DNA of 64,000 nt from an uncultured Alphaproteobacteria bacterium (GTDB lineage Bacteria; Pseudomonadota; Alphaproteobacteria; RF32; CAG-239): the NCBI GenBank assembly GCA_944393725.1, contig CALYBC010000020.1:6103-70102 (forward strand). Reading direction: 5' to 3'. Below the pieces are notes generated by a model. That model was not told the origin of the DNA and ran no database searches. It worked only from the letters and a program-made list of their open reading frames with translations. Below are positions 1 to 64,000 of this stretch, piece after piece (positions within the stretch are counted from its first letter, which is position 1; every line of letters starts with the position of its first letter). The position numbers and the translations under genes are program-made.

Positions 1-1785
1 GTGAGCGCCGGTACCAACACCTGTGTTGCCTATACACCCAATCTTTTCGCCTTGTTTGACTTTACGTGAAGTGCCTGCCGCTCCGCCGCTACTCATTTTC
101 ATGTGTGCATAGTATGTTTTCCATGTATTGCCGCTTATGGAACCATGATCAATTATCGCATAATATCCATATCCCGTAACTGGTCCTGAGCCGTTTTTTC
201 TTTGAACCTTGTATGTTATAGTGCCCGGACCGGCTGCGACTACCGGATTGCATGGTGCCTTTGACCCTACGGCGGCATCTACACCGCTGTGTGTCTTTGA
301 GCATCCCTTACAAGGAGACGGGCGACAGCCAAACAGTGATGTTATCTGACCTCCAGCAAGACCTGGAATAAGCAAATTAGGTATTTGAGTTTGTGAAAAT
401 ACGGCTTCATTTTGCTTGGTAGCTGCAGCATCGTACTCCTTTTCCTCTTCGGTAAGGCCTGTATCTTCCTCGGTTTGTGAGGAATCCGGAAGCGGAGTTT
501 CTATTTGCGGAGTTTCTTTTTTTAATTCTTCTTCCAACATTGCAGTATCGTCATCGGTTATGGTATCCCAGCCTTCGGTATAGGATTTGATATCTTCGTC
601 CCAAAACTCCTGCCCCATAAGTGCGCCTACGCTCATAATCGGAGTAATGAAAAATTTACTGATTACACTAACTCCTTCGCTGATTACTATGTATGCAAGT
701 GCAACCTTAAATAACATCTTAAACAAGTCGTTTAGAATGTTACCGGTCTGAATTTCGGTGAATGATGAAACATTTTTTAGCCCCCAAAATGCAGCCCATA
801 GCAAAAATCCTACCAAGAGTATGCCGATACCGGCTTTTTGTGTTACGATTAAGCCTTTATTTGCTGCGTGTAAAAAGGCCGAGGTCAGCCTTTCTACAAC
901 CAAGCATGACCAGCAACCGGCCTGATATCTGGCCCTTAGCTGTTCGGAGGTCGGACAGGCCTGCAAAACCTTGGTCTCAATCTTTTTTGCTAATTTTTCC
1001 AGCTTTTCTTGCTTTTTGGTTTCTTGCGTTAACTCATATACTTCCGCTAGGCGGTTTTCGGTAGCTCTAACCATATTATCAAGCTCTATCTTGATGCTTT
1101 GATATTCACTTTCGTTTATGTAGCCATCTTTTTTCAAATTTTCCAGATTATTTTGCGCCTTTTGCGCTTGTCTTCTAAGATTGCGCCTGAACAATGTTTT
1201 ATTCATCGCTTTATCGTACCCCTCTTGGGTCGTATAAAGAGAAAGTTTGTCTAATGCCTCTTGCAGATATGTTGTATTGGGCAAATTGAAGAGGCCTTTT
1301 TCCGCAGCTGCCTCGTTTTTTGCGGCTTTCTCTAAAATCTTTTGGGTATTATCAGATAGCTTAATTTGTTCTTTATCGGCATAATAGTTACTTACTATTC
1401 TTTCTTTTTCTTCTGTACTATATTCTGCTTTGCTTGATTTTTTTAGTGCTTGCGTTTCTTCTTCTCCTGATAAGATTTTGCCGTCTTTATCAGTTGAGAT
1501 GCTAACTACATATTCTCCATTTTCCAGTGGCCTGTCTTTACCTACGCATTGGTATGTGGGCTCTTTCTCTACACACATGCCGCTCTCACTATCATGCCTT
1601 AGACAATCTGGTGAATCTTTGTGAATACATTGACTGGTATCAAGATTACAACTTGTATGACCACATAATATTGTTTCTGCCTTGGCTGCAGGAGAAAAAC
1701 CGTAAATGGCTACAAAAAACAGCACAAACATCATTATTTTGATGATGTGTCTGAATTTGATGATGTCGGCTCTGTTTTTTGTCAT
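1..1785 (-). CDS. Partial CDS (C-terminus lies off the left edge): Cys-rich N-domain, coiled coil and a VirB6-paralog-type CxxC/TM module, fused to an M23 (LytM) metallopeptidase domain
   Basis: Absent from the ORF track because there is no stop inside the window. The reverse complement of 1-1785 is one open frame (checked block by block for 1-960), starting at ATG 1785 with GGAGAA 6 nt upstream: MTKNRADIIKFRHIIKIMMFVLFFVAIYGFSPAAKAETILCGHTSCNLDTSQC... The middle part, AGCWSCLVVERLTSAF plus helices GIGILLVGFLLWAAFWGL and LFKVALAYIVISEGV, matches the CxxC-TM module of the neighbouring VirB6-like ORFs. The last ~110 codons give M23 motifs HSGVDAA, AAGPGTITY, GYGYYAIIDHG, TYYAHM and GEKIGCIGNTGVGTGAH. 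Confidence 0.75.
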   Translation of the reverse strand, partial: MTKNRADIIKFRHIIKIMMFVLFFVAIYGFSPAAKAETILCGHTSCNLDTSQCIHKDSPDCLRHDSESGMCVEKEPTYQCVGKDRPLENGEYVVSISTDKDGKILSGEEETQALKKSSKAEYSTEEKERIVSNYYADKEQIKLSDNTQKILEKAAKNEAAAEKGLFNLPNTTYLQEALDKLSLYTTQEGYDKAMNKTLFRRNLRRQAQKAQNNLENLKKDGYINESEYQSIKIELDNMVRATENRLAEVYELTQETKKQEKLEKLAKKIETKVLQACPTSEQLRARYQAGCWSCLVVERLTSAFLHAANKGLIVTQKAGIGILLVGFLLWAAFWGLKNVSSFTEIQTGNILNDLFKMLFKVALAYIVISEGVSVISKFFITPIMSVGALMGQEFWDEDIKSYTEGWDTITDDDTAMLEEELKKETPQIETPLPDSSQTEEDTGLTEEEKEYDAAATKQNEAVFSQTQIPNLLIPGLAGGQITSLFGCRPSPCKGCSKTHSGVDAAVGSKAPCNPVVAAGPGTITYKVQRKNGSGPVTGYGYYAIIDHGSISGNTWKTYYAHMKMSSGGAAGTSRKVKQGEKIGCIGNTGVGTGAH

Positions 1786-1806
1786 TGTTTTCTCCAATTA
1801 TATATA

Positions 1807-3111
1807 TTATTTGCGTCCCGCTATGCGAGCCATCTTGGCTTTGGCGGCAGAAGAGAGTTCATATGCTCTACCGGCCCAACGTATTAGCTTCCATGATGAC
1901 TGCGGTGCCAGTGATAAGCCGAAGGTTAATAAATTGCTTACACCTTTTAATATAGCGCCACCGATTGCCTGAGCTGCAGCCTTGAGGTTCTTTTGGAAGT
2001 TTGCACTCAAACCTACTCCGAGCAATGCCGAGGTTAACTGCTGAGAAACACCCATAGAACCATATATCAAGAAACCAATCAACAGCAGACATAAAAATCC
2101 GATGCTTATATCTTGCATATTGGCTTGAGCGTCTTCGGGATTAAATATACTGGGGTTGTTTTGTATTAAAGACACCATCGCCGTGAGCACCAATGCAATG
2201 ATTACGGAAAAACACATCATAAAGGCGGCAGAAGCCAAAATATGAACAAAACCTTTCTTGGTCCACTCCCTTGTGGGACCAAATGCGTAGCAAACTACAT
2301 AAAACGGTAGTAAAATTATGATTATTCCCATTTGGAATATGGTATCAACCAAGTAAAACGAGAATCCAATCTTAACAACCCAAAAAAACAGGTACAACAA
2401 TATTCCCATAATCTTACTGGTAATGTTTAACCCACCTTGGTTCATTACCTCTATGGCGATATCGCCACCAATGGTCAGATATCGGGAGGCCATCATTATC
2501 ATACAAAACATAGTATCTCTTATTGCCGTCGGAAATTCTCCGTTTTTAGATAAGAGGTCACCACCTATTGAGCAAGACATATCTACATCCGCTACATCTA
2601 TCGGAGTGCCAAAAACCTCAAAACCCTGATCAACGGCAGTGGTTAATGAAGTACTTAAAATATCGGTACCCAATTTTAGAAACGCCAGATAAACAGGAAA
2701 AACCAATGTATTGATTACATAAAGTATGCCCGTATTTGAGGAGGCCAATATTCCGCATATTCCGCAAACAAAAGCTTTGCGTATAATTTCGTTCCAGACC
2801 TCTCCGACATTGCTCTCGGTTACCGAACTTACATATTTTAGCAGTCGCAAAGCTAACCAAACCGAAAATGCTACCGCGATAACCGGCATGGCCGCAGATG
2901 TGAAGTTGCCGTACATGACTCCAACTTGTTTACTTACGGCATCAAATATGGTGGTTAGAATAACGCAACTTAAACAGTCTGCATCACTGGTATCAACTTC
3001 ACCGCTGGTAAGTTGGTCGGGTTCATCTGAGCAAGCGCTGATAAATAACACCGCAACCAAGATTATGGCCAGTTTGCTAAATTTGTGGAGTATGTTGCGC
3101 CATTTAGTCAT
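1807..3111 (-). CDS. TrbL/VirB6-like polytopic membrane protein with a lipoprotein-type signal
   Basis: 434 aa with a lipobox-like LFISAC. The motif CLSCVILTTIF is followed by at least 6 hydrophobic helices. LVDTIFQMGIIIILLPFYVVCYAFGPTREWTKKGF is colinear with LLDAVVQLGIVGALLPFLVASWPFKITSKYTASGF (3122..5452) and FMDALLQLSVIGAMMPLMIAGWPFRATSQYASTGF (47478..49520). An RBS lies upstream and the gap to the next gene is 21 nt. Confidence 0.65.
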   Translation of the reverse strand: MTKWRNILHKFSKLAIILVAVLFISACSDEPDQLTSGEVDTSDADCLSCVILTTIFDAVSKQVGVMYGNFTSAAMPVIAVAFSVWLALRLLKYVSSVTESNVGEVWNEIIRKAFVCGICGILASSNTGILYVINTLVFPVYLAFLKLGTDILSTSLTTAVDQGFEVFGTPIDVADVDMSCSIGGDLLSKNGEFPTAIRDTMFCMIMMASRYLTIGGDIAIEVMNQGGLNITSKIMGILLYLFFWVVKIGFSFYLVDTIFQMGIIIILLPFYVVCYAFGPTREWTKKGFVHILASAAFMMCFSVIIALVLTAMVSLIQNNPSIFNPEDAQANMQDISIGFLCLLLIGFLIYGSMGVSQQLTSALLGVGLSANFQKNLKAAAQAIGGAILKGVSNLLTFGLSLAPQSSWKLIRWAGRAYELSSAAKAKMARIAGRK

Positions 3112-3121
3112 AGTTATCTCC

Positions 3122-5452
3122 TTACTCCAGATTATCTAATTTGTTGCGGCTAGGTCTGTGACCTTGGTGCGAAGTATTATCAACATTTGCCGTTTTTGTG
3201 TTTTTATTGTTGTTGGCCGAGGTTGAAGCCGGACGCGTAGCCGCGTTGGTGTCAGGCGAAGATTGGTTGCCTCCGGTAACATTTGCCGCGTTTTGAGTTT
3301 GACCATTTGCTGAGCCCGGCCTGTTTTCGGAATTGGTCTGTGCGGTAGGTTTGCTGCCTACATTTGCGGTTGTTCCGCCTTGAGCGCCGGTACCGCTGGA
3401 ATTAGGACGACCACCGGATTCAGAGTTGGCCGAAACCGGTCTGCTGTTACCTACATTCGCAGTCTTTTGAGGCTGCCCACCGCCATTATTACTCTGCGTT
3501 CCTTGGCTACTGCCGCTTGCACCTCCTCCGAGTCTGTTTTTGATAAAACGGCGAACCGGACGCAGGGTGGCAAGTCCGACTCCTTTATCTACGGCTTTAT
3601 TTGCAACTTTTTTGGCTTTGTCTTCCATATATTCGCCTATAGCCTCTCTGGTCGGTGCCGAAACTTTGCTGGCAAATCCTTTAACGGCACTAGCCCCCAT
3701 AGTGGCAAAACTCGGAGCAACCGGCTTAATACCTCCGCTGGAAAATTTGTTCGTCAAATCTGATACTTTAGACATCAGCATAAAGCCTAAAATACAGGCA
3801 AATATAAACATCAAAAATTCTACGCTCAAAACATTGACTAATTTTTTGAGTTTGGCCGTATCCACATTGTCCAGAGCTTCTATCAGACCACTGATTCCTG
3901 AAGAATCTTTCAGGCTTAGCGAACTATCAATTAGCGAAATGGCAACCGTAACTATCATGCCTATCATCATGAAGTTAAATACGCTGTTTAAAAACATCTT
4001 GAAACCGGAGGCGGTGTATTTAGAGGTAATCTTAAACGGCCAGCTGGCAACTAAAAACGGCAGTAATGCTCCCACTATGCCAAGCTGCACAACCGCATCA
4101 AGCAGATAAAATACAAACGCCAGCGACATTAAAAATCCAAAAACCCAGAAAAATATGGCATAAATTCGGCATTCCAACCCTAAACCAAATTCAAAACTTG
4201 GGCGTCCTATTATATATCTGCCGCCAAGACACCACAGTGAACTACCGATACTTTGCAACATGGCGTATTTTAGATTAACACTATAGGCCAAATTTTCTAA
4301 AAGAGCGTAGGTGCTAAAACTGTAGAATATATTTTCAAAATTGCGAGAATAATCCGACGGCATAGTTTTATCTACAGCCGCAAAAGCTTCCGGCGTCAGA
4401 GCATCAACGCCAAAACGATTGGCAATACTCTGTATTTCTCCTCCGGATAGCATACTGGTGCCAAAACTTAAACCGGCATTCAATATTGGCAGGATGATAA
4501 ACGAGAATATATCACCATAATAAACCAGTAAAAAGTAAGCTATCATAAATTTGTAACTTTGCTGCAACATCTCGGTTATATATTTGGCGGCATCTTGTTT
4601 GGTTAAAGAGCTGACAAAAACAAGAGTCTTGAGAGCAAGCCATATTACCAAACCAACTGCTATAACCGTGGCAAAGCTTGACGCAAATTTTGTTGCGGAA
4701 AGCTGTGTTATGTCATCGGCAGCCGCATATATTACACCCATTAATGAGCAGAATCGGCACTTACTGTTGTTATAAAGCATAACCGGAATAACATCACAGC
4801 CGCGACCTTTGGCATCTCCGGCAATAACCCGCACTTCATTTCCGATTGCTTTAACACAATATTGGGAAATATTTCCCGAGGCATTTTTAGCTGCGTAGCA
4901 TTCTTTTATTTTGTATTCCTTCTCTTTGGTCGTTCTAACTTCTTTTGTTGAAAGATTGGTTAGCTCAATTTTTTTACTTAAATTTTTATGAGTGCTTAAA
5001 TCCACTTCTGTCCAACCTAGGAGCTCTTTTAGCTCTTTGATTCTCTTACTATCTGATCTACTTACGCACTCGTATCTGTATACGATTTTATTCTTAGAAG
5101 TATTGCTAAATAGTATTCTAAAACCATTAAATGTACTACCAATATCATATTCTTTAACCATACAAACAGATGTCTCAATATTACATAGTTCTTTACCGCA
5201 CTCAATGATATTGGTGGGACGCTCATTCTCGCTTTCGCCAAAAATCTCTGAAAACCGACTAAACTCTGAGCTGTTTTTTTTCATAAAATCCCAAGCATTT
5301 TCCGGAGATACGGCGTCAACTCCGGTGGTGGAAGCTTTGTCTGCGGCCGAACAAACACTGCCAAACAGCGGCTGAAGCACTATCGCTGCCGCCAGAATTA
5401 ATATATGCAGTAATTTATTCCTTTTTTTCACCATCTTCTTCATCCCTTGCAA
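3122..5452 (-). CDS. Large VirB6/TrbL-like membrane protein with a Cys-rich periplasmic N-domain and a G/S/N/T/Q-rich C-terminal tail
   Basis: 776 aa with a signal peptide (LHILILAAAIVLQPLFGSVCSA). N-domain IIECGKELCNIETSVC, then CRFCSLMGVIYAAADD, then multiple TM helices, including the conserved LPFLVASWPF block shared with the other VirB6-like ORFs. The C-terminal ~170 aa are low complexity (ANVG-type repeats). The start is uncertain: the track uses TTG 5452, and ATG codons occur at 5443 and 5434. Confidence 0.7.
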   Translation of the reverse strand: MQGMKKMVKKRNKLLHILILAAAIVLQPLFGSVCSAADKASTTGVDAVSPENAWDFMKKNSSEFSRFSEIFGESENERPTNIIECGKELCNIETSVCMVKEYDIGSTFNGFRILFSNTSKNKIVYRYECVSRSDSKRIKELKELLGWTEVDLSTHKNLSKKIELTNLSTKEVRTTKEKEYKIKECYAAKNASGNISQYCVKAIGNEVRVIAGDAKGRGCDVIPVMLYNNSKCRFCSLMGVIYAAADDITQLSATKFASSFATVIAVGLVIWLALKTLVFVSSLTKQDAAKYITEMLQQSYKFMIAYFLLVYYGDIFSFIILPILNAGLSFGTSMLSGGEIQSIANRFGVDALTPEAFAAVDKTMPSDYSRNFENIFYSFSTYALLENLAYSVNLKYAMLQSIGSSLWCLGGRYIIGRPSFEFGLGLECRIYAIFFWVFGFLMSLAFVFYLLDAVVQLGIVGALLPFLVASWPFKITSKYTASGFKMFLNSVFNFMMIGMIVTVAISLIDSSLSLKDSSGISGLIEALDNVDTAKLKKLVNVLSVEFLMFIFACILGFMLMSKVSDLTNKFSSGGIKPVAPSFATMGASAVKGFASKVSAPTREAIGEYMEDKAKKVANKAVDKGVGLATLRPVRRFIKNRLGGGASGSSQGTQSNNGGGQPQKTANVGNSRPVSANSESGGRPNSSGTGAQGGTTANVGSKPTAQTNSENRPGSANGQTQNAANVTGGNQSSPDTNAATRPASTSANNNKNTKTANVDNTSHQGHRPSRNKLDNLE

Positions 5453-5615
5453 AAGGGTTACCCAGAATAAAAAACGCCGCCAGAATCGAGGAAACGAATA
5501 ATACTATAGAAAGCCATTTAAACATATTGCTTGATATAAATTCAAACAAATCAATGCTGTATGCCAGAAATAACAACAAAATCATCAGTATTGTCCAGCC
5601 CCAGGCTTTAAGCAT
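5415..5615 (-). CDS. Small two-helix membrane protein, first ORF of the VirB6-like operon
   Basis: 66 aa with two hydrophobic helices and an acidic tail (DEEDGEKKE). AAGGAG-type RBS (AAGGAGACCAAAAATG). It overlaps the start of the next ORF. No family recognised. Confidence 0.4.
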   Translation of the reverse strand: MLKAWGWTILMILLLFLAYSIDLFEFISSNMFKWLSIVLFVSSILAAFFILGNPFARDEEDGEKKE

Positions 5616-5647
5616 TTTTGGTCTCCTTATTCCACTCTCTTATCATC

Positions 5648-5695
5648 ATAACATACAAATTACTTATAAAGTGTTACAGTTTTTTGATTTTTTAT
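5648..5695. promoter_or_regulatory. Conserved 48-bp cis element, copy A, immediately upstream of the VirB6-like operon
   Basis: ATAACATACAAATTACTTATAAAGTGTTACAGTTTTTTGATTTTTTAT matches 49564..49612 at 45 of 48 positions plus one extra T. Both copies lie 32-43 nt upstream of the first start codon of a minus-strand VirB6-like gene. Confidence 0.5.
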
Positions 5696-5715
5696 AATAA
5701 AAAAATTTCTACACA

Positions 5716-5746
5716 CTTTTTGTACACAAATTGTCCCTTTTTGTAC
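5716..5746. promoter_or_regulatory. Direct repeat CTTTTTGTAC x2 at 21-bp spacing (candidate operator) in the divergent regulator/VirB6 intergenic region
   Basis: CTTTTTGTAC occurs at 5716-5725 and 5737-5746. The core TGTACA is palindromic. TTTTTGTACA recurs at 12461-12470 and 42423-42432, in T4SS intergenic gaps. Confidence 0.3.
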
Positions 5747-5820
5747 TATTTTCTTGATTAATATCTGACTTGTATTAATATTGGGGTAAATATTTCAACT
5801 TTGTAATGAGGTAAAATATC

Positions 5821-6792
5821 ATGGAAGAAATTATTTTTCCCAACCAAATCAGAATGTATCGCCGTTTGAGAGGCCGCTCTATGCAAGAGCTTGCCGATCA
5901 TCTTAATGTTTCATTGTCGGCCATATCCAAAATCGAAAAAGGATATCGCAGAGTCGATCAAGAGCAGTTGGTAAAAGTATCGGAATTTCTTGATTGCCCA
6001 TTACAGGATTTGTTCGTTAATGAGCAAAATTCTCAACAAGAAATCGTGTTGGCATGGAAAAGAGAACAGGAAAGACGCAACAAAATCAATGAAAAAAGCG
6101 GTCTTAAAACCTTGGGTGCCGGTTTGCGTCAAATCAGAAATGAAAAGAATCTGACTTTGATTGAAGTTGCAGAAAATGCAGATATGACTTTGTCGGTTTA
6201 TCACCGTATTGAGATGGGGCAACGAGAAGTTTCGGAAAAAGAAATGAAGAACATTGCCAAAGCATTAAAAGTCTCTGTTGATGAACTAAAAGCACAAATT
6301 AAAGATTTGGATGAAAAGGGATTCTTGGAAGAAATTATCCAGAGGAATGATGCCAAGTATAAATTGTTGTCAACACCGCGAGGCGCTATTGCTTCTTTTG
6401 TTTCTGCGACCCAAGAACTGCCTAAAATTCAGGTTTTTGGCACTGCCGGCAAAAATGGCGATCTGTTAATCAATTTTAATGAAGAAGTTAAGAGAATTGC
6501 TTCTCCATTAAATCCGCAAAGTGCTAAAGACTGCTACGCTCTCAATCTTTGCACCAGAAGATTGGGCAATCTCTTGCCTGCTCGCTCAATATTGTTCGTC
6601 AATTCGCAAGAACCGGTTAGTGTTGGCGATATTGCAGTTTATTATACAAGCGAAAATGAGGCCAAAGTAGTATCAATCAGAGAAGATGAGGACGGAAATA
6701 TGTTTGGCATGCAATGGAATCCTGATGAGAAAATAACTCTGTCCAATGACGATATGACAAAACTTCATAAGGTTATTTTTATTAGCTTGTAG
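5821..6792 (+). CDS. Tandem XRE-family HTH transcriptional regulator with a LexA/CI (S24)-like C-terminal domain
   Basis: 323 aa with two HTH units (IRMYRRLRGRSMQELADHLNVSLSAISKIEKG; LRQIRNEKNLTLIEVAENADMTLSVYHRIEMG). The C-terminal ~120 aa have an S24-like layout (IQVFGTAG, VSVGDIAVYY, KVVSI) but no obvious catalytic Ser. Divergent from the VirB6-like operon and followed by a terminator. Confidence 0.8.
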   Translation: MEEIIFPNQIRMYRRLRGRSMQELADHLNVSLSAISKIEKGYRRVDQEQLVKVSEFLDCPLQDLFVNEQNSQQEIVLAWKREQERRNKINEKSGLKTLGAGLRQIRNEKNLTLIEVAENADMTLSVYHRIEMGQREVSEKEMKNIAKALKVSVDELKAQIKDLDEKGFLEEIIQRNDAKYKLLSTPRGAIASFVSATQELPKIQVFGTAGKNGDLLINFNEEVKRIASPLNPQSAKDCYALNLCTRRLGNLLPARSILFVNSQEPVSVGDIAVYYTSENEAKVVSIREDEDGNMFGMQWNPDEKITLSNDDMTKLHKVIFISL

Positions 6793-6805
6793 GATTGATT
6801 TTAGC

Positions 6806-6839
6806 AAAAAAAAGCCGCTCAAATGAGCGGTTTTTTTTT
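6806..6839. terminator. Bidirectional rho-independent terminator shared by the regulator (+) and the end of the T4SS gene train (-)
   Basis: A8 run, then stem CCGCTC (6815-6820), loop AAAT, stem GAGCGG (6825-6830), then a T9 run. It sits between convergent stops at 6792 and 6838. Confidence 0.75.
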
Positions 6840-7611
6840 ACAACGGAGGAATGTTTAACTGGACTATGCTTCCGGGGCTTATTTTACTGTTGGCATAGCG
6901 CATATTGCCGGTTTCTATCATAAAACGCTGTCTGCCGGTCATCTGTGCCGCCAGGTCATAAAAATCTTTGGCTCGCATGTCTTGTCGTTGTGGGTTCATT
7001 ATGTAGAGAACACATCCTTGAGCACGTTCGGCGATGCCGCATCTGGCTCGTCCTCTCGGAACTTCGGCGTTTACCACAACCCCCTGCAAACCGTTGCGAA
7101 CTATTTTTGATTCGGCAAAAACAAGTTTTCCGATAATTACCCCCATAAACAATGTGGCAACCAGTATTAAAGAAAGAGTTTTGACATTTAACCACCCGGG
7201 AAGTGATATATTAGACGCACTGCGACCGTAAACTTCGCTTTCGTATGTGTCCTCATCTATGTATTGCGGAGTTTCATACATATTGCCGGAATCGACTTCT
7301 CTTGAGGGGACATTGCCGCCATCAAGGTATTCATTTAATTCTGCCGAAGTTTCAATGTTTTCGCTATCATTATAATTATGCGGAGGAACCGTCGAAGTTT
7401 GCGGCATCGGTCTGGCAGGACTTGCAGACGGCGATGCCTGCCTGAATGGATTTGCTTGCGGCTGAGGAGCATGAGGCGGCTGTGCCGACGGTACAGGAGG
7501 GACTTGCGGCGTGACTGGTTGTGCCGATGTTTGCGGCAGAGTCCGGTTTATCGGTCTTTTTATTTTTTTTAGACGGGGTTGCCCAATATTATTAAGATTA
7601 TCCATTGCCAT
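6838..7611 (-). CDS. Pro/Gln-rich bitopic membrane protein, function unknown (last gene of the T4SS train)
   Basis: 257 aa. N-terminus PVTPQVPPVPSAQPPHAPQPQANP, single TM LSLILVATLFMGVIIGKLVF, and a ~90-aa C-terminal domain. The gap to the upstream gene is 9 nt. Confidence 0.55.
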   Translation of the reverse strand: MAMDNLNNIGQPRLKKIKRPINRTLPQTSAQPVTPQVPPVPSAQPPHAPQPQANPFRQASPSASPARPMPQTSTVPPHNYNDSENIETSAELNEYLDGGNVPSREVDSGNMYETPQYIDEDTYESEVYGRSASNISLPGWLNVKTLSLILVATLFMGVIIGKLVFAESKIVRNGLQGVVVNAEVPRGRARCGIAERAQGCVLYIMNPQRQDMRAKDFYDLAAQMTGRQRFMIETGNMRYANSKISPGSIVQLNIPPL

Positions 7612-7620
7612 TCCTATCTG

Positions 7621-8889
7621 CTATAAATTGTTTTTTAAGGTCTGGTCCGTCTTCATGGTTTTGATTACTCGCGGAACTATCATTATTATGGTTTCCGACT
7701 GTGGCGATTTTAGATCAAAAACCGTATTGGGAAGACCTATAATCAAGAAATTCTCGCCCAGTTTGCTCCGAATTGAATAATTGGCAATCTCACCGCGGGA
7801 AACTTCAATGGTAATATCGGAATAAATCTTGCTGTTTTCTTCAAACGAAGCTTTTGCCAGTAAGGTCATATTGGCAACAATTGAAGACTGATTCATGCAT
7901 TTTCCGATATCAAAACGAGAAAACCATAAATTGGGGACGACAAACTTGCCTTCACCCACATTTTCTACCCGAGCCTGTCTCATTAAGAATGAGGTCAATG
8001 AAGCAACATTGATATCATTCGAGGTCGTAAGCAGACGTCCCAACACACCGTTGCGGCTACTTTTGATTGAACCAAATTCAAATGTCTTGATTATTTGCTG
8101 CCACTCGATACCGTTGGGAGAATAAGGATACAGGTTAAATACTTTTACATCATAAGCCAGCAATACCGGATTTTCTTCAAAATAGTTTATCAGATTTAGG
8201 ATTTGGTTCTTTAATTCGAAATCAGCGTCAAAGGTTATGCTGTAGTCATCAAAATTGGTGGTAAAGTCTGTAATACCGGCTCCTCTTAAGACATCAAGGA
8301 TAGCCAAAAGTATAGTTCTGGATTGCGGAATGTATAAGCTGTAGTTAGCCTTACGAGATATCCGCATGGTTTGATTGACCGAGTTATATGTATAGTATAT
8401 TTCGGCTGCATCGCATAACATATTGATGACATCGGTTAAGCTTCCGCGTAAATTTTCGGCTGATATACTGGCATAGGGGGCATCTTTGGCTATCAATTTT
8501 ATACCGGCTTCTTTGGTAAGTTCAAGTAATGCTTTTTCTGCCGGCATAGTGTCAAATGAAAAGCCATTAACCTCAAACTTCGGCAGAGCATCATTTTCGC
8601 CATTTCTTACCAACTTAAACGCTTGGGAATTATATGGAATTGTAGATATCATTTCCTGAGTGTTCCAGTTGACAAAACACCGATATGGCGTTTCCAAATC
8701 CAACCTGTTGGCACCTTTGGGCGTGCGAATTACCGGATATGGTGTTTTTTTGACCTCCTGTGCATTATATGCAGGAACCTGTGCTTCGGCTTTTGGTTGC
8801 CGGGGATAATATTTGGACAAATCGCAACCGGAAAGAAAAAATGTTGCTATAGTTAAAATGTAAAAAATGCGTCTCATTGTCATAATCAA
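7621..8889 (-). CDS. Lipoprotein with secretin-like N0/N1 modules and a short, divergent secretin-like C-terminal domain
   Basis: 422 aa with lipobox FFLSGC. RGSLTDVINMLCDAAEIYYTYNSVNQTMRISRKANYSLYIP and SITFDADFELKNQILNLINYFEENPVLLAYDVKVFNL are colinear with GPLSGFLDEVSSRFGVWWKYDNKDIYFYRFITKTFVMYSLP and TITLTATPNDIKLVAKYVNEQNARLARQVAISVKIMQV of the secretin at 52141..53745. The C-terminus (ENFLIIGLP ... SETIIMIVPRVIK) resembles the end of a secretin domain. Confidence 0.5.
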   Translation of the reverse strand: MIMTMRRIFYILTIATFFLSGCDLSKYYPRQPKAEAQVPAYNAQEVKKTPYPVIRTPKGANRLDLETPYRCFVNWNTQEMISTIPYNSQAFKLVRNGENDALPKFEVNGFSFDTMPAEKALLELTKEAGIKLIAKDAPYASISAENLRGSLTDVINMLCDAAEIYYTYNSVNQTMRISRKANYSLYIPQSRTILLAILDVLRGAGITDFTTNFDDYSITFDADFELKNQILNLINYFEENPVLLAYDVKVFNLYPYSPNGIEWQQIIKTFEFGSIKSSRNGVLGRLLTTSNDINVASLTSFLMRQARVENVGEGKFVVPNLWFSRFDIGKCMNQSSIVANMTLLAKASFEENSKIYSDITIEVSRGEIANYSIRSKLGENFLIIGLPNTVFDLKSPQSETIIMIVPRVIKTMKTDQTLKNNL

Positions 8890-8897
8890 AATTGTGT

Positions 8898-9644
8898 TTA
8901 TTGCTGTTGCGGGCGAGGCTGACCGCCCTGGGGTTGCGGGCGAGGCTGACCGCCTTGGGTTTGCGGGCGAGGCTGACCGCCTTGGGATTGCGGGCGAGGC
9001 TGACCGCCTTGGGATTGCGGACGAGGCTGACCGCCTTGGGATTGCGGACGGGGCTGACCGCCTTGGGGTTGCGGACGAGGCTGACCGCCCTGGGGTTGCG
9101 GGCGAGGCTGACCGCCCTGGGGTTGCGGACGAGGCTGTGGAGCCGTAACATCGTCCTCATATTGCGTCTGCTCAATATTGTTCTGCTTCATCAACTTATT
9201 AATGACCTCATCCATCGACATACCGGCACCTGCCGTCGGGTCATCGGACTTATCTATTTCACCCAGAGCCTCCTTCATCTTGTTTAGCTCATTACCGTCT
9301 TGCTTTATCATGTCAGGAGAGGCATTTTGCTCAAGCTCAGATTTAAATTCTTTAAGGTTCTTTTTTAATGCATTTACACCACCGGCTATCTTCTTTTCAA
9401 CATAGCCAAATAAATCGGGGTGAGACAATATGTACTCTCCGGTTTCGCTTATTTCTTCCAAAACATCAAGTATGTAGGGATAGTACTTATATTCTTCCAT
9501 GGCAATATTGCCTTGACGAACACAACGAGCTGCAATACGAGAAATTGTCATATCGTAATACTCTTTGAGCAGAATATAATTGTCAACATACCAGGTGTCG
9601 CCTCCGACACCCTGCCCAGAGCTAAACTCTTTGTTTGTTTCCAT
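8898..9644 (-). CDS. Soluble protein with a C-terminal PRPQxQGGQ tandem-repeat tail, function unknown
   Basis: 248 aa with no TM or signal peptide. A non-repetitive N-domain of ~165 aa is followed by 8 full and 1 partial 9-aa repeats. The stop lies 8 nt before the next start. Confidence 0.65.
   Translation of the reverse strand: METNKEFSSGQGVGGDTWYVDNYILLKEYYDMTISRIAARCVRQGNIAMEEYKYYPYILDVLEEISETGEYILSHPDLFGYVEKKIAGGVNALKKNLKEFKSELEQNASPDMIKQDGNELNKMKEALGEIDKSDDPTAGAGMSMDEVINKLMKQNNIEQTQYEDDVTAPQPRPQPQGGQPRPQPQGGQPRPQPQGGQPRPQSQGGQPRPQSQGGQPRPQSQGGQPRPQTQGGQPRPQPQGGQPRPQQQ
8901..9134. repeat. 27-bp in-frame tandem repeat, about 8.7 copies
   Basis: Unit GGCTGACCGCC(C/T)TGGG(G/A/T)TTGCGG(G/A)CGA, head to tail. 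It encodes PRPQ(P/S/T)QGGQ on the minus strand. Confidence 0.9.
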
Positions 9645-9718
9645 AGCAAAGCCCTCACAAAACTTTATACATCTTTATATTAATCTAATTGAGCATTTTA
9701 GCTTTGTAAATCACTATT

Positions 9719-12385
9719 TTAATCTTTTAGAACACTATTTTGGTATGGGTCGAAATCTTCATCCTCGGATTGCAGTAATTTTAACTTCTGTGGCGGGCTT
9801 GCGGGTAAAGTTGTATTTACATCGCTTCCTGATACTTCTTCCGGCATATAGTCATCGGAATAGTTATCATCATCTTCAACATAAACCCACTCCCAGTCTT
9901 GATCGGAGTTGTCATTACCGGCATCACTGTCTGACGGATAGGCAGCATTGTCTGGCGCATAATCATACTTCTCATCCTGAGGAACAATTTCGTCATTTTG
10001 AGAAAAGTCTTCGTTACTTGAGGCATCAAATCCCCAATCGTTGGCCTCTTCACCTTCATAATCATCAGATATTCTGATATTTGAAGTTGCCAACTCGGAA
10101 TTGCCGTCATCTTGTGTGCTAAATCCCCAATCAAAACTGCTTTCATCTGATGATTGCTCTTGGTTATTTTCATCACCAGAGATATAATATTCACTGTTGG
10201 TTTCATCCGAGGTAACTGCACCGGCGTCAGGATGAGGAACCTCTTCATCCGGTACAGTCTGCGGGTCTGTGTCGGCCGGCTCTTCCGGTTGATATGTGTA
10301 ATCATATGAAGGCGGCTCGTTTTCGGCTAGAGCTACTGTTTCTGTCGTGCCCCCGAAAGCGTCTGAATTATCAAGGTTGTTGTCCACAGAATTTTCATAT
10401 TCGTTGGGTTGAAGCTCATCATAATGATCCTGTTCGGTTGAGGCGGAAACTTCCGGTAAATCTTCGTAATCAAACTCTCCATTCGGTAACTCCAACGCCG
10501 CATCAAGAGATTGTGTTGCCTCATTATTTGCAACCTCAAAACCGGTATTGATTTCTGCGGTCGTATTTTTTTTCTTTTTCTTTTTCTTCTTTTTCTTCGT
10601 AACCGCCCCATCAGATACATTATCTGCATAGTTACCATCTTCAAAGGTATTGTCATATGTATCTTTGGAGACTGTTATATCTTGCGGCTCGTATATATTT
10701 TTTTCTACCTCGGAACTGGCGAATCTGTCACTTTGGGCAATATTGGCAGTCGTTTCTTGTTTAATCTGAGTTACCAACATCGGAGTTAGGATTTCTTTAA
10801 TTCCACGAGTAAAAGCTTCTATTAATTCTTCATTTTTGCGATTGCTTAATTTTCCAAAAATCTCTCCCTGAGCTTCAATCGCTCGGGTGATGGCTTTTTC
10901 AAGATTTTTCTCGTTTGATGCTTGCAATGATGAAATCTTGTTAATTAACTTTTCTATAGCCTCTTGGTCGCCCGAAAATGCTACAGGCGTAATGTGCTCA
11001 CCTTGGCTTGATGGCTGCGTATGATTCTCTGAAACCTTGGATATAACCGCTTTAATTAATTTTTCTTGCGAATCGTTTATCATTTTAAGCAGTTTTGCAC
11101 TATCGGCTTCTTTTGACGGTGATTGAGATGGAGAATCTGACCTGTTGTTCAGATTTTTTAACAGCTCTTCTTGTGTGGCTTTGAAGGCTTCAATGAGATT
11201 TATGTTGTCGTTTGCTTTGTTTAGCGACATTTCCTCAACCTTATCAAGGCGCAAATTTATCTGTTTCTGCCCTTCTATCACTGCCTCTATGAGTTTTTGC
11301 GTGGTAGAATCATCATACGCGGGGAGCGGAGCGGCAACCGTTCCGTCAGCAAGTTTGATTCCGCTTAGTGACTGGCCTAAACTTTTCTGACTTTGAATAA
11401 TCGCGTCGCAAAGCTCCTTTATTTCCGATGAGGTGGAACCATTATCACGACTGGATTTCAGACCCTCGGTAATCGCACTGCAAAGCTCTTTTATTTCTTT
11501 GTTTTGGTCTTCCCTTATACTCAGGTAATTATCCGATATGGTTTGCAGAAGTTCTTTTATATCTATTCCGCTTATACTTTCTCCGCCTGATGATGTAACT
11601 ACAGGTGTTTTATCAGCAATTACCTTGCATAATTCCTTAAATTCCTGCTGATGCTCGTTGTAACCTTCTTTGATGTTTTTTGCAATGTATAATTGTGTTT
11701 TGCTTATGTCCTGAACAAGCTTATCTAAACTCTCTTTTTGGAGTTGGCTTTGGTACTGCATGAGCGGGTGCAGGCTTTTGGCAAAGTCAGAGGCAAAATT
11801 CTCGCCTAAACTTATATTAACTTTTCCCGCTCCGATTGATGATGCTCCACCGGCAGCATTGTTTCCAAGTTCTTTTATTATCTTCTCCAGACTTTCTCTC
11901 TGAGTTGCAGCTTGCTGCTGCAGAAGCCCGGCGATGATTCTGGTAAATTCCGTAGAAAAATCTTTATCAAAACTTATTTTACCACTTACTGCGGTAACCG
12001 GCTGTGCTGATGATGAAGGAGGAACAGCTCCGAAGGCCGTTGCTTGAGTTGTTGTGTCAAAAACAGGCGATGGAGATGACGGTGTGTCTACGGCTTCTTC
12101 GCTTCCTTTATTGCCGCTCAGTTCGTCTATATAGTCTTGTAACATGGCTCCGCCTGGCAAAGTTGAGAATATACTCTTTACATCTGGCGACAGCTCAAGT
12201 AGCATCTTATTGAAGGCTTCGCGGCGTTCTCCGCTTAGTATGTGCATTTGGCGATAAATGTTTAGAAACCTTTGTGCAACGACAACAGGATCCTCGTCGC
12301 CTTTACGCAACGCCTTTCTTCTTGCCTCCGTCGTTCTGTTGGTTTCTGCTACCATTCTTGCACAATTACCTTTCGCAATATACAC
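9719..12385 (-). CDS. 888-aa cytoplasmic-type hyper-acidic protein, function unknown (occupies the position after virB11 where virD4 often sits)
   Basis: No TM or signal peptide. Basic N-terminus, internal repeats (FKELCKVIADK, IKELCSAITEG, IKELCDAIIQS), a run of 10-11 Lys, then ~300 aa of D/E/N/S/Y-rich sequence with FDWGF, NDWGFD and DWEWVY motifs. No Walker motifs, so it is not VirD4. Confidence 0.7.
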   Translation of the reverse strand: MYIAKGNCARMVAETNRTTEARRKALRKGDEDPVVVAQRFLNIYRQMHILSGERREAFNKMLLELSPDVKSIFSTLPGGAMLQDYIDELSGNKGSEEAVDTPSSPSPVFDTTTQATAFGAVPPSSSAQPVTAVSGKISFDKDFSTEFTRIIAGLLQQQAATQRESLEKIIKELGNNAAGGASSIGAGKVNISLGENFASDFAKSLHPLMQYQSQLQKESLDKLVQDISKTQLYIAKNIKEGYNEHQQEFKELCKVIADKTPVVTSSGGESISGIDIKELLQTISDNYLSIREDQNKEIKELCSAITEGLKSSRDNGSTSSEIKELCDAIIQSQKSLGQSLSGIKLADGTVAAPLPAYDDSTTQKLIEAVIEGQKQINLRLDKVEEMSLNKANDNINLIEAFKATQEELLKNLNNRSDSPSQSPSKEADSAKLLKMINDSQEKLIKAVISKVSENHTQPSSQGEHITPVAFSGDQEAIEKLINKISSLQASNEKNLEKAITRAIEAQGEIFGKLSNRKNEELIEAFTRGIKEILTPMLVTQIKQETTANIAQSDRFASSEVEKNIYEPQDITVSKDTYDNTFEDGNYADNVSDGAVTKKKKKKKKKKNTTAEINTGFEVANNEATQSLDAALELPNGEFDYEDLPEVSASTEQDHYDELQPNEYENSVDNNLDNSDAFGGTTETVALAENEPPSYDYTYQPEEPADTDPQTVPDEEVPHPDAGAVTSDETNSEYYISGDENNQEQSSDESSFDWGFSTQDDGNSELATSNIRISDDYEGEEANDWGFDASSNEDFSQNDEIVPQDEKYDYAPDNAAYPSDSDAGNDNSDQDWEWVYVEDDDNYSDDYMPEEVSGSDVNTTLPASPPQKLKLLQSEDEDFDPYQNSVLKD

Positions 12386-12470
12386 ATAATGCGATACTTT
12401 ATATCAATCTTGTAAATTTAGGGTTAACAAACAGTACAAATTCTGCTGTTTTTCTATATTTTTTTGTACA

Positions 12471-13439
12471 TTAAGTAATTTCCGTAACCGCTCGAAGGTT
12501 ACCATCACGATTTATTTGTATAACGCGTAATTTGTGACGCATTTCTTCAATGGTCTTATTGCGATCAATTGTCGGATAGGTATGTAAAATTCTGTCGGTA
12601 AATGCTTGATATGCAGCCTCTGAACTTTCGGCGTGAATAGTTGCCAAACAGTTATCATGCCCTGACCCCATAAGCTCCCATATTGCTCCGGCATTGCTTG
12701 TTGATATCTCTCCGCCGATGATGGCATCGGGAGTAAAACGAACCACTAAGTCAATTACTTTGGCATATGTCAATGCGTTGGTTTGCTCGGTTCTTGATAA
12801 AGTTATATGTACTCTGTTTTTGTGCGGTACTATTAATTCTCGCGTATCTTCAATGGTTAAAATTCGCTTGTTGATGTCCAATATCTTCAATAAATTGTTT
12901 AAAAATGTTGTCTTACCGGTTGCCGTCGCACCGGAAACTAATATGTGGTCTCCACGACGGATACTCAGTAATAATCTCTCATAAGGGTCTTCCGGTTCTT
13001 TAATATCTTTGAGCGGATTTATTTTGTGCAGGTGACCGCCTTGCGTTAAACCATAATCGCCCAAGCCAAAAGAAACATCATCAGAGTGAATACGGATTGT
13101 TAAAGCTATGCCTCCGGTTAAATCATTATTGTCATACATGACGTTCTTGCCGCAAATTGCCGAAAAACGGTGTTCGCCGGGTATGGTGGCATAAACAACC
13201 GGGTTTCCCTGTATGGGGTCAAACGGCAATTCATAGGTGTTGGCTATAATGTATAATAAGTCGGTTAAGTATTCTTTACTTAATTTCTCATCTTTGTAGC
13301 TTGTCCAGGGATGGGCCCGTTTTCCGCGTAATCTTAACCATACCTCTCCGGCATGATTGATGGCAAGTTCTTCTATGCCATCTTGCTCATACCAATAAGA
13401 CAGCGGTCGTAAAATAGATTCCAAAACAGTAAAACTCAT
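12471..13439 (-). CDS. virB11: VirB11-family T4SS traffic ATPase
   Basis: 322 aa. Walker A GATATGKTT, Asp box ILTIEDTRELIV, Walker B RFTPDAIIGGEI, His box GHDNCLATIHAES. Confidence 0.92.
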   Translation of the reverse strand: MSFTVLESILRPLSYWYEQDGIEELAINHAGEVWLRLRGKRAHPWTSYKDEKLSKEYLTDLLYIIANTYELPFDPIQGNPVVYATIPGEHRFSAICGKNVMYDNNDLTGGIALTIRIHSDDVSFGLGDYGLTQGGHLHKINPLKDIKEPEDPYERLLLSIRRGDHILVSGATATGKTTFLNNLLKILDINKRILTIEDTRELIVPHKNRVHITLSRTEQTNALTYAKVIDLVVRFTPDAIIGGEISTSNAGAIWELMGSGHDNCLATIHAESSEAAYQAFTDRILHTYPTIDRNKTIEEMRHKLRVIQINRDGNLRAVTEIT

Positions 13440-13451
13440 TACTAAACTCCT

Positions 13452-16400
13452 CTAAAACAGTGCCGGAACACTACCGCTTTCTCCCGTATCGGCCGTGCTG
13501 CCTGCCGGCGTTTGCGGTGTGGTCGCTATATTCCCCGACGAACTCGGCGGCGGAGGCGGAACCAGCGTCTTATTTTTCTTGGGGGCATCATCTATCAACA
13601 GGGGTTGTGTATCAGCGGCAGCCGCTTCGACATTGGCCTCGTCCGGATCATACACAACCTGTGTACTTGAAGCTTTGGCAACATCCTCGCGTTGTTTCTG
13701 ACGGCTCTCTTGGTCAGTCTTAACATCGTCGATTAAGATTTCTGGCTTTTGATACTTTTGTGATTCTTCTTCGTCGCGCTCTACGCTTCTTAGCCATAAA
13801 TCAGTGTTCGGATAAACAATTATACGCGTTCCGGCCGGAATATAGGTCATTGCTTTTACATCTGTCTTATCGGCCAATATGTCATCAAACAATTCTTCCA
13901 TATCGTCCAAGAAATTCTGACGAGCGTCGTTGGCTGCCTGTTGTTTTGAGGTTTCAATTTCCCCTGCGGCGTCATCAGCAGAGGCAATAAAATATGATGC
14001 TCCCGAAGATAAAACCGTGGTTACTACCGGTAAGGTATATTTCTTGAAGAGTTGCTGGTCAACATAACCTAGAGCTCCTGCTCTACCTTGAGCATCCGCA
14101 GTTTGGCCGCTAAACACAAAGATGGAGCCGTCGGGTCTGATTAATCTTTCCCAACTGATTTGAACTCGGGCAGATTCCGAGGTTGCCTCAGCCGCCGCAG
14201 TTATGCTACCGAAACTTCCTATCATACGCGAACCGGCCGGAATTATTATGTTGCGGCCTTCTTCCGCATATACATTCCTCTCGACATAGGCAGTGATAGG
14301 AGCTGGATTGTTGGTATCTATCGCACGCGCGATTACGGCAGGAATCGGCTTATCGGAGAATATCATTTCGCTCATATCAACTCTCCATGAAGAAATCGAC
14401 TTCGGTATACCTTGCTCGGACCAATCTTTTTGGTAGCCGTCAAAAGCCTCTTTGCGAACACTTGAACCGATGTGCCCAACACTGATGTTTTGTCTTCTCT
14501 CTTGCATTGCCGCTTCAAGTGCTGCTCTGCGGGTCGGGTCGTATCTTTCGCCGGGGCCATAACCTCCACCGGGGCCTAAGTTGGCAGCACTACCTTCACC
14601 GACGCCGTAAGCTCCTCCGGGACCAAAGCTGCCGGCAGGAACAAATACTTTTCCGTCATCTTCTTTATCGCCAAAGTCTTCGGTACCTATCAGATTGCCC
14701 TCACTGTCTATTATTAAGCCGTCAGGTGTACGATATCCAATTATATTCCCTTTATCGTCAATAACCGTATCATTTTCCAAAATCTCACCAAGATACTCGC
14801 CGTCAGGGGTTAGAGCGATACCTAAAGATTTGTAATATTTGGGGTCTTCCAGCATTTTTAGTGCCGGTGATACATCTTCTTCTTGGGGCTGTTTTAGAGA
14901 ATCCAATATCGAAGTCTTATCAAACCAACTTCGTGTTTCGTCTTTTTCTGCGTCGGCCTTAGCTTTGGCTGCCGCTTCTGCTTCGGCCTTAGCTCTGGCC
15001 TCAGCCTCTGCCTTAGCTTTAGCCGCCGCCTCTGCTTCATCCACCGGAACCAATAGTTTATCTTTGTTAAAGTCATAATACTGTAATGGTCTTGCTTTAA
15101 CTATAAACTCGCCATTGTCTTTTACAATACTGCCACCGGAATTTATACTGCCTATAACATTGCCCAGATTGTCATAAACCTTACCATCTAAAGATAATTT
15201 TCCAAGAACCAAATTGGTATTGTCTCTGATATTGTAATCACGATTACCGCGACCAACTACTTGCTCCCCTTTTATAACAAAACCTAAATCATATTTGCCT
15301 AAGCTTTGGTTGTTGAAACCAAAAGCTTCGCCATTGCGGTTGACCAAACCTATAACTTGTCCGGAATTATCATAAATGTATAGATCATAGAGAGCATAAC
15401 CGATATTTTTTTCATCAGAAACAACATAGCCGTCGTAATTCACATCACCCAAAATCTCGCCTGTTGCCGATATTACCTTCCCTTGTGATGACACTCTGCC
15501 GATATATTTGTTAGACATATCAAAAGCAACCTTATACTTAAACAAATTTCCCAGAGGCAGACCGGCATTGGAATTAACATTATCATTGGGTTGCAGATAT
15601 CCTATGAGTTCATCATCATCATCGACTATTAAACCGTTTACCGTTGTGTATCCGATTATATTGCCGGCAAAGTCAATAACCGAATTAAACTCAACAGCCT
15701 TTCCGATTAGGGCTTTATTTTCGTTATATAGCTGTTTATTGTAGTCCAAACAGCCAACCTGACTACCAGTTTCATTATAAACTTTGCCGTCATTTGAAAC
15801 AAACCCTATGGTGCGACCATTAAAATCAACAACAGGCGATTGAGCTACTTTATAGCCGACCACAGCACCGCTGTCGCTGATAACAAAATCATTAGCCAAC
15901 AATTTGCCGACATATACATCTCTGTAGTTGTAAACATTTCCGTTAAAGGAAACAACGCCTATGGTTTCGCATTTGTCATTAACGGCTACACCTTGAGAAG
16001 ATAAATATCCGTTGACAATTCCGTTGTTGTCAGTACTGAGCATTCCTTCAACGACTTTACCTATTTTTGAGCCTGAGGAGTTTTTTACATTGCCGGCTAT
16101 GTCGGTGTACCCGATAAAATTACCGTTAAAGTCTAAAACCGTACCGCCATTATATGCAAAACCAATCTTGGGCATATAATTAAAATTACCTGATTGGGAT
16201 TTAGCTACGCTTGTATCCGGTAAGATTTTTCCAATATCGCTGAAAGAACGATCCAAAATGTTATTGTGATAGCTTATATTACCAAGAGTATTTCCATCAT
16301 TGTCAACAGCAACATAGTCCTTTATCTCTGAGGCAATTAGTTGGTTTTGCGGATTTAGCACATAGCCCGAGCCGACAATTTTACCGAGTTCAGCACCTTT

Positions 16401-17798
16401 GGAACTATAGGCTTTACCATCAAAGCCCAAATAAGACGAGATACTACCAAATGGTGTGTAAAAAGCCTTGGAAACGAGAGCTTGTCCGACCAAATTTCCG
16501 TCTGCGGAAAAGACATAACCTTGCGGCGAAACCGCAAGTGAGCTTTCTTTGCTCTTTATTTGGGAAGAGATTCCGCTAACGCCCAAAAATTTTCCGTCTG
16601 CCGAATATACCATTTGCGGAGAGCTAACAGCACCTATCATGCGGCCGGACAGATTATAGGCCTGGTTTCCGACCATATAACCTATAGAAGTGCCGCTTAG
16701 TGCAATAACACCGCCATTACTTAGGGCGTGCCCCACTAAAGCCCCTTTAAAATCAAATACCGGCCCGGTGGATATAATCTTACCCACAATTGCTCCAGAA
16801 CCGTCAGTTACGACACCTCTGGCTGCAATCAAGCCGCTGAACTTATCTCCTCTGGCGATATTGCCTTGCGGTAATAAACGACCAAGATATCTGCCGTTAA
16901 GATCGGTTGCCGTGGCAGAAAAACTTTCCGAACGACCACTTATATTGCCTTTAGCATCGATAATATATCCATCAGCGCGTATTTTACCTACCGACTTGTT
17001 ATCATCTATAATATCGCCGTTATAGCTAACGAAACCTAAATAAAAACCTTTGTCATCAAAAGCGTAGCCGCTGTTTACAATCCGACCGATAACCGCCCCG
17101 TCATTATTGTAAACAAAGCCATTGGCTCGTAAATGACCGATAACCACGGAATTAAAATCTGTAACCTCACCTCCGGGAACAACACTGCCAATGAAATCGC
17201 CGTTTAAGGATATTACCATGCGCGATGATATCAAACGCCCATCAAGTAAATAGTCATTACCGACTTTGCGATAAGCATAGCCGTCCGGAGTAACAATACC
17301 AATTTGCTGTCCGCTTAAATTTGCATACAAACCATCACCGGTAATGCGACCTGATATTTTTCCTTCGTCATTATAAACAAGGCCTGGAAACACAACTTGT
17401 CCTAAAATGTCAAAATATTCGTTAACCACCAAACCATTAGGTAGTGTTTTGCCCACAACTTGCCCCGAAGAACTCCTTACCGTCCCGTCGCTATTTACTT
17501 TACCCAAGAATCTGGCGTCATTTCCTATGGCTACGCCTTGCGGGACGACGCCGCCGATAATCTGCCCGTCGGAATCGAGAATAAGACTGTCTGCGGTTAT
17601 ATTGCCCAAAAGTTTGTTATCTAAACTTACAACCTTGCCGTCGGGAATTACTTTTCCTAAAACGGTGCCGTTAAAATCAATCGCCGTTATTTCTTGAGAA
17701 AACGCAGGACAAGCACAAACAATGACAGACAAAACAACTGCCGTAAAATTTATGAATAAATTATGTAGCTTCCTTATTTGCAATAATCTCATATTCAA
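13452..17798 (-). CDS. virB10: VirB10/TrbI-family protein with about 900 aa of beta-hairpin repeats and a TolA-like Ala/Lys/Glu helix between the membrane anchor and the barrel, plus a ~110-aa C-terminal tail
   Basis: 1448 aa with N-terminal anchor FINFTAVVLSVIVCACPAFS. Residues ~40-905 are 17-22-aa units (e.g. DFNGTVLGKVIPDGKVV, DSDGQIIGGVVPQGVAI). Next comes AEAAAKAKAEAEARAKAEAEAAAKAKADAE. The TrbI/VirB10 core (about 13760-14420) has the motifs IPAVIARAIDTNNPAPITAYVERNVY, IIIPAGSRMIGSFGS, RVQISWERLIRPDGS, DAQGRAGALGYVDQQL and IPAGTRIIVYPNTDL. The tail contains PPPPP. Confidence 0.9.
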   Translation of the reverse strand: MNMRLLQIRKLHNLFINFTAVVLSVIVCACPAFSQEITAIDFNGTVLGKVIPDGKVVSLDNKLLGNITADSLILDSDGQIIGGVVPQGVAIGNDARFLGKVNSDGTVRSSSGQVVGKTLPNGLVVNEYFDILGQVVFPGLVYNDEGKISGRITGDGLYANLSGQQIGIVTPDGYAYRKVGNDYLLDGRLISSRMVISLNGDFIGSVVPGGEVTDFNSVVIGHLRANGFVYNNDGAVIGRIVNSGYAFDDKGFYLGFVSYNGDIIDDNKSVGKIRADGYIIDAKGNISGRSESFSATATDLNGRYLGRLLPQGNIARGDKFSGLIAARGVVTDGSGAIVGKIISTGPVFDFKGALVGHALSNGGVIALSGTSIGYMVGNQAYNLSGRMIGAVSSPQMVYSADGKFLGVSGISSQIKSKESSLAVSPQGYVFSADGNLVGQALVSKAFYTPFGSISSYLGFDGKAYSSKGAELGKIVGSGYVLNPQNQLIASEIKDYVAVDNDGNTLGNISYHNNILDRSFSDIGKILPDTSVAKSQSGNFNYMPKIGFAYNGGTVLDFNGNFIGYTDIAGNVKNSSGSKIGKVVEGMLSTDNNGIVNGYLSSQGVAVNDKCETIGVVSFNGNVYNYRDVYVGKLLANDFVISDSGAVVGYKVAQSPVVDFNGRTIGFVSNDGKVYNETGSQVGCLDYNKQLYNENKALIGKAVEFNSVIDFAGNIIGYTTVNGLIVDDDDELIGYLQPNDNVNSNAGLPLGNLFKYKVAFDMSNKYIGRVSSQGKVISATGEILGDVNYDGYVVSDEKNIGYALYDLYIYDNSGQVIGLVNRNGEAFGFNNQSLGKYDLGFVIKGEQVVGRGNRDYNIRDNTNLVLGKLSLDGKVYDNLGNVIGSINSGGSIVKDNGEFIVKARPLQYYDFNKDKLLVPVDEAEAAAKAKAEAEARAKAEAEAAAKAKADAEKDETRSWFDKTSILDSLKQPQEEDVSPALKMLEDPKYYKSLGIALTPDGEYLGEILENDTVIDDKGNIIGYRTPDGLIIDSEGNLIGTEDFGDKEDDGKVFVPAGSFGPGGAYGVGEGSAANLGPGGGYGPGERYDPTRRAALEAAMQERRQNISVGHIGSSVRKEAFDGYQKDWSEQGIPKSISSWRVDMSEMIFSDKPIPAVIARAIDTNNPAPITAYVERNVYAEEGRNIIIPAGSRMIGSFGSITAAAEATSESARVQISWERLIRPDGSIFVFSGQTADAQGRAGALGYVDQQLFKKYTLPVVTTVLSSGASYFIASADDAAGEIETSKQQAANDARQNFLDDMEELFDDILADKTDVKAMTYIPAGTRIIVYPNTDLWLRSVERDEEESQKYQKPEILIDDVKTDQESRQKQREDVAKASSTQVVYDPDEANVEAAAADTQPLLIDDAPKKNKTLVPPPPPSSSGNIATTPQTPAGSTADTGESGSVPALF

Positions 17799-20700
17799 TT
17801 CCTCTGGTTTTTGGCGACCTCGCCTAAAACATATCCGGAAACATTTTTATCCAAATCTATAAATGAGCCGTTGCTCTTTATATAGCCAATATTTTCGCCA
17901 TTATTGTCAATAACTGTGCCATCATAAGATAACCGCCCTTTATATTTGCCGTCGTTGCCCAGTATTGTGGCTCCTATTTTATAAATTTTTCCCAATATCC
18001 TATCGTTCAAATCAATAGCCAATCCTCCGGACAGCATTCTGCCGATTATACTAGCATCTTTGCCGGTAATTGTGCCATCAAAATTTACATAACCCACAAC
18101 TTTATCATCATTGGATATTACTATGTCGCCACTTACTACCTCGCCGATAATTTTTCCGGATACTCCGATAATATTGTTGTCAGATAAAACTTTTCCTAAC
18201 GAAACACCGGCAAAATCAGTTACAGCACCGTCGGGAGACACCGATCCGATTACATTACCGCCAAAATCAACTGCAAACCCCGGATGTAGTATGTGGAGAT
18301 TTTTATCTGTTCCACCACCTGGCAGAATGGCCGTCACAATTTTCCCCGAGGGATCCAATACATCACCGAGCGAGTTAAGATATCCTTTATAATTTCCGAG
18401 GGCATCAATCATTATCCCTTCGGGTATTACTTCGCCGATGACTTCGCCGTCTTGGTTAACGACTTTTTTGTCGTGCGTTACCTGTGCCACATTTTTTCCA
18501 TCTAAACTTATTACCTTACCATCAGAAACAGCATAACCAATATATGAACCATCATAACCTATTGCGGCACCTTTTCTGATTAAACCGCCCTGATATTCGC
18601 CTTTCATATTAAAAAATTCGCCTTTGGCATTAAGCTTACCTAAGGTGTCGCCATAGCGGCTAAAGACTGTTCCGTCGTCGACTGAAGTTCCGACAACATT
18701 ACCCTTGGTATCAATAACTTCTCCTTGGAGCAATCTGGCGCCGTTTATATTGTTATATCGGCTCAAACCATTATTTTTTATGCTCCCTTGGGCAACTCCT
18801 TTGTTGTCATATATTTGCCCATCGGGAAACAATCGCCCGATAAGATTACCGCCGGAACTCGCAACAGAAGTTTTAGCAGGTACCGCAACGCCCAATATTT
18901 TGCCGCCTTCACCCAAAACAAAATTACCTGCCGTTAATCGTGCAGAGGGTTTGCCATATATGCGGACTTGCGCCTTATCATCAACACGGTTTATATATTC
19001 ACCTGAGGGCGTATAAGCGTAGCTTTCTCCTAATACGCGCCCTATATATACTCCCTTGGAATTAAATACATCGCCTAAGACCCCGACACAACCGACAGGA
19101 AGCTTGGCATCATTTATTACCATGTTGTCCATGCCTACTTTGCCAATATACCTGCCGTCTAAATCAACAGCTGCTCCTTGCTTGCCTACAGCCCCAATAA
19201 ATTCGCCGCGTTCGTTGAGTACACTGCCATCGGGATTTACACAGCCGACATAGCGATTGTTTAAGTCCTTGACTATGCCGGAATTATCAACCGTACCAAG
19301 CAAATTACAATTATTATCAAATACTCGACCGTTTTTTAGAGTTTCTCCGATGTAACGCCCCTCTGAACTCAAAACCACTCCCTCCGGAGTTATTTTATAA
19401 TTGGTTTCTTCATTGCCTTTTTTTATCTTGCCGTCTTTGTCCAAATACCCAATTTGATTGCATCCGTAGCCTATTATCATACCGGCTCGAACCATTTTAG
19501 CAACGACCTTGGCCCCATTGGGATCTTTGACTAAACCATTGGGCAACGCTCTGCCGACAATTTGGTCTTTATCGTTTTTGATACTGCCGTCATTTTGCAG
19601 TGTGCCCAACAAATTACCCTGCGGAGTTATGGCTATTTTATCAAACATAACCAACTGTCCTAACACATTGGTCGCCGAATCAAAAACTATTTCCTCTCCG
19701 GCATAGCCGATAACTTCACCGTCGAGATTTACTATCGTTCCGTCAGGAAGCATTTTGCCAATAACATTGCCATTGGCATCCAGAAGATTTCCGTTTTCAT
19801 CAACATATCCAATTATATTGCCGTTGGCGTCATAAGCAACGCGAACTTTTTTACCATCAAGAGGCGAAGATTTCTTTATTATGTTGCCGTTGGCATCAAC
19901 ATAGCCAACAATATTCCCGTTCGCGTCAACAACCGTACCGTCGGGTAAAACAACGCCTAATACATTGCCGTTTTCATCTAAGGCCACGCGTCCGGGCTGC
20001 GTAACTCTGCCTATAACCTTGCCATTGAGATCGACCACCGTACCGTCGGGCATAACACGGCCGATTACATTGCCGTTTTCATCAACAACCGTACCATCGG
20101 GTAGTACACGACCGATTACATTGCCGTTTTCATCATAGACATAGCCGGTTTCAACCGCCCGGCCGATGACTTTACCATCTTTGTCAACAACCGTGCCGTC
20201 GGGCAATACACGACCGATTACATTACCGTCTAAATCAACAACCGAGCCATCAGGATTGACATAACCGATTAAATTGCCAAACTCATCATATACGGCTCGC
20301 CGATTTTCTGCCACGCCGATTACATTACCGTCTTTGTCAACTATCAGGCCGTCGGGCCCAACTTTTCCGATTATATTGCCGTTAGCATCTCTTACAAAGC
20401 CGTCTTCGTCTATAACACCTATAATCTTACCATCCGGTCCTATGGCATAGCGAACACCTTTGGTATTTTTATCTGATGTTGTCGTGCCACCGGGAGCTGT
20501 TTCGCAATATGTACAGTCTTCTTTGGTAACAGCATTGCCCGTTACCGGAACTTTAGCAGCCTTAATACTTGAATTACCTAAATTTACTTCGTGCCAGGAA
20601 ACAATGAAATTGTTTTGCACATTGCCGGCGACCACCGGAACCCAACTCATCGTAATGTGGCAGGTCTTGTCGCCTTCCAATGTCATGCCGGTACAACGGT

Positions 20701-21100
20701 CGGTAAAAGTGAAGCCGGCGGCCGGCGGATCGGCTAATGATACAGAATCTATCTTGATTGCGGCTTTGCCGTTTGTACCCAGTGTCAAAACATTTTTTGC
20801 TTCGGTACCGAGTACAACCTCTCCTATCGGAACCGGATCGGGGGTGGTAGTAAGAGGTATCTCCCCTTCGATTGTGGAAAATTCTATGCTTTGCGTGGGC
20901 GTGGTAGTAGGAATTGCACCAAACACATCGGCGTTATCCGTAAATACCGGCTCTTCATATGTATCTATACTATCTCCGCTGTTTAGTAAGAGTAACAAAC
21001 CAAAAATAAATATCAGCAAAGAGGCAATACCAATCATCAAAATTATGGTATTGGTTTTTTTGACATATTTTTCGGAATGTGTTAACGGCTCTTTGCTCAT
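17795..21100 (-). CDS. 1101-aa membrane-anchored protein: Ig-like beta-sandwich domain plus about 880 aa of the same beta-hairpin repeat family as VirB10
   Basis: TM IILMIGIASLLIFIFGLLLLL. The segment PIGEVVLGTEAKNVLTLGTNGKAAIKIDSVSLADPPAAGFTFTDRCTGMTLEGDKTCHITMSWVPVVAGNVQNNFIVSW looks like a PapD/ASH/DUF1573-type sandwich. This is followed by repeats such as PDGTVVDKDGKVIGRAV, YDENGNVIGRVL and PDGTVVDENGNVIGRVM. Its stop overlaps the virB10 start by 4 nt. Confidence 0.8.
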   Translation of the reverse strand: MSKEPLTHSEKYVKKTNTIILMIGIASLLIFIFGLLLLLNSGDSIDTYEEPVFTDNADVFGAIPTTTPTQSIEFSTIEGEIPLTTTPDPVPIGEVVLGTEAKNVLTLGTNGKAAIKIDSVSLADPPAAGFTFTDRCTGMTLEGDKTCHITMSWVPVVAGNVQNNFIVSWHEVNLGNSSIKAAKVPVTGNAVTKEDCTYCETAPGGTTTSDKNTKGVRYAIGPDGKIIGVIDEDGFVRDANGNIIGKVGPDGLIVDKDGNVIGVAENRRAVYDEFGNLIGYVNPDGSVVDLDGNVIGRVLPDGTVVDKDGKVIGRAVETGYVYDENGNVIGRVLPDGTVVDENGNVIGRVMPDGTVVDLNGKVIGRVTQPGRVALDENGNVLGVVLPDGTVVDANGNIVGYVDANGNIIKKSSPLDGKKVRVAYDANGNIIGYVDENGNLLDANGNVIGKMLPDGTIVNLDGEVIGYAGEEIVFDSATNVLGQLVMFDKIAITPQGNLLGTLQNDGSIKNDKDQIVGRALPNGLVKDPNGAKVVAKMVRAGMIIGYGCNQIGYLDKDGKIKKGNEETNYKITPEGVVLSSEGRYIGETLKNGRVFDNNCNLLGTVDNSGIVKDLNNRYVGCVNPDGSVLNERGEFIGAVGKQGAAVDLDGRYIGKVGMDNMVINDAKLPVGCVGVLGDVFNSKGVYIGRVLGESYAYTPSGEYINRVDDKAQVRIYGKPSARLTAGNFVLGEGGKILGVAVPAKTSVASSGGNLIGRLFPDGQIYDNKGVAQGSIKNNGLSRYNNINGARLLQGEVIDTKGNVVGTSVDDGTVFSRYGDTLGKLNAKGEFFNMKGEYQGGLIRKGAAIGYDGSYIGYAVSDGKVISLDGKNVAQVTHDKKVVNQDGEVIGEVIPEGIMIDALGNYKGYLNSLGDVLDPSGKIVTAILPGGGTDKNLHILHPGFAVDFGGNVIGSVSPDGAVTDFAGVSLGKVLSDNNIIGVSGKIIGEVVSGDIVISNDDKVVGYVNFDGTITGKDASIIGRMLSGGLAIDLNDRILGKIYKIGATILGNDGKYKGRLSYDGTVIDNNGENIGYIKSNGSFIDLDKNVSGYVLGEVAKNQRN
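19927..20236. repeat. Near-identical 51-nt coding repeats inside the 1101-aa gene
   Basis: Units of the type AACAACCGTACC(G/A)TCGGG(T/C)A...ACACG(A/G)CCGATTACATTGCCGTTTTCATC occur at about 19927, 20033, 20084 and 20186. Confidence 0.8.
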
Positions 21101-21107
21101 ATGTACC

Positions 21108-22682
21108 TTATTGCGTCCTTACCACACTGCAGAACACTCCGTTGCGACCCAATTCGCCGCATATTTTATCGCCGGCATTTAAGTCTTTTACCGGACCTAC
21201 ACGAAGATGAAACAGTTCTTTACCTTGGCCGTCCGCCGGAGCATCAACCGAGAAAAACGGAGAGAATCCTCCTAAAATATCGCTATACTGCGAGGACAAC
21301 TTATCCCATAGCGTTTCAAGCTCATTTACATTAGAGTTAGCACCAAGCTCAATTGAAATATTTGAGTTGTCGCCTGAAACTATTCCCGTACCGTAAGTGT
21401 AATTTGGCTGAGGAACGGTAGATGTACCGGTGTTGCTTATTCTCTGCATCTTTGAGTAATCAAAATTATCGGCGACATTGGCGACATTCATACCGTTTTG
21501 ACCGCTTCTGGTATATTCCGGCACAATAATCTGGCTCTGTCCGGCTTGAATATCCATTTGTCCTCCGACTTGGAGCGGCGTGGCGTTGGCTTTGGCATTA
21601 TATCCCATAGTTTGCTGATTGGGAATAGCCGGTGCAACCTCCCATTGCGGCGGCAAGTAGTCTGCAGAATCGATAGCGTATTCCAGACCGCTTTCATCGG
21701 AGCGGCGCATCTTTATGCAAATAAGTCTTTTGCCGTTACGCAAGACCATGTCTCCGATACCCTCGACGATAATCAGTCTGTTGTCCGGCCCTTTGGTTCT
21801 GAAGCCGACCGGAACTTCGACTCTCTCGACAATCATACTGACAACCGGTCTTTGGGTCATATTCAAAGCTTTTTTACCTAAATCAATATAAGTAAAGATA
21901 TTGTCGCGCCATACTCTTTCGGGGGCTATAACGACATCATCGGGATTGGGAACATAAACCTCCAAATCAAATCTGAAGTCGCTGGGGTCGACAGGAATAC
22001 TTTTTATCCAATCGCTGTTTTGATTTCTTCTGGTGTAGGTCGAGGCAAGAGATTTTCCTCCCGATGACGACAAACCGCCGTTGGTAGCTCCGGCAACACC
22101 ACCTGACGGTAAGTTACCGCTTGGGCCGTTACCCTGACCATCAACAACCTCAATATCAATTATTGCGTTCGTAAGTCTTTCGGTATTAACGGCTTCGGAC
22201 TTCACATAAAAAACATATCGATTTCCGGAACGGCCGAAAACAATTATGTTGGTATCAACACCAACATTAGAACCTTTGCGAGGATATAGCAAAAGTGTGG
22301 ATGGGCCGGATATTTGCCCGTCAAATGTTGCACTGTCTCCAATAAATATATCTTCAATCAACTCCCACGAGGGGAAGTTAATCATAGTAATCATTCCCTC
22401 GCGAACTCTTATCGGTAAGACCAAATCCGGTGTCCAATAATATTTGGAATAGGCCGGCTTGCTCTGTCCCTCGCCTAAGTTCTGCAAAGGATCAAGCCAG
22501 GCTGCCTGCGTCATGCCGAGAGAATTGAAGCCGGCGTAGTTAAGATTCATCGGCGTGTAATTACCTTGAGCCTGCTCGGCACTGGCATCCATCATCTGCT
22601 GGTCAACCTGAGATTTGGCCTCAAAAGAAACCATCATCGCCAATACTAATAACAAAAATTTTATCTTTATATTTTTCGACAC
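21108..22682 (-). CDS. virB9: VirB9/CagX/TrbG-family protein with a C-terminal SPOR-like peptidoglycan-binding domain
   Basis: 524 aa with a signal peptide. VirB9 N-domain: YYWTPDLVLPIRVREGMITMINFPSWELIEDIFIGDSATF ... IIVFGRSGNRYVFYVKS. VirB9 C-domain: RVWRDNIFTYIDLG ... LIIVEGIGDMVLRNGKRLICIKM. The last ~85 aa, ISIELGANSNVNELETLWDKL ... FHLRVGPVKDLNAGDKICGELGRNGVFCSVV, fit the SPOR pattern. Confidence 0.88.
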   Translation of the reverse strand: MSKNIKIKFLLLVLAMMVSFEAKSQVDQQMMDASAEQAQGNYTPMNLNYAGFNSLGMTQAAWLDPLQNLGEGQSKPAYSKYYWTPDLVLPIRVREGMITMINFPSWELIEDIFIGDSATFDGQISGPSTLLLYPRKGSNVGVDTNIIVFGRSGNRYVFYVKSEAVNTERLTNAIIDIEVVDGQGNGPSGNLPSGGVAGATNGGLSSSGGKSLASTYTRRNQNSDWIKSIPVDPSDFRFDLEVYVPNPDDVVIAPERVWRDNIFTYIDLGKKALNMTQRPVVSMIVERVEVPVGFRTKGPDNRLIIVEGIGDMVLRNGKRLICIKMRRSDESGLEYAIDSADYLPPQWEVAPAIPNQQTMGYNAKANATPLQVGGQMDIQAGQSQIIVPEYTRSGQNGMNVANVADNFDYSKMQRISNTGTSTVPQPNYTYGTGIVSGDNSNISIELGANSNVNELETLWDKLSSQYSDILGGFSPFFSVDAPADGQGKELFHLRVGPVKDLNAGDKICGELGRNGVFCSVVRTQ

Positions 22683-22688
22683 TTTTTT

Positions 22689-23423
22689 CTACCCTACTTT
22701 ATTGCGGCTCAACGCATATCTATAAACCGTAAAACCAACCGGATTTTTTAGTCTATCGCCGTATTTCACGCTCTTGCGACGGTATCCGACATTAAGAGAG
22801 GCCGTCCAGTAGCCTATCTCCGGTTCTGCCGATGACGGATACATATCTCGAGTTTCGTACTCTACCTGCCAAACACCATCAGTAAGCTCGTTAACCGATA
22901 ATATTTTTACACTGCGTTCCATACCCTGATTTTTTATTATATCAACCGCCCTCTTGGCAACATTATCCAAAAAATCTTGGTAAACTCGGTTATCTGACAT
23001 TTCTTGTATCGGACCACCGGGCATCCAACGGGCTTCAACCTCGGCAACATCGCTGCTGAAAGTGCTGCGTAAAAGAACATACTCTCTGACAAAAACCTCG
23101 GTAATTGCTTTGCGATTTCTGAGCTCGGTGGTTATCGGCTGAATATTATAAACTTGTTCGGAACGATTTTGAAAGGTAAGCAGAAACGGCTCAATGCGGT
23201 ACAACGGAATAACCTGTAAAATTGCCAGTATCAAAACTATATTACAACATAAACTAAACGCCGTAATAACGGCAAATGCACGGGCAGTCCACAAATATCT
23301 TTTCTCGGCAATATTGGCAACAAAAACCTCATCGCGTACCGGTTTCTTTGCCTCCGGACGCCTAGAAGCATTTTGACTACCAATAAGCCTTGGCTGAGGT
23401 TTGTTTCCTTCTATTCCATCCAC
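22689..23423 (-). CDS. virB8: VirB8-family protein (paralog 2)
   Basis: 244 aa with N-terminal TM FAVITAFSLCCNIVLILAIL, then IEPFLLTF, FVREYVLLRSTF, and the C-terminal NPVGFTVYRY signature. Confidence 0.88.
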   Translation of the reverse strand: MDGIEGNKPQPRLIGSQNASRRPEAKKPVRDEVFVANIAEKRYLWTARAFAVITAFSLCCNIVLILAILQVIPLYRIEPFLLTFQNRSEQVYNIQPITTELRNRKAITEVFVREYVLLRSTFSSDVAEVEARWMPGGPIQEMSDNRVYQDFLDNVAKRAVDIIKNQGMERSVKILSVNELTDGVWQVEYETRDMYPSSAEPEIGYWTASLNVGYRRKSVKYGDRLKNPVGFTVYRYALSRNKVG

Positions 23424-23440
23424 CTTAGAGCTCCATTATA

Positions 23441-23629
23441 CTAAATCGTTGCTATAAACCAATCAGGTAAAGTTTTAGGCAATTCAATCTCCATGCAAGC
23501 ACATGGCGACAACTTTAGTTCATCGGCACCGGTACCAATACCGACAGGCTCCGGTTCATAGTAGGAACCATAACAACCTGACAAAGCCAGCAAACCGACA
23601 AATATCAACATTTTTAAGCGATTATTCAT
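23441..23629 (-). CDS. virB7: Small lipoprotein, VirB7-like by size and position
   Basis: 62 aa with lipobox LALSGC. It sits between two virB8 genes upstream of virB9. Confidence 0.6.
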   Translation of the reverse strand: MNNRLKMLIFVGLLALSGCYGSYYEPEPVGIGTGADELKLSPCACMEIELPKTLPDWFIATI

Positions 23630-23733
23630 AGATACACCTTCCTTTTAGCAGGACATACTTAGTCCTACAGACAGTATAAAGTTATACTGTTTTATTTTAA
23701 ATGTCTAACAGCTTAGATATACTTATCAACAAA

Positions 23734-24489
23734 TTAGAATATTTCGACTTCGGTCTGCGAATAACGGGTGACGGTGAAGCCTAACGGATTTATTAAACGC
23801 GTGGCAACAAATGCCCTTTCAGGGATAAAATATGCCGTGATGGATGAAGTCCAATATCTGACACGCAGTGTGGTTTCTTGCTGAGCTTGAGTCTTGCCTT
23901 GCTCATTATATAGATCATAGGTTTTGAAATCGACTTTCCACACGGCCGAGCGTTTGCCGCCCTGACGAGTCACCGAGATTATCTCGACCTCTCTGACCAA
24001 AGTTTGCTTGAAGATATTTTCCCAAACCTGTTTGGTGGCATTACCAAACTCATTATATACCTCGGGAGATGAAAGATAGTTTAACATTCCACCGCCCATC
24101 CAGCGACTGCGCATTTCAACCGGATCATTGATTATGGTATTGCGAAGAATTACATATTGCCGAATAAACATTTCAAGCAATTTATCTTTTGAGGTCATAT
24201 CTTGTGAGATAGCCTCATTGCGTACAATATTTTCCGATTCACTTTGATTGATTAGTAAAAACGGTTCAACCTCGACCATCGGAGCAAGTCTAAATAATGC
24301 CAATGACGCCATTACAAAGAACATCATGGATATTGTGGCCGTGACAATAAAAAAACGCGAAACCCACAGATAATATGTTTGGCGAAAAGTACTCTGCTCT
24401 TCTTCCAATTCGTTTATGTATTGCGGAGCTTTGGCATTGCCTTCTATGGCAAGGGTCTTTGTACCGCCCGAAAGCTGTCTGGTTTCCAT
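23734..24489 (-). CDS. virB8: VirB8-family protein (paralog 1)
   Basis: 251 aa with TM FFIVTATISMMFFVMASLALF, then VEPFLLINQ, MFIRQYVILRNT, and the C-terminal INPLGFTVTRY signature. Confidence 0.88.
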   Translation of the reverse strand: METRQLSGGTKTLAIEGNAKAPQYINELEEEQSTFRQTYYLWVSRFFIVTATISMMFFVMASLALFRLAPMVEVEPFLLINQSESENIVRNEAISQDMTSKDKLLEMFIRQYVILRNTIINDPVEMRSRWMGGGMLNYLSSPEVYNEFGNATKQVWENIFKQTLVREVEIISVTRQGGKRSAVWKVDFKTYDLYNEQGKTQAQQETTLRVRYWTSSITAYFIPERAFVATRLINPLGFTVTRYSQTEVEIF

Positions 24490-24504
24490 AAAATCGACCT
24501 CATT

Positions 24505-27500
24505 TTACCAATAATTTGCACAGTAGGGTTCGGTAGGATCATTATAATCATCCTCTTGTGCTTTTAAACTATTTTCATACTTATCTACAGCGGCACTATC
24601 GGCTTCGGCTTTTTTTATTTCGGAATTAATGTCGTCGATATCTGCCGTAACCGATGATACCTTCATAACATAATTTTTATCTTGTTCCATTACATATATC
24701 AAGGTATTTAAATCACCTATTTTTTCTTTTACCGGTTCATTATCCGTTGTATCCGTGGCCGATATTACTGCCTGTGCTGAGGATATTTTTTGTTTTTCTA
24801 TGTCTTTTAGCTTATTGACTGCAAGATTATAATCACTTTCGTTTCTTAGATCAAAATCTTCGGTGGGAGAAAATCCATATTCTTCAAGAGAAGCAACTAA
24901 ATCTTCCATATCTTTTTCATATCTTTGTTGGTATTCTTCCAAATTTTCTTTCTGTAGTTTTTCATTCTCGACATGGCGCAAAAAATCTCCGATCTGATTA
25001 CGAGAAATAGAGGCATGATTGCCCAGAGATATTTTATTTTTTTTGGCATCAGTCAGCTTGGTACTGTCCTCATTTGCCAACATGTCGGAATAAGTGTTAT
25101 ACAATCGTTTTCTTATTTTAAGATTATTTTTCTTATCGGCTTCCAATATCATACCAAGTTCACTATATTCACAGCCGGGTTTCTCTACACCGCTGGTATT
25201 TAAACCTAAATCGACTTTGGAATCGTACATGCTATGGTATAACTTACCGTTTTTGACTTTTACAAGTATACAACGCGGTAGTGAGCCTTTGGCTAAATCT
25301 TTACGAGCACGGTAATTGCCGCTGGTATTGATATCTAATACTTCGCTATAACCATCGACCACGCAGGGCATTATACCTCCGCGGGAAAAGGCTTCGTTAT
25401 AACAACCTATATCCAGAGCTTCTTTGAGATTAAAGTCGCTTTCAATAAAGGCATTTTGCTTTAACATATCCTGCCAAATTTGCGGAACTTCACCGCCATA
25501 GTTTAAGAATTCTGAAGCAGTAATACTTCTTTTTTCAAGACCTTTACCTGTCGGTTTGATTCCGCCAAAATCCGTACTGTCAAAGTGAAAAACCTCTCTG
25601 ACGGGCGGCAACGAATAGTCGGGAATTGCATACGGAGCTTTCATGTCCCTGGCCTTGGGCGCTGCTCCGACAAAAAATCCTTCGCTCTCGGTTCCGCTGT
25701 CTGTTGCCAATAATTTGGCATAAACAGCAACATTGTTGATTTCGACAACTCCGGAAAGACTGTAGGCTAAAGTTAGAGCCTTAAGCTTTGATATCATCTC
25801 GTTGTGTATGGCTACAATTTTGGAATGTGAGGACGGTAAGTACAGACTATCTCCCATTGCCATAATCCGATTATAGCTTTCATCTACGATAATATCTACC
25901 TGTTTGTACAACGCATTTAGTGAACGATTAGCGGCTGTCTCTGCCGAAAGCATGGTAAATACCACATCTATGGCCGGGTTATCTTCGGCTTTTTCTTTTA
26001 GAATTGCCCTTAAATTCTTTTTTACATCTTTGGCATAGTCTTCCGAACTGGCTGTGGCAGCCGTTGCAACATCTGCCTTAATCTTATCTGCCGCATCGGC
26101 TTTTTTATCCATACTATTGGCGGCACTTTCTTGCATCGCCAGCTTGGCTTCGGCTATCTTATCATCCAAAGATGCTAATTCCGTCTCGTATTTTGATAGT
26201 ATTTTTTTGTTGGATGATATACTGTTGTTTAGAGTTTTGATTCTGCTGTCATTGGTATTGGCTGATATGTTGGACTGAGCTACTTCACTCAAGGCATCAA
26301 CACCGATTATTTTTTCGTTATCGGCAGGAATTACCGTCGAATCGACATCAGGGTATACTACCTTGGCATTTACGGTACTATCCAGATCTTGAAGAGCATT
26401 ATCTTGTGCCACCGACCTCATGTCGGCAACTTCATCGCTGGCTGAAGAAATTTTACCGTTAACATCATCCATCTTGGCAATCAGCTCTTCGCGTTGTTTT
26501 TCCAGAGAATCAAGACTTGACTTCATTGAACCACTGTATTGCGATAAGGCGGCCGAACTATCTTGCTGATTTTGCAAAATCTTGGCAGCAGCCTCTTTTT
26601 GGATGTTGCGTAGATTTTGTTGATATTTAGTATCGGAAATATCCTGATTTTTACCTTGCAAACGAGATACAACTATGGCCAAAACATCATTTTTGGTGTA
26701 TTGTTTTAAGTACTCTTTTATATTTTCGTACTTGCGTTTCAGGTATTGACCATAGAAGCTTTTAGTATCGGTCCATATCATTTTATTATTATTGGGATTT
26801 CCCCATTTTTTGGGCTCTTGTGCTAACATTTTGGCCGCTTCGGCACCAATCTGCCATGACATCATATCACTTTTTCGACCTTCGTCTTGCGAGGTTTCTT
26901 GTTGGCTTTTGTTTATAGATACATCTATATTTTGTCCGGCTTCTTCAGATTTTTGCATGTCCGGATCATCGGATAATGCCTCCAATTCTTCGCTGTCTAA
27001 AGATATTTGCGCAACATCTTCGGCCTCAACCGTAGTGGTTTCGGCAGCCTTTGCCGTTTCATATGCATCTATCGCCCATGCAGATATTCCTTTGCGTAAA
27101 TCGTGGCGATTTACATTTTCTCCTAGTGAAACACCCGACCATACGGTTACCGGATTACTAAAGTAGTGTGAAAGGTATTTAATGGCACATTGCTCAGAGC
27201 TTTTTAACCTTTGAAGGCTTTCATTATAGTCATCTTGCATTTTTATAAGCTCTTCTGCCGTTTTGCGATATTCTTTTATCTGCTTAATCATATTGTGAGC
27301 ATTCATCGCCGTGGTAACATCGGTTTCGGCCGAGCTTAGGCTGTCAAGTGCGGCTAGTTTATCTTCGGCAGCGACTAAAGGATGTTCGTTATCGGCTTCG
27401 GCCGGAGATACAAATTCAACCGTCTGCTTTACCAATCTTATAGACTCATCATTTTGCATTACGGCAGCGGCTTCAATATCCGACAGACTGCCGGAAACCG

Positions 27501-28338
27501 AATTATAAGACACTTGTGCAAACGCTAAAGGAAAGCTTTGGCGAATACTAAAGGCATAATCTTGCCTTTTATGCGCTCTCTCAATTAGTGAGGAAGTATT
27601 GCCCGAAGATTTTGTCTGCACTTGCGGGGAAATTTTCTTCATCATTTGTACGGCTTTAAGGCGAGCTTTTAACGCGGCAACGCTTTCCCAAAGTCTGACG
27701 ACGCTGTCGTATGCTTCCAAAGTTTTGCCGTAGGCATATAAAACCTCGTTGTTGCCACCATCGTCACTGGAAGGATAGCCGCATAATTCTCCGTCTCCTT
27801 CGGCACAAGACTTAGCTATTTCGATTTTTGAACTAATTTCATTTTCAACATCTTGTTGCATGATTTTTGATGCTATATATATCGCGTATATATTGTTTAT
27901 ATAGAATAAATCGCGCTGCTTCATCACGGCATTTTTATGAGCTATACGGTCATTTTTGTAGGTTAGTAGTATCTCTTTCATTTTTTGGGCCATCTGGCGA
28001 ACTCTGATATCTTCTATATCGTAACCACAGTAGCCTGATTTGCTTTGACCGGGAAGACCGTCTACCTCTAGTATGGCTCCGCTTTTTATGTTGTTAAAGG
28101 TGGTTGTTGCGGCTGATTGCATGTTACTGATATCTGCTTTTCCTTGCAAAATTATTTGCTGGCTTTGATTTATGGTGCTTTGTAGATTTCCGGCTACCTG
28201 CGTTACTTCTTCAGGAATATCTAGTGTAATAGATGTGGGAAGAGCGTGATATGCAAAATCCCACGGCATTTGTGCATAAACACCGCTCGGAGCAAGGGAG
28301 ATAAATAAAATTAAAAAATATCCAACCAGCTTTTTCAT
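24505..28338 (-). CDS. 1277-aa secreted, largely alpha-helical/coiled-coil protein, function unknown (in the virB5/virB6 slot)
   Basis: Signal peptide MKKLVGYFLILFISLAPSGVYAQ. Long heptad-like Q/E/K/A/S-rich stretches. The SFPLAFAQV motif is shared with the 386-aa protein (SYPLAFASI). One C-x7-C loop (CAEGDGELC) and several further Cys in the C-terminal ~350 aa. Confidence 0.75.
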   Translation of the reverse strand: MKKLVGYFLILFISLAPSGVYAQMPWDFAYHALPTSITLDIPEEVTQVAGNLQSTINQSQQIILQGKADISNMQSAATTTFNNIKSGAILEVDGLPGQSKSGYCGYDIEDIRVRQMAQKMKEILLTYKNDRIAHKNAVMKQRDLFYINNIYAIYIASKIMQQDVENEISSKIEIAKSCAEGDGELCGYPSSDDGGNNEVLYAYGKTLEAYDSVVRLWESVAALKARLKAVQMMKKISPQVQTKSSGNTSSLIERAHKRQDYAFSIRQSFPLAFAQVSYNSVSGSLSDIEAAAVMQNDESIRLVKQTVEFVSPAEADNEHPLVAAEDKLAALDSLSSAETDVTTAMNAHNMIKQIKEYRKTAEELIKMQDDYNESLQRLKSSEQCAIKYLSHYFSNPVTVWSGVSLGENVNRHDLRKGISAWAIDAYETAKAAETTTVEAEDVAQISLDSEELEALSDDPDMQKSEEAGQNIDVSINKSQQETSQDEGRKSDMMSWQIGAEAAKMLAQEPKKWGNPNNNKMIWTDTKSFYGQYLKRKYENIKEYLKQYTKNDVLAIVVSRLQGKNQDISDTKYQQNLRNIQKEAAAKILQNQQDSSAALSQYSGSMKSSLDSLEKQREELIAKMDDVNGKISSASDEVADMRSVAQDNALQDLDSTVNAKVVYPDVDSTVIPADNEKIIGVDALSEVAQSNISANTNDSRIKTLNNSISSNKKILSKYETELASLDDKIAEAKLAMQESAANSMDKKADAADKIKADVATAATASSEDYAKDVKKNLRAILKEKAEDNPAIDVVFTMLSAETAANRSLNALYKQVDIIVDESYNRIMAMGDSLYLPSSHSKIVAIHNEMISKLKALTLAYSLSGVVEINNVAVYAKLLATDSGTESEGFFVGAAPKARDMKAPYAIPDYSLPPVREVFHFDSTDFGGIKPTGKGLEKRSITASEFLNYGGEVPQIWQDMLKQNAFIESDFNLKEALDIGCYNEAFSRGGIMPCVVDGYSEVLDINTSGNYRARKDLAKGSLPRCILVKVKNGKLYHSMYDSKVDLGLNTSGVEKPGCEYSELGMILEADKKNNLKIRKRLYNTYSDMLANEDSTKLTDAKKNKISLGNHASISRNQIGDFLRHVENEKLQKENLEEYQQRYEKDMEDLVASLEEYGFSPTEDFDLRNESDYNLAVNKLKDIEKQKISSAQAVISATDTTDNEPVKEKIGDLNTLIYVMEQDKNYVMKVSSVTADIDDINSEIKKAEADSAAVDKYENSLKAQEDDYNDPTEPYCANYW

Positions 28339-28348
28339 CTCTTTTCTC

Positions 28349-29704
28349 CTAGAACATCATACCACCGGAAACGCCGAGACTTCCGCTCAAATCAGATCCT
28401 ACATCTTGAACCTGTTCGACTATCTCTTTTCCGTCCTCAACTTTGTCTTGAACCCCTTGAACCGTATTTTGGGCAGATTCATAGGTGTTTTTGGCCTTAT
28501 CAACCACACTGCCGGCTTGTTCGATTATATTGCCACTTGTTTCTTCTTCCACTTCATAAGCACAAACATCCGTGGACGACATCGTAGGATCTACAGGAGT
28601 GTTGTTGGTTGCAATAATAACCATGGTTTCTGCTTCTATGGCCTTAAGTTCCATAATTAAATATGCTTGCAACGCGGTCATTTGATTGACTATATCTTTA
28701 ATGGCAAATTGAACCGTTTCTGATTTCCCGTTTACCGTTTCCGAGGTGGCGGAAATATTTTCTTGTGCTTCTTGCGTATCAATGGTCGAACTTATTGATG
28801 TGGTTGCCGCGGAATATGCATCCAAAACCGCATCATATCCGGCATCTTCTTTGGCTTCTTGCTTTTTAATACGATCAATCTCACCTACTTTCTCATCCGT
28901 CTTAAACGAAAATTCTTCCATCGATTTAGTTATTTCTTCCTCGGGGGACATCATCTCAACTTCTACATATGTGTCTGTCGTAAGTTTACCTAGCTCCATG
29001 GTTAAATCGGTAATTTTCTGTTTTTGTTTTTCCGTCTTTTCTTTATAGTCATCTTCTATGGATTGCGTGTCTGTGGCCAGAGCTTCTTCTATTGTTGCGC
29101 GTTCCGCGTTTAGGGAGCTTATGGCCGCCTCATTATCTTGCCTAAAAGCAGCAATATCCAGTTGTATAGCGGCTTTTCTATCCTCATCGTTTGTATTTGC
29201 CAATTCCTGCTCATAAATGGCCACACTGGTTTCAAAATTATCTTGGGCCTGCTTTATCTTTTCTTCCAAAACTTTACGCTCAGCCTCTGAGGAAGACTTT
29301 AAATCGGAAAGTTCCTGCTCCTTTTGCTTTTCGAGATTTCTTAGATTAATCCCTTCTTGGGCTATTTCTTTCGACAACAAGGCTATCTTGTACTCAGGCG
29401 AGTCTACTACCGCTCCCTTAACTTTGTTATATGTATCCAAAGCCTTATTATAAGTATCTTGTGCGTACTGTATTCCTTCCTTGGCGGCCTTTATTCCATC
29501 ACCGATGAAAGTTGCAAACTGTGATTCACTTATTTGTTCCATAACCGTTTGGTAATTTTCTTGCTGCTTTTGCACCCAATCAGAGAATTTACCGCCGGTT
29601 TTGCTTATATCTATCTTAAATATATCTTGAGCAATCGCGTTACTGCCGACAAATACCGTCAGCAATATGAGTGATAGAATAATGTTCCTTGCCTGTTTTT
29701 TCAT
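28349..29704 (-). CDS. 451-aa secreted coiled-coil protein, function unknown
   Basis: Signal peptide ending NAIAQD, E/K/Q/T-rich helical sequence, and a Gly-rich C-terminus (SLGVSGGMMF). 10-nt gaps to both neighbours. Confidence 0.7.
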   Translation of the reverse strand: MKKQARNIILSLILLTVFVGSNAIAQDIFKIDISKTGGKFSDWVQKQQENYQTVMEQISESQFATFIGDGIKAAKEGIQYAQDTYNKALDTYNKVKGAVVDSPEYKIALLSKEIAQEGINLRNLEKQKEQELSDLKSSSEAERKVLEEKIKQAQDNFETSVAIYEQELANTNDEDRKAAIQLDIAAFRQDNEAAISSLNAERATIEEALATDTQSIEDDYKEKTEKQKQKITDLTMELGKLTTDTYVEVEMMSPEEEITKSMEEFSFKTDEKVGEIDRIKKQEAKEDAGYDAVLDAYSAATTSISSTIDTQEAQENISATSETVNGKSETVQFAIKDIVNQMTALQAYLIMELKAIEAETMVIIATNNTPVDPTMSSTDVCAYEVEEETSGNIIEQAGSVVDKAKNTYESAQNTVQGVQDKVEDGKEIVEQVQDVGSDLSGSLGVSGGMMF

Positions 29705-29714
29705 ATTACTACCC

Positions 29715-30254
29715 TCACTTTAACACTTCACAATCTTCAACATATTCATATCGACCACCGGATAACGCACGAAAAGATGAGTAAGTATCCTCCGGTAACT
29801 TGTCCAGCTCATCTAATGCATCAAGCATTACAATACCTGCCTCAAAAGAGTTAATGATATTCAGACGACGAGAGATGTCCGCCATCCTTTGGACAATTTC
29901 TTTTTCAAGAATGGCTATTTCGTTGGAAACATCACCTGATGAAGAGGTATCAGTCTTTTCGGCTTCTATGTACGCGGATATCTTTAATGACTGTGCATAT
30001 AAATTGGAAACATAATTGGTCAACACATCGTATTTATTTTGGGTCGCCGTGGTTGCTTGGCCGCGTCCTGGCTTAACCAATCTGGCAATTAAACAGCGAT
30101 AGTAACTGTTATCTTCAATATCAGAATCGCCAACCGGAGATAACCATAGTAACTCGGGATCTCCCTTAACCTGAGATTTGGCATAAGATAATGTCGAACA
30201 GCACATAATCAGAGCCAATATAATAACCGTAATGTTAAAAAACTTACCTAACAT
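29715..30254 (-). CDS. 179-aa secreted protein, small member of duplicated module copy 2
   Basis: Signal peptide ILALIMCCSTLSYAKS. NYVSNLYAQSLKISAYIEAEK ... RRLNIINSFEAGIVML parallels DYVGEYIYKSVKSLVSSGEYE ... SSINLINVNNILSVL of 31398..31961. Confidence 0.65.
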   Translation of the reverse strand: MLGKFFNITVIILALIMCCSTLSYAKSQVKGDPELLWLSPVGDSDIEDNSYYRCLIARLVKPGRGQATTATQNKYDVLTNYVSNLYAQSLKISAYIEAEKTDTSSSGDVSNEIAILEKEIVQRMADISRRLNIINSFEAGIVMLDALDELDKLPEDTYSSFRALSGGRYEYVEDCEVLK

Positions 30255-31380
30255 TTGCTTTCTCCAATATTTGTGCCGGTTGCAATGTTTTTTGCTGGCT
30301 GACGGCAGGGGTTAAGACCAACCCTTCGGACGTAATCTTAGCTCTGTTGGCTCCGGTGTCTGTTCCTTTATAGTTGCTTAATTGCTGTTGAATGCTCATA
30401 GAGCTTGTTGCCTCGACGGTGGTTTTAGGCGTGGATTTGTTCTCTGCCGCCGCTTTCATGACATCTGTCAATGAAACCGATGATGATTCCTGCTCAATAC
30501 TTTCAAATTGTGTGGGAACCGCTATTGATTGAGTTTTTGTTGCGTCTTGAGCTAAAACTGCCGCCGATGTGATTGCTTCGGCTTTGCCTGCTATAGCCGG
30601 CTGTTCTGAACTGATTGTGGGAGAAGCAGTTATAATTTCTGTAGGAGAAATTGTTGCTGGCGAAACGGTCGCTTGCGGAATAGTGCTTACCCTCTCTACT
30701 CTTTGAGCCGGCATAAATGTCGCCTGATTATCATTGTTTGTCACTTGCGAGGCTTTTATTGTGGCGGTTATCGGCGTAACAGCTGTCGGCTCGGCTTTTT
30801 CATTTTGTGTGTTTGTGTCAGTAATTTCGGTTTCGTTACTGGCTGCAGCGTTATCCGTATTTTCTTCCGGCACGGCTTCTTGGGTATTGTCATCCGTACC
30901 GGTTGCTTCTTTGATGGTGCCTGCGACCTCTTTGCCCGTATCTATTATATCCTCGACTTCTGATTTGTAGTTACGGTACATATCTCTTATCTCGTTTCCT
31001 TCCGCAATTGCTTCATCTGCCATAGCCTTATACTCCAAGGCTTTTGCATTCAAGCGATTGTATTTTTCCAGCAATTCTTCTTTGCGTTCTTTGGCGGTTT
31101 CTATGCGATCTTGAACTTTTTCGGCTTTTTCTTTGACGACTTCGGCTTTTTCTTTGTATTTTTCCAGACGGCCGAGATTTATGTTGTCAAGGCTCAAACT
31201 TACTTTAGTCGTAAGAATTTTACGCGCTATTCCCGAATATTTCTTTTGAACCAGCCCTGCCTGTTTGAGATAACTGTTACTCTGGGTAAGAACATTAGAC
31301 AGCAAATCGGTTCCTGCAAAAGCTCTTTGCCCTTGCAGCAAAAACATAAAAGCTATCCATGTTGCTATCCAAACTCTCAT
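30244..31380 (-). CDS. 378-aa secreted coiled-coil protein, large member of duplicated module copy 2
   Basis: Signal peptide ending RAFAGT. KEKAEKVQDRIETAKERKEELLEKYNRLNAKALEYKAMADEAIAEG parallels KEKLQEKLDKIEEYKKKAEEYKAMALSYKEEAEE ... EYKAMAEEGIE of 31971..33131. T/S/A/Q-rich C-terminal half. Confidence 0.7.
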   Translation of the reverse strand: MRVWIATWIAFMFLLQGQRAFAGTDLLSNVLTQSNSYLKQAGLVQKKYSGIARKILTTKVSLSLDNINLGRLEKYKEKAEVVKEKAEKVQDRIETAKERKEELLEKYNRLNAKALEYKAMADEAIAEGNEIRDMYRNYKSEVEDIIDTGKEVAGTIKEATGTDDNTQEAVPEENTDNAAASNETEITDTNTQNEKAEPTAVTPITATIKASQVTNNDNQATFMPAQRVERVSTIPQATVSPATISPTEIITASPTISSEQPAIAGKAEAITSAAVLAQDATKTQSIAVPTQFESIEQESSSVSLTDVMKAAAENKSTPKTTVEATSSMSIQQQLSNYKGTDTGANRAKITSEGLVLTPAVSQQKTLQPAQILEKANVR

Positions 31381-31397
31381 TTCTCCCTCTCTCTAAA

Positions 31398-31961
31398 TCA
31401 GGATGGTGGCAGTGCCAAATCATTATCTTCGGTATTAACATCAACTTGCGGAACCAAAACAGATAATATATTATTAACATTGATGAGGTTTATGCTGGAA
31501 GCCCGCAAATCTATCGCCTCCAAAAACAACGAGGAATTATCAGACGAGATTTTGTTATTTGCCTCCATCTTTTCGCGGCTGTCATTATCTAAACTAACCG
31601 TTTCTAATGGATTTTCTCCGATTAACTCATCTATATGATCTTCATACTCTCCCGACGAAACCAAAGATTTGACAGATTTATATATATATTCTCCGACATA
31701 GTCGTGCATTATTGCCGAGCGCTCCGCGTCATATGATACATAGCCAGTTATAATACCTGTCTTATAGTCATAAGCCAGTCTGTTTATACAATCACCGGTA
31801 ATTATGGGATCACCGGAGCTTAATCCACATCTTTTGGCTAAAACTTCCGACACGATTAAATTACCGTTGGCATCACGGCCATTATCGGCCATTGCGGCTA
31901 AGGCGGCGAATGAACCAAGGCTAAAACCTAAAAAAAACAGATATTTAAGATATTTTAGCAT
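31398..31961 (-). CDS. 187-aa secreted protein, small member of duplicated module copy 1
   Basis: Signal peptide FFLGFSLGSFAALAAMA. Paralogous to 29715..30254 (see that entry). Confidence 0.65.
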   Translation of the reverse strand: MLKYLKYLFFLGFSLGSFAALAAMADNGRDANGNLIVSEVLAKRCGLSSGDPIITGDCINRLAYDYKTGIITGYVSYDAERSAIMHDYVGEYIYKSVKSLVSSGEYEDHIDELIGENPLETVSLDNDSREKMEANNKISSDNSSLFLEAIDLRASSINLINVNNILSVLVPQVDVNTEDNDLALPPS

Positions 31962-31970
31962 CTGTGCCTC

Positions 31971-33131
31971 CTATTCTTCCTCTTCCTGAGGCAGATCAGC
32001 ATAAATATATGAATTATATGATTGTATACCGAGTTGCCGTGCCCATAAACGGCGTAGAGAGTTGTATCGAGTACCAATGATGCGGTTCATCTCCTTGGCG
32101 TATGCCCAAGCAGAATCTACGGTCTCCATATTGGATGTTGTTACGGGGTCCACCATATTGTTCTTAAAAGTTAAGCTTTCATTATATATGGCAAAAGCTT
32201 CCAAAAAAGAAGCCGTAACATATTCAACATAGCCGTTCATAAAATCTGTTCTTACAGTTGACTTTTCTTGCATATCCGCACCGTCTGAAACTTCGGAATT
32301 TAGCTTTTGGTTAATTTCGGTCAGACACTCGTCAAACTTGCCTTCTTCTGCCGATTCCTCATAATTTAAGTCGCAATATACAGAGATACTATCGGGAACG
32401 ATAAGTACTTTATCGGGAGTACTCCCGCCTTTTAGGGCGTCTATTTCCAGTATGCTGGCAAACGCTAACGGATAACTTGTTTTAATGCGGTGAGGAGTTA
32501 AAAATGAACTCTGAAAAGTTGAACGGGTGGGGGTAGGAGTTGCTTCTTGGGCATTATTTCCGGTGCCAAGCAAATCTCCATCTATTGCAAAATCGCTTTG
32601 TGCGGAATCTACAGCTCCGTTTACCTGATTTTCAATATTGGAGCTTACACCGGCTGCTATTTCATCGGCGTTTTCAACAGTGTCAACAACCGTGTTGCTT
32701 ACATCTTTTACCGTTTCAATCCCTTCTTCGGCCATCGCTTTATATTCTTTGGCTGTGTCTATAGTATCCTCGGCCAACCCCTTGTAGTATGCAACCCGCT
32801 CTTCGGCTTCTTCTTTATATGATAAGGCCATGGCTTTGTATTCTTCGGCTTTTTTCTTGTATTCTTCAATTTTATCTAGCTTTTCTTGTAGCTTTTCTTT
32901 TTGATTACTGATAAATTCAGAAACACTTTTCTTTGCCGTTCCTATGGCTGCCATAGTTTTTTGATATTGCGTAACTTGCGTGATACTTTCTTTGACATTG
33001 TTAATGGTATTGCTGACCTCGGTTGCAGCCTGAATAGTGCCGGGAATATCCGCAGTAGGAATAATGGCGTAAGATGAGCGCGAAAAAAATATGCCAGCTA
33101 ATATCGCAAGTGTCTTTATGTGCCTGTTCAT
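31971..33131 (-). CDS. 386-aa secreted helical protein, large member of duplicated module copy 1; possibly VirB5-like
   Basis: Signal peptide ending SSYA. The mature N-terminus IIPTADIPGTIQAATEVSNTINNVKESITQVTQYQ resembles the IPV-D...Q-rich start of VirB5/TraC-type minor pilins. It is the first gene after virB4. Confidence 0.6.
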   Translation of the reverse strand: MNRHIKTLAILAGIFFSRSSYAIIPTADIPGTIQAATEVSNTINNVKESITQVTQYQKTMAAIGTAKKSVSEFISNQKEKLQEKLDKIEEYKKKAEEYKAMALSYKEEAEERVAYYKGLAEDTIDTAKEYKAMAEEGIETVKDVSNTVVDTVENADEIAAGVSSNIENQVNGAVDSAQSDFAIDGDLLGTGNNAQEATPTPTRSTFQSSFLTPHRIKTSYPLAFASILEIDALKGGSTPDKVLIVPDSISVYCDLNYEESAEEGKFDECLTEINQKLNSEVSDGADMQEKSTVRTDFMNGYVEYVTASFLEAFAIYNESLTFKNNMVDPVTTSNMETVDSAWAYAKEMNRIIGTRYNSLRRLWARQLGIQSYNSYIYADLPQEEEE

Positions 33132-33209
33132 CTCTGTTCTCCCCGTCAGTCAACTTACCTACATTTTATCATATTTCCGGCATAGATTAAATAGGTCAAC
33201 TGCCTTTTG

Positions 33210-35639
33210 CTAAAGATTTAAATATTTTGTAACAAAGTTGTCTTCGCCATATTCTTTTATCAATTCTTCTACCAACAAAACATTTTTTCTTCCGGAATTA
33301 TATATTTTGAGATAGGGTCCTAATCCGCTTAAATCGACATCTAAAATCACGGATTCACCTGTCGCCGGTCTGGACAAAAGAATTGCATACGGAAAATCAC
33401 GGTAGCTTTTACCAAAAATAAAGTCTGTTTCTGCCTCGGTTAAGTTCCAGTTCAAATAATCTTCCGGCATGGCTTGAGGGTTACGGAAAAAGATTACGGT
33501 TTGGCATTGGCCGCGAATGACCTCGCCGACACCGAGCTTATCAATAATATTGGGTTGTTGAAACGCACATAAATATGCTTGGCGTTTTTTACGACCTTCT
33601 TGCAAACCGATGGCAAAATAGTCTCTAAACATCGGGTGTTTTAACATTGGCGCCGTTTCATCAATCATAATCAGTGACGGTACGCCGGTGTCACCGGTTT
33701 CGGACTGTATGCGGTGCATAATATAGCTAATTACGGCCGGAGCCAAAGTCTCGTCTTCAAATATGTGGGTAAAGTCAAATGCCATAAAACGTTTGCTCTT
33801 TAAGTCCAAACTATCGTCTTGAGAATTGAAAATATTACCATACTGATCGGGATTTACCCATTTAAATAGTTCGCGACGCATATTGCCGGTCGGAGAAAAG
33901 CAACTCTTGTAAAGATTGCTCATAATTCTTTCCTCGGGCCGCAAATAATCAAAAGCCGTGGTTACCGCACGAGCAATTTCTTTTTCGGAAACAGCATCAT
34001 CAACAAGCGTGATGGCTCGCATCCAACGACGCAGAAAAGCTCGGTTGTTGGGGGTGTTAGCACAAGCAAACGGATTCAAAGAAACATTTTTTTCGTCGCC
34101 CTCAAAGCCTACATAGGCTCCTTTGATCGCACGTGTAAATATTTCGGCACCGCGGTGACGGTCAAAGAAAAAAACTTTCAAATCGGCATGACGCATGGCT
34201 TGTCCGGCCAAGAAAGTAAGCAATGTCGTCTTACCTTGACCGGTCGGTCCAATAATGCAACAGTGGGCAACCGCAGAATCTTCTGAGGATACATGGAACT
34301 GAAATCGATATGCCGAACCGGAGGTCGTACGAAATACGGTAATCGCTCCCGGACCCCAGTCTGATTTAGAAAAACCTTCCGACGGTTTATCAAAGGAAAC
34401 TGCCGTTGCGACAACTCTTGATAGGTAACGATAGGTTCTGGGCAAAGTTTCATATGTGGGAAACTGGTTGAAGAATGTCGCTTGAGCAACCCACCCTTCT
34501 CTGACGGGGGTTACACTGAATAAACGGCATATTCGCTGGACTTCACTTTCGGCATTATCTATTTCTTCTTTGCTTTCACCTCTTAACATTATTGCCATGG
34601 CATATTCGGTTAAAGCTTGGTGGTCACTGTCGCTTTCTTCAATCGCCGAAAGAACTTCGCTGTATTGGTCAATAACATCACCGGAAAAACTGGTCATCGC
34701 GGCCATTCTTTGCTGTTGTAATAATAACGCACGGGCTTGCGGCTTAAATATGGGGCGAATGTTGTGCAACAAGACCAATTCACAGTCTATTGCCAACAAA
34801 GAAGACACCATTGCTTCGTCCATGTAATCGCCGGATGAGCGTATTCCCATAACGACTTCATACAATTCTTTGTCGCCGGAGAAAAATTTGATAATACCCT
34901 CTTCTCCGGTAAAGTGAATATGATCTGCCGTTAACAGCTGATTAAGTTGCGCCCCGACGGCACCTCTGACTTTGGGCTTGGGCCTTGATACCGGTGAACA
35001 CAGCTTTGAATAGACAATAAACGGACTATCATCAGCCGAACTTCCCTCTTCCTCAATTAAAGGCTTGACGCCATAATCATTTAGAGTTGCAACCAATGAC
35101 TGCGAGGCATAGTTTAAGTCTTTAAGATTTTCATCTCGGTCGGCGACCGAAAGAACTATGTAGTGCGTGTTGAAGAATACTCGATTAATGTTCTCTTGCC
35201 AAACCTCCGATATCTGCTCCAGCAACGGATTATTAAAGTTGCTGACATTTTCTTCCAGAGGTACTTTTTCTCTTATAGTGATTACACGGCAGGTAACCTG
35301 TAAGTCGGACATACCGTCTATCCATGACTTTCTGGCTTCCAGCATAGAGGCTACTTTTTCTTCCGTGGCAAAGGCCAAATCGGCTCCGGTAACCCTAAAC
35401 ACACGAGCCAGAGCACCATTATAGCAGCGAATCGTCATACCGTCGGAAAGAAGCTTTTCAAACGGCATAAAATCCGAAACGCGAGACTCTCTCGGATGGG
35501 GTAAGACTAAGTGGCCGAACTTGGTTGCCCAAAAGCCGGCAAATGCTGCTGCCGAAATAAATCCTATAACGGCAACCAATATTTCAAAACTTGACAGACC
35601 TTCAACGAAGATCGAAAAAAAATCATAATCAGGGTGCAA
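33210..35639 (-). CDS. virB4: VirB4/TrbE/CagE-family T4SS ATPase
   Basis: 809 aa with N-terminal TM, Walker A GPTGQGKTT, and Walker B PSLIMIDETAP. It overlaps virB3 by 11 nt. Confidence 0.93.
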   Translation of the reverse strand: MHPDYDFFSIFVEGLSSFEILVAVIGFISAAAFAGFWATKFGHLVLPHPRESRVSDFMPFEKLLSDGMTIRCYNGALARVFRVTGADLAFATEEKVASMLEARKSWIDGMSDLQVTCRVITIREKVPLEENVSNFNNPLLEQISEVWQENINRVFFNTHYIVLSVADRDENLKDLNYASQSLVATLNDYGVKPLIEEEGSSADDSPFIVYSKLCSPVSRPKPKVRGAVGAQLNQLLTADHIHFTGEEGIIKFFSGDKELYEVVMGIRSSGDYMDEAMVSSLLAIDCELVLLHNIRPIFKPQARALLLQQQRMAAMTSFSGDVIDQYSEVLSAIEESDSDHQALTEYAMAIMLRGESKEEIDNAESEVQRICRLFSVTPVREGWVAQATFFNQFPTYETLPRTYRYLSRVVATAVSFDKPSEGFSKSDWGPGAITVFRTTSGSAYRFQFHVSSEDSAVAHCCIIGPTGQGKTTLLTFLAGQAMRHADLKVFFFDRHRGAEIFTRAIKGAYVGFEGDEKNVSLNPFACANTPNNRAFLRRWMRAITLVDDAVSEKEIARAVTTAFDYLRPEERIMSNLYKSCFSPTGNMRRELFKWVNPDQYGNIFNSQDDSLDLKSKRFMAFDFTHIFEDETLAPAVISYIMHRIQSETGDTGVPSLIMIDETAPMLKHPMFRDYFAIGLQEGRKKRQAYLCAFQQPNIIDKLGVGEVIRGQCQTVIFFRNPQAMPEDYLNWNLTEAETDFIFGKSYRDFPYAILLSRPATGESVILDVDLSGLGPYLKIYNSGRKNVLLVEELIKEYGEDNFVTKYLNL

Positions 35640-35919
35640 ATTTGTTCCCCTTCACTTTATAGAGGTTGGTTGTTTTCTTGGCACTTTGGCCATATGCCTG
35701 AATCATTGCTGAAATATGCGGTTCTTTAATACCCATAAAAACGCTTATCACATGCCCCAAAACCAGAGATGCCATAAACCATATCGGGTTGACATTAAAT
35801 GTCCCCATAAACATAAACATTATCGGAAATTGCACACCTAAATTGAGCAGAACCGGCAAAAACGGTCCCCACAGAATCTTGGGTGGATTTGCAACTGCCT
35901 TTAATATTACTGCGCGCAT
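35629..35919 (-). CDS. virB3: VirB3-family protein
   Basis: 96 aa: PPKILWGPFLPVLLNLGVQFPIMFMFMG and a second helix, then KEPHISAMIQAY. Positioned directly upstream of, and overlapping, virB4. Confidence 0.8.
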   Translation of the reverse strand: MRAVILKAVANPPKILWGPFLPVLLNLGVQFPIMFMFMGTFNVNPIWFMASLVLGHVISVFMGIKEPHISAMIQAYGQSAKKTTNLYKVKGNKFAP

Positions 35920-36013
35920 ATCATTTCTCTTTCAAACTACAGCCGTATTTATGATAAAACATCCGTTATTTTTTCGCAACAACACAAATAATTTTATCCT
36001 ACCATATTTGAAG

Positions 36014-36063
36014 CAAAAAAACGGAAGCATTACATACCTTTGTGGTAGAGCATACTTCCGTTT
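36014..36063 (-). terminator. Candidate intrinsic terminator/attenuator between the pilin-type genes and virB3
   Basis: On the minus strand, AACGGAAGTAT ... ATGCTTCCGTT forms an 11-bp stem with one G-U pair and a 21-nt loop with an inner TACC/GGTA pairing, followed by T7. It lies 24 nt after the stop of the 1853-aa gene. Confidence 0.5.
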
Positions 36064-36086
36064 TATGAATAATGCGTTAACTTGTT

Positions 36087-39000
36087 TTAGCCATACAACT
36101 CTTTTTCAAGTCTTCTGACCTCGGCAACCGATTTATCATAATTGCTTTGTGCGGTGCTTAACTTGTTTCTGGCCTGATTTAACTTGCTTTGGTAATCATC
36201 ATACAAAGCCTTGGCCTCTTTATACTCATCGTAAAGCTGAGCTGCTCGTCTAAGACCGGCCTCATCACCTTCTTGCAGGCTGTTCTTGGCTTGCGTATAT
36301 CTCAATGCCGCATTATCCACTACATTTCTTTGTTGCGACACCAGTCTCTCATATTTATTGATGTCTGATGACGCTTCCTGCATGTCTGCTTGGTATTGGC
36401 GTTGTTTATATTTTTCGGATTCCAAAGCCTTGCGTTGATAATCACTTTCATAACTTTGCAATTCGCTGTTAAGAGCATCATACTCCTGCTTGGCGGCAGC
36501 AGCCTCGCTAGCGGCCAAAGAGTACTGACTTGCCAAACGATCAGCTAGTTGGCAATCGCTTGCACTGCCGCTTTGTTGACAACGCTGCAATGCCTTTTGG
36601 TATTCATTATAAGCGTTGTTGGCAACCGCCTCTTTCTCGTTCTTGTTATATTCGGCCACATCAGTCTTATTTTTTTGCTCGACATAGCTGTTTTTAGAGG
36701 CCTGAGCTACCGCATTGGGGTTGGTTTCGCTTTCATACTGATTAACCAGTATCTGATTTGCGACATCCTCACTTGAGGTTAAGCGGCTATCACCGGTTTG
36801 ATTGACATCTTCTTGAGTATAAGAGTCAAGTCTGTCGGCGGCGTCATTAGCTTCGGAGTATGCACTGTTATAATCGCGTTGGGCTTGTTCTTTTTGCTTA
36901 GACAAGTCATTATACTCGCTTGTCTTTTCTTCATACTCATCTTTTTTGTCGCTCATTTCGGCAAGCTTGCTTTCGTACTCGCGTCTTAATTGGTTAATTT
37001 CAGACTGGCTGGCTCCGCTTGATACCGCCTGATTGTAGGCGTCTTGTGCGGCTTGAGCATCTTTCATAGCTTGATTGTACTCATCTTTGGCCGTGTTCAT
37101 ATCATTTTGGGCACTATCAATCTTGCCATTAACTTCATCAAGTGTCGCTTTGGCGTTTTCAGATTTTTCTTTAGCGTTTTCCAAATCGCGTTGAGCCTGA
37201 TTTTGGTTGGCAGTAAGAGCATTTTGATATGCGTCTTCGGCCTTGTTCTTAGCTGCGTCATAATCGTTTTTGGTCTGCTCAAGTTGATCTTTTTTATTGT
37301 TGAGAGCGGCATTGGCTGCAGACGAAGCCTCTCTGGCGGTTGTACATAGCGAACTTGTGGGATCGTTTGCACAGGCTCTGTCAGCACTCTGCTGTTTACT
37401 TGCAGCCTCTTGTTCAAGTTGTTTTACCTGTTGTTCTTGACTGTTGACCGCAGAATAGAGGGCGTCGGCTTCGGACATGGCTTGCTCGTACTGACTGTTG
37501 GCAATTTCAGCCTCGTGTTCAAGTCTTTGAGCTTCTTGCTCTTGCTCATAAGCAAGTTGTTGCTCCATCTCTTTTAATTTTTGGTCCTCGGCGTTGCTTA
37601 CCAGCTTATTGGCCGTATCCTCAGAGGTCTCATAGCGACTGTCGCCGGTGGCATTCTCTTTCTCATTTACATAAGAGGTTAAAGTATTGGCGGCATCAAG
37701 AGCCTTTTGACGAGCACTAGCACACTCGGCACTACCGGGGTTCTTGTCGCAAATGCTGTCTGCATCCTTAGCTGCTTTTTCGTAATCATCTTCAGCCTTG
37801 GAAATGTTGCTTTCTAACGCTTCATTATAAGCGTGTTCCATTGATCTCTTGGCATCATCATACTCATCTTTGGTCTTGCTTAATTGATCTTCTTTGGCCT
37901 GCAATGAATCTTCAACTGCTTGCAAGCTGTTGCGTGAAGCCTGACACAAAGGCGAAGTATCATCATCACCGTTACAATTTTGCTCAACTGCCTTTTCGGC
38001 ACTGGCTTTTTGATTTTGCAACTGCTTAACTTCTTGTTCTTGCTTTTGCATATCGTTATACATATTGCTTACTTGTTCGCTTTTAGCTCGATAATCCTCG
38101 TTTTTGCCGGCATTGCTTTCACGATAAGCCTGATCGGCAGCGGCCTGAGCCTGAGCACGACCTTGCTGTACTTGTTGTTCCTTCTTTTCGGCTCTTACAT
38201 CATTTATACTCTTGCCTCCTCCAAGAATCGGGGCACTTTCTACGGCATTGGTAACGACACCTACCTGCATCAAACCATCTTGAGCAAAGCTGTTTAGTTG
38301 TGAAGATTTATCACTGATGTCTGACGCTAAATCATTAGCAAAAGTCAAGCCATTGCTTGCTCCTACTATCTGTTCCGTAGTAACACTGTTGCCATATTCG
38401 TCGACAATTACATTACCAGCATAATCGGTTAGTTCGACTTCTTCTTTAGCAACGGCTCCGGTTTCTGCATCCCACTTTTGTCCTTTAATAGCGGCGTCAA
38501 GAGCGTTGGTTGCTTCGCCGGAATTTCTTTTGTCTTGGAGTTGCTGTTGCTGCTCAACACTCTTGCCCATATCTTGGACATTGTTAGATATGGTAGAAAT
38601 AGCATTGGTAACAGAGCCGACTGCTCCGGTAGTTGTGGAAACCGCAGTATTAACATTGCTCAAAATAATGCCGGTATTGGTCACAATCTCGGTTAAGCTG
38701 GCGCCTTTCATATTTTGTGCAGCTTGTTTAATGTTGGCAACAGTATCTTTTACCGTATCAACTCGGGCTTTCATATCCTGAGCCACTGCAACCGTAGTCT
38801 TAACCGTATCAGCAGCTTTTTTGGCCGTTGAAATAACATCTTTAACACAACTGGTAAAGTTGCCCCAACCAGAGCCGCTGGTTCCTTGGCAGAATTTACG
38901 AGCTTCCGCTTCTTGACCACCGCCAATATCACCGCCGGAATAGTATGCTTCCATGCGTTTGGTATAATCGGCGTCTATTGCCTCGCTAAAATCGTACAAA

Positions 39001-41648
39001 CCTTTGGTTGTCGTTGCAATATCACCATAAACATAGTAGCTGTCATTAAAGGCATTGGCTAAACGACTTCTGTCATCACCGTCAGTACCTGCAGTCTTGG
39101 CACCATCTTTCCAATATCCGATATAATATCCGTCAGCACCACCGTTGCCGACCATATATTCAATCAACCGCCCCATGTTAGCTACAAGAAACAAGCCCAT
39201 GGCGATATTGGCAAACCATTTCCAACTCAGCTTATTGAATATGGCCATCCAAGCAAAGCCGATTAAACCAAAACCGGCAAATATGTATACTAAGGGCTTG
39301 AGGCCAACGACAATTCGAGCTGCACGACGGGTTATCTTCTCTAAGACATCGTCACCGGTATCGTAACTGAAATCCCCTTGATATCCGCCCAAACTTGATA
39401 CTGCCGGACGCTGTTTTTTATCAATATTAACTATGCCAAAGCTATTGGGAGATTCCGTACCTTCTTTTAGGGCTCGCTCGGCCGCGGCGACCTCGTTCCC
39501 GTAGCGCATTCTCATTTCGCATTCGCGGTCGCCATTGCAAGTTGTATCTATATATTTGGCGAGTTCTTCATCTCTGGCTCTGAGGGCTTCCATACATTCT
39601 TGGCTGCTGGAACCGTATTGACGACAAGTTGCGGCGGCTTGTTCAGAGGCTTGATCGTAAGCTTCACTATAGGCATCGGATAATATGGATTGATTTGCCG
39701 CAGCTTCTTTTTCTTCGGCGGCTTTAAGGGCTTCTTGAGCCGCTTTACAAGTCTCGGATTCCGGATCGTCGGCACAGGCAAGCTCTGCGTTAGTTTTGGC
39801 GGCTTCGAGCTCCAGTCTGGCTTTTTCATAATTGAGGGAATTAAGCTCTTTTTGAGCCGCGGCACAATCCTCTGATTTCGCATTGCCGCCGGCACAAGCC
39901 TCTTGCATTTTTTGATTGGCTTCGTCTATTTCGGCTTGCACCTGACTTTGTTGTTGCTGGTTTACACCTAAAGATTGTTCTTGGCTCTGTTGATTAGCCG
40001 CATCTGAGTTGTCTTTAGCACTTTCATATGCAGCATCAGCATCTTCTTGAGCTTGTTTGGCTGCATCTCTTTCTTCTACGGCAGCAGCTACTTTATCTTT
40101 TGCAGCTTGACAAGCTTCTGATGTGGGATCTCCACAAGCGGCAGCCATTTGATCAAGAGCGTCTTGATATGCTTTTTCGGCATTTTTAACTCTATTATCA
40201 GCTGCATTTTTAGCATTGCTTGCCGCAGATAATTCATTATCGGCATCGACTTTGTTTTTATTGGCTTTTGCCGCCGCACAATTAGGATCGCTCTCATCAC
40301 AATTTGCCAAAGCATTTTCTGCCGCTTGCTTTTGTTCATTGTAGGAATCGCTTCTCTGTTTGTCGGAATCGGCTTTGCTTTGAGCGGAGTTGTAAGCTGC
40401 TTCGGCCTCGGAATAAGCGGCAGTAGCTTGTTTACATTCTTTACTGTTGGGTTTAAGACAGGCGGCATCAACACGTGCTTCGGCATCAGCCAAAGCAGTC
40501 TCGGCTGCCTTAGCCGCGGCAGCTGAGGCTTCAGCGTCTTTTGCGGCCTGATCGGCACCGGCAGCAACCGCCGCATAATCATCTACTGCCGTGCTAATAT
40601 CTTCTTTGTAGCCTTGGTCTCTTTGTTCTTTTGCGGTCTTGTCCGCCGCATCCTTTGCCGAATCAGAAATCATCTGCTCCTGCTGCTTACGGAGGTTTTC
40701 ATCGTGTTCCATTTCTTGGTAGGTACTGTTTGCCTTGGCATTAGCTAATTCTTGCTGGGCTTTTTCGCATTTGGACGGATTATACTTTGGGCTGCTTTTA
40801 GAGCAGTAGTCATCAACCTTCCCTTGCGCCTTGTCTACTTTTTGCTGAGCTTTTTCTTCGGCTTTTTCTTGTTTTTTCTGGGTCTTTGCATCAGCCTTAT
40901 CTAACTCGGATTGAGCTTTTTGCTCGGCAGCTAATGCCTCGGCTTCTTGTTGCTTAGATAACTCTAAATCTCTTTGTTTTTCATTTAATGTATTGTTAGC
41001 TATGTTAACATTTGCTGCGGCAGTTATACACTCCATTGAATTGGGATCTTTTGCACAAAGGTTTTGCATATCCTCTCTGGCTTGTTGGGCGTTCTGTTGA
41101 GCCTGTTGCAATTCATTATTGGCTTTGTTTACGCTTTCGCTAGCTTGCTCACGATATGATACAGCATCGCCATAATTAGATCTTGCCTGATCACTCTTCG
41201 CTCCAGCTTTGTCGGCGGCTTTGTCGGCGAGGGTATCTTTGCCGGTACCGTTTGTTTGTTCTGCGGTTTTGCTATTGTTTTCATTTATTTTTGCTTCACA
41301 CTCGGTACTTACTTTTTTCTGTGCATCACTAACTTTTTGAGCCTGATCTGATTGAACCTGTTCATATTTTTTTTGAGCCACATCTTTTTGTGCCAATGCA
41401 GTCTGATAACCAGAGCAATAGGTTAATTCTATACCATCACATGAAGCTTGAGCTTTTGAAACTGCGGAATTGGCTTTGGATAATTCTTCTTGAGCTTTTT
41501 TTAGCTCGGCAGATTGTGTTTTCTGCGCCTTTTTATAGTCATCTTGTGCTTGCTTACACGCATCTGCAGCAAAAGAGGTATTGACAGAAAAAGCCATTAC
41601 CATGCCGATAAGCATTATTACCTTACTTATTTTAGATAATTTTATCAT
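36087..41648 (-). CDS. 1853-aa protein: signal peptide, ~770-aa coiled-coil arm, VirB2/TrbC-like two-helix hairpin, ~1000-aa coiled-coil arm
   Basis: Signal peptide IMLIGMVMAFSVNTSFA. Central VGLKPLVYIFAGFGLIGFAWMAIFNKLSWKWFANIAMGLFLVANMGRLIEYMVG (WKW at about 39216-39224) is colinear with the cores of the 113-aa and 229-aa VirB2-like ORFs. The flanks are A/E/K/Q/D-rich, with about 16 C-x5-14-C loops (e.g. CLKPNSKEC, CGDPTSEAC, CADDPESETC, CDKNPGSAEC, CANDPTSSLC). Confidence 0.8.
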   Translation of the reverse strand: MIKLSKISKVIMLIGMVMAFSVNTSFAADACKQAQDDYKKAQKTQSAELKKAQEELSKANSAVSKAQASCDGIELTYCSGYQTALAQKDVAQKKYEQVQSDQAQKVSDAQKKVSTECEAKINENNSKTAEQTNGTGKDTLADKAADKAGAKSDQARSNYGDAVSYREQASESVNKANNELQQAQQNAQQAREDMQNLCAKDPNSMECITAAANVNIANNTLNEKQRDLELSKQQEAEALAAEQKAQSELDKADAKTQKKQEKAEEKAQQKVDKAQGKVDDYCSKSSPKYNPSKCEKAQQELANAKANSTYQEMEHDENLRKQQEQMISDSAKDAADKTAKEQRDQGYKEDISTAVDDYAAVAAGADQAAKDAEASAAAAKAAETALADAEARVDAACLKPNSKECKQATAAYSEAEAAYNSAQSKADSDKQRSDSYNEQKQAAENALANCDESDPNCAAAKANKNKVDADNELSAASNAKNAADNRVKNAEKAYQDALDQMAAACGDPTSEACQAAKDKVAAAVEERDAAKQAQEDADAAYESAKDNSDAANQQSQEQSLGVNQQQQSQVQAEIDEANQKMQEACAGGNAKSEDCAAAQKELNSLNYEKARLELEAAKTNAELACADDPESETCKAAQEALKAAEEKEAAANQSILSDAYSEAYDQASEQAAATCRQYGSSSQECMEALRARDEELAKYIDTTCNGDRECEMRMRYGNEVAAAERALKEGTESPNSFGIVNIDKKQRPAVSSLGGYQGDFSYDTGDDVLEKITRRAARIVVGLKPLVYIFAGFGLIGFAWMAIFNKLSWKWFANIAMGLFLVANMGRLIEYMVGNGGADGYYIGYWKDGAKTAGTDGDDRSRLANAFNDSYYVYGDIATTTKGLYDFSEAIDADYTKRMEAYYSGGDIGGGQEAEARKFCQGTSGSGWGNFTSCVKDVISTAKKAADTVKTTVAVAQDMKARVDTVKDTVANIKQAAQNMKGASLTEIVTNTGIILSNVNTAVSTTTGAVGSVTNAISTISNNVQDMGKSVEQQQQLQDKRNSGEATNALDAAIKGQKWDAETGAVAKEEVELTDYAGNVIVDEYGNSVTTEQIVGASNGLTFANDLASDISDKSSQLNSFAQDGLMQVGVVTNAVESAPILGGGKSINDVRAEKKEQQVQQGRAQAQAAADQAYRESNAGKNEDYRAKSEQVSNMYNDMQKQEQEVKQLQNQKASAEKAVEQNCNGDDDTSPLCQASRNSLQAVEDSLQAKEDQLSKTKDEYDDAKRSMEHAYNEALESNISKAEDDYEKAAKDADSICDKNPGSAECASARQKALDAANTLTSYVNEKENATGDSRYETSEDTANKLVSNAEDQKLKEMEQQLAYEQEQEAQRLEHEAEIANSQYEQAMSEADALYSAVNSQEQQVKQLEQEAASKQQSADRACANDPTSSLCTTAREASSAANAALNNKKDQLEQTKNDYDAAKNKAEDAYQNALTANQNQAQRDLENAKEKSENAKATLDEVNGKIDSAQNDMNTAKDEYNQAMKDAQAAQDAYNQAVSSGASQSEINQLRREYESKLAEMSDKKDEYEEKTSEYNDLSKQKEQAQRDYNSAYSEANDAADRLDSYTQEDVNQTGDSRLTSSEDVANQILVNQYESETNPNAVAQASKNSYVEQKNKTDVAEYNKNEKEAVANNAYNEYQKALQRCQQSGSASDCQLADRLASQYSLAASEAAAAKQEYDALNSELQSYESDYQRKALESEKYKQRQYQADMQEASSDINKYERLVSQQRNVVDNAALRYTQAKNSLQEGDEAGLRRAAQLYDEYKEAKALYDDYQSKLNQARNKLSTAQSNYDKSVAEVRRLEKELYG

Positions 41649-41688
41649 GGCTACCTCCTGTCTTTATTTCTGGTCCTTATAAATTGTT

Positions 41689-42378
41689 TTATTCCGTCGT
41701 CATCTCTTCCAAACCTGCCTCTTCGGCTATTTGGGATTCCGATGATGATCCACCATAGGGGACACTAATCCACCCTCCGCCGGAAACACTTTCGGTATAG
41801 TTATCATTAAATTCTTGTGTACTCATCGATGTAGGAGCGGTTATGGTATTGGTAATGAGTTTGTCATCAAAATCAGGACAGCCGGTTATCATTACCACAA
41901 TTTCTCCGGCAGAGGCGATTACTACCAGCGAGATGATTATCGCGCCCAACCACTTCCAGTTTAGGTTGCCGAAAAAGCCTCCGACAGCCACTGCGATAAT
42001 ACCAAAACCGGCTACAACATATATCAAATCGCGCAGTCTCTTGAAAATTAAAACACCCGTGTTGACAAGCTGAGAAAATGCTCCGCCGCTGGTACCACAA
42101 AAGGTGGCATTTTGTTCGGCTCCCGCTCCTTGGCCTTTTACCACAACATCTGTTTTTTCTTCTTGGGTTTTAGTTTCTTCTTGAGCCGGAGTTTCTTCTT
42201 TAGGTTGAGAATTACTGTTTTCTTCTGGAGCATTCATACAAACCCAATTAATACACACCTGCCCCTCGTCACAACCGCATAAATCCGATGACATCTGTGC
42301 ATACACATTTCCAGTGCCATAGATGCAAACAAACAAGGCTATAAGAAGCACTTTTAATATGTCTTTTATCTTATACAT
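41689..42378 (-). CDS. 229-aa VirB2/TrbC-domain paralog with a Cys-rich, acidic N-terminal extension
   Basis: Signal peptide, then LCGCDEGQVCINWVCM, then an E/T/Q-rich linker, then LIYVVAGFGIIAVAVGGFFGNLNWKWLGAIIISLVVIASAGEIVVMITG. Confidence 0.75.
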   Translation of the reverse strand: MYKIKDILKVLLIALFVCIYGTGNVYAQMSSDLCGCDEGQVCINWVCMNAPEENSNSQPKEETPAQEETKTQEEKTDVVVKGQGAGAEQNATFCGTSGGAFSQLVNTGVLIFKRLRDLIYVVAGFGIIAVAVGGFFGNLNWKWLGAIIISLVVIASAGEIVVMITGCPDFDDKLITNTITAPTSMSTQEFNDNYTESVSGGGWISVPYGGSSSESQIAEEAGLEEMTTE

Positions 42379-42481
42379 CTTATCCTCCTATTTGCCTTGG
42401 TTCGCTTTATTGACTGAGTTTGTTTTTGTACATCATTACTTGTATAAAAATAAATCCAGCCTGCTTTTGTTTAGGCCTTGA

Positions 42482-42511
42482 GCCCCGAGGCTTTTGCAAA
42501 AGCCTCGGAGC
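42482..42511 (-). promoter_or_regulatory. Perfect 24-nt palindrome (stem-loop) just downstream of virB2
   Basis: CCGAGGCTTTTGCAAAAGCCTCGG at 42485-42508, 17 nt after the virB2 stop. No T-run follows on the coding strand, so a processing/stability hairpin or weak attenuator is more likely than a full terminator. Confidence 0.45.
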
Positions 42512-42525
42512 CCTGACCAAACTCA

Positions 42526-51431: not shown

Positions 51432-52154
51432 ATGATGGGAAAATCTATTCAAAGGATTGCAAAGATGTACTTAAAAAAGAATTGTCTTCTGGCGGCGTTG
51501 TCTGTTGTCGCGTTGGGTGGGTGTAGTAATACCTACACTCTCTGGAGTTTGCCTTGGGAGGATGATGAACCGCAGGTAGAAGAAGTGGTGATATATACTC
51601 AGGAAGGCAACCAGCCCGTGCCGGCTGTTGCACCGACTGAGCAAAAAAACACCAATGACCGTTTTGTGGATTATAGAATGACCGATGCCGATTATAGGGA
51701 ATTCGGAGAGAGAGAGGTCACTGACCAGTATATCTTGGCAAATGGCGTAGGTAGCAATATGGCGGCCGCAATTCCGCCGACAATCGAAGAAGAGGTTACC
51801 GACTATGAGGAAGCCGTAAATGAGGCAATTTCCGATGCGGAAAATGCAAGTTCCGGTAATACCGAATACAACAGCGGCGACGACGCAGTAGAGGATTGGT
51901 TGGCCGAGGAAGGTTCTACTTTGAAGGGATTACTTTCGGATTGGTGCGAGAGATCGGGTTGGAGATTGGTTTGGAATTCCAACAGGAATTATACATTGGC
52001 TGCCGGAGCTATGTTCAGAGGAAGATTTGCCGATGTATCTTCGGCTCTAATTAGGAATTTTGCCAGAGCCAAACCGGCACCCATGGCCACTTTTTATAAA
52101 GGAAACCGCGTCTTAGTGGTTGAAACAAGGGAGGATGAAAATGCTTATAACTAA
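51432..52154 (+). CDS. PilL/TcpQ-like lipoprotein of type IVb pilus systems
   Basis: 240 aa with lipobox VALGGC and an acidic linker. The C-terminal LKGLLSDWCERSGWRLVWNSNRNYTLAAGAMFRGRFADVSSALIRNF ... YKGNRVLVV fits the TcpQ/PilL C-terminal pattern. Sits directly upstream of the secretin. Confidence 0.6.
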   Translation: MMGKSIQRIAKMYLKKNCLLAALSVVALGGCSNTYTLWSLPWEDDEPQVEEVVIYTQEGNQPVPAVAPTEQKNTNDRFVDYRMTDADYREFGEREVTDQYILANGVGSNMAAAIPPTIEEEVTDYEEAVNEAISDAENASSGNTEYNSGDDAVEDWLAEEGSTLKGLLSDWCERSGWRLVWNSNRNYTLAAGAMFRGRFADVSSALIRNFARAKPAPMATFYKGNRVLVVETREDENAYN

Positions 52155-53745
52155 TTTGAAAAAGATAGGTGTTGGTATTTGTGCCGTCACTATCGTTGCT
52201 TCCTGCTCTATTTCTACTACCATGGACGATGTGGTCGAAAAAAATATTGAGGCGGCCTCAGCATTGCGTGAAGGAGCAAAGGCTCCGACTAAGATTGCCA
52301 ACCAGGACTTGGTTAAAGTTAACGATGATATTTGGCTGGGTAATACCAGTAAAATTGAATACGAAGGAGAGCCTTTACCTTCGTATTTAGAGGCAAATGA
52401 CGGCATCACTTTGGTTTCTAATCGCCCCATCAGCCTGTACGAAATTGGGGATATGCTTAATAAGACAACAGGTCTTGGTATCAGATATTCATATGATTTG
52501 GAGGCTGATGTCAGAGCAAAAGGAGAAAGCAACAAGCCTTCTTCTTTACTGCCGACCGGCGGAGAGTGGGCCTCTCCGGATACTATGGTGGTGTCATATC
52601 AAGGGCCTTTGAGCGGCTTCTTGGATGAAGTGTCTTCGCGTTTTGGTGTTTGGTGGAAATATGACAACAAGGATATCTACTTCTATCGCTTTATAACCAA
52701 AACTTTCGTTATGTATTCCTTGCCGACAAAACCGAATATGAATGTTAACATTGGCGGTTCTGCTTCGGGAAGCGGCGGATCGTCGTCCATCAGTTTGACA
52801 TCGTCGATTGATGTGGAGATGTGGACACAGTTTGAAAAAACCATTTCTTCAATGATTGGCTCCGACGCAAAATTAACCGTTTCTCCTTCAGACGGAACCA
52901 TTACATTAACGGCAACCCCTAATGATATAAAATTGGTCGCCAAATATGTAAATGAGCAAAACGCCCGCTTGGCAAGGCAAGTTGCCATTTCGGTAAAGAT
53001 TATGCAGGTTACAATAAGTGATTCTGATTCTTACGGTCTTGATTTGAAGGCAACATTCGATGATGGTGTTACTTCGGTTGGAATTACCGGAACACAAGGA
53101 ATCACTGCATCCGATGATTTGTCTAATGCGATATCTTGGGGTATATTAAAAGATAATTGGTCTGCCGATGCTATTATGCAGGCAATATCTAAGAAAAACA
53201 GAACCACTCTGATCACCAGCGGTACGGTAACTACTTTGAATAATAAACCAGCGCCGATTCAAGTAACGCAGAAACAAAATTACATTTCTGAGATGACAAA
53301 GACAAATAACGGCACCGATGGAGATAATTATGATATCTCTGTTACAACAGAGGAAATCGAAACCGGTTTCACTTTGGACGTGTTACCTAGAATTTTGGAG
53401 CACGGAAGAATGTTGGTTATGTTTAATATGACATTATCAGATTTGATTTCTCTTGAAAAGGTAAGCTTCGGAAATGAAGATGAAAACCAATACATCCAAA
53501 ACCCGAAAGTTGAATCTCGAGCCTTTACGCAAGAGGTGGCTTTGAGCTCCGGTGAATCGTTGATTTTGACCGGATATGAAAAGACATCCGATGAAACGAA
53601 TAAGACCGGAACAGGTTCGGCAGAATCTTCTCTGTTGGGCGGAAATGCAGACGCTTCAAGAGAACGCAATATTTTGGTTATTGTTTTGACGCCTGTAGTT
53701 TTGGAAACTCCGTTGTCACCGGAAACCAGAATGACCATGAACTAG
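52141..53745 (+). CDS. Lipoprotein secretin of the type IVb pilus class (R64 PilN / BfpB-like)
   Basis: Lipobox IVASC. N0/N1-like modules, then a secretin C-domain: TLITSGTVTTLNNKPAPIQV, GFTLDVLPRIL, GESLILTGY, ERNILVIVLTPVVL. Start uncertain: 52120 TTG, 52135 or 52141 ATG, with GGGAGG at 52129. Confidence 0.85.
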   Translation: MLITNLKKIGVGICAVTIVASCSISTTMDDVVEKNIEAASALREGAKAPTKIANQDLVKVNDDIWLGNTSKIEYEGEPLPSYLEANDGITLVSNRPISLYEIGDMLNKTTGLGIRYSYDLEADVRAKGESNKPSSLLPTGGEWASPDTMVVSYQGPLSGFLDEVSSRFGVWWKYDNKDIYFYRFITKTFVMYSLPTKPNMNVNIGGSASGSGGSSSISLTSSIDVEMWTQFEKTISSMIGSDAKLTVSPSDGTITLTATPNDIKLVAKYVNEQNARLARQVAISVKIMQVTISDSDSYGLDLKATFDDGVTSVGITGTQGITASDDLSNAISWGILKDNWSADAIMQAISKKNRTTLITSGTVTTLNNKPAPIQVTQKQNYISEMTKTNNGTDGDNYDISVTTEEIETGFTLDVLPRILEHGRMLVMFNMTLSDLISLEKVSFGNEDENQYIQNPKVESRAFTQEVALSSGESLILTGYEKTSDETNKTGTGSAESSLLGGNADASRERNILVIVLTPVVLETPLSPETRMTMN

Positions 53746-53767
53746 CTTCTTTGCAGGAGATAAAAAA

Positions 53768-55102
53768 GTGCTTGATGAAGCAAAGCTGTTAGAAGACGAT
53801 TTTGAGGGGGGAACCTCTCGTAAGACTTGGGGTACATCAATTAATGTCGATGGCATTAATTATGCCACGAGTTTGTTCTGGCAGCCTTTACAGAACGCCA
53901 AGGATTATTTGCAGGAAGTCGAGGATGCATCAAACAGCATCTTGGAGGGAGCGGATTTATTCTGTATCAAAGGCGGAAAGGCTCCCCAGTTCGGTATTTG
54001 CGTATCGCATGAAGGGTTTAAAAAGGGGCAATCATCGGCCGTGGTGGCTTTAGTTACGGCGTTGTCGGATGTGTCTTCTTTTGTTGCCGTGTTCAAAACT
54101 AAAGAGGGATGGTGGTATACCTGCGTTCGTAACGACATCATCTTGTCTGATGGTGATATGCTGTTTTTAAACGAAGAAGAAGCAAAAAATCAGTTCTTGT
54201 CAATGTTGGCCGTGCCCGATTGGGGCAAAAAAATTGCTCCGGCAGAATGGGGAATTGAAGATACAGAAGATGCCGACTTGGGAGAGCTGCTCTCTCGAGG
54301 TGCCAAGGCTAAACTGCAAAAGATAAAAGGGCTTCGCGGGTCGAAACTGATTGCTGTTGTGGCAGTATCGGCTGTGGTTGGATTGTGGCTGGTTTCGACT
54401 TTGGTTGATAAAATATTTTTCACGCCGGTTAAAAAACCGGTATCAGTTCCGGTACGGCCCAAGGTGATTCAGCCGGTTGAAGTTAAAGAAGTTCCTAAAC
54501 CGTGGGAGAAAATTGCCGACCCCGCAGAAATTATGAACAGTTGCTTTGAGGGAATAAATCAACTGGTGCAAATACTGCCTCCGGGGTGGAAAATCGGCTT
54601 GATAAGCTGCTCAAACAACTCTGTGGCCACATCTTGGAAACGCGAATTCGGAATTATGGATTGGATGCGTGATGCCTTGGAAAAATCAGAAATCAAATTT
54701 GCAGGTTATCAATTTGATAATACCGGAAACAATATTACGGCCTCTATAAATCTGAAACCAGCACCGCAATTATTATCTCCTCCGGAATATAATATGGTTG
54801 ATTTACGCAATAAGATAAACAACCAGTTTCAGGCTTTGGGTTTGCAGATTGCTCTGTCGGAAGAAACGATTAAGACCAGTGCGCCTAAACCGGTCGCAAC
54901 CAAAGGCAAGGGTCCGGCGGCCAGAGTTCCCGCTCAGCAGCCTGCCGTATTCAAGGTGCTAAAATTTTCGTTTAATTCTCCACATGACCCAACAATTTGG
55001 GCAAAATTGTTAACAAAATATTCAGGTCTTGAGTTTAGACTGATAACCTATTCACCAGACAATAATGTTTGGCATTATGAAGGAGCTATATATGTCTTGT
55101 AA
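53768..55102 (+). CDS. Bitopic assembly protein, PilO-like (R64/PAPI-1 type) by size and synteny
   Basis: 444 aa, GTG start with AGGAG RBS, and a central TM LIAVVAVSAVVGLWLVSTLV. The position after the secretin matches the pilL-N-O-P-Q-R-S order. Confidence 0.45.
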   Translation: MLDEAKLLEDDFEGGTSRKTWGTSINVDGINYATSLFWQPLQNAKDYLQEVEDASNSILEGADLFCIKGGKAPQFGICVSHEGFKKGQSSAVVALVTALSDVSSFVAVFKTKEGWWYTCVRNDIILSDGDMLFLNEEEAKNQFLSMLAVPDWGKKIAPAEWGIEDTEDADLGELLSRGAKAKLQKIKGLRGSKLIAVVAVSAVVGLWLVSTLVDKIFFTPVKKPVSVPVRPKVIQPVEVKEVPKPWEKIADPAEIMNSCFEGINQLVQILPPGWKIGLISCSNNSVATSWKREFGIMDWMRDALEKSEIKFAGYQFDNTGNNITASINLKPAPQLLSPPEYNMVDLRNKINNQFQALGLQIALSEETIKTSAPKPVATKGKGPAARVPAQQPAVFKVLKFSFNSPHDPTIWAKLLTKYSGLEFRLITYSPDNNVWHYEGAIYVL

Positions 55103-56417
55103 GAATTTAAATTTATTATTGGTGACAATCTTTTGTTCTTTGACGCTAGCGGCGGGACAAATAAATGCTCAGGGCTTGGTTTCTTTGTCAGAAGAAGCCA
55201 TGTTTGACGATGGGTTGGATACGGAAATGGAGCTGCCGACACCGGAAGTTCCTAATATAGAGCAAACAAATAAGCAACCTTCACCTGAGTTGCCTGTTCT
55301 CAATGCTTCAGAAACAGCAGTATCCGCTCCGGCAAACGATGATGTTGATGTCAGCAAACTTGACATAATAGAAGAAGATAATGGTAAAACCGATGAATTG
55401 ACTTTGTTGGCCGAGCAAGAAAACGCTACGGCCGAAGGTACGGACTTGTTTTCGCAGATGTCTGATATTGAAAAAAGGACTGCTCTTTTGAATTTGGAGT
55501 TAAAGAGAGAAAAGCTTAAAAATGAAATCGAGGCCGTAAAAAATCAGCGGCGTCAGGCTTTACAACAAGAAAAAGAGAGAATCGAGCAGCAAAAGCTTAA
55601 AAATCTGGCTTTTGAGAAGGAACAAGAGCAAAAGGTTTTAGTTGAACAGCAAAAATTGCGTGATTTGGATATAAAATTCGAAACTTTGCGTCAGGAAAGA
55701 GTGTTGGGAGCATACAAAAATAAAATGCTTGAAGAAAATCAACTGTGGATTGCCAATAATGCAAAGTTTTATAAGCAAATTGAAGATTTGAGAAATTCTA
55801 AAAAAGCTCTGTTGGAAGATATGAAAACCAAAGTCGCGACCTTAAATACGGCAGCTCTGGAAGCCAAAAAATCTTTTATGGCCAAGGTTGATGAATATGA
55901 AAAAGATGCTGAAAACTTGCGTACGCAAATTGAAATATTGCGCCAAAGAACCGAGGCTTTGGAAAGAGAAAATGCCCAGATGAAAAGCAACCCATTTGCA
56001 AACGGTGCTACCGCTAATGCCGGCGACGATGGTGCGGAAAAGAAAGATTCGGCAAACGAACCCGTAGAAACCGATTTATCACAGCTTTATGCCGTTACCG
56101 AGATTAGAGGTCAAGGTGGTGAGTTAATCGCAAAACTGTTAAATACCGGTGGAGTTTCTTTCTATGTTAAGAAGGGTACGGTTTTGCAGTCAGGACATAT
56201 TGTCGATGAAATAACTACGACCTATGTTGCGGCAACAAAGGGAGCTAATAAAAGTTATCTGTATTTCTCTGCCGGAGGCATAGTTCCTATGGAAACGACT
56301 GGGTTCCAGCTTGATCCGGAAGTCGCGGCCAAAATGCAAGCAACACAGGCACAGGGCGGCAATGCTACCGGCGTTAGCGGTAATAGCAGAGCGGGATTAA
56401 TTTCAACTCCTTTGTAA
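55092..56417 (+). CDS. Secreted coiled-coil protein with a PilP-like C-terminal beta domain
   Basis: Preferred start ATG 55092 (GAAGGAG RBS). Signal peptide LLLVTIFCSLTLAAGQINA and a long coiled coil. C-terminus VTEIRGQGGELIAKLLNTGGVSFYVKKGTVLQSGHIVDEIT fits the PilP pattern. Confidence 0.5.
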   Translation: MSCKNLNLLLVTIFCSLTLAAGQINAQGLVSLSEEAMFDDGLDTEMELPTPEVPNIEQTNKQPSPELPVLNASETAVSAPANDDVDVSKLDIIEEDNGKTDELTLLAEQENATAEGTDLFSQMSDIEKRTALLNLELKREKLKNEIEAVKNQRRQALQQEKERIEQQKLKNLAFEKEQEQKVLVEQQKLRDLDIKFETLRQERVLGAYKNKMLEENQLWIANNAKFYKQIEDLRNSKKALLEDMKTKVATLNTAALEAKKSFMAKVDEYEKDAENLRTQIEILRQRTEALERENAQMKSNPFANGATANAGDDGAEKKDSANEPVETDLSQLYAVTEIRGQGGELIAKLLNTGGVSFYVKKGTVLQSGHIVDEITTTYVAATKGANKSYLYFSAGGIVPMETTGFQLDPEVAAKMQATQAQGGNATGVSGNSRAGLISTPL

Positions 56418-56444
56418 CTTTAATTTAATTGGTTAAGGTGGAAA

Positions 56445-58118
56445 ATGGAAAATTCTGACGAACAGGAAAAAACCGTATCCCAAGCCGAGGCTCCTGCCTC
56501 GGCTGTTCCTGCGTCTGATGAGGATAATAAAGCTTCGGAAAAAGAAAAAGGTTCAATAACCGAGGAATATTTTTCTAACAATAATAAACTTCTTACTCTG
56601 CCCGGCTCACCGCTGGCGGTCAATGATGATACCAGAAGACTTTTAGCATTGTTTTCCGACGGCCGTTTTTTGGTGGTTGAAGCTCACAAGTTTGACGGAC
56701 GCGTTTTAAGCTTTGAAGTTTTAGCGCGTAAGAAAAAAGTTGCTATCGCCAAGCCAACTTATGTTTCGCAAAATGAATTAAATGCCATTTACGCTATCGG
56801 CGAACGTGCACAGGCTGCCGAAGAGGTTTCGGCCGATGCCGAACTTGATCAACTGCAAATGCAAAAGGACTTTGTTAATGTGGTGGCCAGAGCGGCAAGC
56901 AAAAAGGTGTCGGATATCCATGTCGTGGTAGCAGATAATACCGTAATTATGTTTAGAGTTAACGGTATGATGCAGGTAGAGATGGAATACAACAAAGAGT
57001 GGGGCGAATCATTTGTGCGTGCGGCGTTTGCTTCGGCGGATATTTCCGATTCCAACTATGCCCAAAACGAATTTCAGGGAGCCCAAAAATTAGGTTCTAC
57101 ACCTTTGAGAGGATCTAAAGGTAAACTGATGTTGCCACACAATGTTTTGGCAATTCGTTTGCAATTTAACCCGATTGCTTTTGGTTCGCAATATTTGGTT
57201 ATGCGTTTGCTTTATGCCGATGATAATCCCGACGGTTCCGGCGATTTAGCGGCTCTTGGATTTGGCCAGTTTGAGGAAGATTTATTTTATCGTTTGCGAG
57301 CCGTTCCGGTCGGAATGAGCATCGTGGCAGGTCCTACCGGTTCTGGAAAATCTACCACTTTACAAAGAAACATGATTAAGCTTTTGCAAGAAAAAAATTA
57401 TGAGCTTAATTTGTTGACGGTGGAAGATCCTCCGGAATACCCGATTCCGGGGGCAAGACAAATGCCGGTTACCAATGCCAATACCGAAGAAGAAAAAGCC
57501 GAGCAGTTCACTAAAGCGTTATCGGCGGCATTACGTTCTGACCCCGATGTTATTATGGTGGGCGAGATTAGAGCATTGGCGGCGGCTCAGCTTACTTTCC
57601 AAGGTGCTTTGTCCGGTCACGGAATGTGGTCAACCCTGCACGCCAACTCTGCTCCGGCAATTATTAACCGCTTTAGGGATATGGGGGTTGAAACCTTTAA
57701 ACTACTTGACCCCGAGTTGATTAAAGGACTGATTTCTCAACGCTTATTCCGAAAACTTTGCCCACATTGCCGAATGTCGGTTAAAGAAAGACAGAATGAT
57801 CCGTCATTTAATCGCTTGCGTACCGCTCTGGGGGACTTTGGCGTGGAAAATACTTATGTTCGCGGACCGGGATGCAAATTTTGTAACGGTACTGGTATTA
57901 AGGGACGCATGTGCGTGCCGGAGATTATTCTGCCCGATGCGACATTCTTGGAGTTGATGATTAAGGGCGAAACCAGACGAGCAATTGATTATTGGACATC
58001 GGATTTAAACGGCAGAACCCTAAAAGAAGCCGCTATGGAACGAATGCTCAAAGGGCTTATTGATTTGGATGAAGTTGAAAGATGGTGCGGATTGCTTGAT
58101 CAGCGTCCGGCATACTAG
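56445..58118 (+). CDS. GspE/PilB-family pilus assembly ATPase (R64 PilQ equivalent)
   Basis: 557 aa: Walker A GPTGSGKST, Asp box LTVEDPPEY, Walker B DPDVIMVGEIR, His box GHGMWSTLHANSA, and the tetra-Cys motif CPHC ... CKFC. Confidence 0.92.
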   Translation: MENSDEQEKTVSQAEAPASAVPASDEDNKASEKEKGSITEEYFSNNNKLLTLPGSPLAVNDDTRRLLALFSDGRFLVVEAHKFDGRVLSFEVLARKKKVAIAKPTYVSQNELNAIYAIGERAQAAEEVSADAELDQLQMQKDFVNVVARAASKKVSDIHVVVADNTVIMFRVNGMMQVEMEYNKEWGESFVRAAFASADISDSNYAQNEFQGAQKLGSTPLRGSKGKLMLPHNVLAIRLQFNPIAFGSQYLVMRLLYADDNPDGSGDLAALGFGQFEEDLFYRLRAVPVGMSIVAGPTGSGKSTTLQRNMIKLLQEKNYELNLLTVEDPPEYPIPGARQMPVTNANTEEEKAEQFTKALSAALRSDPDVIMVGEIRALAAAQLTFQGALSGHGMWSTLHANSAPAIINRFRDMGVETFKLLDPELIKGLISQRLFRKLCPHCRMSVKERQNDPSFNRLRTALGDFGVENTYVRGPGCKFCNGTGIKGRMCVPEIILPDATFLELMIKGETRRAIDYWTSDLNGRTLKEAAMERMLKGLIDLDEVERWCGLLDQRPAY

Positions 58119-58133
58119 TTTGAGGGCGATAAA

Positions 58134-59270
58134 ATGGTTGATGAAGAACTGTTAAGTAAGAAAAAGAACTCAAAATCTTTGCAAAAGGCTATGCGTAACC
58201 TTAACAAAGCTGAGGAAATGTACGCTCGCTTTATGATTATGTTTGCCCATAAAACCAGATTGAAACTATATCGCAAAATCGCCTCTTTGATGCGTAACCG
58301 CTTTTCTTTGATGGATGCTCTGGACATGTTGCATGACGGAGCATCAAACGGCGGCAAAAATCCCGGTGAACCATTAGCAATTGCCATTGCGGCTTGGGGC
58401 AGAAGCTTAAATAACGGTAATACTTTTTCCGATGCTTTGAAAGGGTGGGCTCCAGATCGGGAAAGATTAATGCTTTCGGTGGGCGATGTATCGGACTTGG
58501 AAGGTGCTTTATTAAACTTGATTAAAGTTACCGAAGGTTCAACCAAAATGATCAGACCGATTATCGGTGCGATTGCTTATCCGAGTTTTTTAATGATGAT
58601 GGCAATTTTGATTATTTATGCCATCGGTGTATACATGGTGCCGCCGATGATTGATGCGGCTCCGAATGTCAGGTGGAGAGGGCTGGCAAAAGATTTGGTA
58701 GATTTATCGGCTTGGATTAAAGATAACTGGATGATTGCCTTTTCTTCCTTGCCGATACTGATGGCAGTAATATATTTTACCATCAGTATATGGACCGGAA
58801 AAATCAGAGCCATTTTTGATAATATCCCACCATGGTCATTATATAAGACTTTTACCGGAATCAGCTGGCTTTTGGCTATGGCTGCTCTGGTAAAAGGCGG
58901 AACTCCGGTGTCGACGGCTTTGCGTGCGTTGCGTCGTGATGCGACCAGATATTTGAAAGAACGAATTGATAAAACTTTGGTCTATGTAAATAACGGCGAT
59001 AACTTGGGGCAGGCACTTGCCAAAACCGGCTTGATGTTTCCGGATAAGGAAATTATTGACGATTTGAAAATTTATTCTGAGTTGGATAACTTTGAAGAGG
59101 CTTTGGATAATCTGGCTAACGAGTGGCTGGAAGAATCGGTTTATACTATTGAAGAAAAAGCCGGAATTCTTAACATGGTGGCATTGTTGGCTATCGGTGG
59201 TGTTATCGCTTGGGCAGTTATGGGTACCTTTGATATGCAAGATCAGATTACCAGCAGTATGGGAACTTAG
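58134..59270 (+). CDS. GspF/PilC-family inner-membrane platform protein (R64 PilR equivalent)
   Basis: 378 aa with two T2SSF-like repeats (FSLMDALDML ... GNTFSDAL ... GDVSDLEGAL; VSTALRAL ... GDNLGQAL ... ELDNFEEAL) and three TM segments. Confidence 0.82.
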   Translation: MVDEELLSKKKNSKSLQKAMRNLNKAEEMYARFMIMFAHKTRLKLYRKIASLMRNRFSLMDALDMLHDGASNGGKNPGEPLAIAIAAWGRSLNNGNTFSDALKGWAPDRERLMLSVGDVSDLEGALLNLIKVTEGSTKMIRPIIGAIAYPSFLMMMAILIIYAIGVYMVPPMIDAAPNVRWRGLAKDLVDLSAWIKDNWMIAFSSLPILMAVIYFTISIWTGKIRAIFDNIPPWSLYKTFTGISWLLAMAALVKGGTPVSTALRALRRDATRYLKERIDKTLVYVNNGDNLGQALAKTGLMFPDKEIIDDLKIYSELDNFEEALDNLANEWLEESVYTIEEKAGILNMVALLAIGGVIAWAVMGTFDMQDQITSSMGT

Positions 59271-59279
59271 GAAGTGATT

Positions 59280-59870
59280 ATGGGAAAAATAAAAGCCTTT
59301 TTTACAATTTTGTGGGTGATGATTTGCCAGTGGAAAGTTGCCATAATCTCGGCGGTGATTGTGTTTGCCTTAGCTTTGTCACTATTGGCAATAGTACGCG
59401 GGCAGCAAAATGTCGGAGCTTTTGAGGCCGGTAATCAGGTAACAATTTTGGCAAAAAATATCTGCGGCGCTTATAAAATGCGGCCGGATTTTTGGGGGCT
59501 CAGCACTCAAGAGGTCATCGACCAAAAATTATATCCGGCAGATATGCGGGTAGAAAACGGTAAGTTAAAGGGATATTTTGCCAATGATGTGGAAATTGGG
59601 GCTGATGAAAGCGGTATGGCAGTTATGCCCTCAATGCGAAGCTTTGTGATTGCTTATAACGGTTTGAATAAAAAGCAATGCGTAGCCTTAGCGTCGCATC
59701 AGTTTGAACATGATTTTTGGCTTTCGGTGAGTGAGCTGACAATCAAAAGCAATAAATCAGAGCAGGTTTTCAGCTGGAGCAGTGAGGAGTTTGCCTTGCC
59801 GGCAGAGCGAAAAGTTGTTACGAAGATATGCGATGATGTCAATAAAGTAATTTTTAGGTTTGAACAGTAA
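59280..59870 (+). CDS. Pilin-fold paralog without a canonical prepilin cleavage motif (minor pilin candidate)
   Basis: Preferred ATG 59280 (AGGAAG RBS). Hydrophobic helix VAIISAVIVFALALSLLAIV. QVTILAKNICGAYKMR and IAYNGLNKKQCVALAS parallel QITMTLMNVRTAYASS and ISMAGLTQDACVSLAT of the pilin at 59983..60585. Confidence 0.5.
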   Translation: MGKIKAFFTILWVMICQWKVAIISAVIVFALALSLLAIVRGQQNVGAFEAGNQVTILAKNICGAYKMRPDFWGLSTQEVIDQKLYPADMRVENGKLKGYFANDVEIGADESGMAVMPSMRSFVIAYNGLNKKQCVALASHQFEHDFWLSVSELTIKSNKSEQVFSWSSEEFALPAERKVVTKICDDVNKVIFRFEQ

Positions 59871-59982
59871 AATTGTTTACTTTATTTTAAGCTATTTGTG
59901 TATACACTAAGCGTAAATTTAGTTTTTGGTTGTATAAAAACAAATATGAGTGTAGAATAAATATATTAGGAATACTTAATTT

Positions 59983-60585
59983 ATGGAGTATAAAGAAATG
60001 TTATCAGGTGCTAAAACAAATGAATCCGGTCGTTCGATGGTGGAGATGCTTGGTGTGTTAGCGATTATCGGCGTTTTGTCGGTCGGTGGTATTGCCGGTT
60101 ATTCTAAAGCAATGGCAAAATTCAAGCTCACCAAGGCTCAAGACCAGATAACCATGACTCTAATGAATGTGCGTACGGCTTATGCCTCTAGTCCTACTTA
60201 TGAAGGTATGACAAGTAAGCTCGTTGGAGATTATAATTTAGCTTCTTCTGATATGATTGTTAAAGATCAAGATGGTAGTGTTACTGGTTTAATTGGTGCT
60301 TTTGGAGGAACGGTGCAGGTTGCTTCATGCGGAGGAGGTGAATGTAATTGTACCCTTTCTGAAGGTTCAACGGCAGATGGGTATTTCTGCATTTCTATGG
60401 CTGGGTTAACTCAGGACGCTTGTGTTTCTTTAGCTACTTCTGACTGGGGTGCTGATGGATTGGTTGGTATGACAGTTGGCGATGGAAATCAAACATCATC
60501 TACTGATTTGCCGATGAGCATGGCTACGGCTGTTACCCAATGTGAGACTGATGACACTACATCGATTACTTGGGTATATTACTAG
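59983..60585 (+). CDS. Type IV (IVb-like) prepilin
   Basis: The leader ends ...TNESG. The mature N-terminus is RSMVEMLGVLAIIGVLSVGGIAGY, with Glu at +5. C-terminal Cys pairs are present. An alternative start at ATG 59998 has GGAG 9 nt upstream. The gene has its own AT-rich upstream gap and a downstream terminator. Confidence 0.82.
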   Translation: MEYKEMLSGAKTNESGRSMVEMLGVLAIIGVLSVGGIAGYSKAMAKFKLTKAQDQITMTLMNVRTAYASSPTYEGMTSKLVGDYNLASSDMIVKDQDGSVTGLIGAFGGTVQVASCGGGECNCTLSEGSTADGYFCISMAGLTQDACVSLATSDWGADGLVGMTVGDGNQTSSTDLPMSMATAVTQCETDDTTSITWVYY

Positions 60586-60608
60586 CTATATAGCTTGATG
60601 AAAAATAT

Positions 60609-60638
60609 GAGCCTCGTTGCACCTGACGGGGCTCTTTT
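60609..60638 (+). terminator. Rho-independent terminator after the pilin gene
   Basis: GAGCCTCG (60609-60616), 10-nt loop, CGGGGCTC (60627-60634), then TTTT. Confidence 0.65.
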
Positions 60639-60641
60639 AGT

Positions 60642-61511
60642 ATGAAGGATAAATTGATTATGATGACGGCATTGGTTTTGGAAGGCGGGGCTAAACGAGG
60701 TATCTATACCGCCGGGGTGTTGGATGTGTTGCTTGAAAATAACATTATGACCGATGCCGTGTTCGGGGTGTCGGCGGGGGCTATACATGGCTGTACTTAT
60801 GTGGCCAAACAAAACGGTCGTTCAATCCGTTATAACCTCAAATACGGTAACGACCCCAGATTTATGAGCCTTAAAAATTGGCTAAAAACCGGAAATGTGG
60901 TCGATACAGAATTTTGTTATCATGAATTGCCCGATGTCCTCGACCCGTTTGACCATGATACTTTTGAAAGCAACAAATGTAAATTTTTTGCCGTTTGCTC
61001 CAATATAGAAACCGGAAAAGCCGAATATATCCACTGCCCATCATTACGAGGGGATAATATCAATTATCTAAGAGCCTCGGCTTCTCTGCCGTTTTTTTCG
61101 CAAATTGTTAAGGTTGGCGGACTAAAATTATTGGACGGCGGTATTTGCGACAGTATCCCGCTTGAGGCCGCTCAAAATATGGGATATAACCGTAATATCG
61201 TGATTTTGACCCGACCGGACGGTTATCGCAAGCCTCCGGCTCATAACGGTTGGTTGGCTAACTTGGTGTATCGAAAATATCCTTTGTTTGCCAAAGCTAT
61301 TGCCCAAAGGCATATTATGTATAATCAAGAGCTTGATTATGTTGCCGCGGCGGAAAAAAGCGATAACACTTTAGTTTTGCGGCCGTCAAAAAAAATAAAA
61401 ATCGGCAAGATGGAGCGTAACTTGGATCTTGTCAAGCAGATGTATGAGCTGGGCCGTTTTGATGCTTTAAATGGTCTTGAACGAATCAAAAAGTTTTTGG
61501 AGCAAAATTAG
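60642..61511 (+). CDS. Patatin-like phospholipase family protein
   Basis: 289 aa: oxyanion GGAKRG, nucleophile GVSAGA, catalytic Asp in LLDGGICDSIPL. Confidence 0.88.
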   Translation: MKDKLIMMTALVLEGGAKRGIYTAGVLDVLLENNIMTDAVFGVSAGAIHGCTYVAKQNGRSIRYNLKYGNDPRFMSLKNWLKTGNVVDTEFCYHELPDVLDPFDHDTFESNKCKFFAVCSNIETGKAEYIHCPSLRGDNINYLRASASLPFFSQIVKVGGLKLLDGGICDSIPLEAAQNMGYNRNIVILTRPDGYRKPPAHNGWLANLVYRKYPLFAKAIAQRHIMYNQELDYVAAAEKSDNTLVLRPSKKIKIGKMERNLDLVKQMYELGRFDALNGLERIKKFLEQN

Positions 61512-61538
61512 ATTCTCGGGTCAAGCCCGAGAATGACA
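61511..61538. repeat. 28-bp palindromic repeat, copy 1
   Basis: GATTCTCGGGTCAAGCCCGAGAATGACA (stem ATTCTCGGG / CCCGAGAAT). Identical copies at 61908-61935 and 62073-62100. Confidence 0.9.
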
Positions 61539-61598
61539 AAGAAAGGAAAATAAGCCCGAGAATGATAACACCACAAAGTGTGACAATAAATATTGAAC

Positions 61599-61886
61599 CT
61601 ACTGTATGGAATCATATAAATCTTTCCACTCGGGGTTTTTATCATTTATCAGACTAAGTTTCCATTGTCGTGTATAGTGTTTTAAGTTCTTTTCTCGTTG
61701 TATAGCCTGTATTTCACTGTCAAATACTTCATAATAGACCAGAATATTAAGATTGTATCGTTTTGTAAATCCTTCTATCAGTTTATTTTTATGCTCATAA
61801 ACTCGACGACATAAATCATTAGTTACACCAATATATAATGTACCATCTGGCTTATTACTCATTATGTAAACATAAATGTTCTTCAT
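61599..61886 (-). CDS. GIY-YIG nuclease superfamily protein
   Basis: 95 aa: IYVYIMSNKPDGTLYIGVTNDLCRRVYEHK ... AIQREKNLK. Confidence 0.85.
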   Translation of the reverse strand: MKNIYVYIMSNKPDGTLYIGVTNDLCRRVYEHKNKLIEGFTKRYNLNILVYYEVFDSEIQAIQREKNLKHYTRQWKLSLINDKNPEWKDLYDSIQ

Positions 61887-61907
61887 ATTGCGATTTTACA
61901 TTTATTA

Positions 61908-62190
61908 GATTCTCGGGTCAAGCCCGAGAATGACATAAAAAACACCACCCGAGAATGACATAAAAAACACCACCTGAGAATGACATTTGTTTTTCCGTCA
62001 CCCTCGGACACCACAAACCCGTCACCCTCGGACTTGTTCCGAGGGTCTCATAAACCTTAGCCCCCTTAATGAGATTCTCGGGTCAAGCCCGAGAATGACA
62101 TAAAAAAACAAGCCCGAGAATGACATAAAAAAAACACCACCCGAGAATGACAATAAAAAGCACACGCACGAGAATGACAAAATGTGCTAT
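61908..62190. repeat. Repeat-rich intergenic block: two more 28-bp palindromes, ~25-bp tandem units carrying GAGAATGACA, and a second palindrome family
   Basis: 28-bp copies at 61908-61935 and 62073-62100. CCGAGAATGACATAAAAAACACCAC-type units occur about 7 times. CCGTCACCCTCGGA occurs twice, with the palindrome CCCTCGGACTTGTTCCGAGGG at 62025-62045. Confidence 0.85.
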
Positions 62191-62204
62191 GCTTAAAAAT
62201 AACA

Positions 62205-62780
62205 CTACCCCTGATTAAGGCTCCATTTGCCGTCTTCCCACACAATATGAAACAGTGCCGTGTTGGGCATTTTGTGCGGACCATAACCAAAGGCTAATAG
62301 AAAATAACGCATAGAGCCACTGTGTGAGGCAACTCCGATTACATTTTCTTTGGCTGCAAGCATTTTCTCAAACCCCTTGAACATCCTCTGTTGCATCTCA
62401 AGCTTGCTTTCTCCTTCTGGCCATCTGGTGTCAAGCTTATTTTCATCACCATACCACTCCTGCCATAACTTGGGGTATCGGGCGGCAATATCCGTTTTTA
62501 ACATGCCTTCGCAAACCCCTAAACAGCCTTCCCGTAGTTCCGGCAAAGGTATTACCTTCAAATGTTGCGAGGCCGCCGCTATTTGTGCGGTTTCTAAAGC
62601 TCTTTGCAAAGGAGAGGAATATATTACTTCAAGCCCCAAAGGCTTTAACTTTTCGGCTAGAACTTCGGCCTGGCTAACTCCGGTGGCATTTAACGGTAAA
62701 TCTACTCCGCAACCTTGCCATCTGCCTTCTTTGTTGTAGTCGGTTTCGCCATGACGAAACATATAAAAATCTTTACGCAT
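62205..62780 (-). CDS. Histidine phosphatase (phosphoglycerate mutase-like) family protein
   Basis: 191 aa: RHGETDYN motif and a downstream SHSGSMR histidine. Overlaps the murI stop by 8 nt. Confidence 0.82.
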   Translation of the reverse strand: MRKDFYMFRHGETDYNKEGRWQGCGVDLPLNATGVSQAEVLAEKLKPLGLEVIYSSPLQRALETAQIAAASQHLKVIPLPELREGCLGVCEGMLKTDIAARYPKLWQEWYGDENKLDTRWPEGESKLEMQQRMFKGFEKMLAAKENVIGVASHSGSMRYFLLAFGYGPHKMPNTALFHIVWEDGKWSLNQG

Positions 62781-63564
62781 TTTCTCTCTCTTCTACCTCT
62801 ACTTCGGGAAATAATCTTAATGCGGTTTGGCGGTAATGCTCATTTAGCTTGCTTACCAAAATCTGCAGACTGCCTCCTCTGCTCAAACATATGTCAATTT
62901 CCATATGTCGGTATAAATAATCTTTGAGTTTTGCTCCCATCAATTCATCTTGCGATACAACCTTGACCCGCTCGGGCAAAGCTTGACGAATTGCTTGTTT
63001 GAGCAATGGGTAATGGGTACAACCTAATATCAAAGAATCTATATCAGAAAAGCTTTTGGCATATTCTTGTGCCTTGCTCTCGGCTAGAGCAAAATCATTG
63101 TTCTCAATTGCCGGAACCAACTCGGGAGCCGCCGTTTCGATAACTTCTAAATCGGGCTTTATCTTTTTTAGTTCGGTTTGATAAATATGTGAGCGAACCG
63201 TGGCTTGAGTTGCCAAAACTCCGACTTTGACGGCATTGTCACTTAGAGCCTCTTCAACTGTGGGAATCACTACACCCAAAACCTTAATATCAGGGGCGTA
63301 TTCGGGAATAAATCTCTGCTGTAGGTATCTTAAAGCTATGGATGTTGCGGTATTGCAAGCTATAATGATAATACCGCATTTTTGTGAAATCAGGTATTTT
63401 ATTGCCTCTATGCTATAGGATAAAATTTGTCCGGAAGTTTTTTCGCCATAGGGTAAGTGAGCCGTGTCGCCATAATATACATAGTCGTATTCGGGCATGG
63501 CTTCTACAAACGCCTTGGTAATAACCAGGCCGCCTAAACCGGAATCAAAAACCCCAATTTTCAT
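62773..63564 (-). CDS. murI: Glutamate racemase
   Basis: 263 aa: FDSGLGGL, IIIACNTAT, LILGCTHYPLL. Confidence 0.9.
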   Translation of the reverse strand: MKIGVFDSGLGGLVITKAFVEAMPEYDYVYYGDTAHLPYGEKTSGQILSYSIEAIKYLISQKCGIIIIACNTATSIALRYLQQRFIPEYAPDIKVLGVVIPTVEEALSDNAVKVGVLATQATVRSHIYQTELKKIKPDLEVIETAAPELVPAIENNDFALAESKAQEYAKSFSDIDSLILGCTHYPLLKQAIRQALPERVKVVSQDELMGAKLKDYLYRHMEIDICLSRGGSLQILVSKLNEHYRQTALRLFPEVEVEERENA

Positions 63565-63660
63565 ATATCTTGCCTCGTTTGTTTTAGATCGTCGGGTATA
63601 TTAAAAACTTTTGTTTGGGTTGGCAAGCAGATATTTGATGTTTTTGTTATAACAGATTGC

Positions 63661-63686
63661 AAAAAGCCGGAAACTCTGTTCCGGCC
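63661..63686 (-). terminator. Rho-independent terminator just 3' of the tRNA fragment
   Basis: On the minus strand: GCCGGAA, loop CAGAGT, TTCCGGC, followed by TTTTT. Confidence 0.6.
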
Positions 63687-63697
63687 TTTACTAGAAT

Positions 63698-63747
63698 TGG
63701 TGGGAGTGGCAGGACTCGAACCTGCGACCTCTACGATGTCAACGTAA
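63698..63747 (-). pseudogene. 3' fragment (anticodon arm to CCA) of tRNA-Val(GAC); the 5' half is absent
   Basis: The reverse complement reads TTACG TTGACAT CGTAG AGGTC GCAGG TTCGAGT CCTGC CACTCCC A CCA: anticodon stem-loop with GAC, variable loop, T-arm, 3' acceptor strand. The expected 5' acceptor strand GGGAGTG and the D-arm are not found in the next 150 nt, which are AT-rich. Confidence 0.7.
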
Positions 63748-63902
63748 ATTCTATTTGTTTTATATTATTTTCTTATTTACTCTTATATATGATAATTACT
63801 TATTTTTCAATGATTTTATGTTGACTTATGTTTTCTCAGCGATTATGTTAAATGAATAAATTTACTAAAATCAGTTACCTATCTGTTACCTGAGAGGGAG
63901 AC

Positions 63903-64000
63903 ATGCCAAAATTATCTAAAAGCTTTGTAAATCAAATTAAGGACCTTACTTATAAAGACAAAACCTTTACTGATGATGAAATCAAAAAATTAGCTATTCG
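63903..64000 (+). CDS. Partial CDS (N-terminal 32 codons) of an integrase with an Arm-type (DUF4102-like) N-terminus
   Basis: GAGGGAG RBS. MPKLSKSFVNQIKDLTYKDKTFTDDEIKKLAIR fits the KLT-x-FV-x-IK ... D-x-E-(I/L)-KG(F/L)-x-(I/L)R pattern of P4-type integrase N-termini. Lies 155 nt from the tRNA fragment. Confidence 0.5.
   Translation, partial: MPKLSKSFVNQIKDLTYKDKTFTDDEIKKLAI

Follow-up and report, generated by a model that had tools for sequence, protein, structure and literature searches.

VirB2 pilins are regarded as small, uniform building blocks, and current models of type IV secretion system (T4SS) pilus biogenesis, which draw on structures of the R388, T, and F pili, presuppose subunits of ~7 kDa. 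In an uncultured Alphaproteobacteria bacterium, an uninterrupted open reading frame (36087..41648, minus strand) among the pilin genes of a T4SS encodes 1853 aa, about 195 kDa. Is the hairpin in the middle of this giant protein a genuine pilin domain, as the original prediction held, and what could such a protein do in a secretion system? We analyzed the window (the whole 64-kb stretch of DNA), in which the relevant features are as follows.

33210..35639, minus strand: VirB4 ATPase, 809 aa
35629..35919, minus strand: 96-aa protein with two TM helices in the VirB3 position (conserved synteny)
36012..36064, minus strand: intrinsic terminator, stem-loop plus U7, right behind the giant's stop codon (z -6.1)
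36090..38201, minus strand: C arm of the giant, residues 1150-1853, helical, A/E/Q/S/K-rich, with 4 Cys loops (Cys loops, relatives)
38202..38468, minus strand: variable linker or insertion, residues 1061-1149 (comparison with the nearest relative)
38469..39140, minus strand: conserved post-hairpin domain, residues 837-1060 (family alignment)
39141..39377, minus strand: VirB2/TrbC pilin domain, residues 758-836 (Pfam, BLASTP, hhalign, profiles)
39378..41567, minus strand: N arm, residues 28-757, A/E/K/Q-rich, all-helical, with 10 short Cys loops and C31-C117 (AF2, Cys loops)
41568..41648, minus strand: signal peptide of the giant, residues 1-27, MIKLSKISKVIMLIGMVMAFSVNTSFA (hydropathy)
41689..42378, minus strand: mid-sized VirB2 paralog, 229 aa (TrbC 25.6 bits, match to pilins)
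42469..42522, minus strand: GC-rich RNA stem-loop without a U-tract, right behind the short pilin gene (z -5.1)
42526..42867, minus strand: canonical short VirB2/TrbC pilin, 113 aa (Pfam TrbC 36.9 bits, above the gathering score of 27.9)

The pilin locus and the pilin domain of the giant

The order short pilin, mid-sized pilin, giant, 96-aa VirB3-like protein, VirB4 is found in the window and in six of the seven operon loci inspected; the exception (L006) lacks a VirB3-like or VirB4 gene downstream of the giant. ORF parsing recovers the three-pilin arrangement in most of 80 genome loci. The giant's position upstream of the VirB3-like and VirB4 genes is that of a TrbC/VirB2 family member. The 113-aa protein, the presumed major pilin, is 59 to 78% identical among typical orthologs across species, with one divergent sequence at 30%. 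Its 229-aa paralog combines a signal peptide, a Cys-rich N-terminal motif, an E/T/K-rich linker, the pilin hairpin, and a tail of ~60 aa. An AGGAGG Shine-Dalgarno sequence lies 6 nt before the ATG of the giant gene, and the terminator behind it, which is kept in other loci, is predicted to close a three-gene pilin transcription unit. The position of the stem-loop after the short pilin gene is also conserved across loci. Stem-loop and terminator together lead to the prediction that the short pilin is the major subunit and the giant a minor one.

VirB4 and VirB9 are single in the window, VirB8 has two copies, and VirB6-like and VirB2 proteins have three paralogs each; the VirB5 position is taken by two secreted helical proteins. 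Large periplasmic additions occur elsewhere in the system: a VirB9-SPOR protein, a VirB10 whose beta-flower repeats span ~1100 aa, and a paralog of 1101 aa. A VirB5 fusion is unsupported, as BLAST of the giant against the other window proteins gives no shared domain.

The pilin domain of the giant comprises an amphipathic helix, TM helix 1 (~783-806), the loop NKLSWKW, and TM helix 2 (~811-833). We find that residues 758-835 align with residues 18-99 of the 113-aa pilin (BLASTP; 39% identity over 83 aa, E 2e-18), and that the giant also matches the 229-aa paralog (E 1e-9). The original prediction had aligned the hairpin with both adjacent pilins; this holds (at residues ~783-834), as does the (N/S)WKW loop, which is present in all three proteins. 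The match is not confined to the two-helix core but covers all of the mature pilin, its N-terminal amphipathic helix included.

Profile searches, which had been proposed as a check on the hairpin, gave a divided result. Pfam TrbC (PF04956) stays below its gathering score, with 17.7 bits for the whole protein and 20.5 bits for the central 370 aa; in 12 of 13 family members, TrbC is likewise the top recurrent but sub-threshold Pfam match. A profile of 41 short pilins, on the other hand, matches 49 of 49 giants (E 1e-12 to 6e-19; 6e-17 for that of the window), and hhalign relates short pilins to giants with a probability of 99.4%. Furthermore, the TrbC/VirB2 that NCBI annotates in a canonical operon on a Microvirga plasmid scores 96.8% (E 2.4e-10) against the giant-family profile. 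NCBIfam has no family matching any of the three pilins, and profile searches of PDB sequences with the giant core and the short-pilin alignment returned no pilin, only coiled-coil noise. A Pfam match to CP12 (E 0.002) was set aside as an artifact of Cys pairs and helix composition.

Like bona fide TrbC/VirB2 members, the giant thus has a signal peptide, a pair of hydrophobic helices with a short basic loop between them, and homology along the full mature pilin; the gap of ~750 aa from signal peptide to pilin domain is atypical of the family. These comparisons support a genuine VirB2/TrbC pilin domain lying between two very large helical arms. Because mature family members are small subunits of ~7-10 kDa that polymerize into the T4SS pilus, and the giant has ~195 kDa, we class it among VirB2-domain paralogs and apart from conventional structural pilins.

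Arms of the giant and their variation among relatives

The hydropathy of the giant peaks only at residues 2-28 and 778-806 and, more weakly, at 811-833. This Kyte-Doolittle scan, a heuristic rather than a dedicated signal-peptide predictor, bears out the signal peptide and places the predicted cleavage after MIKLSKISKVIMLIGMVMAFSVNTSFA, before AD. The signal peptide motif KLSKISKV is kept in homologs, including those with unrelated N arms. Between signal peptide and pilin domain lie ~730 aa, and ~1020 aa follow the pilin domain.

We counted 32 Cys in the giant, in 15 short loops (C-x5-13-C) and the pair C31/C117, which flanks the 70-78 loop symmetrically (39 + 39 residues) and is kept in homologs. 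The original prediction had counted about 16 short disulfide-type loops; here there are 15 plus one long-range pair. The (D/N)-P-x-S context, said to be nearly universal, is found in only about half of the loops. Similarly, the arms proposed as long coiled coils are A/E/K/Q-rich and predicted to be helical, but a classic heptad coiled coil lacks support: large hydrophobics make up only 13 to 17% of arm residues, and heptad periodicity is not above shuffles in a Fourier test. We thus term them helical hairpin arms. AF2 models the N arm as helical throughout (pLDDT 77.7), with helix breaks exactly at the Cys loops; a Foldseek search of the PDB with this model has no match at E <= 1e-3 and yields only generic helical hairpins and bundles. 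For the central 370 aa, the model from 13 aligned sequences has a pLDDT of 41, unusable for fold search. The C arm contains an internal duplication (1196-1352 resembles 1397-1636), and a tandem-repeat search of the giant gene found no tandem DNA repeats beyond a trivial 2-copy 12-mer.

Between hairpin and C arm lies a conserved domain of ~220 aa (837-1060) that the original prediction had not set apart. It has a Tyr/Trp-rich segment, the Cys loop FCQGTSGSGWxNFTSC, and then long helices, and is found only together with the hairpin in the giant family.

The signal peptide, the 32 Cys in loops, and the helix breaks of the N-arm model at these loops indicate arms that would be extracytoplasmic, disulfide-stapled helical hairpins. 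We infer their external topology from the signal peptide, the known topology of VirB2, and the paired cysteines.

The original prediction called for the same fusion in relatives. We detected at least 49 giant genes in species-level gut genomes, encoding 49 distinct proteins (782-2138 aa) of gut Alphaproteobacteria; 103 representative clusters score E <= 1e-30. The same intact architecture recurs in dozens of independent assemblies, which rules out a chimeric assembly. None of the findings named as telling against the pilin fusion emerged, be it a missing profile match, a stop or frameshift, or a generic anchor: the ORF is intact, and the hairpin is far more conserved than expected of a generic anchor. 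In the literature searched on extended or fused VirB2 and on T4SSs of RF32-type gut Alphaproteobacteria, no such protein is described, in agreement with the earlier view that no pilin with appendages of this size was known.

The pilin domain is 97.5% identical to that of the nearest relative, while its flanks are 20 to 60% identical and linker residues 1061-1100 only 20%. It is near-invariant even among giants whose arms do not align, a pattern that points to specific contacts and speaks against a generic anchor. The closest relative has a C arm of 91 to 93% identity and an unrelated cassette in place of the N arm. Across the family, the arms measure 300-880 and 260-1380 aa, and smaller members bear Cys-rich or low-complexity C-terminal modules instead. 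Judged by these alignments, the arms are mosaic, with an N arm that apparently acts as a swappable cassette. The carriers are widespread uncultured members of the human, primate, and ruminant gut microbiota. Searching 72,556 plasmids with the giant core and the short pilin (tblastn) gave no match; this is thus not a known plasmid system.

Possible roles in the secretion system

The giant is probably a variable surface or periplasmic fiber plugged into the secretion machine. We see about an even chance that it is, more specifically, a minor, VirB2-anchored, variable fiber that the T4SS displays, either as an adhesin or as a sheath. It would be a third, hugely enlarged VirB2 paralog of a chromosomal P-type (VirB/Trb-like) T4SS. 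Its N terminus would cross the inner membrane via the signal peptide, and the central pilin domain would insert as the usual two-helix hairpin with the Lys-rich loop in the cytoplasm, so that both arms (~730 and ~700 aa) and the ~220-aa juxta-membrane domain would come to lie in the oxidizing periplasm. There, disulfides between paired cysteines would hold long antiparallel helical hairpins together at their tips. Structures of conjugative pili show the loop turned toward the lumen and both termini exposed to solvent (bioRxiv 10.1101/2024.03.04.583355); the Lys-rich loop of the giant would likewise face the lumen of an assembled pilus. The pilin domain may dock the giant into sites of the 113-aa pilin, at the VirB6/VirB4 assembly platform and/or in the pilus lattice, as a low-abundance minor subunit placed most plausibly at the filament tip or start or scattered along the filament. 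The two arms would then be displayed outside as an exchangeable fibrous module that serves in adhesion or target recognition, or as a sheath.

Co-assembly with the T4SS, and the surface exposure and adhesive role of the arms, are what we infer, and the mosaic, cassette-like variation of the arms lends their exposure indirect support. This variability could also stem from relaxed constraint on low-complexity helices. Display is hard to reconcile with the size of the appendages, as ~190 kDa of folded, disulfide-bonded protein would have to fit a tight VirB2 lattice and the outer-membrane core complex. Moreover, the tip role is not obviously vacant, since a VirB5-position protein is present.

Arm size and disulfide-bonded folding would make export through the T4SS channel difficult, which favors a second reading, an inner-membrane-anchored periplasmic scaffold. 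Its hairpin would then only tether it in the inner membrane beside the T4SS, and the arms would stay periplasmic and never reach the surface. They could, for instance, form a cage or span the cell wall as a spacer, or they could regulate or cap the extraction of pilin. We regard this as possible though doubtful. The same topology evidence (signal peptide and Cys) applies, and the VirB9-SPOR protein, the VirB10 repeats, and the 1101-aa paralog suggest a heavily elaborated periplasmic machine. However, periplasmic scaffolds are usually conserved, whereas the giant arms are cassette-swapped among close relatives and vary several-fold in length. Outstretched helical arms would also be expected to far exceed the periplasmic width, and the near-invariance of the full pilin domain, including its amphipathic N-terminal helix, suggests more than anchoring.

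VirB2/TrbC propilins are trimmed at both ends, and an extreme version of this processing would make the giant a precursor or polyprotein, with arms that are cut off as pro-regions to yield a normal-sized pilin together with one or two further helical proteins, which would be periplasmic or secreted. The motifs conserved on either side of the pilin domain (GYRSxxFNY upstream; YYIGxW and SYYVYGD downstream) could be recognition sites. Against this, an intact short pilin gene is already present two genes upstream, no TraF/LepB-type peptidase gene was recognised in the 64-kb window, and conservation of the ~220-aa domain only with the hairpin suggests one functional polypeptide; we consider a precursor improbable. 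Far less credible still is an incidental likeness to pilins, be it in a generic two-TM anchor, a chimeric assembly, or a pseudogene. The sub-threshold Pfam score would allow it, and hydrophobic hairpins may align spuriously, but the alignment takes in the non-hydrophobic N-terminal helix and the WKW loop, and the family profile, hhalign, and an independently annotated VirB2 all agree. A chimera or pseudogene is further opposed by the many intact genes in independent assemblies, and a pseudogene by the strong ribosome binding site and terminator of the giant gene. This last reading is effectively refuted.

In the boldest reading, the VirB2 domain would be a universal plug-in for very large exchangeable fiber cassettes in the T4SS pilus lattice or tip, giving a "feathered" or sheathed pilus. 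We think this unlikely. If true, it would reveal a way of displaying surface proteins that has so far gone unnoticed, and common gut Alphaproteobacteria of humans and animals would possess a new class of organelle for recognizing hosts or prey. It would also imply an outer-membrane conduit passing subunits about 15 times the normal size.

Conserved VirB2 paralogs with 600 to 2,000 extra, presumably extracytoplasmic residues on both termini challenge the picture of the small pilin. Either T4SSs handle vastly larger subunits, with consequences for channel gating and pilus architecture, or a new envelope structure has recruited the pilin fold as its docking module. Cassette exchange, by which the arms evolve, is the hallmark of interfaces with hosts, phages, or competitors. 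The giants may also be natural pilins that tolerate large fusions at both termini, which is relevant to engineering surface display on conjugative pili.

Comparison with known systems

In canonical VirB2/TrbC proteins (PF04956; VirB2 of A. tumefaciens, TrwL of R388, and the 117-aa VirB2 of Microvirga plasmid pMVF16-3), the entire mature pilin is homologous to the domain of the giant. Both share the amphipathic helix, two hydrophobic helices, a basic loop, a Sec signal peptide, and the place before VirB3-VirB4. Canonical precursors have ~100-130 aa, in contrast to 1853 aa, and the nearest plasmid system has a single VirB2 instead of three paralogs. The full-length giant is an implausible candidate for cyclization or for the tight lattice packing of T or RP4 pili.

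The modeled N-arm hairpins locally match the receptor-binding (R) domain of colicins E2, E3, and E9 (Foldseek; probability 1.0, TMt ~0.8, rmsd 2.6 Å, ~115 columns), a ~100-Å antiparallel helical hairpin whose tip binds BtuB. At E 0.3-0.9, this is generic fold similarity only, and colicin hairpins, unlike those predicted for the arms, are neither disulfide-stapled nor tandemly arrayed.

Another parallel is H. pylori CagY, a Cys-regular helical sheath (PMC2581425). The CagY middle repeat region and the giant arms are both large, charged, alpha-helical regions with regular Cys, borne on a T4SS subunit via TM segments; the K/E-rich region of CagY, whose variation arises through recombination, has been proposed as a sheath around the T4SS filament. 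Yet CagY is a VirB10 homolog, and the arms of the giant sit on VirB2 and have no sequence similarity to CagY; Pfam finds no TrbI/VirB10 domain in the giant, as a CagY-type sheath would have. CagY changes by repeat gain and loss, the giant by cassette replacement without tandem DNA repeats.

Rickettsiales rvh systems are likewise chromosomal alphaproteobacterial T4SSs with duplicated VirB8 and several VirB6 and VirB2. In Anaplasma, hypervariable VirB2 paralogs, which vary at both ends, occur with surface-exposed giant VirB6 extensions (PMC3556328, PMC7648143). Both systems have a membrane subunit with an enormous extension (in rvh, the exposed VirB6-3/VirB6-4 repeats), but in Rickettsiales it is on VirB6 and the VirB2 paralogs are small, whereas here it is on VirB2. 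The rvh type also has duplicated VirB4, VirB8, and VirB9 and no VirB5, in contrast to the one VirB4, one VirB9, and VirB5-position proteins of the window. Unlike Rickettsiales, the carriers of giants are gut-associated and apparently free-living.

In Bartonella Trw, variant surface-exposed VirB2/TrwL copies determine adhesion (PMC2883598). A Trw-like, adhesion-only T4SS would combine amplified, fast-evolving surface pilus components with the absence of a coupling protein; the locus has three VirB2 paralogs with mosaic arms, and the 64-kb window contains no VirD4 or relaxase domain. Like Trw, with its amplified variant TrwL (VirB2) and TrwJ (VirB5), it combines tandem VirB2 paralogs in one T4SS locus, surface components that would diversify faster than the machine, a proposed role in adhesion, and no coupling protein with the system (here, none in the window). 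The Bartonella TrwL variants are of normal size and differ by point substitutions; the giants diversify by huge modular arms.

The pilin domain and its operon

The window contains a long minus-strand type IV secretion system (T4SS) operon. As transcribed, it encodes a short pilin, a mid-sized pilin, a giant protein, a 96-aa protein with two transmembrane segments in the VirB3 position, VirB4, several secreted proteins that match no family, two VirB8 paralogs, VirB9-SPOR, a 1101-aa protein, VirB10, and VirB11.

Features of the operon and its surroundings
42526-42867, minus: TrbC/VirB2 short pilin, 113 aa (Pfam TrbC 36.9 bits, above the gathering score of 27.9)
42469-42522, minus: perfect GC-rich RNA stem-loop without a U-tract, between the two smaller pilin genes, directly after the short-pilin stop codon
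41689-42378, minus: VirB2-like mid-sized pilin, 229 aa (Pfam TrbC 25.6 bits)
36087-41648, minus: giant ORF, 1853 aa (Pfam TrbC 17.7 bits at residues 778-823)
41568-41648, minus: signal peptide of the giant, residues 1-27, motif KLSKISKV
36012-36080 region, minus: intrinsic terminator, stem plus U7, after the giant gene (z -6.1)
31971-33131 and 30244-31380, minus: paralogous secreted helical proteins, VirB5 position
24505-28338, minus: 1277-aa secreted protein with a signal peptide only and no Pfam match, between the VirB5-position genes and VirB8
21108-22682, minus: VirB9/CagX homolog with a C-terminal SPOR (peptidoglycan-binding) domain
17795-21100, minus: repeat paralog of VirB10, 1101 aa
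13452-17798, minus: VirB10/TrbI, 1448 aa
3122-5452, 1807-3111 and 47478-49520, minus: polytopic VirB6/TrbL paralogs of 776, 434 and 680 aa (776 versus 680, E 1e-70)
49686-60585, plus: type IVb pilus cluster (TcpQ, secretin, PilO-like, T2SSE ATPase, T2SSF platform, two bundlin/PilS-type pilins)

The giant ORF is uninterrupted and is preceded by an AGGAGG ribosome-binding site. Its residues 758-835 align with residues 18-99 of the short pilin at 39% identity (BLASTP, E 2e-18), a span that covers the entire mature pilin with both its amphipathic N-terminal helix and its N/S-W-K-W loop; the mid-sized paralog also matches (E 1e-9). The original prediction, which aligned an embedded VirB2/TrbC hairpin with both adjacent pilins, is borne out. 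By hydropathy, only three hydrophobic stretches occur in the giant: the two pilin helices and an N-terminal one that agrees with the predicted signal peptide. Pfam TrbC falls short of its gathering score here and, although the commonest match in 12 of 13 giant cores, stays below threshold every time. In contrast, a short-pilin-only HMM matches all 49 distinct giants taken from related genomes, at profile positions ~27-100 (E 1e-12 to 6e-19, Z = 1e6), and alignments of these giants and 41 distinct short pilins match each other with an hhalign probability of 99.4% (E 5e-22). An independently annotated TrbC/VirB2 (NCBI) from the canonical VirB2-VirB3-VirB4 operon of Microvirga pMVF16-3 matches both the short pilin (E 2e-19) and the giant-family profile (96.8%, E 2.4e-10). 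Smaller relatives (213-630 aa; hairpin 50-65% identical) carry precomputed PF04956 matches, and NCBI calls one of them “TrbC/VirB2 family protein.” By these alignments, the pilin resemblance is more than a hydrophobic coincidence.

Elsewhere in the operon, the TrbI domain of VirB10 is preceded by ~1100 aa of beta-flower (PF21785/PF21784) and DUF3659 repeats, which makes VirB10 a core-complex subunit of unusual elaboration; its 1101-aa neighbor is a paralog of this stretch of repeats (E 2e-61) and contains RHS repeats. The 1277-aa secreted protein has counterparts of 1283-1720 aa in related loci. One VirB6/TrbL paralog is split off by housekeeping genes. This paralog expansion (VirB6, VirB8, and VirB5-position proteins) recalls the rvh systems of Rickettsiales. 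On its flanks the operon has housekeeping genes, those for a ROK kinase, LuxS, PNP, shikimate kinase, and a XerC-like recombinase, and the type IVb pilus cluster, which also adjoins the T4SS in three related loci (L001, L004, and L007).

A family of giant pilin-domain proteins

The fusion recurs in relatives. A set of 5.8 billion proteins contains 13 full-length homologs, unnamed or called “hypothetical protein,” from Alphaproteobacteria metagenome-assembled genomes. A scan of species-representative genomes yielded 80 loci, nearly all from uncultured gut Alphaproteobacteria (e.g., “Proteobacteria bacterium CAG:495”) of humans (including Hadza), ruminants, deer, horse, and rabbit. Most encode the triad of short pilin (~113 aa), mid-sized pilin (129-300 aa), and giant (782-2138 aa), as parsed from ORFs, and in no giant is the N arm shorter than 300 aa or the C arm shorter than 260 aa. 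Gene-by-gene inspection shows the triad followed by the 96-aa protein and VirB4 as far out as homolog P0012; the most distant locus (L006, encoding P0013) has the triad, but no VirB3-like or VirB4 gene after it. When 1.84 billion representatives were searched exhaustively by HMMER with the core profile, 580 proteins matched at E ≤ 1e-3, of which 103 reached E ≤ 1e-30; many are 700-2100 aa long and have an internal hairpin. This distribution is that of a family, not an artefact. The mid-sized paralog and many 200-690-aa relatives (P0023-P0054) are VirB2 domains with other extensions: Cys-rich “C..GG.W.....C” repeats, PEEETPDE repeats, or S/T/N/G-rich linkers. The clade thus holds a whole spectrum of “decorated” pilins, with the giant as its extreme.

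Searching known plasmids with the core and the short pilin identified no family member. The nearest plasmid T4SS, that of pMVF16-3 (VirB4 39% identical), encodes MobA and VirD4 along with just one VirB2, of 117 aa. Since this one VirB2 is normal, the two extended paralogs represent an insertion between virB2 and virB3 that is specific to the gut lineage. The 64-kb window contains no recognizable domain of a relaxase or of the coupling protein VirD4, and the gut T4SS may be non-conjugative, serving adhesion only or effector translocation.

The intergenic region after the short pilin folds stably (MFE -47.9 kcal/mol, z -5.1), and a stem-loop of different sequence occupies the same position in all 14 other loci checked that have a short pilin. 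This suggests a conserved attenuator or mRNA-stabilizing element through which the balance between major and extended pilins is set. By analogy with other pilin operons, the short pilin is probably the one of the three made in the largest amount. The motif UUAACGCAUUAUUCAUAAAA, near-verbatim in many related loci, precedes the giant's terminator, and a stem followed by a U-run occurs after roughly 10 of 15 giants checked, again with differing sequences. Because both signals recur across loci, the three pilin genes form their own unit.

Conserved core and variable arms

The N arm (residues 28-757) is 21% Ala and 31% charged, with Pro and Gly almost absent outside Cys loops. The giant has 32 cysteines, and 15 pairs form C-x5-13-C loops; such short loops had been foreseen, but their (D/N)-P-x-S context, thought nearly constant, holds in only about half. 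C31 and C117 lie exactly 39 residues to each side of the 70-78 loop, a four-Cys arrangement also found in P0002 and P0010. The AF2 model of the N arm (mean pLDDT 77.7, from an alignment of three sequences) is all-helical and breaks each helix at a Cys loop. Together with the symmetric C31/C117 pair, this supports a model in which antiparallel helical hairpins follow one another in tandem, each turn being stapled by a disulfide. Foldseek returned no significant global match for the model; locally, it resembles the colicin E2/E3/E9 receptor-binding hairpin. The original prediction of two long arms stands as regards length and predicted helicity. Heptad periodicity is not significant in either arm, so we do not claim a canonical coiled coil.

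After the pilin domain (residues 758-836) comes a conserved domain (837-1060) with an aromatic-rich segment, the loop FCQGTSGSGWxNFTSC, and long helices; it is seen only together with the hairpin, and AF2 models it poorly (pLDDT 41). A variable insertion (1061-1149) precedes the C arm (1150-1853), which has four Cys loops and is partly duplicated within itself (1196-1352 with 1397-1636, E 2e-15). Since the C arm is weakly similar to the N arm, both are built from the same kind of module.

Compared with its closest relative (L008/L009/P0001), the giant is 97.5% identical in the hairpin and 91-93% in the C arm, but only 42-62% in segment 821-940 and 20% in 1061-1100, and the N arm is wholly non-homologous. 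The window's N-arm type recurs in otherwise more distant giants (43% identity in P0002, 30% in P0010). Only a ~390-aa core aligns family-wide. The leader motif M.KLSKISKV... is kept across P0001-P0012 even where N arms are unrelated, which hints at a recombination boundary right after the leader or a leader with a specific function. The short pilin is strongly conserved between species, being 59-78% identical to 10 of 11 sampled orthologs, with one divergent at 30%. These comparisons describe a putative invariant docking domain, mosaic cassette-like arms, and a constant major subunit, a pattern that would be expected of a surface-exposed variable component.

Possible roles and known systems

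VirB2 is inserted in the inner membrane so that its two termini face the periplasm. Once VirB2 is assembled into a pilus, its basic loop borders the lumen and its termini are both exposed to solvent (bioRxiv 10.1101/2024.03.04.583355). Applied to the giant, this topology would place both arms outside the cytoplasm, and the paired cysteines are consistent with that. The pilin domain would then dock the giant into the T4SS assembly platform or the pilus as a minor subunit, with the arms displayed as a variable adhesive or sheathing fiber, a proposal that we favor over the others and give about an even chance of being right. Its main difficulty is steric: ~190 kDa of folded arms would have to pass the outer-membrane complex. 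Because such passage is hard, two other readings stay alive, namely an inner-membrane or periplasmic scaffold, which we consider rather unlikely, and a cleaved precursor, which seems improbable. An artefact or a generic membrane anchor is effectively excluded.

The VirB2 fold, the T4SS operon, and helical hairpins are known; the giant's architecture and its family-wide conservation are new. Literature searches, the four profile libraries, PDB sequences, and plasmid annotation yielded no account of a VirB2 with appendages of this kind, and database names of family members read “hypothetical protein.” The giant is clearly of interest for the structural biology of T4SSs and for the biology of the gut microbiome. 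For a displayed fiber, functional precedents exist on other subunits: CagY, with its Cys-regular helical sheath (PMC2581425), and VirB6-4, whose extensions are surface-exposed (PMC7648143). The pattern of an invariant core with variable arms also finds parallels in Bartonella Trw, with its variant copies of TrwL and TrwJ (PMC2883598), and in the VirB2 and VirB6 diversity of Anaplasma (PMC3556328, PMC7648143).
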